Positions 1 through 64,000 are shown, counted from the first letter of the stretch. The stretch: DNA of 64,000 nucleotides from Rebecca billardiae RCC1528 (GCA_965240325.2 OZ251237.1:496001-560000), one strand, 5' to 3'. Numbers and translations are program-made. Notes: generated by a model from the sequence alone, not told the origin.

Positions 1-102
1 CTGGACGAATAGCCGGCCAGCCAGGCGGTCGTCGGCGGGGCGCAGCTCTCCCGGAAGCCAGCCCTCAGCGCACGGTGGCGTCGCGCAGAGGCGGGGGCGG
101 CC

Positions 103-286
103 TCTGCTGTCCCTGCGATGCGACTCAGAGGACGGTGCTCCGTCTGCCACGCCGAGTCGACCGCCAGGAGTAGACCTGCTGCGCCTGTCCCTGCGATGCG
201 ATGCGAAGGATGGTGACGAGGCGACGGCGCGGTGCAGCGTCTGCCGCGCCAAGTCGACCGCCATGAGGAGTAGACCTGCTGCGCCT
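103..286. repeat. imperfect tandem duplication (two ~80-100 bp copies) downstream of argJ
   Basis: TGTCCCTGCGATGCGA and GTCTGCC.CGCC.AGTCGACCGCCA..AGGAGTAGACCTGCTGCGCC each occur twice. Confidence 0.6.
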
Positions 287-288
287 TC

Positions 289-1665
289 TCACGACCGGTA
301 GTCGCAGTTGATCGTCACATACTCGTGCGTGAGGTCGGAGCCGAGCACGCGCACGGCGGCATCGCCGGCGCCCAGGTCGACCTCGATCTCAACGCAGCGC
401 TCGTGCGGCGGGAACGGCCAGCCGCCCTCGAGCTCGCGCTCCGCCTCGGGCGGCAGCTGCGTGTCGCACAGGTACGCGTACATCGCGTCCTCCGCCGCCC
501 CGTCGAGCGCAAACTGGCCGCGCTCGAAGAGGAGCCGCCCGCCCATCGTGATGGTGGCGTCTCGCACGTCGAGCGGCGCGGGCAGCTTGCCCACGCACGA
601 GCCGATGGCCGCGACGATTCGGCCGACGTTCGGGTCGTTGCCCGCGATGGCGCACTTGAGCAGGTTGGAGTTCACGACAGCCTTGCCGACCGCGCGCGCG
701 GTCGCGGCCGACGGCGCGCCGCGCACGCGCACGTCCATCACGTGATGGACGCCCTCGCCGTTCCTGACCACGTCGGCGGCGAGGCGCTCGCAGACGCGGC
801 AGAGCGCCGCCTCGAACTCCGCCGCGCCGCCCGGCGGGAGCGCCACCGCCGCCGACGAGAGCGCGAGCACCGTGTCGGACGTGCTCTGGTCGCCGTCCAC
901 CGAGATGCAGTTGAACGACTTCTCGACGGCGCGCACGAGCATCGCCTGGAGCTCCTCCTTGGGCACGGCGACGTCGGTGAGGATGAAGGCGAGCATGGTC
1001 GCCATGTCGGGCTCGATCATCCCCGCACCCTTCGCGAACGCGACGATGCGCCCGCCGCATGCCGCCTCCGCGCGCAGCTTGGGATAGGCGTCGGTCGTCA
1101 TGATGGCCTGCGCGGCGGGAAGGCCCGACTCGGACTGGCGCGCGGCCACCAGCGCGTCGATCTGGGCGCACATGGCGTCGACCGGGAGGCGCCAGCCGAT
1201 CACGCCCGTCGAAGACGGCACGACGAGCTCGCCGCCCCCGCCAAGCCCGAGGCTGGCAGCCACGGCCTCGCACAGCCGCTCGCTGTCCGCGACGCCGCCC
1301 GCCTCTCCGCCGGCGCACACGTTCGAGATCTTGTTGTTGACGAGGACGGCCTGCAGCTGCGAGCCCTGGAGACGGCGCTTGCCGACGATCACTGGCGCCC
1401 CCGGGAACGCGTTGCGCGTGAACACCGCCGCGAAACTCTCGGTCGGCTGCTCGAGCGCGATCAGCGTCAGGTTCATCTTCGCATTCATGTCGGGCTTCTC
1501 CTCTGGCCGGAAGCCGAAGCCCGTGGTGCCGACGGAAAAGCCGCGCGGAAGCTTGGAGTCGGCGACGAGCCGAGAGAGCTGAGGCCCGGTGGCGCCCGTG
1601 GACATGGCGCGCGCGCCAGCGACCACGAGCAGGAGCAGCGCGAAGACGTACCCCGACGGCGCCAT
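289..1665 (-). CDS. argJ: ArgJ ornithine acetyltransferase / glutamate N-acetyltransferase with N-terminal signal (probably organelle-targeting) leader
   Basis: Motifs FTRNAFPGAP, SSTGVIGW, AIMTTD, KGAGMIEPDMATML (autocleavage), SVDGDQSTSD, GNDPNVGR, SDLTHEYV. Start inferred at MAPSGYVFALLLLVVAGARA. Confidence 0.93.
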   Translation of the reverse strand: MAPSGYVFALLLLVVAGARAMSTGATGPQLSRLVADSKLPRGFSVGTTGFGFRPEEKPDMNAKMNLTLIALEQPTESFAAVFTRNAFPGAPVIVGKRRLQGSQLQAVLVNNKISNVCAGGEAGGVADSERLCEAVAASLGLGGGGELVVPSSTGVIGWRLPVDAMCAQIDALVAARQSESGLPAAQAIMTTDAYPKLRAEAACGGRIVAFAKGAGMIEPDMATMLAFILTDVAVPKEELQAMLVRAVEKSFNCISVDGDQSTSDTVLALSSAAVALPPGGAAEFEAALCRVCERLAADVVRNGEGVHHVMDVRVRGAPSAATARAVGKAVVNSNLLKCAIAGNDPNVGRIVAAIGSCVGKLPAPLDVRDATITMGGRLLFERGQFALDGAAEDAMYAYLCDTQLPPEAERELEGGWPFPPHERCVEIEVDLGAGDAAVRVLGSDLTHEYVTINCDYRS

Positions 1666-2202
1666 CGCTTCGCGCGGCGACTTTCGGCGGCCGCGATGAC
1701 GTTTGGCTGCGGCCGAGTCCACCGGACTCGGGCTCGGCCGCGGTGCCGAGTCCCGGTCCGGCCGCTCGACGGGCACGGCCTTCCTGCCGAGTGCCGACCG
1801 GCGGTACCACTCACAGTCCGACCGGCAAGTTAAGTCGGTGTGACTACGTCTCAGTCTACTACTCACGGTAGCCGTCACTCGGCCGCACTGGGGCGATCAC
1901 GGATCAGCGCGCCGCGCGACGGGCTCGCGGGCCGACGCGACTCTCGCCGACTGCGGCGGCGGCACGGCATCCGATTCCGAGGCTCGCGAGTCGGAGTCGC
2001 GGGCTGACACTAGGGCAAGGCGAAGCCCGGGCGGCGCCGACGGCGAACGGGCGGAAGGGCGCGAAGGCGGCACGAACTCGGAGGCGCGGTGACCCGCTCT
2101 TGTCACAGCGGGCCCCGCCATGCATGTAGAGGCTCTGAGACTGATGGCGGCGGCGCAGGCGGCTGCCGCGGCTGCCGCGGCGCCGGCTCAAGCGCCGGCC
2201 GC

Positions 2203-2710
2203 TCAGCTCCCGGCTGCCGCCGCCCCCGAGTCCGCAGGCGCGGGCGGCGGCACAAACTCCTCCAGCGGCTCAGGCTTCGCCGCGAGGTCGAGCGCGAACT
2301 GCGCCGTCATGCGCAGCCGCTCGCGCGCCTCGAACGGCATGGCGCGAGGGAAGCACTGCGGGCCGAGGTGCGTCGCGCCGTGCATCGTCACGGCGTCGCA
2401 GCGCACGCCGGCCGCCTGCATCTTGCGCGCCAGCGCGAGGCCCTCGTCGCGGAACGGGTCGAGCTCGGCCACGACCACCTTGGTCGGCGGCAGCCCGGCG
2501 AGCTGCTCGTCCGGCGCCCAGAGCGGCCACGCGCCGGGCGTGGTGCTGTCCGGCCCGTCGTAGACGCGCGCCATGTGGTAGATGTTCTGGATGTTCATCA
2601 TCAGCCCGTTGCACTCGGTCAGCGAGGGCAACGCGGGAAGCCGCGCGTCCGCCTTGCCATCCCAGCAGACGCTGTACGCCACGGGGCCAGCGACGTACGG
2701 GCAGAGCAAT
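2203..2710 (-). pseudogene. C-terminal half of an HSL-family alpha/beta-hydrolase (esterase); 5' part not found
   Basis: LLCPYVAG...LAGLPPTKVVVAELDPFRDEGLALARKM...HGATH carry the catalytic Asp/His region. No HGGG or GxSxG motif is visible upstream. Confidence 0.55.
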
Positions 2711-4750
2711 CGGGCCGAACTACGCGGCAGCAGGAGTACGATTGGTTCTAAGTTCAAGGCCACTGCCAACAGCACGAGCAGATGTGTGGCCTGGAGCTCA
2801 TATCGAGTCGCTCGATCTTGAGTTCGGCGTGATCGCTGAGGCGAGGCACGCGTTCTTCCGCAACTCATGACACGATTTGGATCTAGGCCACATTTCACTG
2901 CAGCTGCGGCGGCCACGCGCGGCCTCTTCTGCGCGACGACGCGCGGCTGCCGAGCGCCGACCCGTCTACCAAGCACGGTGTCCGAGCAGCGCTCCTCGTC
3001 GTCGAGCGCGGGGCAGACGGTCGGAACGTGTCGCACGCGGCGAGCGGTACTGGGTGGTCAGCTCACGCGAGCCATTCGCTGCGTCGCGCCCGCGCGCGCG
3101 AAGCCGCAAACGCCGCACTTCGCTGGCCGCGCAACCATGCTTCCGCGACTCCTTGGAACCGGCGCGGGACACCGAGCGAGCGCTCGCAAGGGCCGCAGCC
3201 GGCGGAGGAGAGCGCGCAGGCGCGAGCCAGCGGCGGGCGCAGGTGACATTTACCCTAGCGCCGGTGTGCACGCGCTCGCGACGACCTGTCGCGCGCGCTG
3301 CGGGCAGCGAGCGCGCGCGAGAGCGCCGGCGCGCGCTCCCGCCCGCCGCCGCCTCGAAAGCGCGATCTCGCAGTCAACTCCGTATGATCTCGCGGCGCGG
3401 CTTGAGGTTTTCACTGGCGACAGCCGTAAGCCTCGCCAAGGTCCCTCAGCGGGCCTCTCCGCTATGATATTCCGCTCCGTCCACCAATCGCACAGCAGGA
3501 TTGACGCGAGCTATGATAGGCAGCTATTATAGCTCTGGCTAGAGCGTCGCTCAACAACAAAGGAAAAGACTCCGAATATGATAACTGATCATGAATTGGA
3601 CCACAATCATACCCATCCAAACCAGCCGCTGTATGTTTTCGTTCGTCCAATCAAAGGACCGTATTTGATGGTCCTTTGGTCCAATCGCAGTGTGCAAAGC
3701 TTTCGTAATTCGTAAGGTTAATCCCAATTCCCAAAGACCCAAACAAAGTAATCAATGACTTGCTGCATCTGATGAAAACTTTCAGGAAATAAGGTTGTGG
3801 CCCGCTCATCAGTAGTGGCCCAGTGCGCGGCATGCCGCCCGGCTCGTCCCGCCAGCGCACCTCGCCTACTGTGCGCGCTCAGAGTCGCGGCGCCATCGCC
3901 GGATCGTCCGCCGGGGTGGATGGTGGGCAAGTAGACACCAATTGGAAGGGCATGCGCCGCTTCGGCATGCTGTCATCCGTTGTCTCTGCCACCTTGTCAC
4001 CGACGCGCGATCTGCAACGCAGTGAAACGCAACAGCTTGCACGCGCTGCTCTTTGCACGCCCGAAATAGGCGTGAGTGCGTGCTGATGCCGCCGGAGCAG
4101 CAACACGCAACGCTGTGACGTCTGTAGAGAAGAGACGAGTGGCGGATGCGTCCCGTAGCTGCTCCCATTTCTATTTTGAACGGTGTGTGTGATGACGATC
4201 GGCTCCGATGGCTGCCGCGTTGCTCACGGTGTGGCTTACAGGCTGTCGTGAGAGGCGTGAGAGGGCTACTCGGCCGCATGGTGGGTATGGGACGCTGCCA
4301 GGGCCTCACTAGCGGCGCTCAGGACCAACAGCGGCGCGTGACGTCGCACTCACGGCTATTCCGAGCGGCCCTGGGCCGCCGCTCGTCCGCGCTGGGCGGC
4401 CGCGCGGTCCGGCACTGTGGAGTGTGGGGCCGCACAGCCTGGGCACACCCTTTGATGGCCTTTCCAGTTTCCTGAAGAGTGAATGGTCATCTTTATATAT
4501 AACTCTTTACTTCGTGTCTGTCTTCGTGATGCTCTCAGTGATCACTTTGATATGAACTTATACTTTATATATATAGTTAGCCGTGGCTACTGGCATTCTA
4601 CCTGCGGCGCGGCACGGATTGGCAGCGGTCTCAAGGCCTCAGGAGTCAGGCCGCCTGACTCTCAGGTCTCGGGCGGAATCGGGAGACAGCGATGAATATT
4701 ATCATTATGCCGATGAAGCATTCCGGGCCGAGTCGGCAGTTCACAGCAGT

Positions 4751-6646
4751 TCACACGAGCCGGTCGATGGTCACAAGCGGGCTGCGCACGGGAGGCCTCT
4801 GCGGCTGCGAGGCTGCCCCCGCCCGCCGCACTGCTCCGAGCTGACCGCCGCCACTGGCACCGGCCGCGCCGCCATGCCGCCCGCCGAGCTGCGGCGTCTC
4901 CCCGCTGGCGCTCGCCGCCCAGCGGCGCGGCATCGGCGGCGGCAGCATGGGCGGCGAGAGCATGGAGGAGCTCGACACCAGCGAGCCGTGCCTACCACCG
5001 CCGCGCGAGCCGCCGTACGAGGACGATGCCCACGAGCCGACCTGCAGCCGGCTGCCGCTGCCGCGCGGGCTCGCGCCGCCGCCGCCCCCGGGACTGCCCG
5101 TCGCCGCCGTGCTCGCGCGCAGCGCCGAGCCGCGCGCGGGCGGGATGCGGTACTCGTCGGCGAACACGCGGTCGAAATGCGCCCGCCAGTCGACCAGGCC
5201 CAGCTGCGCCATGTGCCCGTCCTTGCGGGTGGCCCCGTTGCGCGCCCCGGCCGTGGCCGCGCGCTTGTCCGACGAGGCCGCGGTGCCGGTGCGCGCCGAG
5301 AGCGGGGTGCGCGCGCGCGTGCTGATCAGCGCGACCTGCAGCATCACCGAGATGAAGAAGGAGCAGTACTCGCGCACGGAGACGGCGGTGGTCCACAGGT
5401 CGCCGAGCTGCATCATCATCACCTTCCACCGCTCGGGGCCGACGCGCCCCTCCCCCATCGAGTCGTGCACCCAGTCCGTGCGCGCCACGGCCGCGGCGTC
5501 CTCCTCGTCGTTCTCCGTGTGCAGCACCGAGTAGAGCGCCTTGGAGCACTCCTGGTACTCGTCGTAGTTGAGGCCGCCGTCGCCGTCCCTGTCGAAGAAG
5601 CCGAAGGCGTCGCGCAGCAGCTTCTGCACGTACGGCGTGCGGCGCACCTGCTCGCGCCACACCAGGTCGTCGTCGCTGAAGCGCTTGAGCTGCACCTCGG
5701 ACATCGCGTCGCCGAACCGATCGGACCTGAGCATCGCGCGGATGCGCTGCACCTGCGTCGGGCTCGGCGGCCCGAGCAGCCGCCGCGCCTCCTCGTCCTT
5801 CTTCGACTCGATGTCGAGCTGCCTGTGCGCCTGCTCGAGCCACTCGGGCGCGCCCTGGCTGGTCCCGCCGAGCAGCCCGCTGCCGCGCCGCCCCGTCGAG
5901 CCGCGCCGCCCGGCGCCCGGCTGCGCCGTTCCGAGCGGCGACTCGCCGGAGAGCGACGCGCGCCGCTTCGCGAGCTGCGACGCGACTTCGTCGGTCGAGC
6001 CCGCGCCGACGGTGGAGAGCTTCTCGTCGAGCAGCTGCCGGAAGAGCTCGTCGTTCTCGTCCGTGTAGAACAGGCTCTCGATCGACCACGCCCCCGCGTC
6101 CCACGCGCCCTTGCGCCGCCGTCGCCACTGCAGCTCCTGCTCATGCCGCATCTCGAGCCGCTGGTACGCGAGCTCGGCGCGCGTCTGCCGCGCAATCTCG
6201 GCGGCCGTGGGCTCGTCGCTGGGCTCGGGGGTGATCGAGGCGTACTGGAGCATGCGAGGGGGCGGGCGCGCCCACTGCAGCTCGTCGCCCTCGCTTCCCC
6301 GCGACTTGGGCTTCGAGAGGAGCGAGTCCCCCGTCGGCAGCACGAACACGTCACTCGGCACCGCCGCGGCCGTGCGCGGGTTCTGGACGGGCAGGGTCGA
6401 CTTGGCCTGCTTGCGGAAGTCGGGCAGCGCGTTCGTCTTGAGCCGCATCATCTGCGACCGCTTGATGAACGAGTGCTTCGGCAGCGTGCTGCGATGGTGG
6501 TAGATGGACGACTCGTGGACGAGCAGCATGTCATCCTCCGTCACGCCCGGCACGGGCGGGAGCTTGGCGGCGGCGAAGTCGACGACGCTGTCGTAGTGCG
6601 TGCCGAACGCGCTCACACTGCCATCGCCGTCCGACAAGTACGACAT
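4751..6646 (-). CDS. EF-hand-containing hypothetical protein
   Basis: Long single ORF with canonical EF-hand loop DRDGDGGLNYDE; start inferred at MSYLSDG. Confidence 0.7.
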   Translation of the reverse strand: MSYLSDGDGSVSAFGTHYDSVVDFAAAKLPPVPGVTEDDMLLVHESSIYHHRSTLPKHSFIKRSQMMRLKTNALPDFRKQAKSTLPVQNPRTAAAVPSDVFVLPTGDSLLSKPKSRGSEGDELQWARPPPRMLQYASITPEPSDEPTAAEIARQTRAELAYQRLEMRHEQELQWRRRRKGAWDAGAWSIESLFYTDENDELFRQLLDEKLSTVGAGSTDEVASQLAKRRASLSGESPLGTAQPGAGRRGSTGRRGSGLLGGTSQGAPEWLEQAHRQLDIESKKDEEARRLLGPPSPTQVQRIRAMLRSDRFGDAMSEVQLKRFSDDDLVWREQVRRTPYVQKLLRDAFGFFDRDGDGGLNYDEYQECSKALYSVLHTENDEEDAAAVARTDWVHDSMGEGRVGPERWKVMMMQLGDLWTTAVSVREYCSFFISVMLQVALISTRARTPLSARTGTAASSDKRAATAGARNGATRKDGHMAQLGLVDWRAHFDRVFADEYRIPPARGSALRASTAATGSPGGGGGASPRGSGSRLQVGSWASSSYGGSRGGGRHGSLVSSSSMLSPPMLPPPMPRRWAASASGETPQLGGRHGGAAGASGGGQLGAVRRAGAASQPQRPPVRSPLVTIDRLV

Positions 6647-6853
6647 CGCGCGCGCCTGTGGCCAGCGCCGCGCGCCCGCGCGCGCCGCGCCCGGCTCGGT
6701 GTGGCGGACAGGCCAGCAGCGAGCTGCGCCGTGTTGTTGCGAGTCGTCGTGTGGAACAGCCGTGTAACGTACTATTGTATCGTGCATACATACGGGTATC
6801 TTTGGGCGGAGAATGAAAAAGCAGTGAAAAGGCCACGGAAAATAGGCAGCACG

Positions 6854-7930
6854 ATGGCTGGCGCGCATTGCCGCGCGCTCGCGCTCGCGCTCGCGCTCGC
6901 GGCCCTGCCGATCAGCAGCCTAGCCGCCCACCGCGGGTTGGCCGCAGCTGACGCGAGGTATGTGGCGAGTCTGGATAATGCGAGCAGCATCAACGCGACC
7001 CAGCCGCGGCCAAACGCCCGTCCGCATCCGTCCGGCCTGACCTTTGCGCTGCTCATGCCGTGCACGCCCGGACACTTCAAGCACTTCCTGCCCAGAACGC
7101 TGATGGCGTACGCTGCATCCGCGGTGCACCCTGACGAGGTCATTGTCTCTGTGAGCGGCTCGTCCACGCCCAGCGACGCGCTCGCTCCGCGGCGCCTCGA
7201 CGAGGTGCGCGCGCGCTTCAGCAGCATCTTCAGCCGTTTCGTTCTTGTCGCGCACCGCTCGCCCAAGTCGTCGGGTGCGAACCGCAACCTGGCGGCAGCG
7301 CACGCGACGAGCGAGATCTGCATCTTCGGCGACGCGGATGACCTGCCGCACCCGCAGCGCGTCACCGTGCTCGCCCACTTCTTCGCGCGCATGCCCAAGG
7401 TCGACATGGTGCACCACACGTGGTGTGACAGCCGCGCAGCGTTTGAGTCGTGGACTGCGGCCAAGCTGAGCACGGTGCGCGTCGTCACGCCGAGCGAGCT
7501 GAGCCGCACATTCGACGTGCGCGTTCGCCAGCGGTACTCTCCCGCCGCGGCGGCACGGATGATCGCCCGCACCGACCGCAGCGCGCTCGTCCCCGAGCTC
7601 CTCACGCTGATGCCAGTCTACCAGCCGCTTCGCACCGCCAAACCTATTCACACGGGGAATCTCGCCATCCGCCGGCGCGTGCTCGAGGCGGTGCGCTGGC
7701 CCGACAAGCACGGCGGCGAGGACAAGACCTTCTCCTGGAGCGTCGTGGCGCAGTTTGGCTCGGCCATCGTCATCGAAGTGCCATTGATCTGCTATTGCAA
7801 GTCGTCGTCCGCAAAGTGCAAGTCCGCATGCTCGCCGGCGACGACATTGGCGTCGGCAACGTCAACGGGCACGATGATGCCGTCAAACGACATCGGCTGG
7901 CCTGTGGTCGGCCGCCGCCGACGACTGTGA
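6854..7930 (+). CDS. secreted/Golgi GT2-like (GT-A fold) glycosyltransferase
   Basis: Hydrophobic leader ALALALALAALP; PDEVIVS, GANRNLAA, IFGDADDLPHPQR (DxD), GGEDK motifs. Confidence 0.75.
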   Translation: MAGAHCRALALALALAALPISSLAAHRGLAAADARYVASLDNASSINATQPRPNARPHPSGLTFALLMPCTPGHFKHFLPRTLMAYAASAVHPDEVIVSVSGSSTPSDALAPRRLDEVRARFSSIFSRFVLVAHRSPKSSGANRNLAAAHATSEICIFGDADDLPHPQRVTVLAHFFARMPKVDMVHHTWCDSRAAFESWTAAKLSTVRVVTPSELSRTFDVRVRQRYSPAAAARMIARTDRSALVPELLTLMPVYQPLRTAKPIHTGNLAIRRRVLEAVRWPDKHGGEDKTFSWSVVAQFGSAIVIEVPLICYCKSSSAKCKSACSPATTLASATSTGTMMPSNDIGWPVVGRRRRL

Positions 7931-8243
7931 CGATGATGACGATCGCGCGATGTATATGCTGATGACAGGCCCGCGGCGCAGGCTTCGCGGCCCCGCGGGG
8001 CCGGCGCCAGCAACGGCAGTCGGACTGAGCATATCCCAGTGCCGATGACGCACCTTAGTTAGCAGCAGTGAAAAATGACGACAGGCGGGCTGCGCGGCGA
8101 CGCATCAAAAAGAACCTCGTCACGTGAACGAATTCTATATGATGATGATTTATATTATATATAATAAAGACACGTACAGCTAACAGCAGCAGGCATCAGG
8201 CGAGGGCGCCGTGAGTGAGCTCTCCTGAGTCTCCTGATTCGTA

Positions 8244-8348
<105 letters not shown>

Positions 8349-8457
8349 GTGCCGATTGGATGAGACAGAGGGTGTCAGTGAGCGCACCTCAAAGATGTGC
8401 GGGTGCCGTTTCTGGACGCTTCTAGCCTTGATCTCCTGAACATTTGTAGGGGAGATG

Positions 8458-8483
8458 AGTTTAGTCAGTCGACTGACTAAACT
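8458..8483. repeat. perfect 26-bp palindrome inside the left end of the TIR element
   Basis: AGTTTAGTCAGTCGACTGACTAAACT equals its own reverse complement. Confidence 0.9.
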
Positions 8484-9581
8484 TTTTCTTCAATCAAGGC
8501 TCCTCACGACTAGGCGCCGTCTTGCACGAAATCCCTATCCTCTCGTCTGGCCACGGCCCTTGGTCTGGCGGTCTTGCATCAAATCCTGGACTCGCGAGGG
8601 CAAGGGGTGGGCCCTCTACCTACGGCCGCCAAACCGGTAATACGCGTTCTGAGCCCGGTCTGGTTGCGGGCGGCCCGGGGCCGCCGCGCCCCGGCTGCCG
8701 GGGCGGCGACTCGGGGAGGCGAGCGTTGGCGCGCGCCCGCCGTGGCCGCGGCGGCAGCGGGGTCGTTGGGCCATCCCAGGGGTATCCGAGCCTCTCGACA
8801 AGGGGCCGTGGCTGCGCCTCGCGTGGGCTGTACTGCACGCGGGCAGCCGACACGAATGCGATGCGCCATCCAAGCGCGAGCCCGAGAGCTTTCGCGACAC
8901 GGGTGCTGCGCGAGCACGTCTGAAGGAGCGGGCAAGGTCTCGAGAGGAAGCAGGGAGACCACAGAAGTGCTAGCTCGCAACGACAGTCAGGGAGCGCGAG
9001 CCGCCCCGCTGCGCTGCCTGAGCCGGTCGCCCCACGGGCACGGCCACGGGCCACGCGTGGGCGGGCAAACGTGACTGCCGCGCGGCAAGGCTTGGTGAGT
9101 GTGTACATGCTTCAAGTGGCTGGTCGCTGGTAGAGCTGCTGCATCCCAATCGCGAGCAGCCAGTAACAGCGACTCGGCCGCGCCGCCGCGGCCGTGCTCC
9201 GCAGTTCTGGTGCCCGCGCGGAACTGACGGTCACGGTTGCGCACCCGCGGGCGGCGAGACCAGTCAGTGGGCCGGCTCTGCCGCCGTCCCTGAGCGTGAC
9301 CCGCAGTGGCGTCGCCGGGCTTGCAGGGGGGTCTAAGCCGGCCGCCCGCCCGAACCGGAGCCTGGCACGACCGTATCCGGCCCGCGCCGCCGCGCGCTGC
9401 CACAGTGGCCGGTGGCGGTGGCACGCGTCGGGCCCGCGCAGCCCGCGCGGCCCGCGCCGCCGCGCGGCCCGCGAGCGCGGGCCTCATCCGACGAATAAGA
9501 CTGACGAGTATCACGAACGAATATGGCGCCAATGCGGGATAGTGCGACTGGAGTGCTGAGCCGTGACTGACTACGTCATGC

Positions 9582-11213
9582 CTACCAGCCGTACGTACAT
9601 CCCCGCCCACTATTCGGATGGTAGCCCGCGGTCGGCGGCGGCGAGCCGCCGATGATTGTCCCGCCGGTCGCTGTGACATCCTTCCACTTACGCCAGGTGA
9701 AGCGCAGGCCGATGACCGACTGGAAGTCGGTGAACAGGACGAGCTGGTGCGGGCTCTCGGCGAGCGTCGTGGCGGGAGAGAAGATCTCGGCGTAGTTGTC
9801 CGACGCGTTGCCGTTCAGCGGAGCGATCGAGAAGAAGGGCCAGCCGGGGGCGAGCGGCAAGCTCGCGTGAGATGCGAGCTCGAGCTCGTACCGGCCGCGC
9901 AGCCAGCGGCCCAGGCGGTCCTCGGCGAAGAGGTCGATGACGGCAGCATCGTACGCGGTGGCATCGACCTGGACCGATGCGCGCTCGGCTGCGTGCAAGC
10001 CTCGGCAGTGCGCGACGACGCGCGTGAGCAGCCGATCGAAGATCGCCGCCTGCTGCTGCTGGCGGACGCGAATGTGCATCGGCTCCCGCCACAGGAACTC
10101 ACGGTACCGCGCGACGAGGTTGTGCACAGCCTCCGCCGGCGGGCGGTACAGCTTCGCGCCGTGCTCGATGGCGACGATGGTGACGTGGCGATACACCTTA
10201 CTGCCGGCGAGGCAGCCCGCGACACGGCGCTCGGACTCGACGCACGCCGCAACCAGATCGGCGTCCGCGGCGATGCCAATCTCATCGCGCCCTGCGCGGC
10301 GCGCGCGGGCACGCGCGCAGGACGCGCGTCAACACGGGCGGCGGGGGGGAGCGGGCACGGCGCGCGCGCAGCGGGATCCGATCGTACCGAGATCGAGCAC
10401 GTGCTCGTCCGCCTCCCCGAGCAAGCACGGCCGCAGCGGGTAGCCGCGCTGCTGCCCGTCCTCCGCAGCCCCTGTCGTCGTCGGCAGCACGATGCCGCCG
10501 TCCGGCTGCTTCCAGGCCTTCAGGCCGACACCGAACTCGAATGGCATGCGGGCGGTCGGGAGCTGCGCGATGACCTCCTCGGGTGGCTCGGTCAGATTCA
10601 TGTTCGCCACATGCAGCACGTTGCGCTTGGCCTTGAACGGCTGCGGCTCGGACTCGCCCTGCCTGGCATCACAGACGACGGGGCGGACGACGACACGCGG
10701 TGTTGGCGCGCCGCGGGTATGCGCGCGCAGGGAGGGATCGCGGGCGGGGCGGCGCACCTCGGGCGCTTGAACGCGGTCCATGCATTCACGAAGAAGTCCA
10801 GTGCGCCCCCGCGCGCGATGAACTCCGCAAGGTTCTTCCACACCATCACCTTGCCATGCACCGTCTCGACCTCGATCTCCTCCTCCTTCCAGTTGCCGAC
10901 GTGCTCGTAGACCTCCGCAGGGTGGTAGTCTGCGGTGCGCGTCTTGCCAGGCAAGTCCTCCACGAAGTAGAACCACTTTACCATGAGGGTCACTGACCCC
11001 GCGACGACTTCTTGACGACGCGGCGCACCTGCGCGAGCCCGGCGCGCTCCGAAGGCCTGCCGTTCTTCTGCAGCCACTGCACGACGACATGGTCTCCGAT
11101 TCCGATATTGATGCCGCGCCAGATGACGCCGACATTCCGCAATCGTCCTCCCCGCGTGGCGGCGGTGACGAGCTCCGGCGCGGTGGCCGGCGGGAGCTCC
11201 CCGCTCCGTCCAT
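9582..11213 (-). CDS. 3-exon BAH-domain protein with an uncharacterised C-terminal domain; two 1-nt frameshifts in G runs
   Basis: WRGINIGIGDHVVV...LAQVRRV...VTLMVKWFYFVEDLP...EVYEH...EIEVETVHGKVMV fits the BAH pattern. GT-AG introns 10663-10757 and 10292-10387 join three ORFs in frame. Shifts lie at ~11199-11202 and ~10997-11000. Confidence 0.62.
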
Positions 11214-11833
11214 GACTTCGACAAACCGCGAGGGGCCGTTCGACCGGCGCTCAGCCGGAACGGAGCGACTCAACCAGGCTCGGCGGTTGCTCAAAAACCT
11301 ATTCATGCCCTCCACCGCCCCTGGTGCAGGCCGGGCGTTGATTGGCCGTCGGTTGCTAGTGCAGTTTTAAGAAAATCTCGTGGAACGTGGCCGGAAAAGG
11401 CACCCGCACATCTTTGAGGTGCGTTGGCCGTGGCCGGGACTCAGGAGCAAGTGCTCCAAAAAAAAAGCTCATCATTTTTTGATCGCCTAATAAGGTGCAC
11501 TTACGCAGCCCGCGCCAATAATCGTCAGCTGGGAATAAGCGTGCGAATGTCCGAATCTCAGACCGCGTATGGCGTATGCGCCGAAGCCGCCGGAGATCGA
11601 TGCGCAAGCTCCGCCAGCAATAACGGCGGGGTTTGATCAAAATATGCGCGAGTGGATGACCCGCCCTTCCCGTTCCCGCGTGGGAGTCTTGGCGTCGGGA
11701 CTCGCCGGGTCCGGGACTCGCGCCCGGGGGAGGCTCGTCTAACTAGTAGCGTATATAATGATCGCGATGATGATTGATCCGATGACGAATTATTCGCGGA
11801 TGACGGACGACCGGGACTTATAATAATAATATG

Positions 11834-11834
<1 letters not shown>

Positions 11835-11920
<86 letters not shown>
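11835..11920. repeat. (TA)n microsatellite, ~43 units
   Basis: Seen directly. Confidence 0.98.
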
Positions 11921-11923
<3 letters not shown>

Positions 11924-12128
11924 GTCCGACCGGCGCGGTCGTCCGGAGTGAGTAAGCTAGTGGTACAGACGGCTGTGAACATGCCGCATGCACTGCTGTG
12001 CTGATAATGATTCATCGCAGTCGGGATGGATGGCCGATGGGCACCTGATCGAGCGTGCAGCCCGAGAGCCGAGAGCCGATCCGCCGCCATGGCCCCACGC
12101 CAGCGACCATTCAGTCAACTCCCGGCAT

Positions 12129-12933
12129 TCATGATGGGCTGCCGCTCGCAGGTTGCGCAGCTTCGTCCTGCTCTGCTGCAGAGGGCTGCGCGGGTTCCGC
12201 ACCGTCGCCGGCTAGTTCGAGCTCGGCGGCGGCATCGGCCGCCACAGCGCCACCACCATCGCCCTCGCCGGCGCCGCCAGCACTAGCGCCGCCCTCGGCG
12301 CCCCCAGGCGCGGGCGACGCCGCCGCCTCATCGGCCGCTGCCTGAGGCGACGCCTCGGCGTCGTCGCCATCGTCCGAGAAGACGCCGCTCGCCAAGCCTC
12401 CGGGCGAGGCGTCGGCGGCCGTATCGTCGAGCGTCGCAGGCGATGGCGAGGTGTCCATGCGCTCGCCCGGGCTGTCGGCGAAGGCGTCGAACGCTGCGCC
12501 GATCGGCGAGGGCTCAGCCGGCGTCGGCTCGGCAGCGTCTGCTGGCGGCGACGGCGTCACGACGGCGAACGCCGCTGGTGCGCCCGCCGTGCGCGGTGGC
12601 GAGTCGAACGCGCCCGTGCCGCTGTCGCCGAAGGCGTCGAAAACGGGCGGCGCCGGCTGCGCCGGCGGCACCTGCGTGCCATCTGCGGGCTGCAGGTCGT
12701 CGAAGTTCGCTTCGAACGCGGCGAACATGGAGCCCGCTGCACCCGTCGCATCGCCGCCGCCACCGCCGCCGCCGCCGCTTCCGGCTGCCGAGTCCGGGCT
12801 GGGGCTCGAGCCTGCGCTGTCGAAGTCGCCAAAGACGGCGTCAAAGGTGCCCGCTGGCTTCGCGTCCGAGCCGCCGTTCGTCTCCGCCGCGGCGTTCGCG
12901 CGCGAGTCGTCCGCCCCGCGCAGCGACGCGAAG

Positions 12934-12964
<31 letters not shown>

Positions 12965-15694
12965 GCCCGCCGCCGCCGCCGAAGAAGTCCCGCTGTCGGC
13001 TGCCGAAGCGGTCGCCGCCGCCGCCGCTCGGCGAGAGCTGCTCCTCCTCCTCCTCGAGCTCGTGCTCCCACGAGTCGGTGCGCTCGCGCGCGGCCTCGTC
13101 GTCCTGCGCGTGCGCGTGCGCGGGGCGTGGCGGCGGTGCGCGCCCCGCGCTGAGCGCGCGACAGCCGAGGCCGTGCGGCCGGCGTGTCGGGGCGCCCTCC
13201 TCGCACGAGCGCGAGCTCGCGCGACGAGCGATCGCGCGCGCCCGGCTCTCGCGCGCCCTCACCTGCTCTCTCGAAATGGCGCTCAGCCCTCCGTCCAGCT
13301 CGTGCAAAAAGCCCTTCTGCTCCATGTACTCGCCGAAGCGGCGCTCGACCTCTTCGCTCACCGCCTGCGGGGTCTGCCCCTCGCGGCCGCCCCCGCCCTC
13401 GCCGTCCTCGTCGTCAAAGCCCGAGCGCGCCGCACCCTGCCGCTCGTGGTGCCTCGCGAGCGCGGCGGCCATTGTGTCCAGGTCGAGCTCCTTGTTGCTG
13501 AACAGCTCGTCCTCGTCCGAGTCGTCCAGCTCAGAGCCGCGCGTCGGCGCCTGCGCGCGATGGGCGTGGCGCGGCCGCGCGCGCGCGCGGCGCGTGAGCC
13601 GCGCTGCGCGCCGCCGCTCGCGCGCGCGCGCGCGCGCGCAGGACCCCACCACCGGCCCGCCCACGAGCGCCCGCTCGCGCCGCGGCGCAGGCGGCGCGCC
13701 GCCCGCCACGACAGCGCGCGCGCGCGCGCGGCCGAGGCGGCGGCTCCCCCGCTCGCACCTGGCCGCCCAGCGTCTTGCGCTCGTTCACGTTTGCGCTGGC
13801 GAGCTCGCCCTGTACAAACGCATGCCACTCCTCCTCCCCGGCCAGCGCGGCCTTCACCTCCTCGTCGCGCTCGGCGCAGGCGCACAGCGCGTTCGCCATC
13901 GCGAGCACGTGCCCCATCCACGGCGCGCGCCGCTTCGGCGCGCCCGAGCCCGGCGACAGGCCGTCCAGATCGGAGTTGGTCGCGGCGAGGTCGGCTGCGC
14001 GCGGCTCGGCGAGCGCCGCGAGCCGCGCGCCGAGCTTTGTCTCGCGTACTGCCGCCATCCGCAGCTCGGCCGACGCCTCCTCGGCCAGCGAGCTCGTGAC
14101 GAGATACGTCACCTGCGCGTGCAGCAGGTTGTTGTTGGGATATCGCTCGAGCGCGTCCAGCGCGATGTCCAGAACTCGGCACTGCGCGAGCGCGGCCTGC
14201 GCCTCCGCGCCGCAGACGGGCAGCAGCCGCGCGAGCATTGTGTACAGCTGCAGCCGCGCCGAGCCGACCGGCATCAGCACGAGGCAGTCCGGGATGCCGG
14301 TGTCTCGCAGGAACGGCGCGAGGTGAGGGGCGAGCACCTGCGCGCGCCGGGCGGTGGTGGCGCGCGCGGTGGGCGCGGGAGCAGCCGCGGACGGGCGGGG
14401 CGGCGCGCGAGCTCAGTCAGCGCCGCACGCGCACGCACGCACGCACACGGCGCGCGCGCCGCAGCGCTCCACGCGCCGCCGGGCGGGCTGGGCTCCTCCT
14501 CCGCGCGCGCGCGCGCGCGCACGGAGGAGGCGCGCGCGCGCACGCGCACGCCGCGCGCGCGCTCGCCTGCTCGTGGTTCATCATCGACACGAAGCCCTCG
14601 ACCTGCGCGCACACCGCGCTGAGCAGCGGCTCGAGCTGCTCGTCTTTCCTCGCGGCGTGCGACTCGGCGGCGGCCGAGGCACGCTCGGTCGCGTGCATGC
14701 GGAGCAGCTCGGTCAGCATCGCCATCGCCGCCGTGCGCGCCGACTGCTCGCGCGCGTCGAGCGCGACCTCGACCACGGTCCGCACGAGCGGCGGGTGCGC
14801 CACCAGCTCCGCCCAGCCGTACGAGCTGACCAGGTGAGAGAAGAGCGCGGTGGAGAGGGAGTGCACCTCGGCGGAGGAGGAGTCGCGCACGGTGGCGAGG
14901 AGCAGGCAGCCCAGCTCCGCCGCGTCGAGCCAGTGCTCCGCCTTCTCGCCCTCCTCCTCGTCGCCGGAGCCGAGGTTGCCCGTGCGCACCGCGTCGCGCA
15001 GTCCGCCGAGGAGCATCGGCGGTGGCGGCGGCCCGGCGGTGAGCGTGTCGATCGGCGTGGTGAGCGTGACGAGGAGGTCGGCGATGGACTGCATGTGCAT
15101 GTGCTGCAGCAGCATCTTGAGGAACGCCATGCGCCCGCCGAACATCGCCTCCGTGTCCAGGATCTCGAGCAGCTGCTCCGGGCTGCGCTTGAACAGCGCG
15201 CTCACCACTTTGGAGTAGTACCCGCACAGGACGGGGTTGAGCGAGGTGCTCTGCGCGGTGAAGGACAGGAGGCGGCGGAGGAGCGGGCGGCACTCCTCCG
15301 AGACCATCGCGTCGTGCAGCTGCGGCACCTCGCAGCTCAGCAGCTCGCTCGACACATAGGGGAACCTGCGCGCGCGGCCGCGCGCCGCGCGCGCGCGCTC
15401 AGCCCGAGTGTCGCGCAGCGGCGGTGCGGGCGCGGCGCGGGGGCGCGCGGGCACGTACGTATAGCACCGGTCGTGCGAGTCCTCGCTCGACGGCTCCACC
15501 ACCACGTACTCAAACAGCCGCTCGAGCACCTCCGGCTTGCACAGGTACTGCAGCAGGCGCGAGTTGAGCGCTTTGCACTCCTGCAGGAGCTCGTCGTCGG
15601 CGAGCAGCTCGTGCAGCTCGAAGCTCTCCTTGTCGAGGATCGTGTCGATCGTCGACGTCATCGCGCCGCCCCCATGGAACGTCCAGAAGGCCAT
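12129..15694 (-). CDS. SIT4/PP6 phosphatase regulatory subunit (SAPS family), multi-exon
   Basis: MAFW...IDTILDKESFELHELLADDELLQECK, FPYVSSELL, GYYSKV, RYPNNNLLH, WMGHV; acidic low-complexity tail. Introns 15366-15458, 14338-14566 (GC-AG), 13551-13758, 13104-13262. Confidence 0.88.
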
Positions 15695-16169
15695 GGCCTT
15701 CTGCGCAGCTCCGCAGGCGTCGCCCTCCCTGCTTCCTGCGGCGGGTGCCGCGCAGCAGTGTCGAAGATCCAAGCCGCCCGGACCGGCGCCGCACCCGAGA
15801 GTCGCGTTCAACGACTCGCAGCGCGGCGGCACAGCGCGATGATTTTCCGCCGGCGAAATACACGCGCGCCGCCCCGAAAAGTCGTGCAAGCTGTGAAAAA
15901 CTGAAAATCGGCCCGCGACCGTAGCAGCGTCCTTTTCGTCCTAAAATTCCCGCGCGTTTTAACAGTCGCGACCGTGAGACGGAGCACTCTGAAGTGACAA
16001 TGATGTTGACGATCGAGCTCGAGCGCGCGGAGGCCGGTAGCAGTCTCGGCTGTGCTCGAACTCTCCCAACGTCTCCTGAAACGCATCGTGTGCTGAGTTC
16101 GGTTCGTAACATACCGTCGTTGTTAGACTTGTGCGTTTGACTGTTGCCATGGGCGGCAGGGCACCCGGC

Positions 16170-16765
16170 TCAGAACGCGGACGAGCGTTTGCTCCGCGTC
16201 GAGAGCGTATCGAGCGCCTCGTTGATTTTGGACGCGATGAAGGGCGAGCCGCCCTTGTCCGGGTGGTTGAGAAGCATCATCTTGCGGTGCGCCTCCTTGA
16301 GGTCGCCCTTCACCGCGCTCTCCCTGCGGTGCGGCGTGTGTGGGGCGAGGGTGATGCGTGAGAGGCGCGCGCCCTCGTGCGCGGGGCCGCGCGCGCTCTC
16401 GGCGCGCGCGCTCTCGGCGAGGGTGATGCGTGATAGGCGCGCGCCCTCGTGCGCGGGGCCGCGCGCGCTCTCGGCGCGCGCGCTCTCGGCGCGCGTGCTC
16501 TCGGCGCGCACTTGATGCCCAGGATGGCTGCCGCCTCGCGTCGGGTCATCTGCTTCTCAAAGCCGCCGGGGTTCGCACCGCTCAAGCGGTTGAGGGTGTC
16601 GGCGTACATCTTATTGAACGCCGCGCCCGCCGCCTGGAAGTGCGGCGCGGCGCCACTCATGTTGGGCATGTTGGGCGCCTTCACGTGCTGCCCGACATGC
16701 AGCAGGCCCTTCAGCGCCATCGCGCCGGCCGCAACACCGCATCCGACGAAGAAGGGTGTTGCCAT
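16170..16765 (-). CDS. PAM18: mitochondrial import motor J-protein PAM18/TIM14
   Basis: [42 protein letters not shown]; intron 16324-16511, which contains an internal ~70-bp tandem duplication. Confidence 0.92.
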
Positions 16766-17084
16766 CGTCTCGTCACAGGGCCCCGGAGGAGCGGCGAGCC
16801 ACGGAGAAGGGAGCTGGTGTGCTGTTCCGTGCGCGGGCGCGCGACACGCGCTCGCGGCTGCACCCTCGGGGAGCTTGGGCGCTTCCAGACGGCGGTGCAC
16901 CGCGTGTCAGGCGGCTGTGCTGATGCGGGTGCCAGTGAGCGACGAACCGGCGTCCGGACTTCCTGCGCCCGTCGCCCCGCTGGGATGGCTGCCGCGCGCG
17001 TCGCATGCGCTGCTTGATCACACCTTCCTCGCAAAGGGACCCCGTCGAGAAGGCGCACGCGCTCGAGTGGCGGGCGGCGGCGCG

Positions 17085-19651
17085 ATGGCGGACAACCTGG
17101 AGATCACGCCGCTCGGCGCGGGCTGCGAGGTCGGCCGCTCGTGCGTGATCGCGCGCTTCAAGGGCTCGACGATCATGTTTGACTGCGGCGTGCACCCGGC
17201 GTTCTCCGGCCTGGCCGCGCTGCCGTACTTTGACGAGTTCGACCTCTCCGAGGTGCAGCTCCTGCTCGTGACGCACTTCCACCTCGACCACTGCGGCGCC
17301 GTCCCGTACCTCACCGAGAAGACCAACTTCAACGGGCGCGTCTTCATGACGCACGCGACCAAGGCGATCTTTCGGATCATCCTGACCGACTACGTGCGCG
17401 TGAGCATGGGCGAGGACAGGCTGTACGACGAGAAGGACCTGATGCGCTGCATGGAGAGGATCGAGCTCGTCGACTACCACCAGGTCGTGCAGCACCTCGG
17501 CATCAAGTTCTGGGCGCTGAACGCCGGGCACGTGCTCGGCGCCGCGATGTTCATGATCGAGACCGCGGGCGTGCGCACGCTGTACACCGGCGACTTCTCG
17601 TGCGAGGAGGACCGGCACCTGAAGGGCGCCGAGGTGCCCGCGGAGCTGCCGCACGTGCTCGTCGTCGAGTCCACCTACGGCGTCCAGCGCCACGGCCCGG
17701 CCGACGTGCGCGAGGCGCGCTTCACTTCGTTTGTGCACAAGGTCGTGGCGCGCGGAGGCCGCTGCCTCATCCCCGTCTTCGCACTCGGCCGCGCGCAGGA
17801 GCTGCTGCTCATCCTCGGTGCGCGCGCGGGGGGGGCGGCGAGGAGAGGCCGTGCTCGCGTCGCTACGCTACGCGCGCCGCCCGCGCGCCGCCCCGCTCTG
17901 CTGCCGCCCGCTCGTTGCTGACCGCCGCGTCCGCAGCGCGCCTTCGCGCGCGCGCGCTGCGCCTCGCCCGCGCGCCTGCCCGCCTGCGCAGACGAGTATT
18001 GGAAAGCGCATCCGGAGCTGCACTCCGTCCCGGTGTACTACGCGTCGTCGCTCGCGACGAAGTGCATGAAGGTCTACCTCGCGTACATCAACATGATGAA
18101 CGACCACATCCGCAAGCAGCACGATATCTCCAACCCGTGGAGATTTACCCACGTGACCGAGCTCAAGCACATGGGCTCGTTCGACGACTCGCAGCCGGTG
18201 GTCGTGATGGCCTCGCCCGGCATGCTGCAGGTGCGCGAGCGATCCGGCGATGGCGGCTGGGGCCGCGCGCGCGCGCGCTCGCGCGCCCGGCAGCGGCGAG
18301 GGGGAGGGGGTGTGCCCCGCGTGCCTGCGCTGCAGAGGGGTCATGCCGGGGGTCGGGCGCCGCGCACCGCGGCGCCCGCCCGCCGTCCTTGGCATTGTTG
18401 CGCGCGTGTGTGTGCGGGTCCTCCGCGCCGCCGCGCGTCGCCCCGACGCTCGGCACGCCACAGCGTCTGTGAGCACCATAGTACATGGGCACCTCGCCGC
18501 GCGCGAGATCCAGTGGTGCCCATGCCTCCAGTAGGCCCCGACACCCGCACGCGCGCGCAGCGCGCCCGTCGCCGCGGCTCCGGTGGCGGCGCTGAGACGC
18601 ACGCCGCCCTCGCGCCCGCGCCGTGCCTCCGCCCGTCCGCGCGCAGAGCGGGCTCTCGCGCGAGCTCTTCGAGCGCTGGTGCGCAGACAAGCGCAACGGG
18701 CTGATGATGCCGGGGTACACCGTCGCCGGCACGCTGGGCAACCACGTCATGTCCGAGCCCACCGAGATCACCACGCAGGCGGGCGACGTCGTCCCGGTCA
18801 ACCTCTCGATCGAGTACATCTCCTTCTCCGCACACTCGGACTACACGCAGACGTCGGGGTTCATCGAGGCGACGCGGCCTCGGCACGTGGTGCTGGTGCA
18901 CGGCTCGGAGGAGGAGATGCGCCGGCTGCGCGGCGCGCTCACCCAGCAGTTTGGCCGGGACCAGGACGGCCGCGGCGCGCTCGAGGTACTCACGCCGCGT
19001 AACTGCCAGATGGTTCAGATCGCCTTCCACGCGCAGCGCGTCGCGCGCGCGGTCGGCGCGGTCGCCAAGCAGCGGCGCGCGGACGGCGCGCCGGTCGAGG
19101 GCCTGCTCGTCCGCCGCGACTTTGGGTACCAGCTGCTCGCCGACGGCGACCTCGCTGAGCACACGGAGCTGACCACCGTCTCGATCGTGCAGCGGCCCAC
19201 GCTGCCCTTCCACGGCAGCCACGCTGCGCTGCGCGCGGCGCTCGCGCAGATCTTCAGCGTCGCCGACGCGGCGGACAAGGCGGCGGCCGCCGACGGCGCG
19301 GACGGCACGCCGGCCGACGCGGCGCGCCCGGACGAGCTGCGCGTGTGCGTCGGCGAGGCCGTCACCCTCGTCGCGAGCGAGTCGCAGCAGAGCGTGCAGC
19401 TCGAGTGGTCGAGCGGCACGGCCAACGACATGATCGCGGACGCGGTCGCCTCGCTCGTGCTCCGGCTCGAGTCGGAGGCAGTGCTGGCGCAGCAGGGCGC
19501 GATGCCGTCGGCGCCGCTGGCGGCGAGCACGGCCGCGCTCGACGGTAACGGCGCCGCTACCGACGTCGCGATGGTCAAGGCTGAGCCGGGCGCTGAGGCG
19601 GCGGGCGCAGCAGGCGCGGCTGGGACGAAGCGGCAACGGTTCGAGTCGTGA
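17085..19651 (+). CDS. CPSF3: cleavage and polyadenylation specificity factor 73 kDa endonuclease (MBL/beta-CASP)
   Basis: [74 protein letters not shown]. Introns 17818-17991 and 18231-18646. Confidence 0.95.
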
Positions 19652-19713
19652 CGATGATGATAGCAGCTTAGCACTAGATCTATCATAGTTATTACGTATC
19701 CGTATTCTGTATT

Positions 19714-19860
19714 CACTCTCTAGCTCTCTCTCTCGTCACCGAGATGAGTCGTCTCTTTCGTCTCTCTCTCTCACTCTCATCACCGCATCAGACTCTGCTC
19801 ATCCGTCTCTCTCTCGCACGACTCTCTCGGCGCAACTCTCTCCGTCCATCTCTCCCTCCG
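19714..19860. repeat. CT-rich low-complexity tract between convergent genes
   Basis: Interrupted (CT)n runs. Confidence 0.6.
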
Positions 19861-19899
19861 CACGCGCCTCCAGGTGAAAAGGGCGCGCGCGTGGCGCCG

Positions 19900-21162
19900 T
19901 CAGACCATTGTCCGTCCCGTCTGCGTTGCGACGTGCGCCTCCTGAACCACCGCCGGCAGCACAGCAAGCCACAGCTGCGCATGCTCCACGTCCGGCGCCC
20001 GCACCTCCAGCACGACTGTACCGCCCGCCCGCTCCACGACGGAGAAGGTCAGGTGCGGCTGCGTGCTGTACGAGCCGCCCGGCATGACGGCGGCCACGTC
20101 GGTGAGCGCGAGCTTGTTACCGAAGCGCGGCGGCCCACCGCGCAACGACTTCACGCGCGCCCAGCAGAGGTACTGCTGATCCGGCGTGAGCCACACGTGC
20201 GCGGTGGACGAGCGTCCGCCTCGACGCACGTCGTGCGTGATCATGCGCGAGCCGGACACTAGGCTGTCGACTGGGTACGCCTTGTCGGCGGTGGCAGCGT
20301 ACGCGCCCCCGGCTGACAGGTCTTGGCCCTGCTGCGGCGGCGGTGGGGGAGGTCTGCGCGGCGAGGAGCCCCGCCCTTGCTGCTCTGGCTGCGGCGACGG
20401 CTGCTGCTGCTGCTGCGGCTGCTGCTGCGGCTGCTGCGGGTAGTACTGCTGCTGCTGCTGGTACTCAAAGTACCGCTGGGCATGCAGCCGCCGGTTCGTC
20501 GTGCAGAAGACCCACACGAAATAGCACGCTGCAACGATCATCAGAAGCTGTGGGGGAGGCGCACCGATGCACGCGCGTCATCAGCAGTTGTGAGCAGTTG
20601 TGCGCAGCAAGGGTGACGCGCCTTGGGCAAGTGGGCGCCTTCGCTGGGCGCACCTCTCCAAGCGCCCGGACGAAGAAGTGCATGCTCCACGCCAGTTGGC
20701 GCTGAGGGGGCGCACGCGGCGCGCGCACACACGGGGGACGTGGTGAGCGCGCGCAGGCGAGTGGGCGAGTGCGCGCGCAGCGACATGCGCGCAGGTCCTT
20801 GAGCGTGCGCGCACCATCAGAAAAGTGCCGCCGATGAGCAACAGCAGGATGGCCATGCAGTATTGTCGCCATGCAAGCTCACGCTGCGCCCGATCGGCGG
20901 CGCGAAGGGCAGGCATGTCAATGAGCTCACAAAACTTCCCATCCCTTCCCATCCCAATGACTGCACAGCTGCACAGTCAATCGCGGTCGCACGATCGCAC
21001 GAACGCGCGCACCGCACTCAAGGGCTCGTAGTCCTCGGGCGCCGCGAGCCATCGACCATATGGTGGGGGATCATGTCGCTCATGGAATCCGCGGTTGTAG
21101 GACACTGGGACCGGCGGGGGCGGCGCTGCATGCGCGTAGGCATGAGGCGGCGGCGGCTGCAT
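19900..21162 (-). CDS. multi-exon membrane protein with Pro/Gln-rich tracts and a C-terminal PH-like domain
   Basis: Inferred 4 exons: MQPPPP..., ...YCMAILLLLIGGTFLM, RQLAWSMHFFVRALGE, LLMIVAACYFVWVF. The tail VWLTPDQQYLCW...FSVV...VLEVRA...AQLWLAVL resembles a PH fold. Confidence 0.55.
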
Positions 21163-21326
21163 GATGGCGGACACCGCCGCCAACGGGATCCTTCAATCCG
21201 GATCCCGCTGACAAGTGACAAACGAGTGCTCCGATTACCGGACCGTTCGCGCCCGAGTCCGCGGCGGCGGCGAAGACTCGGCACCCCTCCCACCTGCCCC
21301 CCCCCCCCCCCCCCCGACCCGGCGCG

Positions 21327-22244
21327 ATGGTCAGCCGCCGGCGAAGAACGGCGGCGTCAACGACTACGGTGGCTTCGCTCGGCGAGGACTGCTTGCGCAC
21401 GATTGCGCGTCATCTCAACATCTACGACCTCGGGCCAAGCGTCATGCGAAGCGTGTGTCGCCAGTGGCGTGCGGCTGCGCTTGCCGAGGAGGCAGCATCA
21501 TCACCGCCGCCGTGGGGCACGGTCGCCGCGCTCGCGTCAAAGGAAGCCGCGACCGTGACCGAGGTGGCGACGGCACTCGCCATGTCACCAGCCAAGGTGA
21601 AAGCCCCGGAGCTCTACCTCGAGGTCCGTGGGCGCGCCAAGGGCGTGCTGGTGATGAAGAGGGCTGACATCAAGGCGCTCATCGATGACTCCGGGGGCTG
21701 GGCCGCGCTGTGCCGGCGCCGCACCGAATCGCTGCGGCGCAAGCGCAAGCGTGCTGCCGATGCAGGTGCTGGGACTGATATCCCCGCCCCTGTGCCGCCG
21801 CGCTCGCTCGACGAGCAGCTGGTCGGTGCGCTCGCGGCCGTCGGCCTCTTTCAAGTGCGCAGCGACTCGCGTCTCTGCGACGAGTTCCTCGCCGGGCGCT
21901 GCTCGCGGAGCGCTGCGGAGGTGGCACGAGTGATGGCCCGCTGCAAGTACTTCCACGAGCACGCGCATGACTTCCAGGATCGCGTGAAGAAGACCCAGGC
22001 GCGGATTGAGGACACTGTCGACTCGCTTGCCTGGGAGCGCGCTGCAGATCGGTATGTGCCCAGCGGACGCTACGACTACGGCTACGAGCGGGGCTACGAC
22101 TACGACGACTATGGCCCGCGATACTACAAAGGCATCTACCGCGACGCGACCATGCAGGTGACAGGCTTTTGCTCCATGAGTGAGTACAAGGATCACCTCA
22201 TGGCCACTATGCCTATCCCGCGCAAGTGGCCGTGGTGTCACTGA
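21327..22244 (+). CDS. hypothetical protein with N-terminal F-box-like motif
   Basis: SLGEDCLRTIARHL...MRSVCRQWR; RSDSRLCDEFL motif; Tyr-rich tail. Confidence 0.6.
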   Translation: MVSRRRRTAASTTTVASLGEDCLRTIARHLNIYDLGPSVMRSVCRQWRAAALAEEAASSPPPWGTVAALASKEAATVTEVATALAMSPAKVKAPELYLEVRGRAKGVLVMKRADIKALIDDSGGWAALCRRRTESLRRKRKRAADAGAGTDIPAPVPPRSLDEQLVGALAAVGLFQVRSDSRLCDEFLAGRCSRSAAEVARVMARCKYFHEHAHDFQDRVKKTQARIEDTVDSLAWERAADRYVPSGRYDYGYERGYDYDDYGPRYYKGIYRDATMQVTGFCSMSEYKDHLMATMPIPRKWPWCH

Positions 22245-22627
22245 CACCGTGGCCTCCGGAGCCCCCGCCGGCTGCGTGCGGCTGTCCGGCCCCGCCCCAG
22301 TCCCCGGGCGGCAGTCGACTCCGTGTCGAGGCCGCGGCCAGGCGGGCGAGGACCGAGCACCGGATCTTTGAGCCCTGGGCGGGCGCCACTCGTCAGCGCA
22401 AAACCAAATTATAATGATGAATCTGCTTATTCTCTGCTATGGGGGTATTCTGCTTGTCCGGAAATCGTCAGCGGCCGCCAGCGGCGGGCGGCCCGGCCGG
22501 GGCGGGCGGCATCACGATCGACCAGGCGTTGTTCGCAGCCGGGCGCAAGGAGCCTGCAGCGCTCTACGCTGCTCGTGCATCAGGCGCACCGACTACGTGA
22601 GCGAGCCGTTGGGAGGCTGTCTTTGCG

Positions 22628-23359
22628 ATGGATGCTGCGCGAGAGGCCGCCCGAGCGCGCAAGCTCGCGGCCGCAGCTGAGCGCGAGTGGGATGCAGGCA
22701 AAGGGCCACCCGTGATGGGAGGGCGCCAGCCTCCTCCCCCTTCTGCGCCTCTGGAGTCGGACGGCCGTTACGTACCCCCTGCAAGGCGTGCCGCGCCCCT
22801 CGAGCGAGCTCCGTTCCAGCACGATGAGGGCGACCGGCGCGCTCCTTCCCCCGAGCGCTCGCCTCCACCGCCAGAGCCGGAGCCGGAGACAGACCCGTTT
22901 GTAAAGCTTGGGCACGTCGTCGAGGCGACGGGCCTCCCTGCGGGCGTCCCCATTCATCAGCTCTCGGCGCTCATTAGCTCCGCGCTCCAGCTCAGCGTGG
23001 ACCAGCTCACCTTCATTCCAGTCGATGACCGGAGCATCCTGCTTGCGCTCAGCTCGACCGCCGAAGCCAACGAGGCGCTCCGGCGGGGCAAGCAATCTCA
23101 GGGCGGGATCGTGGTCCGCCCTCTTCGCGAAGCGAGCCCGGCCGCTCGGAGCTACGCGCAGCAGCACGAGCTCCCCGCCGCGCACCGACGGCAGACGACC
23201 ACCTCTGGGGCCAACCGCCTCATTGCTGGCTCGCTGGGGATCAGACGATCGGCGCAGATGGAGGAGAAGATGGCCGCCGAGCGCGCGCGCCAGGCCGAGG
23301 CGCGCAGGCAGCAAGCCGCGGAGCAGAGCGCGGCGGACGACCTTTGGTTCGACGACTGA
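22628..23359 (+). CDS. R3HCC1-like protein (RRM-like segment plus C-terminal coiled coil)
   Basis: HVVEATGLP...FIPVDDRSILLAL...RQTTTSGANRLIAGSLGIR resembles the R3HCC1-family C-terminus. Confidence 0.5.
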   Translation: MDAAREAARARKLAAAAEREWDAGKGPPVMGGRQPPPPSAPLESDGRYVPPARRAAPLERAPFQHDEGDRRAPSPERSPPPPEPEPETDPFVKLGHVVEATGLPAGVPIHQLSALISSALQLSVDQLTFIPVDDRSILLALSSTAEANEALRRGKQSQGGIVVRPLREASPAARSYAQQHELPAAHRRQTTTSGANRLIAGSLGIRRSAQMEEKMAAERARQAEARRQQAAEQSAADDLWFDD

Positions 23360-23969
23360 TGATGACGTCATCAATATTGACGAATACTCGCGCGTCCGTA
23401 TATATATATCATCATCAACATCAGCAGACCAGCCGCCCGCCGTCACCGGCTGCGCTGGCGGGCCCTCGGCGGGCCGTGTCAGCCTGTCAGGTAGGCCGGC
23501 TGCCCGAGTCATCTACGCGGCTCCGCGGCGCCGCCCGCGGCGCCGACAGGCACGGACGCTCACTCCCGGACGGCGCCGCCCGCCGCGCGGCCGGCCCGGG
23601 GCCGCGCGGGCGCGGGGGCTGGGGCGCCCATACATGAGGGGCCCGGAGGGCCCGGCCCCGGGCCGCCTGCGCCTGCGCGCCCCGGCCCCCGGCGCTGTGC
23701 CAGACGACTACTGATGTCGTCGAGTCGTGACCGTCGTGTCGCGACTGCTGCTGTCAGTGGTGACTCAGTGGGCGTGGCCCGTTAGCTTCAGTAGAGTCAC
23801 TCACTCTCACTAGTCACTGTCAGACCGTCGCACGCCGCGTCAGTCGTCAGTCAGCAGCGAATTAAATATTAATAGCGCCGACTACGCAACGCCGAATGAA
23901 GAGCCGTGCTGATTAGTGATTGGCATTTTACTAATGAAGCGCCAGGCCAGCAGCACCGATGAAGCCGTG

Positions 23970-26900
23970 TCATCTGGAGACGGTCGTCATCGCGTCCGCC
24001 GGCCCGCCGGCCGCGGCGAGCTGCTCTAACAGCGTCGTGTTGGCTGTCGTTGTCGAGGGCGCGGCGTGCTCGGTACTCACCGCGTCGGGCGTTGCCTCCG
24101 ACTTGGACGTGTCGAAGGCTCCGCCTGCCAAGCCGGCGCCAGCCAGCCCGACATCCGCGCACTGCGTGCAGATGAAGCTCTTCATCGTGCTCGCCTGCTC
24201 GGCCGAGAGGTTGACGCAGTCGCAGTGGAACCTGCGCGCCGAGCCGCGCGGCGCGAGCAGGCAGGCGTGAGCCGTCAGCCGATGCGCGCGCGCGCGCGCG
24301 CGGTCGGGCGCGCGCCGCGCGCATGGGAGGCGGCTGCGCGCACCAGTTGTCGCACACGTCGCAGCCGACCATCTGCGTGCCGTCCTCCTTGCGGCCGCGC
24401 GTGCACGTCGGCACGCAGAACAGGTGCGGCTTGCGGTGCAGCGTGTTGAGCAGCATCATCGTCGAGTACTGCGCGTACCGCGGGTTGTTGAACTGCCAGT
24501 GGCTCGCCTGGCAGTGGCCGAGCAGCACCTCGCGCGAGTTGGCGAGCTCGTTGGTGATCTCGGGGTCGAGGTCGGTTTTGGGCGGCCCGTCCAGCGCCTT
24601 CAGCTTCGCCACCAGGAAGTGCCGCTTGAGATACTGCGCGCCGGGCGGCGGAGGCGCGCGCGGAGCACGTGAGCCTCTGACCGTGCACGGCGCGCGCCGC
24701 GCGCACGCGCGCGCAGTCTTCCGCCGCGCCGCGCCGCGCCGCGCCGCGCCGCGCCCGGCGCGCGCGTGCCTGGATCTCCTGCTGCGCGCGCTCGACGACC
24801 TCGCGAGAGTTGAGCTTCTGCAGCTTAAAGCCGCTGGCGCCCTTGGCGCCCGCCTCCGCCGGCGCCGACTCCTCTGCGCACGCGAGCGTCGCGGCGCGTG
24901 CGCGCGCGCGCGTGTCGCGCGTGAGACCGGTGCGGGGACGGCGCCGTGTGCCGCGGGCCCCGCCGATGCGCGCGCCGGGTGCCACGCGCGGCCGCGCTCG
25001 CCTCCCCGCCCCGCCCGGCACACCGCGCCACTGCCCGCCCGCCCGCCCGCCGCGCGCGCGCACGGTGTTCCTGCTCGATCCTTGAGAGCAGCTCAGGAAT
25101 TGTGATCGCCCACTGGTCGCCGTGGAAGAGCGGGATCTCGCGGATCGACTTCATCTCGCCGTACATCTCGGCCATCGAGGCTGCGGAGCGCGCGCGGGGG
25201 GTCGGGGGGCGGGGCCGGGCGGTGAGCGAGCCGTGCGCAGAGGGCGATCGGCGGGCGCGGCGGCGCGCTCGCGCGGCGCGGCGCGCGCACCGAACTTCTC
25301 AATCAGCCCGCGGTCCTTGGCCTTGTCGAGCATCTGCACGTACCACGCGCGCAGCTTGTCGCGCTTCATCGGCTTCTTGTGCTGGTCCGGCCGCGCGAAG
25401 AAGATGTACTCGTCGCCCGCCTTGGGCGGCTCCACCCAGATGTGCACCCACTGGAAGCCGAGCGTGCGCACAAACTCGAGGTACGCCACCAGGATCGCGT
25501 GGTAGACAAACGTGCGCTGCCCCGCGGGCGACGACTCAAAGTAGCGCACGCTGTCGAGGTAGGAGATGTAGACGCGGTTCTTGTTGGGCTCGGGGCAGTC
25601 CTCGCCGTACTCCTGCACGTACATGGCGAAGAAGGCGACGTCGATGCCCTCGATCTTCTGGAACGCGACCAGCGCCTTGGAGCGGTACGGGAACTCTGAC
25701 GGGTACGGCCCGCCGAGCGACCACATGCGCTGCACCATCTCCTCGGGGCAGTGCGACTGCTCGAACACGGACGAGATCACGCGGACGGTGACGGGCTCGC
25801 ACGTGATCTCGGAGGCGGCGAGGTCGGCCGCGACCGCCTCCTCGATGAAGCGCGAGAGGTTGGTGTGCGGCAGCGACTCCGCCGGGTGCTTTGCCCACGC
25901 GGAGAGCGGCTGCAGCGTCGGCTCGTTGGTCGTGCACGCGACGCAAAAGAACTGCGCGCTCGCGTCCTTGAAGGCCTGCTCGTCGTACAGGCCGCAGACG
26001 AAGTGGTACCAGAGGTGGCAGCGCTCGCACTGCACCCAGCGCGAGTCCTCCTCCTCCGAGAGCACCGGGCCCTCGCCCTCGCGCAGCGGCACGAGCTGCT
26101 CCTTGAACTCCGCCCAGTCGAGCGCGCCCGTATCTCGCTGCGAGATCTTGAGCACCTCGGTCGTGCGCGTGAGGTCGTCCATCGCGCGCAGCTTCTGGAA
26201 GCACGAGTTGCACAGCCGCAGCGTGCCCGACGAGCCCGCCGCGCGCGCCGCCTCGACGGACTCCTGGAAGTACACGCGCGTCGGCCGCTGCATCGCGCGC
26301 TTGCAGTAGTCGCAGAACAGCGGCAGCTCAGCCAGCAGCAGCTGGTGCTTCTCGCAGTGCGCGCACGCGAGCCGCAGCTCCGAGTTGGTCACGCCGCAGA
26401 TGAGCTCGGGCTCCGCCCGGCCGTCGGCGCCGTTCGCGGGCGCGGCGGCGGCGGCCGCCGCGCCCGCGTCGAGCAGCTGCACGTCGATCGCGTGCTGGCT
26501 CTCCACCTTGACCACCTTGCCGAGCTTCCACGCCACGCCGCGCAGCTCGTCCGGCGCGAGCACCTCGACGAAGAAGCCGACCTCAAAGTGCTCATCCTCG
26601 CCCGCCTCGGGCGCGACCGGCGCGCCGCCTGGCGCCTCGATGCCCGGCGCGACCGAGCGCGCCTCGCGCTTGATCAGCGGCGCGCGCTTCACCGCCTCCG
26701 CCGCGCGCTGCTCGGCCGTGAGCGGCGCCGGCGGCTCCGGCGCGCGCTTCTGCCCGACAGGGTCGCGCCCGCGCCGCCGGTTCGAGCCCGAGCCGCCGCC
26801 CGACTTGGACTTTGCGAGCGAGCCCGCCGCGTCGCACTTGAACGAGATCTGGCGCTGGCTGCCCGGCGTGTCGCTCTCGCGCCACAGCTTGACGGTGACG

Positions 26901-29900
26901 CACGGGTAGAAGGGGAGCTCGGCGAGCGGCGAGCCGCCGTTCGTGCTCGCGGGCTGCGCGCGGCTGCCCGCGCCCGCGGACGAGATCGAGGGCTCGGAGT
27001 CCTCGCGGCCAACAGGGACGCCGCCGTGCGCGCTGCCGCCGGCCGCACCGCCGCTGCGCGCCAGCTTGCGCGCCCCGCCGTCCCGCCCCGCCGAGAGCTG
27101 GGCCTGCTTGCGCTTGCCCGGCGCCGCCGCCTCCTCCTCCATCGCCGCGTCCGGGTCCGGAAACTCGAACTTGAGCGGCTCGAGGTCGCTCAGGTCGCCC
27201 ATCGCGCCGCCGCCGCCGGACGGGTCGAGGAACATCGAGCTCGACCTGGGCCCGCCGCCCAGCCCGCCGCCGAGGCCGAGATCGGAAAGGTCCGGGAAGT
27301 CGAAGCGGCGTGGGCGCTCCTGCTGCGGCTTCGCGCTCAGCGTGGGGCCGGCGGCCGCGAGCGCCGAGCGCTGCTGCTGCGCCTGCTGCGCCTGCTGCTG
27401 CGCCTGCTGCTGCGCCTGCTGCTGCTGCTGCTGCGCCTGCTGCGCCTGCTGCTGCGCCTGCTGCTGCTGCCGCTGCTGCTGCTGCACCTGCTGCTGCTGC
27501 TGCTGCTGCGCCTGCTGCTGCTGCTGCGCCTGCCGCTGCTGGTGCTGCGCATGCTGCTGCCGCAGCTGCTGCAGCCGCTGCTGCTGCTGCGGTGTCAGCT
27601 GCGCAATCTGCTGCGGCGTGAGCTGCGCGAGCAGCTGCGCCCGCTGCAGCGCTTGCTGCTGAGGTGTCAGCTGCGCCCGCGCCTGCTGCGCCTGCTGCTG
27701 CGCCTGCTGCTGCTGCTGCTGCTGCGCCTGCTGCTGCGGCTGCTGCTGCTGCTGCGTCGCCTGCTGCCCCTGCTGCCCCGGCTGCCCCGGCTGCTGCTGC
27801 AGCTGCAGCTGCTGCGCGCGCTGCCGCAGGAGCAGGTGCTGCGCGATCTGGCGCTGCTCGGGGGTCAGCTGCTCGAAGCGCTGCCGCAGCAGTTGCCGCT
27901 GGCGCTCGTCGAGAGCGCGGCCGCCCTGCCCCGGCTGCTGCCCCGACTGCTGCGCGGCCTGCTGCCCCGACTGCTGCGGCTGCTGCTGCCCCGACTGCGG
28001 CTGCTGCTGCTGCTGCTGCTGCGCCTGCTGCTGCCGCTGATGGTGCAGCAGCAGCTGCTGGTGCAGCTGCTGCTGCGCCTGCTGCTGCTGCTGCGCCCCT
28101 TGCGCCGCACCGCCCGCGCCTCCGCCGGAGCTCGAGGGTGTGCCGAGGTGGCACCCGCCCTCGCGCGTCTTCTTGATGCGCTCGCGGAGCTTCTGGCACG
28201 TCATGCACTGCGCGTTGACGCACTGCTTCACGTGGGTGAGGAGCATCTTCTTCACGTGCGCGGAGTCGACGCGAGCCGCCAAGCCGGGGATCCCGGGCGC
28301 GCCACCGCCGCCCAGCGCCGGCAGGCCGCCGCCGATGCCCAGCCCAGATGGGTGGCGAGCGACGCCCGCGCGCACGCGCGTCGGGGCGAAGTGGGGCGTG
28401 CTCGCCTGGTGCAGCGAGGCGGGCGCCGGCGAGCCCCTCGCGCCCGCGAGCTGCGACACGTCGGGCGTCTGCGGCGAGTTCGCTCTGCCGCCGAGGCCTG
28501 CCTGCTGCGCCGTGGCGAGCGACGGACTGCCGGCCGCGCCCGGCGGGCGCATCAGCCCGGCCGGCTGCTGCGACTGCGCCGGCTGCTGCGGCTGCTGCGG
28601 CTGCTGCGGCTGCTGCGGCTGCTGCTGCGGCTGCTGCGGCGGCAGGCCGGCCTGCTGCCGCTGCTGCAGCTGCTGCGCGAGCGACAGCGGCTGGCCGCCG
28701 CTGCCGCCGCCGCCGCCGGCCGCCTGCGCCGACCCGCTGCCGCCCGCGCCCGCCAGTGCGCTCTGCCGCGTCGTCTTCTGCAGCACCTGCCAGAGCTGGC
28801 AGACGCGGCAGCGCCGCGTGTCGCCGGCCTTGAGGTGCGGGCACGTGAGCGTGTGCGCCTGCATCCGCTTGATCACGCGCTTCGTGCCCGCGCACACTTT
28901 CTGCTCGCAGTTCTCCTCCGTGCAGTGGAACGCGTGGATGAGCGCGTGCACGGGCAGCTGCGTGTTCGCCGTGGGCGCGGAGCGCGGCGTGACCGGGTCG
29001 TTGCGCTGCCCGCTCGGATCCGCCGACGTGCTGCTCTGGTTGTGCGAGCCGCTGCGCGCGATGTCCAGGAGCACGCTCGGCGTCCCTCCGGCCGCCCCGC
29101 TCGCGCCACACGACAACGGATTCGACGTCGGCGCGCCGTGCCCGGCGCCACCCGCGCTCACGCCCAGGGTGAGCGATGGGCTCGCGCCCGGGGCTGGGCC
29201 GGCGCCGGGCCCTGGCCTCGGCCGGGGCACAGGGGGCGGGCCGCCGCCCCGCGCGACCTGCGACGCCGACAGGCCCGACGCGCCCACTCCCTGCGCGAGC
29301 GCGGACGGCGTGCCCGCGTGCGCGCCGGGCTGGTGCGCGCCGGCACCGCCCAACGCGCCAGCCGCCGCTTGGTGCGAGGGATCCCGCCCGAGCCCGGCGG
29401 CGCCGAGCTGCTGCGCGCGCTGCGCCTGAGCGCCGGCACCGCACGCGTGCGCATTACCCTGCGCCGAGCCGACGCCCGCGCCGCCGCACACGCGCTGCCC
29501 GAGCGACGCGAGCTGCCCTTGCTGCCGAGCGAGGTCTGCGACGAGCGAGTGCGCCTGCGGCGCACACTGCGCCGCCAAGTTGGCGGGCTGCGCGGGCGCG
29601 CCGAGCTGCGGCGAGAGCGGCACAATGCCCTGCCCCTGCGCGCCGCTGCCGGTAGGCCCTTGGTACAGCGCGGCGCGCGGGCTCGCCAGTGCGCTGCGCG
29701 GGCTTGCCGGCACGCTCGCGCCCTGCAGCCGCGCGTCCGCGCCGGCTGCAGTCGGCGTCGGCGGCACGATGGGCGCCGGCCCGTGGGCCAGTGGTGGCCG
29801 TGCGAGGCCACTGCTCGCCCCCGGCCGCTCCGTCATCTGCGCGGAAGCCTGCTGCCGACGCTGCTGAAGGTCGCTGATCTGCGGCACCATCGTGCACAGC

Positions 29901-30195
29901 GCATCCCTAAGCGCGTCCTTGCCGGCGACAACCCTCAGCTCCTGCTGGAGCTGCAGGCGCGGGAGCGGGCGGCGGGATGGTCGCACGTACGCACCTCGGG
30001 TCAGCCGGCGCATGCGCGCGCGCACGCTCCAGCCACGCGCGCGCACGGGCGAGCGCGCACCTGTGCTTTGCCGAGCTCCTTTCGCAAGTATCGGTCCAGC
30101 ATGCCTTCGAGAAGCGCGTGCTTCTCCTGCGGCAGGAAGCGCTGGACCGACCGAATCAAGTCCGGGATGGACAGGCTCAGCGGCTCCGCCGCCAT
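23970..30195 (-). CDS. CBP/p300-type (KAT11 domain, plant HAC-like) histone acetyltransferase with RST-like, TAZ, polyQ and PHD domains
   Basis: TAZ-like motifs (LIHAFHC...C...C...H...C; HVKQC..C..C), PHD (WVQCERCHLWYHFVC), HAT core FPYRSKA/YVQEYG/RVYISYLDSV/HIWVEPP.GDEYIF/LRAWY/PLFHGDQW, second PHD MVGCDVCDNWFHCDCV. About 5 introns, the first 29951-30060. Confidence 0.88.
27370..28095 (-). repeat. CAG-rich polyglutamine-encoding region within the HAT gene
   Basis: Long interrupted (CTG)n on the + strand. Confidence 0.9.
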
Positions 30196-30699
30196 CGCTG
30201 ACCCGTGCCGCCGAGGTGTTGCCGCAACACCACCGCTCGCGGCCACCTGGTCCGCCACCCTTGCGAAGGTGGCTGGGCAGCCAGGGCCCGGCTGTCCGGG
30301 GGGCCTGGATGCACCACCCGACCACCGTCGTCGTCTCGCTGCACGTCAAACGAGATCGACAAGATCTCAGTGCTCGTGGCCAATGAACGCCGTCGGAAGG
30401 GGGTACTCTCGATAAGTCGTTTACCGCCTCGACGAGCGTCATATCCACAATTCCACGGACAAACCTATGCGCAGTGCGATGTTTTTGCGCATGAAAAGAA
30501 CCCGCTGGCCAATGACATCGTTATGCGGAAACTCCCGAGGATCACATCCGGAAGCGGAAACCTTCCACCCGAAGCCCCGGCCAATAGTACGGCTATAGGC
30601 ATGATACACCTTTTCAGACTGAGAGCCGACGACGAGCAGTGGTTACAAAGTCGCCGATCGACGCCGCACGAGGGCGGATTGGGCACTGGCACGGCCCTG

Positions 30700-30782
30700 G
30701 CTCTTCCGGGCGCGAGCGGCGCGCCGTGCTCTTCCGGGCGCGAGCGGCGCGCCGTGCTCTTCCGGGCGCGAGCGGCGCGCCG
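30700..30782. repeat. three tandem 28-bp units in the divergent promoter/5' UTR
   Basis: GCTCTTCCGGGCGCGAGCGGCGCGCCG(T) at 30700, 30728, 30756. Confidence 0.85.
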
Positions 30783-30803
30783 AGCTGAGCAGCGCGGAGG
30801 CGC

Positions 30804-32044
30804 ATGTTCAACTACTACCAGTGGAAGCGCGCGGCCATCGCATCCGAGCGCCTCGCCGACGGCCTGCCACCCGCCCCGCCGTCGCGGGGAGTGACGCGTG
30901 ACGGACTGGTGCCATGGGTGCCGCCGTCCGCGACGCGCACAGGCGTCGCGCCGTTGTTCCCGGAGCCGCTTCCGGAGCCGGACGAGGAGACCCTCGAGCA
31001 TCGACACACGCTCGCTGCCTCCGCACAGGCGCGCTACGACATGTGGGCGGCCACCACGCTCGGGTGGGACGACGACGAGGACAAGAAGGCGAAGGAGGCC
31101 CACCCATCGCAGCACACGTTCCGCGACCGCGTCCCGGCGAAGGAGCTGCACGGGCGCATGTCGTTCGCGAGGCACGCGTCGCACGCTGCACGCATCGCCG
31201 AGGCGGAGGCCGCGAACCGCCGTTACCTCAAGCGGCCGCAGTACCAGGACCCCGGCTTGAATACGATTGGCATGACCTTCTCCTTCCATCGGCAAGGCTA
31301 CCACATGCGGCAGCGGATGAAGTCGATGGAGGTCGGCGGGCCGATGCGGTTCCAGGCGCAGACGGAGAGCGAGCGGATCATGGAAGAGAACGTCAAGGCG
31401 AGCGCTCGCGATGTCTTCTCCGCGACCGTCCCCTCCGAGCACGAGCATCCGCGCGCCGCCGTGGCCGCGCAGCGGGAGGGCGCGCGCGCGCGCTGGGTCG
31501 GGCCGCGCGACTTCGACAGCACGTCGATGCACCCGCGCAAGCAGCTGTCGCCTCCGTCGGCGCTGCTAGGTGCGGGCGAGCCGTACCGGGATACGCTCGA
31601 CCAGGACTGCTACGGCAATCTTAACTACGGTCACACACGCGTGCGGGATCCCGCGCTCGAGGTGCGTTCCGCCATGCGAGGACGCGCCACAAGCGCCGGC
31701 AGCGTCAGGAGGCTGAGGAGACTGAGCCTGCGTCCTTGCGCCGCCGCGCCCGCGCCACGCGCCGCGCACGCGCCACGCGCCGCGCCCGCGCGCGCACGCC
31801 TGCGCGCGCACCGCAGGTCGGCGGCATGTTCATGAGCTCCGTGCCGTCGAACCAGTACATCCCGAACCCGTCTCGCACGTGCACCTGGAACGTCAAACCG
31901 GAGCTGCCGGTCCTGCCGCCCAAGACCTATCACCGACTGTCGTCGAAGGTGCCCGATGCGGCCGGCGGCAGCACGGGCGCGCTGGGCGGGCGCAGCTCGG
32001 GGACGGCAATCAAGCTGGTCACGTCCGAAAACGGGTCCGACTAG
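30804..32044 (+). CDS. hypothetical protein, 2 exons
   Basis: Coding-like ORF; GT-AG intron 31662-31816 joins in frame to VGGMFMSSVP...ENGSD*. Confidence 0.6.
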
Positions 32045-32798
32045 CAGCTCACAGCGGCAGCAGCGCCAGGCCCGCACTACGAGTCGTACGACTACCGCTT
32101 CAAGTTCAACGGTCGGGTCGCACGGACCGTCTAGTATCCGCAGAGTCCGGGCGCGGCGGTAACTGATAGTAAGCCGCACCGTCGAGTCAGACAGTGATGA
32201 GACATCATGAGTGAGACTGCTGAGCTAGACGCCCACGGCAACTGTGAACCGCGGATCTCAGCCTGCTGGCGAGGAGGCTTTGATACGGACACTGACGCGG
32301 GCTGACTGGGGCCGTGCGCCGAGTCCGGCTGGCTGACGTCGTCACTACAGCTCGCTGATGGCTGCTGTGCGCACGTGCTGAGGCAGAAGCAGGATACACG
32401 GGGCACGGCGTGCGTATACTAGCTAGAGGACGCAAAGCCCCACCTGCATGCCTGCTCGCGCCCCGCACCGAACTTGTCGCGCGCGTGTGCAAGCTTCGTC
32501 CACTCGCCCGATGCTCACAGGCGGCAGCGCGCGCATGCGTGCCAGCCTGAAGCGCGAAGGAGGTGACGAGGGTGGGAAGGCGCTCGTTCACTGTACGGTT
32601 GTACAGTATTGCACGGCTTCAGTCAGCTATGTCTCTCTCTTGCGATCAGGCACGAGAGCAGTGATTGTTGCCCTCCCGCTCGGACGCTGTCTCGATGGCG
32701 GCAGACGCCAGACTCGGCGTGTTGGCGTACGTCTGACGTGAGTGACGTCCAGTCGTCCACTGCGCCACGTGGACGGAGGGAGCTGGGAGCGGAGAGCA

Positions 32799-34277
32799 AT
32801 GGAGGCGATGCATCGATGGTGGCTCCCCGTCGTCATCATCTCCGCAGCCGTCCACGCGGCCACCGACGACAGCCTGCGCGCGGGGAACCAGCTGTATGCC
32901 GACGGCGACCTCGAAGGCGCACGTCGCGCGTACGAGGAGTGCCTGCGCCTCGCACCCGGCGAGGCGATGTGCGCGACCAACCTCGCCTCAGTGCTCGTCG
33001 ATCTCAACCCCACCGCACACGGCGAGCGCGCGGAGGCGCTGTATCGCGAGGTGGCGGGAGGCAGCGGCGCAGCGGCGCTTGACGCGTCGTTCAACCTCGG
33101 CCTGCTGCTCCAAGACCGCCGCACGCAGGACGCGACGCGCGAGGCGTGCAGCCTATACCGCCGCGTGCTGCTCGGGGACCGGAGCCGGTGGGACGCGTGG
33201 TGCAACTACGCGGCGTGCCTCTTCGACCTGGGCGTGGTCGTGCCTGCGTTCACGGCGCACGCCAAGGCCATCGTGATGGGCGAGGGGAGCACCTCTGCCG
33301 AGGACGAGGCCGCGATCGCGCAGCCCCTCGCCTCGCTCTACCTCGGCCTGGGCCAGCTCCTGGCTGGCGCGGACGGCGACACGTGCTCTGCGCTGCGCGA
33401 GGCAGAGGGCAGCGAGGTGCTGATGGTGGACGAGGCCGACTCGGCCGTGGACGTGTGCCGCACGAACGCGCGGAATGCGCTCCTGCGCTCGCTCGAGCTG
33501 ATGCCCTCAGAGCGCGCGGAGCACGCGCTCGCCTCGCTCGACGCGGCGACGGGCGCGAGCGGGGCCGCCGCGGGCGGCCGCGATGCGCCAAAGCGCGCCA
33601 GCCCCGCTTTTGTCGAGGCGCTCTTCGACGACTTCGCGCCGAGCTTCGACGACAAGCTGAGCGAGCTGGAGTACCGCGTGCCCGAGATCATCGGCGCCGA
33701 GGCGGAGCGCCTCGTCGCGCGGCGTGGCCGCGCGCTCGGCAGCGCGCTCGACGCGGGCTGCGGCACTGGCCTCCTTGGCCCGCGGATTCGGTCGATCGTC
33801 GAGGGCGCGCTTGTCGGCGCGGACATCAGCCGCAAGATGACCGAGCGCGCGGCGCAGCTCGGCGTGTACGACAGGCTCGTTGTGGGGGACCTGCTCGACC
33901 TGGGCCGGCACGAGCGCCGGCCGTTCGAGCTGATCGCCGCCGCCGACGTGCTCGTCTACTTTGGCGACATCGGCGCGTTGCTGCAAGTCTTTGCGTCGCT
34001 GTTGGCCGCGGGCGGGCGCATCGTCTTCAGCTGCGAGGCGCTCGAGCAGGCGGGCTCGGCCGAGGCGGCGGGCGGCTGGCGGATGACCGCCTCGGGGAGG
34101 TACGCGCACAGCATGCGCTACGTGACCGAGGCCGCGCACGCCGCCGGCTTGAGCGTCGAGTCTCACCGGCGCATCGTGCCGCGGATGGAGAAGGGGCAGG
34201 CGGTCGCCGGCCACCTCTTCGTCCTCGCGCGGGCAGGCGACGCCCAGCCCTTGCAGATGCAACGCGACGAGCTGTAG
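32799..34277 (+). CDS. TPR-repeat SAM-dependent methyltransferase (COG4976-like) with signal peptide and C-terminal RDEL
   Basis: TPR-like helices; ALFDDFAPSFD..L..LEYRVP, LDAGCGTGL, AADVLVYFGD, SGRYAHS. Confidence 0.85.
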   Translation: MEAMHRWWLPVVIISAAVHAATDDSLRAGNQLYADGDLEGARRAYEECLRLAPGEAMCATNLASVLVDLNPTAHGERAEALYREVAGGSGAAALDASFNLGLLLQDRRTQDATREACSLYRRVLLGDRSRWDAWCNYAACLFDLGVVVPAFTAHAKAIVMGEGSTSAEDEAAIAQPLASLYLGLGQLLAGADGDTCSALREAEGSEVLMVDEADSAVDVCRTNARNALLRSLELMPSERAEHALASLDAATGASGAAAGGRDAPKRASPAFVEALFDDFAPSFDDKLSELEYRVPEIIGAEAERLVARRGRALGSALDAGCGTGLLGPRIRSIVEGALVGADISRKMTERAAQLGVYDRLVVGDLLDLGRHERRPFELIAAADVLVYFGDIGALLQVFASLLAAGGRIVFSCEALEQAGSAEAAGGWRMTASGRYAHSMRYVTEAAHAAGLSVESHRRIVPRMEKGQAVAGHLFVLARAGDAQPLQMQRDEL

Positions 34278-34828
34278 CGCCGCTGCGGACTACGTGATGG
34301 TTGTCGTCGGCTCCGGACTCGGTGCCAGTCTGCCTAGTACCGCGCCCCTTCCCGCGGATGGCCCGGGGCCCCGCGCAGTCATCCGTCCGCGCGGATCCGC
34401 CTTCCGGCTTCCCGACTTTCCCGAATTCCCGAGTAGTCCCGACGGGCGCCGACGGCGCGGGATGCGAACTACTAATATAATTATTATTCTGATGACGAAA
34501 ATTGTCACGCGGCGCGGCCGTGACAATTATTATTATATTATTATACGTATAGTTATAAATACTGCGGCGGTGCGCAGTTGGTTGACACTGAACCGTATTG
34601 AATAAGCCACTGTCTTGAAGGGCTCCCCACAGTCAGTCACACTGGTCCGCCGTGTCGGACTGGACACTCATCCGGCGCACAGACGGACCAATCAAAGTTG
34701 TCTGTCCAATCCAAGCACAGTTCACAGGCCTGACCCGCGGTGCCACACGATGCGAGACTCGGAGGCGCGGGCCGCCACCAGCATGCTGAACGATGCTGCG
34801 GAAGGAAATGCCATCGTGCGCGCGCTGC

Positions 34829-35196
34829 TCACTTGACCTCGCGCCATTCCACCGCTGCTGCGGGAGCACCAGCGCGTGCGGCCCCTGGCGCGGCCTCGAT
34901 GCCGGCCGCTGTCTTCGACAGCTGCTCGAGGAAAGCCTCCACATTCTCCAGGTCGCCGTCTTTTGCATCGTCGGCGCTGAGGGAGGCGCCCATCGTGTCC
35001 ATGTAGTTCTCCAGGAGCTTCAGCCTTTCTCTGCGCGGCGGCGAGCGCACACGCGGATGCGTAAGGAACGGCGCTCGTCCACAAAGGCCAAACGTTTACA
35101 GGCGCGCGCACACCTCTCATTTTGATCGAGCTCGGCCATCTCCTCTGAGTAGTTCTTGGCCAGCGATTTTTGAAACGCCAGCTCCTCCTCATCCAT
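34829..35196 (-). CDS. small acidic helical hypothetical protein, 2 exons
   Basis: MDEEELAFQKSLAKNY... joined by GT-AG intron 35031-35113 to ERLKLLENYMDTM... Confidence 0.5.
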
Positions 35197-35813
35197 GGTA
35201 CGTTGCACCTGCACGCCAGGCGCGGGGCGTGCACGCGTCCGTGAGTGCGGGCTGCAGGTTGTCGCGCTCAGCAATGGCGCGTCACACCTTCCTGTAGAAT
35301 CTCCGCCGACGGCACCAGCGGATGAGCACGAGAGCGAAGCAGAGGCCAAAGATGGCGCCAACGATCGCTGGCGCCGACGAGCCCCCGGGCTCTGGAGCGA
35401 GCTTCGCCCGTGGCACTGCGGCCTTTGCGTACGGCGGCGGCACCATGGCGCTCGCGAGACGCGAGTGGCGCTTGCAGGCGCCAAGATTTCAAGGGCGTTG
35501 GGGACTCTCCGAGAATCAGCATGGCGGCGGTGGCTCTGTGATCAATAACACCTTGAACCTCACAACTTCAAACTCACAAAGAGTCAGAAGGGTCTCAAGT
35601 GAGTCACGATGCCATCCATCATGCCAATGACAGTTGGTCAACCACAGTCTGCGTGATGTTCGCAGTGGTTCCGGAGTCGACGAGCATCGTCTGAAGCATC
35701 GTCAGTGCCAGGCATCATGCGGCGCCGCTCGTCGCCGTCGGACCGGAGTCCGGTTCCCGTCGCAGCTGGCTGCCCTGCCGCCCCGGAGTTTGTCAGCACG
35801 TGTCGTCAAGTCG

Positions 35814-37734
35814 TCAACGCCGCGTCGTCGACTTCTTCTTGGTGCGCAGGTTGGGCTGGCTCGCCATGCCAAAGCCCGGCGTCGCGCCCAGGCCGAACTG
35901 TGCGGTCCCGGCGCCCAGCCCCCCGCTGAAGCCGCCAGCCAGCGACGGCGCCGCGCCCAGGGCGGACGGGGCCGGCGTCGCAGGCGAGCCGAACAGCGAC
36001 GCACCCGGCAACCCCGCAGATGCGCTCGGGCCGGCCGGCGCGCCGAAGGGCCGCGCGCCGAGCGCTGCTGACGCGGCCGGTGCGGTGTTCGCCGGCTGCC
36101 CGAGCGGCGCGAAGAGGCTCGGGGCCGTCGTGGTTTGCAACGGCCCCGACGCCGCCGGCTGCTGCTGCCCCGCGCTCGACGACGGCGGCGCCTGCGCCAC
36201 GCGCGAGGGCGGGAGGGCGCTTCAGCGGGCACGGGCGCGGGCGCGCCGCACGGGCGCGCGGCAGGCACCGCCGGCCACGCGCGCCGCACCTGCGCGTTCG
36301 ACCAGTGCACCAGGTGCGCGCGCGGGATGCCCGCGTGCTTGTGCTTCGTGCTGATATTGGCCGCATCCGAGTCCGCCTGCGCACGGGCACGGGGCCGCGC
36401 ACGCGCGCGCGGCCAGCGCGTCAGCGGCGGGGCGCGCGGGCGCCGCACGCGTGGCGCCACGCGCGGCGCGCGCATCGGCGGCGTGCGCGCGCCTTGGCGA
36501 ACGGATCGTGCCCCACCCGCGCGATGTGCTCCCGGCGCAGCCGGTCCGTGTGCGCGTGCGTCTCGGCCACGCGCGCGGCCAGCGACTCGAGCAGCTGCTG
36601 CTGCTGCGCCATCAGGTGGTGCAACTCTGCGGTGCCGCCGCGCGCGTCGGCGCCGCCAAACTCCGCGGCCCACGCGCGCGGCTGCTCGGCGGCGGCGACG
36701 AGCTGCTCGACCGAGACGAGCTGCGCGTCGAGCGCCTCCGCCTGCCGCCGCATCGAGCCCAGCTGCCGCTCGAAGAAGCCGTACGTCAGCGCCGAGCCGC
36801 CGTCCGCGCCGCCGAGCGCGAGCTGCGCGCGTCGTTCAAACGCTTCCTCCGCGAGCCGCGCGTCGCGGACGACCTCGTCGACCTGCGCCTTGAAGCGGCG
36901 GGTGGTGGCCTCGTCGGCCTCGAGCTCGGCGCGCATGTGCTCCACGCGCGCCGAGCACTCGCGCGCCGCGCCGCTCACGTGCCGCAGCTCGCCGTCGTCA
37001 ATCCCCTGCGTCGGCAGCAGGTCGCGGTTGAACTGCGCCGTCCGCTCGATCAGCGCGTCGAGCTGGTCGAGGAACTGGCGGTGCTCGGCGGGGAGCTTGG
37101 CGTACGGCGTGTCGAGCGTGACGGAGGGCCCGGCCGGCGCGAGCGGCGCCGCGCTCGCCGCGGGCATGCCCGAGAACCCGCCGCCGTACGCGCCGCCCGC
37201 CGCCCCGAACAGGTTGGCGCCCCCCGGTGCGCCGGGCGCGCCGCCAAACAAGCTCAGGCCGCCGCCGCCGGCCGCGGCGGGGTTGGCGGGCGCGCCGAAG
37301 AGGCCCGCGCCCGGTGCGGCGCTCGTGCCCAGCGGCGCCGCGCCGAAGAGTGACGGCGGCGCCGCGCTCGCGCCCGGCGCCGCGCCGAAGAGGCCGGGCG
37401 CACCCGCGCCCGGCGCTGGCGTCGACGCCGCGCCAAACAGCCCACCCGCGCCGGACGCGGCGGGGGTCGCGCCGAAGAGGCCGCCGGTGGCCGGCATGCT
37501 CGTCGTCGGCGGCGCACCGAACAGCGACGGCGCCGCGGTGCTCGCCGGCTGCTGCGGCGCGCCGAAGAGGCTCGCGCCGGCCTGCGGCGCGCCAAACAGC
37601 GACGGCGCGCCGGTCGGCGCCGCGGTGCTCGCGGGTGCGTTCGGCGTGAAGAGGTTGTTCGTCGCGGGCTGCCGCGCGAGGCCCGGTGTCGACGCTGCCT
37701 GGAACGGGTTTGAGCTGCCGCTCGGCGCGAACAT
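35814..37734 (-). CDS. FG-repeat nucleoporin, Nup58/Nup49-like
   Basis: Many SLFG/GLFG repeats at both ends, central coiled coil, HDPF motif. Introns 36377-36492 (GC-AG) and 36192-36289. Confidence 0.75.
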
Positions 37735-37949
37735 CGCGCGCTCCGCGACAGCGCGTCGCCGATCGCCCGCGGCTCGTGCCGCGCGAGCTCACTGCCGGGC
37801 CGATCGACAGGCGCGCGCAGCCGCTCGTCAGCTCACGGAGTTAAGAGTCAGGTTGCCCGAGCGCGGCAGGCAGCGGGAGTCCGGTGCATCGAAGCTTCAT
37901 CAAAGTTCAGCAAGCCCTCGGTCGTCGGCAGCCGGCAGCGGAAGACACG

Positions 37950-40900
37950 ATGAGGCGCTACGTCGCCGTGTTCGTGATGTCGCTGGCGTTCGCCGCGGCG
38001 GCGGCGTCGCCGCCGCGGGGCTCGGGGCTCCGGCTGCGCGGTGGCGCCTCGAGGCGCGTCACGCACCCCGAGCTCGACTCGCGCCTGCTCCGCCGGCTCA
38101 CGTTTGGCTGGCTCAACCCGCTGATCGATGCGGGCGCCGAGCGCAGCCAGCTCACCGACGACGACCTGATCGAGCTGCGCGAGGTGGACCGCTCCGAGCA
38201 CGTGCACGAGCTCTTTGACCGCGCCTACGTCGAGACCTCCGGCCCGTCCGACGCCGAGCGCCCCGCGCTGCACATCTTCCGCACGCTCGCGCGCGCGTTT
38301 GGCCGCCCGTTTGCTCTGACCGGCGTGCTCAAGCTCGTGAACGACTGCCTGCAGTTCGCGGGCCCGCAGCTGCTGCGCATGACGGTGAAGCTCGTGCAGT
38401 CGCCCGAGCGCAACGTCTTCGCGGGCGGCCGGCTCGTCCTCCTCCTCTTCCTCTCCTCCGCCATGCAGGCCATCCTGCTGCGCCACTACTTCTTCCAAAA
38501 CTTTCGCACCGGCATGCGGATCAACTCCGCGATCATGGCGGCGGTGTACGCCAAGACGCTGCGGCTGTCGTCGGGGTACCTGTCGAACGCGTCGACGGGC
38601 CAGCTGGCCAACCTGCTCACCTCCGACGCGCAGCGCATCTCCGACCTGCTCGGGTGCGCGCGCCGGCGCGCGTCCTCGATGCGCGCCGCGCCGCGCGCGC
38701 GCTCAAGCGCTCGCGCGACGCCCGTCTGAGCGGAGTGCGCACCGCGCCCCATCGGCGTGCAGGTACCTGCACGCGCTCTGGTTCGCGCCGTTCCAGATCC
38801 TCGTCGCGCTCGCCTTCCTCTGGCGCGAGATCGGCATCTCCACCCTCGCCGGCCTCGTGACGATCGTGCTGTGCCTCGCTGGCAACTCCGCCATCGCTCG
38901 GGTCACGTATGCCCTCAACAAGAAGCTGGTCGAGACGGCGGACGAGCGGCTGCGGCTGACGGCGGAGGTGTTCGGCAACATGAAGCTGGTCAAGATGAAC
39001 GTGTGGGAGGAGCCGTTCGCCGCGCGGCTCCGCGCCGTGCGCGCGCGCGAGGTCGCGCAGATGCGCACGCTCGCCGCGCTGCGCGCGCTGCTCAACACGC
39101 TGTTCACCGCGACACCGACGCTCGTCGCCGCGGCGATGCTCACGTGCCACTGCGCGCTGGGCTTCCGGCTGGACGTGCCCGCGGCGCTGACGGTGCTCGC
39201 GCTGGTGAACATGCTGCGCACGCCGATGCTCTTCCTGCCCATCGTCTCGAACAATGTGATCGAGGCCTCCTTTGCCGCGCGCCGGATCGCGCGCCACCTG
39301 CGCGCGCCCGAGCACGCGCCGCTCGGCGCGGGCGAGCTCACGGCGCCTGGCGTCCGGCTGCGCGGCGCGCACTTCCAGTGGCCGGAGGCGGAGGAGGAGC
39401 CGGCGGCGGGCGGCAAGACGGGCGCGTCGCCCACGGCCGCCGCCGCCGACGCCGCCGCCGACGCGCCCGGCGGCCGCGAGACGTTCGCGCTGCGCGCACT
39501 CGACCTCGAGCTCGGCTCGAAGCAATTTGCCGCCGTCGTCGGCGCTGTCGGCGCGGGCAAGTCGGCGCTGCTCGCGGCGCTGCTCGGCGAGCTGACGCTC
39601 ACGCGCGGCGTGGCGGCGCTGCGCGGGCGCATCGCTATCTGCCCGCAGCAGCCCTTCATCGCGCGCGGCACCGTGCGCGACAACATCGTCTTCGGCGCGC
39701 CCTTTGACCGCGCGCGCTTCGACGCTGTGATGGCCGCGTGCGCGCTCGACGTGGACGCGCGGTCGTGGCCCGACGGCGCGGAGACGGAGATCGGCGACCG
39801 CGGCGCGACGCTCTCGGGCGGGCAGCGCGCGCGGATCGCGCTCGCGCGCGCCGTGTACGCCGACGCCGACGTCTACCTCCTCGACGACCCGCTCTCCGCC
39901 GTCGACTCGACGGTCGCGCGCCACCTGACGACACACGTGCTCGGTCCAACCGGCATGCTGAAGGGCAAGCTGCGTATTGTCGCGACCAACGAGCTGGGCG
40001 CGGTGGGCAAGGCGGACGTGGTCTTCGGGATGGACGACGGGCGGATCGTGCAGCGCGGCACGCCGCTCGAGCTCGCCGCCGCGCACGGCGGCGTGTACGC
40101 GAGGCTGCTCGCCGCCGCCGAGCGCTCGCGCCCCGTGGCCGCCGGCGCAGCGGCGCCGGGCGACGCGCCCGCCGGCGGGGCGGCCGCGGGCGCTGCCGCC
40201 GCTGCACCGCCGGCGGCGGCGACGAGCCTGCGCGAGGCGATCGCGGCCGGCGCGGGCATGGACGACGACGACGACGACGACGACGACGAGCCCGACCAGC
40301 AGCCCGACCGCTCGGCCGAGCCGCGCCGCGCCGACGCCGTGCAGAGCGCGCGCACCGAATCGGACCGGCTGGCCGAGCAGCATCGGCGCGTGCCGGAGGA
40401 CCTGGCGCACGAAGTGACGGCGTCGCTCGAGGCCTCGGACTCGGGCTCGGCGGAGGAGGAGGAGGCGGGGCAGCCGGCGCGCGGTGGCGGCGCGCCGCGC
40501 TCGGGCGCGCAGCCGGTCGCCTCCGGGCTCACCATGCCCGAGGAGTCCGGCGTCGGCCGCGTCTCGCGCCGCCTCTACTCAGTCCTGCTGCGGGCGGCGG
40601 GCGGGCGCCGAATGCTGTCGCTGGTCTCGCTCGCCTTCTTCGCGGCGGAGGCGGCGTCTGTGGCGACGAACTGGCGGCTGACGCACATGTCGCGCGCGCG
40701 CACGCCGCTCGGCGGGCTCCGCGCGTACTGCCTGCTCGGCGCGCTCTCGGCGCTCGCCGTCTTCTTCCGCCAGCTGCTCGCGCTCGGCGCGGGCCTGCGC
40801 GCCGGCACGGTGCTGCACGAACAGCTGATCCGACGGCTGCTGCGCGCGCCCGTCGCCTTCTTCGACGCGACGCCGCTCGGCCGGCTGGTGAACAGGCTGT

Positions 40901-42321
40901 CCAAGGACCAGCGCACGCTCGACCTGCAGCTGCCCTCCACCATCTCGCAGTACGCGCAGACCATCCTCGTGTGCGCGAGCACGTGCGCGCTCATCTGCGC
41001 GACCGCGCCCGCCGCTTTGCTCGCGCTCGCGCTCGCGGCAATCGCCTACTCGTCGCTGCAGGGCCGGTACGTGAAGACGTCGACCGGGCTGCGCCGGCTC
41101 GAGTCGGCGGCGCGCTCGCCCGTGCTCTCGTCCGTGCTCGAGGGCGTCGAGGGCGCCCCCTCGATCCGCGCCTTCGGCGCGACCGCCTCGAGCACGGCCG
41201 CGCAGCGCGCGATGCTCGACCGGCTCTCGCGCGCCGTCTACGCTCTGATCGGGACCAACTCTTGGCTCGGGCTCAGGCTCGAGATCGTGGGCTCGGGCGT
41301 GGTGGCGGCGGCGGCGGTGGCGGCGACGCTGCTGCCCAACGTGCTCGGCGCGGACGCGGGCACCGCCGGCCTCGCCCTCGCCTCCTCGCTGCAGCTCACG
41401 CAGGTGCTCAACTGGAATGTCCGGACGGCCTGCGAGCTCGAGACGCAGATGATTTCGGTCGAGCGCGTGCACGACTTGGCGGTGGGCGCCGTCGAGGCGC
41501 CGTCCTTCCTCGCGGCGCCGCCGGCCGAGGCGGGCGGCGCGAGCCGCGGCGCGGGGGCCGACGCGGCGTGGCCCACCGCCGGCGCGCTCACCGTCTCCAA
41601 CCTCACCGCGCACTACCACTCCGCCGCCGAGCCCGTGCTCCGCCGCGTGAGCTTCTCGGTCGCGCCGGGGCAGCGGCTGGCGGTCGTCGGTCGGACCGGC
41701 TCGGGCAAGTCGACGCTGCTGCTCTGCCTGCTGCGGCTCGTCGAGCCGAGCGGCGGGCGGATCGCGATCGACGGCGTGGACACGTCGTCCCTCGGGCTCA
41801 CGCGGCTGCGCGCCGCGCTCGGCGTCGTGCCGCAGGAGCACACCACCTTCTCCGGCACGCTTCGCGACAATCTCGACCCGAGCGGCGCGCGCTCCGATGC
41901 GGAGCTGCGCAGCGCGCTCGCGGCGGTGCGGCTTGGCCACCTCGCGAGCTCGCTGGACGAGCCGCTCGGTGCGGGGCCGGGCGCGCCGGTGAAGCTCTCG
42001 GCGGGGCAGCGCTCGCTGCTCGCCATCGCGCGCGCGCTGCTGCCCCCGCGCCGCGCCGTCGTGCTCATGGACGAGCCCACCGCCTCAGTCGACGCCGAGA
42101 CGGATGCGCTCGTGCAGCAGCTCTTCGCGACCCACTTTGCAAACAAGACGACGATCACGGTCACGCACCGGCTGCGCACGATCGAGCAGGCGGACCGCGT
42201 GCTCGTGCTCGACCATGGCGCCGTCGTGGAGGAGGGCAGCCCGAGCGAGCTGCTCGCCTCGCCGGACTCCGCGCTTGCAGGCCTGCTGCGCTCGGGCACC
42301 ATCGAGCGCGAGCGCGTGTAG
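37950..42321 (+). CDS. ABCC/MRP-family ABC transporter (TMD-NBD-TMD-NBD) with signal peptide
   Basis: TFGWLNPLI, Walker A GAVGAGKS and GRTGSGKS, signatures LSGGQ and LSAGQ, LLDDPLSAVD, FFDATPLGRLVNR; intron 38654-38762. Confidence 0.93.
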
Positions 42322-44040
42322 CGCGTGTAGCGACTGAAGTGGCATCGGTGTCTCTCTATATAGCACCTGATGATGCGCATCATCAGTCGCGGCAGCCGCA
42401 GACATATCTGCTGACGACTGCATTGCCACGGCGCAGACTTATACTACTACTGCTGTATGCTGTAGTATTACAGTCCGGGCTGGTCGTCCCACTGAGTCCG
42501 AGTGAGTATGCGCCGGCGTCTGCCAGCTCACGAGCTGACGAGCGCGACTTCATCAAGTTCAGCAAAGGCCATCAAAGCTAGCGCGCGGACGAAAATCAGC
42601 TCGCCGAGAGGGCCCCGGCCCCGGGCCTGTGCGGGGTCGCGGTCGCGGCGCCGGGCGCGGGGATGCTGTCAGCTTCCGAGCCCGTACAGCTCGTCGCGCG
42701 CGCTCGGGGCGGTGCGCGAGGCGAAGCGGTACGACGGTGGCGTCGCCGAAGCAGCACCGCAGCAGCCACCGCTCGATGATGTGCGCGGCGTGAAGTGCAT
42801 GCGCACCGAACGTCTCCTCGTCGCGACATGCGCACCGCCTGCCGCAGCGCCCGCCGCTGCCAAGCCCGCCGCCGCTGCGCCATCAGCCGGCCCGGTGCTG
42901 CCGCACTCCCCGGGCGACCACTCGAAGATGCGCGCAGCGTGACGTGCGCGCCGAGTAACTCCTCGTAGCGAGATGCGCTCCGCCGGCGGCCGCCGCGCCG
43001 GTCGCCGCAGGGTCCACCGCCGCTGCGTCTGCCACCCCGCCGCCCGCCACAGTGCCGCGCCAGCGCAGGCGCAGCACCCGACCGCTGCGGCGCCCGCCCG
43101 GCTGTCACGCCCGCCGTCAGCAGGCCCGATGCTGCCACGCACGCCGCAGCGGTCGGGGCGTTTGATGCCGTCGCAGACGACGTGCGAAGCGCGGCGTCAG
43201 TACGCGGAGTCGGTCGCCGTGCGCACGCGGTCGACGCGCAGGGGCGCCGCAGCAGATGTCAGGTATGGTGACTGCGCTTCCGGCGGGCGTTTTGAAGCGG
43301 AATTTCTGGAACGCGTTGCTCACTGAAACTCGTGAGGAACCACCGTGCCCGATTTTGCACCCCGCGGACGCACGGTCGGCGCGCCGCGCGAGCCCGCACC
43401 GGGCGCAGAATGGGCGGGCCCTCTCCAGTCGTGGTGCCAGTTGCCACGATTCGGCGGCGTCTTGAGCTTGCGCGCGTCCGCAATCGCCCAGGTTCGCCTC
43501 ACAACTCGTGGTGCTCACTTCCCCGCCGGCTCACGCGGCGGACTCGCACTCGCCTCGCGCCCCAGCCTCACAGTTCGCGCGCAACCGCCGAACCTTCGCC
43601 GCCGAACCTTCGCATACTAGCTCCGTCTGTGCGTCTCCTATTCTCATCAGTAAACCAATCGCCCTTATTGAGTAAACTGTATAGACAGTACCCCCATATC
43701 GTCGCGTTTGCCGTAGGACTGTATCATACAGTTTGGACAAGGGCTCCAGGAACGGATCGTCGTAAAGTAGTAGAAAAAGTAGCGTCAACATTATGAACAA
43801 CATGGGAATAATCGCAACGACATGCGCTACCGGCGACCCCGAAGCCTCCAGCCCCTTGCGGTTATTAACTAAGACACTGTAAACTGTTAGCGTAGTGTAC
43901 CCATTCTACTTTAATGAGAATCGGTCGAGCGAGCCTTTATTGACGAACGAATTGCTGACTACACGCGCTTTAATTATACATATCCCCATCGCCGCATCTC
44001 ACCGCCTCATCCAATCCGCCGACGAGGCGCGCGCACCATC

Positions 44041-47000
44041 ATGCTCACCATGCTCACCAGCACCCCGCCGCCGACCCGCCGGCGGCATGCCAGTGTCGTC
44101 GCGCTCGTGATGCTTCTGTTGGTGTCGGGCGCTGCTGGCATCGCTTTCGAAAGCAGCACCGAGTACACGGACTGCATCGCCGACCCGGCGGCGTGCACCA
44201 GCCTGGATGTGCGTGTCGCGGCGCGAGGCCCCGCGCCCATCGGGCCATCCATCGCGACGGCGAGGCCAAACCTTGGCTCATGGCGCGCTCCGGCGAGCGG
44301 CCATGTAGCACAGGCGTGCGACGACGGTCGCCACGCGCTGCTGCGAGGAGCGATACCGCGCTCGCACGGTCGCCCTGACCTGCAGCAGTGGTCGCCTCCT
44401 GTCGCACGCAGCCTGTTGCCGTCGCTCTCTGTCTGACGTGCACCTCGCGCCGCGCGGCCACGCGGCGCGCGTGCCGTGTGCGCAGGTGGGTTCTGCTGGC
44501 TTCTCGGGCACCATTCCAACCGCCGTCGGTACGCTCTTCGCCCTCACTTTGCTGTACGCGCATGGCGCAGCGCGTGTGCCTACGAGCGCGGGCAGCGCGC
44601 GCAGTCGTGTGCTCGCCGGACGCCAGGCAGGCAGCCGAGAGGAACGTCAGAGGCATGCGCTCACGCGGCTCGCTCGTTCTCGCCTGGGGCTGCCTGCGCA
44701 CTGCACTCGAACGCCACTCGCTGCGCAGGCACCTCGATGCCAACTCCTTCTCGGGCAGCCTTCCGACGGAGATCGGCCTCATGACGGCCCTGACCGACAT
44801 GTATGCGCGGCCAGGACCACGGGCGGTGGCGCGACATGCTCGCCAGCCACGCGGGCGCACAGCGCGGCGCACGTCCTGCCGAGTCTGACCGCCCGCTCGC
44901 GTCGGCAATGCGCTCGAACGCCACTCGCTGCGCAGGCGGGTGCATGCCAACTCCTTCTCGGGCACGCTGCCGACGGAGATCGGCCTCATGACGGCCCTGA
45001 CCGATATGTATGCGCGGCAGGGACCACTGGCGGTGGCGCGACATGCTCGCCAGCCACGCGGGCGCACAGCGCGGCGCACGCCCTGCCACGCCTGACCGCC
45101 CGGTGGCATGCGATGCGCTCGCTGCGCAGGCTGGCGCAAGCCAACTCCTTCGCGGGCTCCCTGCCGACGGAGATCGGCCTCGTGACGGCTTTGACCCGAA
45201 TGTACGCGCGGCTGGGGCCAGGGGCGGTGGCATGCCAATCTCGCCAGCCACGCGGGTGCACAGGCGTGCGCATACAGCGCTGCTGATGCGCACGCTCTGC
45301 CTAGTCTGACCGCCCGCTCGCGCCGGCAATGCGCTCGAACGCCATTCGCTGCGCAGCTCAGTGACCACCAACTCCTTCTCGGGCACCCTTCCGACGGAGA
45401 TCGGCAACATGACGGCTTTGACCGCAATGTACGCGCGGCCGGGGCCAGGGGCGGTGGCGCGCCATTCTCGCCAGCCACGCGGGCGCACAGCGCGGCGCAC
45501 GCCCCGTCCAGCCTGAGCGCCCGCTCGCGTGCGACCCGCTCGAACGCCACTCGCTGCGCAGCAACATGAACGACAACTCCTTCTCGGGCAGCCTGCCGAC
45601 GGAGATGGCCCTCTTGCCGGCCCTGGACTGGATGTATGCGCGGCCGGGGCCAGGAGTGATGGCGCGACATGCTCGCCAGCCATGCGGGCGCACAGCGCGG
45701 CGCACGTCCTGCCGAGTCTGACCGCCCGCTCGCGTGCGACCCGCTCGAACGCCACTCGCTGCGCAGTTGGGCGCATGACAACTCCTTCTCGGGCAGCCTT
45801 CCGACGGAGATCGGCCTCATGACGGCCATATGTACGCACGGCCGGGGCCAGGGGCGATGGCGCGACATTCTCGCCAGCCACGCTGGCGCACAGCGCGGCG
45901 CGCATCCTGCCGAGTCTGACCGCCCGCTCGCGTCGGCAATGCGCTCGAACGCCATGCGCTGCGCAGGCACTTGTACAGCAACTCCTTTGCGGGCTCCCTG
46001 CCAACGCAGATTGGCCTCATGACAACCCTGACCCGGATGTATGCGCGATCAAGGCCAGGGGTGGTGACACGCCATTCTGACCCGCCACGCGGGCGCACCG
46101 CGCGGCGCACGCCCTGCCGAGTCTGACCGCCTGCTTGCGTGGGCAATGCGCTCGAACGCCATTCGCTGCGCAGGTACGTGAATTATAACTCCTTCTCCGG
46201 CACCCTTCCGACTGAGCTCGGCCTCATGACGGCCATGATCTATATGTACGCGCGGCCGGGGCCAGGAGCGATGGCGCGACATTCTCGCTATAGACACGCG
46301 GCCGCACAGCGCGGCGCACGCCCTGCCGAGCCTGACCGCCTGCTCGCGTCGGCAATGCGCTCGCACGCCACTCGCTGCGCAGGCGGGTGTTTACCAACTC
46401 CTTCAATGGCACCCTTCCCACGGAGATCGGCCAGGTGACGGCCCTGGCTATGGGGTACGCGCTGCCGGGACCACGGGCGGTGGCGCGACTTGCTCGCCAG
46501 CCACGCGGGCGCACAGCGCTGCGCACGCCCTGCCGAGCCTGACTGCCAGCTCGCGCCGGCAATGCGAGTGAACGCCCCTCGCTGCGCAGAATGGTGAACA
46601 TCAACTCCTTCTCGGGCTCCCTGCCGACGGAGATCGGCCTCGTGACGGCTTTGACGGCAATGTGCGCGCGGCAGGGGCCAGGGGCGGCGGCATACCAATC
46701 TCGCCAGCCACGCTGGTGCACAGCGCTGCTGATGCGCACGCTTTGCCGAGTCTGACTGCCCGCTCGCGCCGGCAATGCGCTCGAACGCCATTCGCTGCGC
46801 AGCACAATGAACACCAACTCCTTCTCGGGCACCCTTCCCACGGAGATCGGCAACATGGGGGCTGTGACCGATGGGTACGCGCTGCCGGGGCCAGGGGCGG
46901 TGGCGCGACATGCTTGCCAGCCACGCGGGCGCACAGCGCGGCGCACGCCCTGCCGAGTGTGACCGCCCGGTGGCATGCGATGCGCTCGAACGCCACTCGC

Positions 47001-50000
47001 TGCGCAGCACGCTGAACGGCAACTCCTTCTCGGGCAGCCTGCCGACGGAGATCGGCCTCTTGCAGGCTTTGACCCGGATGTACGCGCGGCCGGAGCCAGG
47101 AGCGATGGCGCGACATGCTCGCCAGCCATGCGGTCGCACAGCGCGCTGCACGCCCTGCCGAGCCTGACCGCCCGGTGGCATGCGATGCGCTCGAACGCCA
47201 CTCGCTGCGCAGGTGGGCGTATGACAACTCCTTCTCGGGCAGCCTGCCGACGGAGATCGGCCTCATGACGGCCGTGAAATTTATGTACGCGCGGCAGGGG
47301 CCAGGGGCGGTGGCGCGGCATTCTCGCCAGCCACGCTGGCGCACAGCGCGGCGCACACCCTGCCGAGCCTGACCTCCCGCTCGCGTCGTCAACGCGCTCG
47401 CACGCCACTCGCTGCGCAGGTACGCGTATGACAACACGTTTTCAGGCACCCTTCCAACGCAGATTGGCCTGATGACAGCCCTGATCCACATGTATGCGCG
47501 ATCAAGGCCAGGGGTGGTGACACGCCATTCTGACCCGCCACGCGGGCGCACAGCACGGCGCCGCTGCGCACGCCCTGCCGAGTCTGACCGCCCGCTCGCG
47601 TCGGCAATGCGCTCGAACGCCGTTCGCTGCGCAGGTACGTGCAGGACAACTCCTTCTCGGGCACCCTTCCCACGGAGATCGGCAACATGACGGCCCTGAA
47701 CGATATGTGCGCGCGGCCAGGGCCACGGGCGGCGGCGCTCGCGCGACGGGCGGGTCCCCGCGTGCCCCGGGTGATCCCACGCTGCGCCGCGCGTGCTGCT
47801 CCTGCCGCTGACGCCGACGCGTGCACGGCCGTGCCCCCGCCCCGTCGCCGCGGATTGGTACCATCGATACTTGCAGGAGGGTCCAGAACACGCAGCTGTG
47901 GCAGCCCGGCGGCACGCACGTGTACCCTGCCGTGACGCCGTCGACACTCCCAGACGCACCACCGCCCGCCCCGCCCTCGCCACCCGCGGCCCCGCCCTCG
48001 CCACCCTCGCCACCGCCCTCTCCGCCGCCGCCGGACTCGCCGCCCAGCCCGCCACCGAGCCCGCCGCCGCCGCCGAGCCCACCACCGTCGCCGCCGCCGA
48101 GCCCGCCGCCGAGCCCGCCGCCCAACCCGCCACCGTCATCCCCGCCGAGCCCGCCACCGTCGCCGCCTCCGCCACCGAGCCCGCCGCCGAGCCCGCCGCC
48201 GAGCCCGCCGCCCAGCCCGCCGCCATCACCACCGCCGAGCCCACCACCGTCGCCGCCTCCGCCACCGTCACCACTGCCGAGCCCACCGCCGAGCCCGCCG
48301 CCGAGCCCGCCACCGCCGCCGAGCCCACCACCGTCGCCACCACCGAGCCCGCCGCCGCGCCCACCGCCCAGCCCGCCGCCGTCACCACCGCCGAGCCCAC
48401 CACCGCCGCCAAGCTCACCACCGTCGCCACCACCGAGCCCGCCACCCAGCCCGCCGCCCAGCCCGCCGCCGTCACCCCCGCCGAGGACACCACCGCCGCC
48501 AAGCCCACCACCGTCGCCACCACCGAGCCCGCCGCCGTCACCGCCGCCCAGCCCGCCGCCGTCACCGCCGCCGAGCCCGCCACCGTCGCCGCCTCCGCCA
48601 CCGTCGCCACCGCCGAGCCCACCGCCGAGCCCGCCGCCGAGCCCGCCACCGCCGCCAAGCCCACCACCGTCGCCACCACCGAGCCCGCCGCCGTCACCGC
48701 CGCCCAGCCCGCCGCCGTCACCGCCGCCGAGCCCGCCACCGTCGCCGCCTCCGCCACCGTCGCCACCGCCGAGCCCACCGCCGAGCCCGCCGCCGAGCCC
48801 GCCACCGCCGCCGAGCCCACCGCCGTCGCCACCACCGAGCCCGCCGCCGAGCCCGCCGCCCAGTCCGCCGCCGTCGCCACCGCCGAGTCCACCACCGCAG
48901 CCAAGCCCACCACCGTCACCACCACCGAGCCCGCCGCCGAGCCCACCGCCTTCATCCCCGCCGAGCCCGCCACCGTCGCCGCCTCCGCCACCGTCACCAC
49001 CACCGAGCCCACCGCCGAGCCCGCCGCCGAGCCCGCCACCGTCGCCACCGCCGAGCCCGCCGCCGCGCCCGCCGCCCAGCCCGCCGCCGTCACCACCGCC
49101 GAGCCCACCACCATCGCCGCCTCCACCACCGTCACCACCACCGAGCCCACCGCCGAGCCCGCCGCCGAGCCCGCCACCGCCGCCGAGCCCACCACCGTCG
49201 CCACCACCGAGCCCGCCGCCGAGCCCGCCGCCCAGCCCGCCGCCATCACCACCGCCGAGCCCGCCACCGTCGCCACCTCCGCCACCGTCACCACCGCCGA
49301 GCCCACCGCCGACTCCGCCGCCGAGCCCGCCACCGCCGCCAAGCCCACCACCGTCGCCACCACCGAGCCCGCCGCCGCGCCCGCCGCCCAGCCCGCCGCC
49401 GCCACCGCCGCCGAGCCCACCACCGTCACCACCACCGAGCCCGCCGCCGAGCCCGCCTCCGAGCCCGCCACCACCGCCGAGCCTGCCGCCGTCACCACCG
49501 CCGAGCCCGCCGCCCAGCCCGCCGCCCAGCCCGCCGCCGCCACCACCGCCGAGCCCGCCACCGTCGCCACCTCCGCCACCGTCACCACCGCCGAGCCCAC
49601 CGCCGAGCCCGCCGCCGAGCCCGCCACCGCCGCCAAGCCCACCACCGTCGCCACCACCGAGCCCGCCGCCGCGCCCGCCGCCCAGCCCGCCGCCGCCACC
49701 GCCGCCGAGCCTACCACCGTCACCACCACCGAGCCCGTCACCGAGCCCGCCTCCGAGCCCGCCACCACCGCCGAGCCTGCCGCCGTCACCACCGCCGAGC
49801 CTGCCGCCCAGCCCGCCGCCCAGCCCGCCGCCGCCACCACCGCCGAGCCCGCCACCGTCGCCGAGCCCACCACCGTCGCCACCACCGAGCCCGCCGCCGA
49901 GCCCGCCGCCGTCACCACCACCCAGTCCACCACCACCGCCGCCGAGCCCGCCGCAGAACCCGCCCCCCAGCCCACCATCGCAGCCGCCGCCGTCGTCGCC

Positions 50001-53000
50001 GCCTGCCTCTGCGCCCTCCGCCCCACAGCCACCGCCGCCGCCGCCGCCCTCGCCACGAGCGATGGGCCGCGCGTACGACGGCTACCTTGCGGACTGTATC
50101 GTCTTCGTCGACCTCGACGCCGACCTTCGACTCGACGCGGACGAGCCGTTCGCCGCCACCGACGCGAGCGGCGGCTTCCCGCTGCTCAACGCGGACGGGC
50201 GGTACGGCGCCGCGCCGTACGTGCTGCTCGCCGAGGCGGGCGGCGCGTGCGTCGACTCCAACTCCGGGCTCGACGTGAGGATCCCGCTGATGGCGGGCGC
50301 GGGGCAGGCGGCCATCTCGTCGATGACAACGGTCGTACTACTCGCCGCGCGCGCGCTCGAGGCGCGCGGCGTGGGCGCGCCCGCGCTCGCCCTGCTCTCC
50401 TCCGGCGGCGGCGCGCCTAGCGAGGCGGCCGCGTCCGACCTCGAGCTCGCGACCGAGCTCGCGGTCGGCGGCTGCCTGCAGCTGGACATGGGGCCGGCCG
50501 GCGGGCTCGCCGACCCGTTCCCCGAGCTGTGGCTCGGTGGCGAGCAGGCCGCGCCCAAGGTGGAGCTTGTGCAGCACACGGCGGCGCTGCACGCCGTGAC
50601 GACGCTCGTTGCGGGCGCGCTCGCCGCGTACGACTCTGGCAACTCGACGCAGGCTGCGTCCGCGGAGGCGATGCGTCCGCACGCGGCGAGCGTGCAGCAG
50701 GCGATGGCCACGCTGATGGCGGACGCGCTCGAGGCCGGGCTGCGCGCTGCGGCGCTCAACCTGACCAGCGGTGCGCCTCTCGGTGGGGCCAGTACCGGCG
50801 CTGCGCTGCCCAACGTGTCGTGCGCGCTCGACCTCGGCTCGGAGGCGACGGTGGAGGCGGTCGTGTTGCGCGCGAGCGCGCAGCAGCTGGGCGCGAGCGT
50901 GCAGCCGCCGGCCGAGACGGTAGCGCCACTCTCGCGGCTGGTCTCCTCCACCGTGCGCGCGACGCGGTCGTTCCTGCAGCCCGCCGCCGCCGCGGTGCGA
51001 GCCTCGCCCAACGCCACGGCCAACGCCACCGCCGCCGCGTCGGCCTACGTGCAGCGCGTGAGCGCGGGCACTCGGCTCGTGCAGTCGACGCTGCTCACGA
51101 TGGTCGCGCCGCTGCTCGCGACGCTGGGGCGCGAGATGCGGGCGCCAAACGCGACGACGACGCCGCTCGCTGGCGCGAACGCAAGCAACGCAACGGCGCT
51201 CAACGCGACCGACGGCGAGCCTGCCGCCGGCGGCGGCGCGGGCTCGTCCGCGCTGCTCGCCTCGACGGTGGCCGCTCTGCAGGAGATCGCAATCTCGGTG
51301 GGCGTGGCCGACGGCACCCGCACGCCCGCCGCGGTCGAGAGCGAGTTGAGCAGCGTGGACCCGGCGGAATGCCCGCCGACGGCTTGGTGCGCATCGGCAG
51401 CCGCCCTCTTGCACCCGCCGCGGCTGCTGCGGGCGCGCTTCAACGGCCAGGCGACGGCGCTGCGCCTCGAGTTTGACGCGCAGCCGACCAACCGCGCGGG
51501 CATGGCGACGGGCGTGCAGCCGTGCAGCATTGTGCTCGACGATGCGACGCTCGCCCGCGTGCGCGGCGCGGCGGAGGCGGAGCCGGGCTGCTTCTGGGAG
51601 GACGATAGCACGCTTGTCGTGCATCTGGACAGCCGCACCGCTCTGCTCCCCGGCGATGCCGTGGGCATCCGCGCCGACGCGCTGCGGCCGCGCGACAGCG
51701 CGCAGCCGTGCCCGCACGAGCTGTGCGCGCCCGCGGCGCAGGTGACCATCCCGGCACAGCCCGCGGCGGCGTGCGTCGGCGGATGCCCGGTACCCGTGGC
51801 GGTGCTCGCAGGGCCGACGACGGTGTCGCCGTGCCCGTATCAGCCCATTCTGCTGCGCTCGACCGGCTCGTCCGCCGGCGGCGTCGCTGCGCCCGAGTAC
51901 TCCTGGTCCGTCAACGCGTCGGCAGCGGCAGCGCTCGCGCCCGCCGCCGCGGCCGCGCTCGTCTCTCGGGTGGCGGCGGCGCGGGGGGCGAGCCTGAGCG
52001 TAGAGCTGCCGCCGGGCGCCGAGTTTGTCTTCGAGCTCCGGCTCGTCTCGTTCCTCGGCTTCGCCTCCGCGCCCGCCGCCGCCACCGTTGCCCGCACCGC
52101 CTCGCTCTCGCCGACGGTCGCGCTGCTCGGCCCGGCGGTGCAGACGGTGGCGCGGCCGGGCGCAAAGCACGTGCTGCTCGTGCGCGCCGAGCCTGCGTTG
52201 TGCTGGCCGGCGGCGACGTCGCGTGGGATTCAGTTTCTGTGGGCGGTGCGCGCCGCGCAGCCCGCCGACGGCTCCGCCGGCCCTACGCCGCCGCCACCCT
52301 TCGACGCGGCGACGGCGGGCACGCGCGCGCAGCTCACGCTTGCGCCATACTCGCTTCGCGCTGGCTACCGGTATGAGCTCGAGCTCACGGCGACGATGGC
52401 GGCGGACGCGGCGGCGAGCGCGAGCGTGCGTGTGGAGCTGCTCGTGGGCACGGCGCCCGTACGCGCCGCCATCGCCTCGGGCGACCGCACCGCCTCGCTC
52501 GAGGCGGACGCCATCGTGTTCGACGGCTCGGCCTCTGCCGACGGCAACACGGGCGGCTCGGACGGCCTGGCTTTCGCGTGGACGGTGCTGAGCGCGGGCG
52601 GCGGCAGCGGCGGGCCGCCGCCGTCGCCGCTCGCATCGGTGTCCGGCACGGCTGCGAATGCGACGCACTTCTCGCTCGCGCCCGCTCAGCTCGGCCTCGC
52701 CGCGGGCGAGTACGACGTCCGCCTCGCCGTCTCGAGCGCGGACGGGCGCGCGGCCACGGCCAGCGTGCGGCTCACGCTCGTGCCGAGCGCTGTGCCGCAG
52801 CTGGCGCTGGCGCTCAGTGGGGCCGGGCGCGGGAAGTACAACGCGGCTTGGGACTCGCCCGGCGAGTCCATCTCGGTGCTCGTGACGCTAGATTTCGGCG
52901 TGTCCGCTGCCGAGACCGCTGACAAGCCCGCCCTCGCGTACCGCTGGAGCGTCGCCGAGATGGTCGATGGCGTGGCCGCGCCCGCGCGCCGCGTCGACGG

Positions 53001-56000
53001 CCGCCCGCTCGACCTCGCAGACGCGCGCACGACCACGACGACGGGCGACGCGAAGCGCTCTCTCGTCTTTCGTTCGGGGGTGCTCACGCCCGGCGCGACG
53101 TACGCGCTCACGCTCACGCTCGAGGTGTCTGGCGCCGCGCAGCCCGCCGTCTCCCGCCTCACCGTGGTGATGAACCGCCCTCCGTACGGCGGCAGCCTGC
53201 AGCTGTCGCCGGCCGAGGCGCGCGCGTTCGAGCCCGTCGCGCTGATCGCGGCCGGCTGGACGGACGACGAGGCTGAGGACCTGCCGCTGCGGTACGCGTT
53301 CGGGTACGTGCGCGCGGGCGCGGCGGCGGAGCAGCAACTCACTGCCGCGTCCTCGCTCGAGCCCTCCGCCTCCGCCGTGCTGCCCGAGGGCGAGCACAAC
53401 GCGACGCTCGCCGTGACCGACCAGTTTGGCGGCGTGGCGAGGGCGAGCGCGCTCGCGCGCGTGCTGCCGCTGCCACCGGCCAACGTCACCGCGGAGGCGG
53501 CGGCCGGGCAGGTGAGCGCGGCGCAGAGCGCGCTCGACGAGGGCGACGTCGACCTTGCGCTGCAGCTCGTGGTCGCCGTCGCAGATGCCCGCCGTCACCG
53601 AGGCCAACGCCACCGATGCGCGCGCCGTCACAGCCAGCCTGCTCTCGCAAACAGCCGCGCTCGCAGCCGCTGGCGTGTCTGAGCTCGACGGCGGGGCGGC
53701 GGCGTTGTCGAATGCGGTCGCATCAGCGCTTGCCGAGCCGCTCGCGCTCTCCGCCGACTCGCAGCTCCAAGGCCTTACGCAGCTCGCCGCCATCGTCGGG
53801 GACTCGCCGTCGGCAGACGGCATTGACGCCACGACCGCGGGCAACGTCGGCCGCGGCATCGACTCGGTCCTCGCCGCAGCCGCTCCCGGCGGCGGCGACG
53901 GCGGCACCTCGCCGAGCGCGGGGACGGAGCCGGCGATAGACGAGGCAGTGCGGAGCTCCGCACGCACGCGCTCCGACGGGCTGCTCCTCGGTGTGCTCCC
54001 GGGCGAGCGCGCGCGCGACTTCGTCGGCGAGCGGCTGAGCCTGAGCTCGGCGCGAGAGTTTGCCGCTCTGTCGATGTGGCCGGCGGGCGCGGCACGGTGG
54101 GCCTACCGGTGGGCGTGCTCGACGGCAGTTCGGTTACTGGCGACGCGGTGGATGTGCAGCTCGTGCTGCTCCAGCGCAACGTGCACGACGACCCGCGAGA
54201 CCGTCCAGGCGACCTCGCCACGGCGAGCTCGAGCGCGCTCGGCGGCGGCAGCGACACCGAGTATGCGCTCGGCGAGCAGCGCGCGCTGTTCGGCGTGACG
54301 CTCGCGGACGCGCGGTCGCGCGCGCCGTTGCAGATTCGCGAGCTGGCGACGTCGATCACCATCACCATCCCGCTGCTGGGCGTGGACGAGCTGCCGTCGC
54401 TCGGCGGCGAGCCGCGCGCCTCCGGCGTGTGCGCGGACGCGAGCGAGTGCGCGCCGCCTGGCGACGAGCCGCGCGGCAGCTGCATCGCGGCGCCGGCTGT
54501 CAACGCCTCCGCTGGCGACAGCGGAGGCGGCAGCGGCGGAGCATGCGTGTGCAACGCGGGCTTCGCGGGGGCGGCGTGTGACCAGCTGCAGACCTGCCAC
54601 TTCTGGAACGAGACGTCGCGTCGCTGGTCCTCCGAAGGCTGCCGCGCCGTCGCCGTGAGCGCGGGCGCGCTCGTGTGCGCGTGCGACCACCTCACCGACT
54701 TCGTCGCCCTCGGCGCCGCGATCGAGAGCGTCGCGGCGGGCGACGACTCCGGCGAGGTCGCGGTGAATCAAATCGAGACGGAGAAGCTCGAGGACAAGTC
54801 ACCGAGCGGCGTGGTCCAGGAGGTGGCCGGGCGCCTTGCGGCCAACTTTTGGGGCGTGGTCGTCGTGTGCGTCGTGCTCGGGCCGATGCTGCTGCTGCTC
54901 CTCGTCGCGCACCGCGTCGACCTGCAGATCGAGCGGCAGCCGTCGGTGCCGCAGTGGAAGCTGCGCGCGGCAAAGTCCATCTGGTGGCGCGCGGGGGCGC
55001 ACATGCTCACGCGCTCGACGCTCACCTCGTGGCTCACGCGGCTGCCGGGCGACCCGGTGAGCGCGAAGATGCGCGTGCTGCTGCTGATGAACGTGACGCT
55101 GGTCGAGCTCTTCGTGATGGCGCTCTTCATCGGCCAGGCGGAGGACATCTCCGCGACGCAGCTCATCGTGAGCGTGGCGGTGGGCATCGCGTCGGGCTAC
55201 CCGTACGAGGCCTTCTTCCTCGAGCGGCTGCTCGTGTGGAGCGTGCGCAGGCGCGGGCTGCTCGAGGAGCGGCCGGACGGCGTCGACCTGGCGGACGAGC
55301 AGGCGCGCCGCGCCGCGCTGCGCGTGGCGGCGGTGGTCCAGCCGACGACCGCAGCGACTAGTGCGGCCGCCGCGGCGAAGACGGCGCGGGGCGCGGCAAG
55401 GGCGGCGCACGACGCGGTGCAGGGCGCGGCCCACGCCGCAGCGCACGCCGCGCACCTCGACCGCCCCAACGCCCAGCAGCCCAAGGACAGCGAGTCGGAC
55501 GGAAGCGAGCCGGTCGCGCACAAGCTTCGGTACGCCCGGCCGGAGCTCGTCAAGCTGATCGAGGCCGACGCGGTCAGCGCGCTGGCGGCCAGCGAGGCGG
55601 CGGGCGAGGAGACCAGTGGCGCGCCCTCGCCCCCGCCCTCGCTGAGCGCGCAGTCCTCGCCCATGCATCGGTCGCAGTCGCCCGTCGCGCCGCACCGCGC
55701 GGCGGATTCAGGCGCGCATGACAGCGGCAGCAGGGTGGCGCCGCCGCGCGCGCTCGTGCGCCGCGCGAGCTCGGTCCGCTCGGTGGCCCAGCCCGGCTGG
55801 ATGCGGGCCAAGGCCGCCGGCCTGCCGCCGGGCACGATGACGGTGAGCATGCCCGACCAGGCGCTCATCTCCATCCCGACGGAGCATGGGCAGATCGTCG
55901 GCTTCTTCGTCGCGCGCACGTGGCAGGAGACCGTGATCAAGACGATCCCTCCGCCCAACAGGCGGTCCATCCTCTCCGAGATGGCGGGCGTGCAGCTGCA

Positions 56001-56937
56001 CTTTGACCGCGGGCAGGACGAGCTGCTGGCGGAGGCGCACCGCACGCTCGACTTCCTCCACGACGGCGTGCCTGACGTGCGCTTTGTGCAGGCCGAGCAC
56101 GTGTACCGCCGCGCCCCGATCCCCGCAGACGAGGCGAGGAGAACGTACGGCATGGTGAGCATGCGCATGCACACGCGGCGCGAGTTGACGGCCGGAGGCG
56201 CTGCCAAGAAGGCGCGGCGGAGCAGCCTGATGGCCGGCCGGGGGCGCGGAGACAAGGAGAGCGTGCCGATGGGCAAGATGGTGCAGGTCGTGCACCTCAC
56301 CAGCCCGTACGTCGACGGCCGCCAGATCCTGCCCACCGACGTGATCGCGCAGCCCAACGTGGCCACGCGCGCCGCCCTCGAGGCGTACGACCGGTTGCAA
56401 GGCCACGGCGACGGCCACCGCCAAGGGCACGCCGCGGCCGCCGAGCTCGGCGAGGCCGAGGCAGCGGCTGCGGAGTTGGGCGCGGCGGCCACAAGCGCGC
56501 ACGCCGAGCCGATGACACGCCATCGCGTGCACGAGCGCGTGCGCCTCACACGCTCCGAGCTGGAGCACGCGCAGTGGTGGTCGAACAAGCCGAAGACGTG
56601 GAAGCTGCGGACGGCGACCACGGTGAACGTGCTCCTCATCTGCGCCGTGGCGTGCATGGTGCTCGCCTTCTCCATCCTCGGCGGCGCGGGCGTGCGCGAC
56701 CCCGACATGTGGCGGCAGGAGATCCTCGTCGCGTGGCTCATCGAGACCGCGTTCAAGCTCGCGCTCATCGAGCCGGGCGTCGTGATCACGCAGCTGATCG
56801 TCGACCTCGTTGTGAAGACGTGCGTGCCCGAGTCGTACCGCGCATGGGCGATCGAGGTGTTCGTCGAGCCCCTCCTCCACCAGCTGCGCAGGCCGAAGAA
56901 GCTGTTCAAGGATGTCCTCGGCTTCGACGTGTGCTAG
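44041..56937 (+). CDS. giant LRR - Ser/Pro stalk - REJ-like - EGF - GPS - 5TM polycystin-1-like surface receptor (>=18 exons; contains frame disruptions)
   Basis: Signal peptide in exon 1 (44041-44208); LRR exon 44486-44553, then 15 cassette exons; large exon from 47877. GPS motif CHFWNETSRRWSSEGC...CACDHLTDF; EGF CVCNAGFAGAAC; five hydrophobic segments. Frame changes near 53585 and 54070. Confidence 0.8.
44554..47706 (+). repeat. tandem array of 15 intron + LRR-exon units (~195-230 bp period)
   Basis: Exons start at 44729, 44936, 45130, 45357, 45562, 45767, 45967, 46174, 46383, 46590, 46803, 47008, 47213, 47420, 47635. Each is 72 nt except 45767 (65 nt), preceded by CGCTGCGCAG and followed by GT. 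Confidence 0.95.
47957..50055 (+). repeat. extensin/pherophorin-like (SPPP)n coding repeat, ~700 aa
   Basis: Translation is almost entirely Ser-Pro3-5. Confidence 0.95.
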
Positions 56938-57923
56938 TTGATGGGTGCGCCCTGCTGCTAGCACGTCGTCGTCAACAAATAGTCCATCGACTTTGATCAG
57001 CGCCACGTGCCCTACCTGCGGTGCGCGCGCATGCGTACTAAGCCGCACTCCGTCCCTCGCGGACGCGCGCACTGGCGGGCGGCGCCAGCCAGTGCTGCCC
57101 ACGTGCTGCTGACCAGTGACGCGCTGCCCACACCACCATAGGCACCACACTTGTGCGCGTCGGGACTGACTTGTGTCGCGCTCAGCCGGCGCATGGTTCT
57201 GGATCTACTTTTGGACCGCCACGCTGCTGTGAGGCGACTCTGCGATGAGGATCAGATGTGAGATGGCGACGATGATATGACGACGACGACAGCTGCTGCT
57301 GCTCTGATTATTGATTATCCTGGACGACGACGGTGGCGCGGCAGTAGTCACCGTGCATGTAACAGCAGTCATCAGCCAGACACTCGCACGCCTTCATTCC
57401 GCAGGAATGCTTATGCTCCTCTATGCGGAGCAGTGTAATCCCAGCAGCTCGGTGCCGCATCTTCGACCAACGCGCCCCGCCATCGCGAGCCCACCCACGC
57501 CTCGCGCATATGGATGCACATACGGCCCGAGCAGAACCTCGCACTGCCGCCCGGACGTGACGCCGCTCTCGCAGTACAGCCACAAGGTTGCCAGACGGTT
57601 CCGGCGCGCGGGCGCGTGTACATGACTACACCTGCACGCGGAAGCCGTTCGAGTTCCCAGCAGGTCCCAACCTCCGCCGTGGACGCCTCGCGTCGAGCTG
57701 CGCAACGCCCGCCCACCGCGTGCGACACAGCTCGCGAGCGCGAGTCAAGCGGCGAAGCGAGACCGTTGGCGAGCGGTTCGGAAGGCCCACGAGGCTGGTT
57801 TTTGTGCGGCATCCTGCCTGAGGCCGCGAGTTCGGCCGGCGGTTTCTTAAAAGTCTAAACCAAAAAGGAGGGATCTCGGCATCGTGATTTCGACATCTCC
57901 GCGAGGCGAATCAGCTGCACCAT

Positions 57924-57939
57924 CCAGATAGTATTGGGA
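57924..57939 (+). promoter_or_regulatory. 16-bp upstream motif shared with the downstream paralog
   Basis: CCAGATAGTATTGGGA, starting 121 nt before ATG 58045; identical copy at 63696. Confidence 0.5.
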
Positions 57940-58044
57940 TGGAACCAAACTGCTCCCGAACGGCCAAACCGCACACGAACGCCCTTGCACGAACCACACG
58001 CGCTTGGCGGGAAGAGAGTCGCCGGCCGATTGACCTCGACAAGG

Positions 58045-60237
58045 ATGCGCACTACGCTCACGCTGGCACTACTGGTGCACACGGCTGTGCTGCTGCACGC
58101 CCAGAGCGCGAGCGAGAATGCTACGCTACCGACAAGCCCACCGCCGAGCCCGCTATCTCCTCCTAGCTCTCCGCCGAGCACGCCGCCGAGCCCGCCATCT
58201 CCCCCTAGCCCTCCATCGCCGAGCCCGCCGCCGCCCGCGCCGTGCGTCCGCACCCATGTTGGCTGCGTCCATCGCTACCCCGTGGGCAGCCGTAACTACC
58301 TGAACCGGCTCAACTGGGACCCCGACACGAGCTCCGAGGGCACCAAGGCCGCGGTCCGGTGCTGCCTCAGGAACGGCTTGGAGTCGTCCAACGAGTGCGC
58401 GTCGCTCGTGCGCCCCGACGAGGAGACCGGGAAGATCCTGAGCTACAACGAGGCGTGGTCGATGGGCCTGCGGGACATGCGCAGCGACTACCGCGCCGCG
58501 AACTACGCCACCGCAAAGACGATGTGCGACGAGTACGCCGACTCGCGAAAGGCGCCCGGCAACGGCGGCTCCGCCGGCGACTGGCGGCTCTGCACGTACT
58601 ACGAGGTGGCGGAGAAGTACGGCCGCGTGCAGGGCCTCTGCTGCTACACGGGCGGTGCGTACGACGGCCAGGCGACGTGGACGCGGTGTGACGAGCCTGA
58701 GCCGCCGAGCCCGCCGCCGAGCCCACCACCGCCCGCGTCGCCGCCAAGCCCACCGCCAAGCCCGCCGCCGCCGAGCCCACCGCCGAGCCCGCCGCCAAGC
58801 CCGCCGCCGCCGAGCCCACCGCCGAGCCCGCCGCCGCCGAGCCCGCCGCCGAGCCCGCCGCCAAGCCCGCCACCGCCAAGCCCGCCGCCCGCGCCACCAT
58901 CGCCACCACCGCCGCCGTGCTTCCAGCTCGTCGTCGGCTGCATCGACACGTACCCCGAGGGCAGCGCGGTGTTCGCCCGCGCGCAGAACCGCGAGCCGAA
59001 CCTCGCGAGCGGTGGCGACCGCGGCGCGGTGCGCTGCTGCCGCGAGAACGGCGGCGCCCCGTCGGACACGTGCGACTCGGTCGTCGCGCGCGACCCGACG
59101 AGCGGCCGCGTGCTCGGCTACGCGCAGAGACGCACGCATGGCCGCGGCGTCTTTGAGGCCGTCGACTTCTCCACCGCGCACGCGCTCTGCTCCGAGTTCC
59201 ACGACGAGCGCTACGAGCAGGGGGCCGGCGGCGCGGCGGGCGACTGGCGCCTGTGCACGTACCAGGAGGTGGCCGAGATGGAGAAGCCCACGTGGCCCGG
59301 TCACACCGGCCTGTGCTGCAACACGGGCGGCGGGTACAACAACGACCCGACGTGGGTGTCGTGCGGCGCGCCGATGCCGCCCAGCGCGCCACCGTCGCCG
59401 CCCTCGCCGCCGCCTCCGCAGCCAGTCTCTGAGTGCCGCTCGCGCGGCGACCCACACTTCACCACGTGGACGGGCGAGCGGCACGACTTCCAGAACCTCG
59501 GCCCATACACGCTCGCAGCGGCACCGGCGGCGGGGCTGCTCGCGCAGGCGTGGCACTGCAAGTGGGGCCGCGCCGCTGGAGCCAACGCCGCGCTCGCCTT
59601 CACGCTCGACGGTGGCGAGACCAAGTGGGAGATCTACGGCGATTCGCTGCTCGTGGACGGCAAGCTCTCGGCGGCGGCGGCGGCGCTGAGCGCGGCCAAC
59701 GGCGGCGGGCGGACGATCCTCTCCGACGGCACGGCCCTCGCCATCGGCGCGAACTGGAGCTCCATTGCGGTGTCCAAGGGCGACAACGAGGTGCGCGCGC
59801 TCCGCCGCCAGTTCGCGCTCCGGCCCGAGGTCGCCGCCGCCGGCTACTGGTTTGATGTGCACGTGCAGACGCAGACGCAGTACGTGGCGGAAGGCCAGGG
59901 CGCCACCGGCCTGTGCGGCGACACGCTCGCGCGCACGCGGCCTGCGACGCACGCGGTGACCGATGACGCCTCCCTCTTCACCGCCGCGACCGCCGAGTTC
60001 ACCGCCCTCGGCGCGGCATGCGGCATTGACGACGTCGAGCCGATGGCGTGCGACAATCCGACCGAGTGCTGCCTGATGCCCAACGAGCGCGCGGCCGAGC
60101 TGTGCGCGCACGTCTCGTGTGACTCGGCGGAGCTCGAGGCGTGCATGTACGACTGCTGCCTGGCCGGGATCGACGAGTGCAACCTCGCCTACCCGGACCC
60201 GGCCCCGTGCCCGCCGCCGCCGAGCCCGCCGCCAAGC

Positions 60238-60295
<58 letters not shown>

Positions 60296-63200
60296 CGCCG
60301 TCGCCGGGCAAGGACTCGTCGAAGGACTCGGCCTCGGACGTCGACTGCTCCGCCTCTGGCGCCGACCCGTGGAAGTACGGCTGGCCCAAGCTCGAGTGCT
60401 GCGCCGGGCTCACCGAGTGCCTGGGCGACTTTGACCGCGACGACAACACGCCGTTCAGCTACGAGTGCCACGAGACGTGCCCCTCTGCCTCGCCGCCGCC
60501 GCCCTCGCCGCACGCGCCGCCGGCCCCATCGGCACCGCCTTCAGCGCCACCCTCGCCGTCGCCCTCGCCGACGCCACCGCCGCCGCCGCCCTCGCCGCCA
60601 TCGTGCACCGAGTCTGCGGGCAACCCGTGGAAGTACGGCTGGCCCAAGATCGAGTGCTGCGCCGGGCTCACCGAGTGCCTCGGCGACTTTGACCGCGACG
60701 ACGCCACGCCGTTTTCGTACGAGTGCCACGAGACATGCCCGTCCGCCTCGCCGCCGCCATCGGCGCCGCCCGCGCCGTCCGCGCCGCCGTCGCCGCCACG
60801 CCGGCCCAAGTGCACGCCCGCCGCGGAGGATCCGTGGGCGCATGGCTGGCCCAAGGTCGCGTGCTGCGGCGAGCTCAACGAGTGCCTTGGCGACTGGGAC
60901 TCGGACGGCACGGCCTCCTTCCTCTGCCTCGACAAGTGCAATGCGCCGCCCTCGCTCGAGATGTGCTCGGACACGGACGCGAATCCGTGGGCCTCGGGCG
61001 CGCACAAGCCGTGCTGCGCCGGGCTGCGCGAGTGCCTCGGCAACTGGCGGCGCGACGGCGAGTGGCACTTCAGCTGCCGCGAGAGCTGCTACGTCGAGCC
61101 GCCGTCGGCCCCGCCGGCGCCCTCGGCGCCACCCGCACCGTCGGCGCCGCCACCGACGCCGCCCGCGCCGTCCCAGCCGCCCGCGCCGTCGGCGCCGCCT
61201 GCGCCCTCGGCGCCGCCCGCTCCGTCCGCCCCGCCGGCCTCGCCGCCACTCCCCGCCGACTACGCCTACTGCGAGTCCGTTGGCGGTGAGTCCCGCGGGC
61301 GCCACCGCCCGCGCGCCCAGTGCGCCCGCACGCCTACCGTCTGCGCTCGCTCAACCTCGCGCCGCGCGCGCCTCGTGCCGTGGCGGCGCTCCGGTGCGCA
61401 GACCCGCACTTCACGTCGTGGGGCGGCGTGACGTACGACTACAACGAGCTCGGCCCGCACACGCTCGCCTCGGTGCCCGCGCTCGAGCTCGAGGTGGAGG
61501 CGTACCACTGCCGCTGGGGCACGGCTGGCGCGTCCACCGCCGCGCTCGCGTTCACGTTCGGCGCGCAGCGCTTCGAGCTGTTCGGCAACGCGCTCCACCT
61601 GAACGGCGACGCGACCACGCTCGCCCCGCTGCTCACGCTCGGCGGCAACGTCACGCTCGGCGGCGGCGTGTACGTGCGCGTGCTCGCCGGCCTGAGCGAG
61701 GTGCTCGTGTCGTACGGCGGCGCGACAGTCCGAGCCCTCCGCCGCGCGAGCTCGCTCGCGAGCAACGGCGCGTGGTGGGACGTGCAGCTGCGCGCGCCCA
61801 AGGCGGAGGTGCTCGGTGCCGAAGGCGGCAGCAGCGCCGGCCTGTGCACGGCCACGTCTGCCTACGCGGCGCGCGGCGTGCGGCTGGCGGAGGCGAAGCT
61901 GTTCAGCGAGGGCACGGGCGCGCTGAGCGTGCTGCGCGCGCAGTGCGGCGAGCCCGCGATGGTCGAGCTGCCGTGCGGCAAGCCCGGCGAGGACTGCTGC
62001 CTGATGGACATGGAGCGCGCCGAGGGCCTCTGCGAGGCGGTGGCGTGCGACCCGCTCGCGTACCAGCGGTGCATGTACGACTGCTGCCTCGCCGCGGCCG
62101 ACGAGTGCGCGTCCGCGTACCTGCAGAACCCGCTGATCTGCCCGCCGCCGTCGGCGCCGCCCGCGCCGTCCGCGCCGCCCGCGCCGTCGACGCCGCCGTC
62201 TCACCCGCCGCCGCCCTCTTGCACGATCGCCGGCGGCGATCCGTGGGCGCACGGCTGGCCCAAGGTCGCGTGCTGCGGCGAGCTCAACGAGTGCCTCGGC
62301 GACTGGGACTCGGACGGCACGGCCAGCTTCCTCTGCCTCGCGCAGTGCAACAAGCCGCCTTCGAAGGACATGTGCTCGGACGCGGACGCAAACCCGTGGG
62401 CCTCGGGCGCGCACAAGCCGTGCTGCGCGGGTCTGCAGGAGTGCCTCGGCGACTGGCGGCGCGACGGCGACTGGCACTTCAGCTGCCGCGAGATCTGCTA
62501 TGTCGAGCCGCCGTCGGCCCCGCCGGCGCCCTCCGCGCCGCCCGCGCCCTCGGCGCCGCCGTCGGCCCCGCCCTCACCGCCGCCCAAGCCGACGTGCACG
62601 CCGGACGCAAAGGACCCGTGGCAGTTCTCGTGGCCCAAGGTGCCGTGCTGCGACGGGCTGAGCGAGTGCCTCGGCGACTGGGACTCGGACGGCACGGCCA
62701 GCTTCCTCTGCCTCGCGCAGTGCAACAAGCCGCCCTCAGACGGCATGTGCTCGGACGCGGACGCCGACCCGTGGGCCTCGGGTGCGGAGAAGCCGTGCTG
62801 CGCCGGCCTGCAGAGCTGCCTCGGCTTCTGGGCGGGCCCAGACGCTGAGCCGCTCTACCGCTGCAAGGCGCAGTGCGAGTCGCTCTCGGCGACCTTCAAG
62901 GCCGCCACCGCCGCCAGCTCGGCGGGTGAGGGCGAGGGGCGCGACGTGAAGCAGTCCGGCGGCAACGGCGGCGACGAGCACAAGCGCGCCGCGGCGGACG
63001 TCGACTCCAACGCCTCGTCGGCTGAGGCGCGCGACCCGACCACGAGAAGCGAGGCCAAGCTTGCGACGGGCGGCGCGGGCGGCGACGCCCACGACGCGGC
63101 CGACTTCATCGTGCTCGCCATCGCCTCCGCGTTCGGCGGCATCTTCGTGTGCCTGCTCTTCGCCCTCTTCAAGATGTGCAACCAGCGCGGGCGGCAGGCG

Positions 63201-63407
63201 GCGCAGCCCAAGGCTGCTGCCGCCGACGGCGCCAGGGCGCAGGCCCCGAGCTCGGCGGCCGGCGCCGCCGCCGGCGTCACGCCCACGCAGAGCACGCATG
63301 CACCTCCACAGCCCACGCCCTTCGCGCCGATGACCGTGGTGCCCACGACACCCGGCGGCTCCTCTCGCCGCCGGCGCTCAGGCCTGCTCCCAGATATCGA
63401 GGTCTGA
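58045..63407 (+). CDS. type I membrane surface glycoprotein: two AVRCC-type Cys modules, two VWD-like domains, eight Cys-rich DPW/CC repeats, Pro-rich linkers
   Basis: Signal MRTTLTLALLVHTAVLLHA; VWD starts CRSRGDPHFTTWTG and CESVGDPHFTSWGG (the latter restored by intron 61286-61401); TM FIVLAIASAFGGIFVCLLFALF. Confidence 0.8.
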
Positions 63408-63695
63408 TGATGCCACTGGAATGTAGGGCATGCCCATCTGAATGACGATCGCACGTCTGATCATCTCGCTGCGGTGCGCCCGGATGTGACGGCTTGTGGT
63501 AGACGCTGTTCGTGCGCCATCGTGCGGTCGCTCCAGCACTTTCCAGCAGCAGGATTCTGGCCGTGTCAGCAATATTAAAAAAGGGGAATATCTTGTGAAT
63601 TAAACTCTGGTCTCTGTGGAATCGGAGATACCGGCTCGTCTTAAGGCTTATGAACCGGAGATTTGATCTCGCAGATTCATGCAAGTTGTAACTCA

Positions 63696-63711
63696 CCAGA
63701 TAGTATTGGGA
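63696..63711 (+). promoter_or_regulatory. second copy of the 16-bp upstream motif
   Basis: CCAGATAGTATTGGGA, starting 101 nt before ATG 63797. Confidence 0.5.
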
Positions 63712-63796
63712 GATAGCACCTTAGGACCATACAGTCTAAAGCCTCGGCCGTCGTCAGTTCACGTCGCAACTCACAACGCCTCAACGTTCCGACGAC

Positions 63797-64000
63797 ATGA
63801 CGTCCTCCCGCGTCTTCCTCCTCCTGCTCTGCGCGTCGGGCGCGCGCTCCGCCGCCGCGGCGACGTGCGCGGCACCTGGCGAGGACCCCTGGCTCGGCGG
63901 CACCCACTCGCACTGCTGCGAGGGCCTCACGGAGTGCAAGTCGGACTTTGACTCGGACGGCGTCGCCTCCTTCCTCTGCCTCGAGGACTGCGCGGCGCCG
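63797..64000 (+). CDS. 5' part of a paralogous secreted protein with the same Cys-rich repeat (runs off the window)
   Basis: MTSSRVFLLLLCASGARSAAAATCAAPGEDPWLGGTHSHCCEGLTECKSDFDSDGVASFLCLEDCAAP, translated by hand. Confidence 0.75.
   Translation, partial: MTSSRVFLLLLCASGARSAAAATCAAPGEDPWLGGTHSHCCEGLTECKSDFDSDGVASFLCLEDCAAP

Follow-up and report, generated by a model that had tools for sequence, protein, structure and literature searches.

The window analysed, 64,000 nt of Rebecca billardiae RCC1528, comes from a very GC-rich, alga-like eukaryote. It contains a tandem array of exons that each encode a single LRR, and this array is the head of a single large gene comprising a signal peptide, 16 LRRs, a stalk, a REJ domain, a GPS motif and membrane spans (Table 1).

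Table 1. Features of the LRR–stalk–REJ gene, numbered from the first nucleotide of the window.
Feature	Position	Strand	Evidence
Signal-peptide exon (exon 1) with the start codon, 56 aa, phase 0 at its end; donor GTGCGT at 44209	44041–44208	+	
Exon 2, first LRR, divergent and outside the repeat family; 68 nt, phase 0 to 2	44486–44553	+	
Tandem array, 14.7 copies of a 207-nt exon-plus-intron unit	44698–47738	+	Tandem Repeats Finder
Cassette c1, 72-nt phase 2-2 LRR exon	44729–44800	+	
Cassette c2	44936–45007	+	
Cassette c3, block partner c10 (introns 94% identical)	45130–45201	+	
Cassette c4, block partner c11	45357–45428	+	
Cassette c5, block partner c12	45562–45633	+	
Cassette c6, defective, 65 nt, 7-nt deletion near 3′ end; partner c13	45767–45831	+	
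Cassette c7, block partner c14 (introns 96% identical)	45967–46038	+	
Cassette c8	46174–46245	+	
Cassette c9	46383–46454	+	
Cassette c10	46590–46661	+	
Cassette c11	46803–46874	+	
Cassette c12	47008–47079	+	
Cassette c13	47213–47284	+	
Cassette c14	47420–47491	+	
Cassette c15, final LRR	47635–47706	+	
Last intron, 170 nt, phase 2; only first ~31 nt possibly homologous to the repeated intron	47707–47876	+	
Extensin-like stalk, 702 aa, 520 Pro and 154 Ser, mostly SPPP repeats	47953–50058	+	Translation; tandem repeats
REJ domain, in the frame of the stalk	52321–53577	+	Pfam PF02010, E=8.3e-32
First 1-nt frame change against homologue P0001, frame 3 to frame 1	53584–53599	+	tblastn
Second, compensating 1-nt frame change, frame 1 to frame 3	54065–54081	+	tblastn against P0001
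GPS (GPCR proteolysis site) motif	54592–54702	+	Pfam PF01825, E=3.7e-10
Membrane region, ORF end at 56937	54832–56820	+	Kyte-Doolittle scan, translation

Fifteen units, each about 207 nt long and made up of an exon and a homologous intron of 122–155 nt, follow one another in the array. The exon is 72 nt long in 14 of the 15 cassettes; in the cassette at 45767 a 7-nt deletion has reduced it to 65 nt. Exon length is otherwise constant across the array, whereas the introns carry six classes of indels. The exons are composed of 1 nt, 23 codons and 2 nt, so that every intron of the array is in phase 2. All array introns begin with GT, in the donor form GT[AG][CT]GC, and end with AG, and their mean pairwise identity is 85.7%. 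The same terminal 10-mer, CGCTGCGCAG, is present at all 15 acceptors, which account for 15 of its 16 matches in the window (3.3 expected by chance). The exon core pattern has 14 matches against 0.00 expected. From 44486 onwards the interval contains 16 LRR exons, 15 of which are members of the repeat family; exon 2 matches the nhmmer exon profile weakly (E=0.077). The breakpoints of the units fall within introns according to both Tandem Repeats Finder and nhmmer. With the nhmmer intron profile, a match covers the final 32 nt of the leader intron (44697–44728), while that to the initial 31 nt of the trailing intron (47708–47738) is at chance level (E 3.7); the end called by Tandem Repeats Finder is the firmer support for the array boundary at 47738. 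In run X1, a 183-nt contig is identical to 46586–46768, covering the c10 exon and its intron with zero differences, which confirms this part of the array at the DNA level. This run yielded only unspliced genomic pieces at the array, few and short, at about 2–5x coverage. These results agree with the earlier note, which had described 15 tandem single-LRR cassettes of 72 nt (one of 65 nt), and the phase-2 flanks, homologous introns and invariant intron 3′ end that it reported are confirmed.

The consensus of the cassette peptides is xxxxNSFSGSLPTEIGLMTALTx, with N5, F7, G9, L11, P12 and T13 invariant. If the junction codon (M or I) is placed at the fourth position, the consensus reads L-x-x-[MI]-x-[LVMA]-x-x-N-S-F-S-G-[ST]-L-P-T-E-I-G-x-[MLV]-x-A. 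Its period of 24 residues and its pattern fit the plant-specific LRR class, the reference consensus of which is LxxLxLxxNxLSGxIPxxLGxLxx. A single 23-aa cassette is too short for Pfam, and its best match there is LRR_1 with E=0.16. The spliced reading without the 65-nt cassette is a stop-free domain of 359 aa, which aligns with the contiguous LRR ORF of L006 (E=1e-58). The contiguous ORFs of L006 and L004 pass the Pfam models LRR_1, LRR_8 and LRR_14; the spliced domain is thus significantly similar to proteins recognized by curated LRR models. The core codons F7, L11 and P12 have undergone synonymous changes only.

The translation of exon 1 shows a basic n-region (RRR), the hydrophobic core VVALVMLLLVSGAAG and a short Cys-containing cap. 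At the other end of the array, four AG dinucleotides in 47876–47904 were checked as acceptors of the last intron, and only the first joins the frame of the downstream ORF. The phase-2 splice from c15 leads into the stalk/REJ frame, an ORF spanning 47821–53682. The GC content reaches 0.83 at the extensin-like stalk. The REJ domain shares 53% identity with P0001. Four hydrophobic windows exceed the cut-off of the Kyte-Doolittle scan in the membrane region (54832–54927, 55069–55143, 56605–56700 and 56758–56820). The order of REJ domain, GPS motif and membrane spans is that of the polycystin-1/sea-urchin REJ family, whose large ectodomain likewise ends in REJ and GPS before the membrane spans. Human polycystin-1 also begins with LRRs. 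The gene differs from this family in its 702-aa stalk and in the PLAT or PKD-channel domain: a Pfam search of 54076–56934 at E<=0.1 gave zero matches to a PLAT or polycystin channel-like domain. Relatives carry other heads on the same base, namely TIG repeats in P0001 and Ig-like repeats with a Pro/Thr stalk in P0002. The predicted signal peptide, the Pro/Ser stalk, the REJ domain, the GPS motif and the membrane spans support the earlier proposal of an extracellular receptor. We infer translation of the whole gene, extracellular display of its head and the class of its ligand.

The array has grown by duplication of single units and by duplication of a block of seven cassettes, and recombination has left mosaics in it. 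Intron identity is 0.906 at a lag of seven cassettes and about 0.85 at other lags (permutation p=0.0004). The cassettes c3–c7 and c10–c14 are reciprocal best partners, and the exons of c6 and c13 are 94% identical, with c13 intact. Contrary to the lag-7 homology, c2, c11 and c12 have a patch at the 3′ end of the intron in common. The PHI statistic also indicates mosaicism (0.395 against 0.467 ± 0.02 in permutations, p<0.0005), with the reservation that its input includes selected sites at the exon edges, where repeated changes can mimic recombination. Together with the 85.7% intron identity, these results point to recent duplication and recombination of exon–intron units. Unit duplication, block duplication and mosaics, together with the codon contrast described below, support germline exon duplication with diversifying selection.

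The differences between cassettes are concentrated in five codons. At the hypervariable codons 1, 3, 4, 22 and 23, which are the x positions of the LxxLxLxxN strand, 58.3% of the sites differ, against 18.6% in the rest of the exon and 14.3% in the introns. The same contrast is seen among the seven block-duplicate pairs (42.6% at the hypervariable codons against 9.3%; Fisher p=5e-16). For the cassette core, dN is 0.136 and dS is 0.273. The binding-face set is divided by an intron, with two codons in the 3′ part of one exon and three in the 5′ part of the following exon. With the introns as neutral yardstick, these codons have evolved at about six to seven times the intron rate, a ratio that homogenisation of the introns by conversion would inflate, although the diversity of the face would still need selection. 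The pattern supports the view that these five codons, predicted to be solvent-exposed, are under diversifying selection. The excess of change at concave-face residues (58% against 14%) and the dN/dS pattern of the core support diversification of the ligand face, in line with the diversifying recognition system postulated in the earlier note, and the note's suggestion that the homologous introns serve as recombination substrates holds for the germline.

On the basis of the anatomy, duplication history, rate contrast and domain context demonstrated above, we propose with a probability of roughly 0.7 that the array is the ligand-binding head of a receptor, built in the germline by unequal crossing-over and with its face codons diversified by selection. 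Amplification of the 207-nt unit (72-nt exon and about 135 nt of intron) would have come first, through repeated unequal crossing-over in the homologous introns, followed by duplication of some seven units together (about 1.45 kb); later conversion or recombination would have produced the mosaic patches. With 72-nt exons between phase-2 introns, the reading frame survives whenever a unit is gained or lost, and the LRR solenoid lengthens or shortens by exactly one turn. After duplication, introns and structural core codons would have drifted by about 10–16%, while the rate at the five face codons of the LxxLxLxxN strand would have been some six to seven times higher. Such a pattern of rates may be read as the signature of selection for new binding specificities, for the recognition of variable ligands such as pathogens, prey, or mates and self.

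It is possible, though in our view doubtful, that the array is only the fossil of such diversification in a once-functional LRR–stalk–REJ receptor. The assembled sequence does not allow translation through the whole gene. Inclusion of c6 shifts the frame and leads to a stop in c7, whereas skipping of c6 keeps the frame, and two 1-nt changes flank 53600–54064. Both changes are located between the REJ domain and the GPS motif, and the stalk/REJ frame as assembled terminates at 53682. The need to skip c6, together with the two downstream frame changes, suggests that this copy may be inactivated; judged from its sequence, it could belong to a birth-and-death family and have lost its function only recently. 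The 7-nt deletion in c6 and the 1-nt changes at ~53590 and ~54070 relative to P0001 are three independent disruptions. The neighbouring ABCC transporter is an uninterrupted ORF of 1154 codons, and the local assembly does not appear error-ridden. Furthermore, inactivated exons and pseudogenes are common in the analogous Ectocarpus families (PMC3341825). However, the two 1-nt changes cancel exactly, which is unexpected for random decay and possibly reflects consensus errors at 70–80% GC. There are zero in-frame stops in any cassette or in the 1935 codons of the stalk/REJ frame, each of the 15 cassettes retains intact splice sites, and a clean 359-aa LRR domain is restored without c6.

Combinatorial alternative splicing, in which cassettes would be skipped in many combinations to give a repertoire of LRR heads from one gene, is considered unlikely. 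The array recalls Dscam in its tandemly duplicated, frame-compatible exons of a surface recognition protein. In Dscam, docking/selector RNA pairing selects a single exon from each cluster. Such pairing is absent here, and a solenoid of LRRs is built from many repeats together, so that the resemblance is an analogy only. The search for docking and selector elements found only short, imperfect, GC-rich inverted matches, and no arm of the leader intron that pairs with each cassette intron. The 5′ end of each intron can pair with the 3′ end of each intron through an invariant 7-bp helix that could loop out exons, but covariation does not support this helix (covariation term +0.26). The identical splice signals and the 2-2 symmetry would keep the frame with any subset of cassettes, and a similar mechanism has been published for the 72-nt phase-2 LRR exons of Ectocarpus (PMC11378527). 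A productive mRNA needs c6 to be skipped, and at least one skipping event would occur if the gene is functional; the splice sites of c6 are, however, as good as those of the other cassettes, and inclusion followed by message decay is equally likely. Uniformly strong splice sites favour constitutive inclusion. Most simply, splicing of the array is constitutive, save for the required skip of c6.

Somatic assembly or exon shuffling within the lifetime of the organism, which would resemble adaptive immunity, is highly improbable. Like the lamprey and hagfish VLR, the array combines LRR cassettes with hypervariable concave-face residues, and homologous flanks and a mosaic history add to this general resemblance. 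The somatic assembly of VLR genes draws on flanking donor cassettes devoid of splice sites. Here, in contrast, all cassettes are spliceable exons of one gene, in a single orientation and with intact splice sites. No orphan, inverted, truncated or splice-site-less cassette was found outside the array by nhmmer exon and intron profiles on either strand of the 64 kb. Germline unequal crossing-over fully accounts for the mosaicism. Moreover, somatic recombination was not found even in the brown-algal LRR systems where it was first proposed (PMC11378527). The remaining reading, a non-coding minisatellite with an LRR-like translation by chance, could appeal to the 207-nt tandem repeat in a GC-rich genome rich in long spurious ORFs, but it is effectively refuted by exons fixed at 72 nt beside introns with indels, invariant core residues that change synonymously only, a GT..AG pair at each exon boundary, the match of the spliced product to genuine LRR domains (E=1e-58) and a splice out of the array that stays in frame with the REJ-domain ORF.

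The layout of the germline-built head proposed here is itself already known from brown algae and ciliates, and the analogy drawn in the earlier note to brown-algal ROCO and ciliate LRR genes is backed by published precedents: single-LRR exons, including their alternative splicing, in the former (Zambounis et al. 2012, PMC3341825; Teng et al. 2024, PMC11378527) and equal-length exons in Tetrahymena (PMC6564038). As in the ROCO and LRR-only 'type I' exons of Ectocarpus and Saccharina, a 24-residue LRR is encoded by one 72-nt exon of fixed length between introns of a single phase, phase 2. Further likenesses are the duplication and shuffling of exons, positive selection acting at residues of the concave face, the presence of inactivated exons and pseudogenes in the family and a proposed immune or recognition role, and alternative splicing has been proposed there as an added source of diversity. 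The brown-algal proteins, however, are cytosolic LRR-ROC-COR GTPases, whereas the LRRs here are predicted to be secreted, as a head joined by a Pro/Ser stalk to a base of REJ domain, GPS motif and membrane spans. The Ectocarpus exon (GxxPxxLxxxxxLxxLxLxxNxLx) keeps the beta-strand intact, while here the intron cuts it (LxxL|xLxxN); this difference in exon register is evidence that the layout arose independently. The inverted LRR remnants reported from Ectocarpus introns are absent from the 64 kb. With neither ROC-COR partners nor the same exon register at this locus, the array is the same kind of system as the brown-algal ROCO arrays but belongs to a different gene family.

The arrays of 90-bp LRR exons in Tetrahymena (Xiong et al. 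2019, PMC6564038) likewise consist of equal-length tandem exons with phase-2 introns, a junction codon shared by neighbouring exons and, in young arrays, homologous introns. Their growth is attributed to unequal crossing-over, and the number of cassettes varies between paralogues (PMC6564038). They differ from the present array in LRR class and domain partners, in exons of 90 nt without one-to-one mapping to the 24-residue repeat, and in their association with a LINE-like element; no such element was seen adjoining this array. In L008, a relative found in a marine metagenome, four single-LRR exons of 72 nt occur at the same intron position but with unrelated introns, which indicates that the design of one repeat per exon predates this young array.

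The eukaryotic genome bearing the interval 44486-47900 has a GC content of about 70%. In this interval, Tandem Repeats Finder detects 14.7 copies of a 207-nt unit (Table). Parsing of the units at their splice signals yields 15 cassettes, 14 of which have an exon of exactly 72 nt, while the exon of cassette 6 has 65 nt; the introns between the cassettes measure 122-155 nt. Since every cassette exon comprises 23 codons preceded by one base and followed by two, all cassette introns are in phase 2. The array of 15 phase-2 exons described in the earlier note, each carrying a single leucine-rich repeat (LRR), holds in all its particulars after this parsing. The same is true of its introns, which had been described as homologous with an invariant acceptor end: their mean pairwise identity in a unit-by-unit alignment is 85.7%, and an identical 10-mer forms the acceptor of 15/15 cassettes, with one further copy in the 64 kb (16 matches against 3.3 expected). 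The donor sites conform to GT[AG][CT]GC, and the exon-core pattern gives 14 matches against 0.00 expected. The 23 internal residues have the consensus xxxxNSFSGSLPTEIGLMTALTx, with N5, F7, G9, L11, P12 and T13 invariant, and the junction codon between cassettes always encodes Met or Ile. Repeat and junction codon together fit the plant-specific 24-residue LRR class, LxxLxLxxNxFSGxLPxEIGxLxx. A 16th LRR exon, 68 nt long, starts at position 44486 in phase 0 and ends in phase 2; its divergence excludes it from the repeat family.

The units of the array are most probably exons and not a satellite. The introns show six indel classes versus a constant exon length, the only exon indel being a deletion of 7 nt in cassette 6. 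At the codons for F7, L11 and P12, nucleotide changes are exclusively synonymous (pS 0.46-0.74, pN 0). A Pfam search with the individual 23-residue cassettes, which are too short for the models, gave no significant match. LRR identity was tested transitively instead, from the spliced read through contiguous metagenome ORFs to Pfam. Joining the exons without cassette 6 produces a read of 359 residues with zero stops. This read matches uninterrupted LRR domains on metagenome contigs over about 340 residues (E=1e-58 for contig L006), and these contiguous ORFs pass the Pfam models LRR_1, LRR_8 and LRR_14.

The array is predicted to be the distal LRR head of a large surface receptor with a rigid, glycoprotein-like stalk and a base of the polycystin-1/REJ type. 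This assignment is based on the signal-peptide exon upstream, the in-frame splice into the stalk ORF, the REJ domain, the GPS motif and the hydrophobic windows. The intron on the 3′ side of cassette 15 has 170 nt, is in phase 2 and ends at 47876, the first AG past a pyrimidine-rich stretch. Among the four AGs checked between 47876 and 47904, it is the only one that joins the frame of an ORF of 1935 codons. This ORF opens with the stalk, 702 extensin-like residues consisting mainly of SPPP repeats, of which 96% are Pro or Ser (74% Pro, 22% Ser). The stalk repeats show higher-order periods (90, 156 and 294 nt). Not only every forward frame but also one reverse frame is open across the stalk; its frame can therefore not be fixed by ORF length alone. 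The REJ domain lies further along the ORF (Pfam E=8.3e-32). A GPS motif follows it (E=3.7e-10), and beyond this motif the hydrophobicity exceeds the cut-off in four windows. A PLAT or channel domain was not detectable in this base. A search of 5.8 billion proteins with the REJ region returned only two relatives, neither of which contains LRRs. On the same REJ base, P0001 (contig L001) carries TIG/IPT repeats and P0002 carries Ig-like repeats with a Pro/Thr stalk. The differing heads of the two relatives suggest a modular receptor design of head, stalk and base. The best database relative of the ABCC transporter next to the receptor gene is only 53% identical.

Coordinates of the receptor gene parts and other ORFs in the window
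Feature	Position	Strand	Remark
Family-2 glycosyltransferase domain	4583-7927	+	ORF
PHD finger and HAT_KAT11 (p300/CBP-type histone acetyltransferase) domain	25151-30445	-	Long ORF
Class-I methyltransferase domain	32742-34274	+	ORF
ABCC/MRP-type ABC transporter	38857-42318	+	Uninterrupted 1154-codon ORF directly upstream of receptor gene
Upstream exon of receptor gene	44041-44208		Start codon and typical signal peptide
Tandem repeat array	44698-47738		207-nt unit
Cassette 6 exon	45767-45831		65 nt
Pro/Ser stalk	47953-50058		702 residues
Segment between REJ and GPS	53600-54064		Read in other frame than its flanks

In the unit-by-unit alignment, mean pairwise identity is 84.6% for the exon core and 51.2% for the 25 nt at the exon edges. 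Codon-level variation is limited to codons 1, 3, 4, 22 and 23, which are the five x positions of LxxLxLxxN when the junction codon is taken as the fourth position. In LRR structures, the x residues of this motif line the concave ligand-binding sheet. The same placement is given by Zambounis et al. 2012 (PMC3341825). At the five face codons 58.3% of sites differ versus 14.3% in the introns, a ratio of about 7 between the Jukes-Cantor-corrected rates. Intron identity rises to 0.906 at a lag of seven units versus about 0.85 at all other lags (permutation p=0.0004), and cassettes 3-7 are reciprocal best partners of cassettes 10-14. The periodicity and the reciprocal partners show that a block of about seven units was duplicated. 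Across seven independent block pairs, 42.6% of face-codon sites differ versus 9.3% in introns (Fisher p=5e-16). At the 5′ border, similarity to the repeated intron covers the final 32 nt of the leader intron (E=0.00036). At the 3′ border, the trailing intron resembles it over its first 31 nt at chance level only (E 3.7), and Tandem Repeats Finder puts the array end at 47738. The outer breakpoints of the repeat thus located inside introns are probably the footprint of unequal crossing-over. The PHI test (0.395 observed versus 0.467 +/- 0.02, p<0.0005) indicates a probable mosaic history of the array, and cassettes 2, 11 and 12 have a common patch at the 3′ side of the intron that contradicts the lag-7 homology. 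Recombination between homologous cassette introns, which the earlier note had put forward, is supported by the block duplication, the intron breakpoints and the PHI result.

Taken together, the rate contrast, the lag-7 block, the intron breakpoints and the mosaicism argue that exon-intron units were duplicated and recombined in the germline and that the binding face then came under strong diversifying selection. Unequal crossing-over would copy frame-neutral exon-intron units, and selection would then rewrite only the five ligand-facing codons of each repeat. The array would be a very clean natural example of the growth and diversification of an LRR binding domain, in which the sister introns serve as an internal neutral yardstick for measuring the effect of selection on the face codons.

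In metagenome contigs, the repeat type was detected at 11 loci by a profile search, and an exact-pattern search of metagenome contigs with the 36-nt exon core gave zero matches. At nine multi-repeat loci most of the repeats are contiguous in one frame with a spacing of 72 nt; L011 has a single motif. The overlapping contigs L007 and L008, from a marine eukaryote with a GC content of 64%, contain four single-LRR exons of 72 nt. These exons are cut in phase 2 at the same place of the strand as in the window array, and no two of their introns (142-173 nt) are related. Because of this shared cut with unrelated introns, the layout of one repeat per exon is likely to be an older gene-structure trait of the group and the window array a young expansion. 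The region 4330-7023 of L008 (overlapping L007) contains a signal-peptide exon, the four LRR exons and a Cys-rich duplicated module. The module has only a weak CUB-like Pfam match (E 0.0013, below the cut-off), and a C-type-lectin-like stretch was read by eye, with Pfam giving no match. The L008 product is a further LRR-headed surface protein, whose body differs.

Comparable arrangements have been described in two other lineages. According to Zambounis et al. 2012 (PMC3341825), the ROCO genes of Ectocarpus have a separate 72-nt exon for every LRR, undergo exon shuffling and show positive selection at the concave face. In four brown algae, Teng et al. 2024 (PMC11378527) found this 72-bp phase-2 exon structure confirmed, together with up to nine alternatively spliced LRR combinations per gene; the authors point out that somatic recombination has not been found. 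Tetrahymena has tens of thousands of LRR exons of exactly 90 bp in phase 2, which expanded via unequal crossing-over (Xiong et al. 2019, PMC6564038). The window array works like the brown-algal and Tetrahymena systems and is a member of neither family. Its partners are the stalk, REJ and GPS, whereas those of ROCO are ROC-COR, and the predicted window protein is secreted while ROCO is cytosolic. Furthermore, the beta-strand is interrupted by the intron in the window array (LxxL|xLxxN) but lies entirely within the exon in Ectocarpus. This difference in intron position suggests that the layout of the window array may have arisen independently of the brown-algal one. A design known from cytosolic brown-algal ROCO and ciliate LRR genes would now be found on a secreted head with an extensin-like stalk and a polycystin-type base in a GC-rich protist. 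The locus alone is one more example and offers no new principle. It is a real, well-defined and statistically clear case in which LRRs multiplied via exon duplication under diversifying selection, and the receptor scaffold that carries them is unusual.

This copy of the gene may not be intact. Inclusion of cassette 6, which lacks 7 nt, shifts the frame and leads to a stop in cassette 7, while skipping keeps the frame; its splice sites are equal in quality to those of its neighbours. Relative to the homologue P0001, there are 1-nt frame changes within 53584-53599 and 54065-54081. The two changes compensate each other and bracket a coding segment of 465 nt between the REJ domain and the GPS motif. 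As a consequence of the first change, the stalk/REJ frame, as assembled, ends at 53682. Tiny introns were rejected as the cause, the homologous segments being only 16-17 nt apart. Recent inactivation of the copy is one explanation; in the other, errors in the consensus of this very GC-rich DNA account for the indels, and cassette 6 is a pseudo-exon that is skipped. The adjacent ABCC ORF, uninterrupted over 1154 codons, gives no sign of an error-prone local assembly, and the analogous Ectocarpus families have many pseudogenes and "inactivated exons" (PMC3341825); both points speak for the first explanation.

It is unlikely, with a probability of roughly one in eight, that the array is a working splicing-based generator of diversity, in which a single gene would combine a polycystin-like signalling base with many different LRR heads as part of a family-wide recognition system. 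Productive messages would then have to skip exons, because cassette 6 breaks the frame. The uniform splice sites and the complementarity of the intron ends would permit many cassette combinations. As the intron cuts the binding strand, every new exon junction would create a new composite strand, with two face residues from one exon and three from the next. If true, this would give a recognition system to a lineage from which none has been known. The sequence shows no sign of a dedicated mechanism. A search for docking and selector sequences of the Dscam type revealed nothing convincing, and no part of the leader intron is able to pair with every cassette intron. The 64-kb window contains no cassettes that are orphaned, inverted or lacking splice sites. 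In every repeated intron the 5′ end GCGCGGC is complementary to the 3′ end GCTGCGC (e.g. 44805-44811 with 44927-44933), and RNAalifold on 14 introns returned an invariant end-to-end helix of 7 bp. A functional RNA structure is not claimed for this helix, since it shows zero covariation.

A search for RNA runs matching 44000-48000 gave zero results. The single sequencing run matched to the window, X1, contains 6% of the words of the REJ region. On 43900-47950 it gives six short pieces at very low depth. They carry intron sequence and are genomic, and the run was rejected as evidence of splicing. Record 6 of this run, a contig of 253 nt, matches cassette 13 (47229-47314) with 15 differences, and the five differences listed fall in or beside the hypervariable 3′ codons. 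This record probably represents a variant cassette of a different array, allele or strain.
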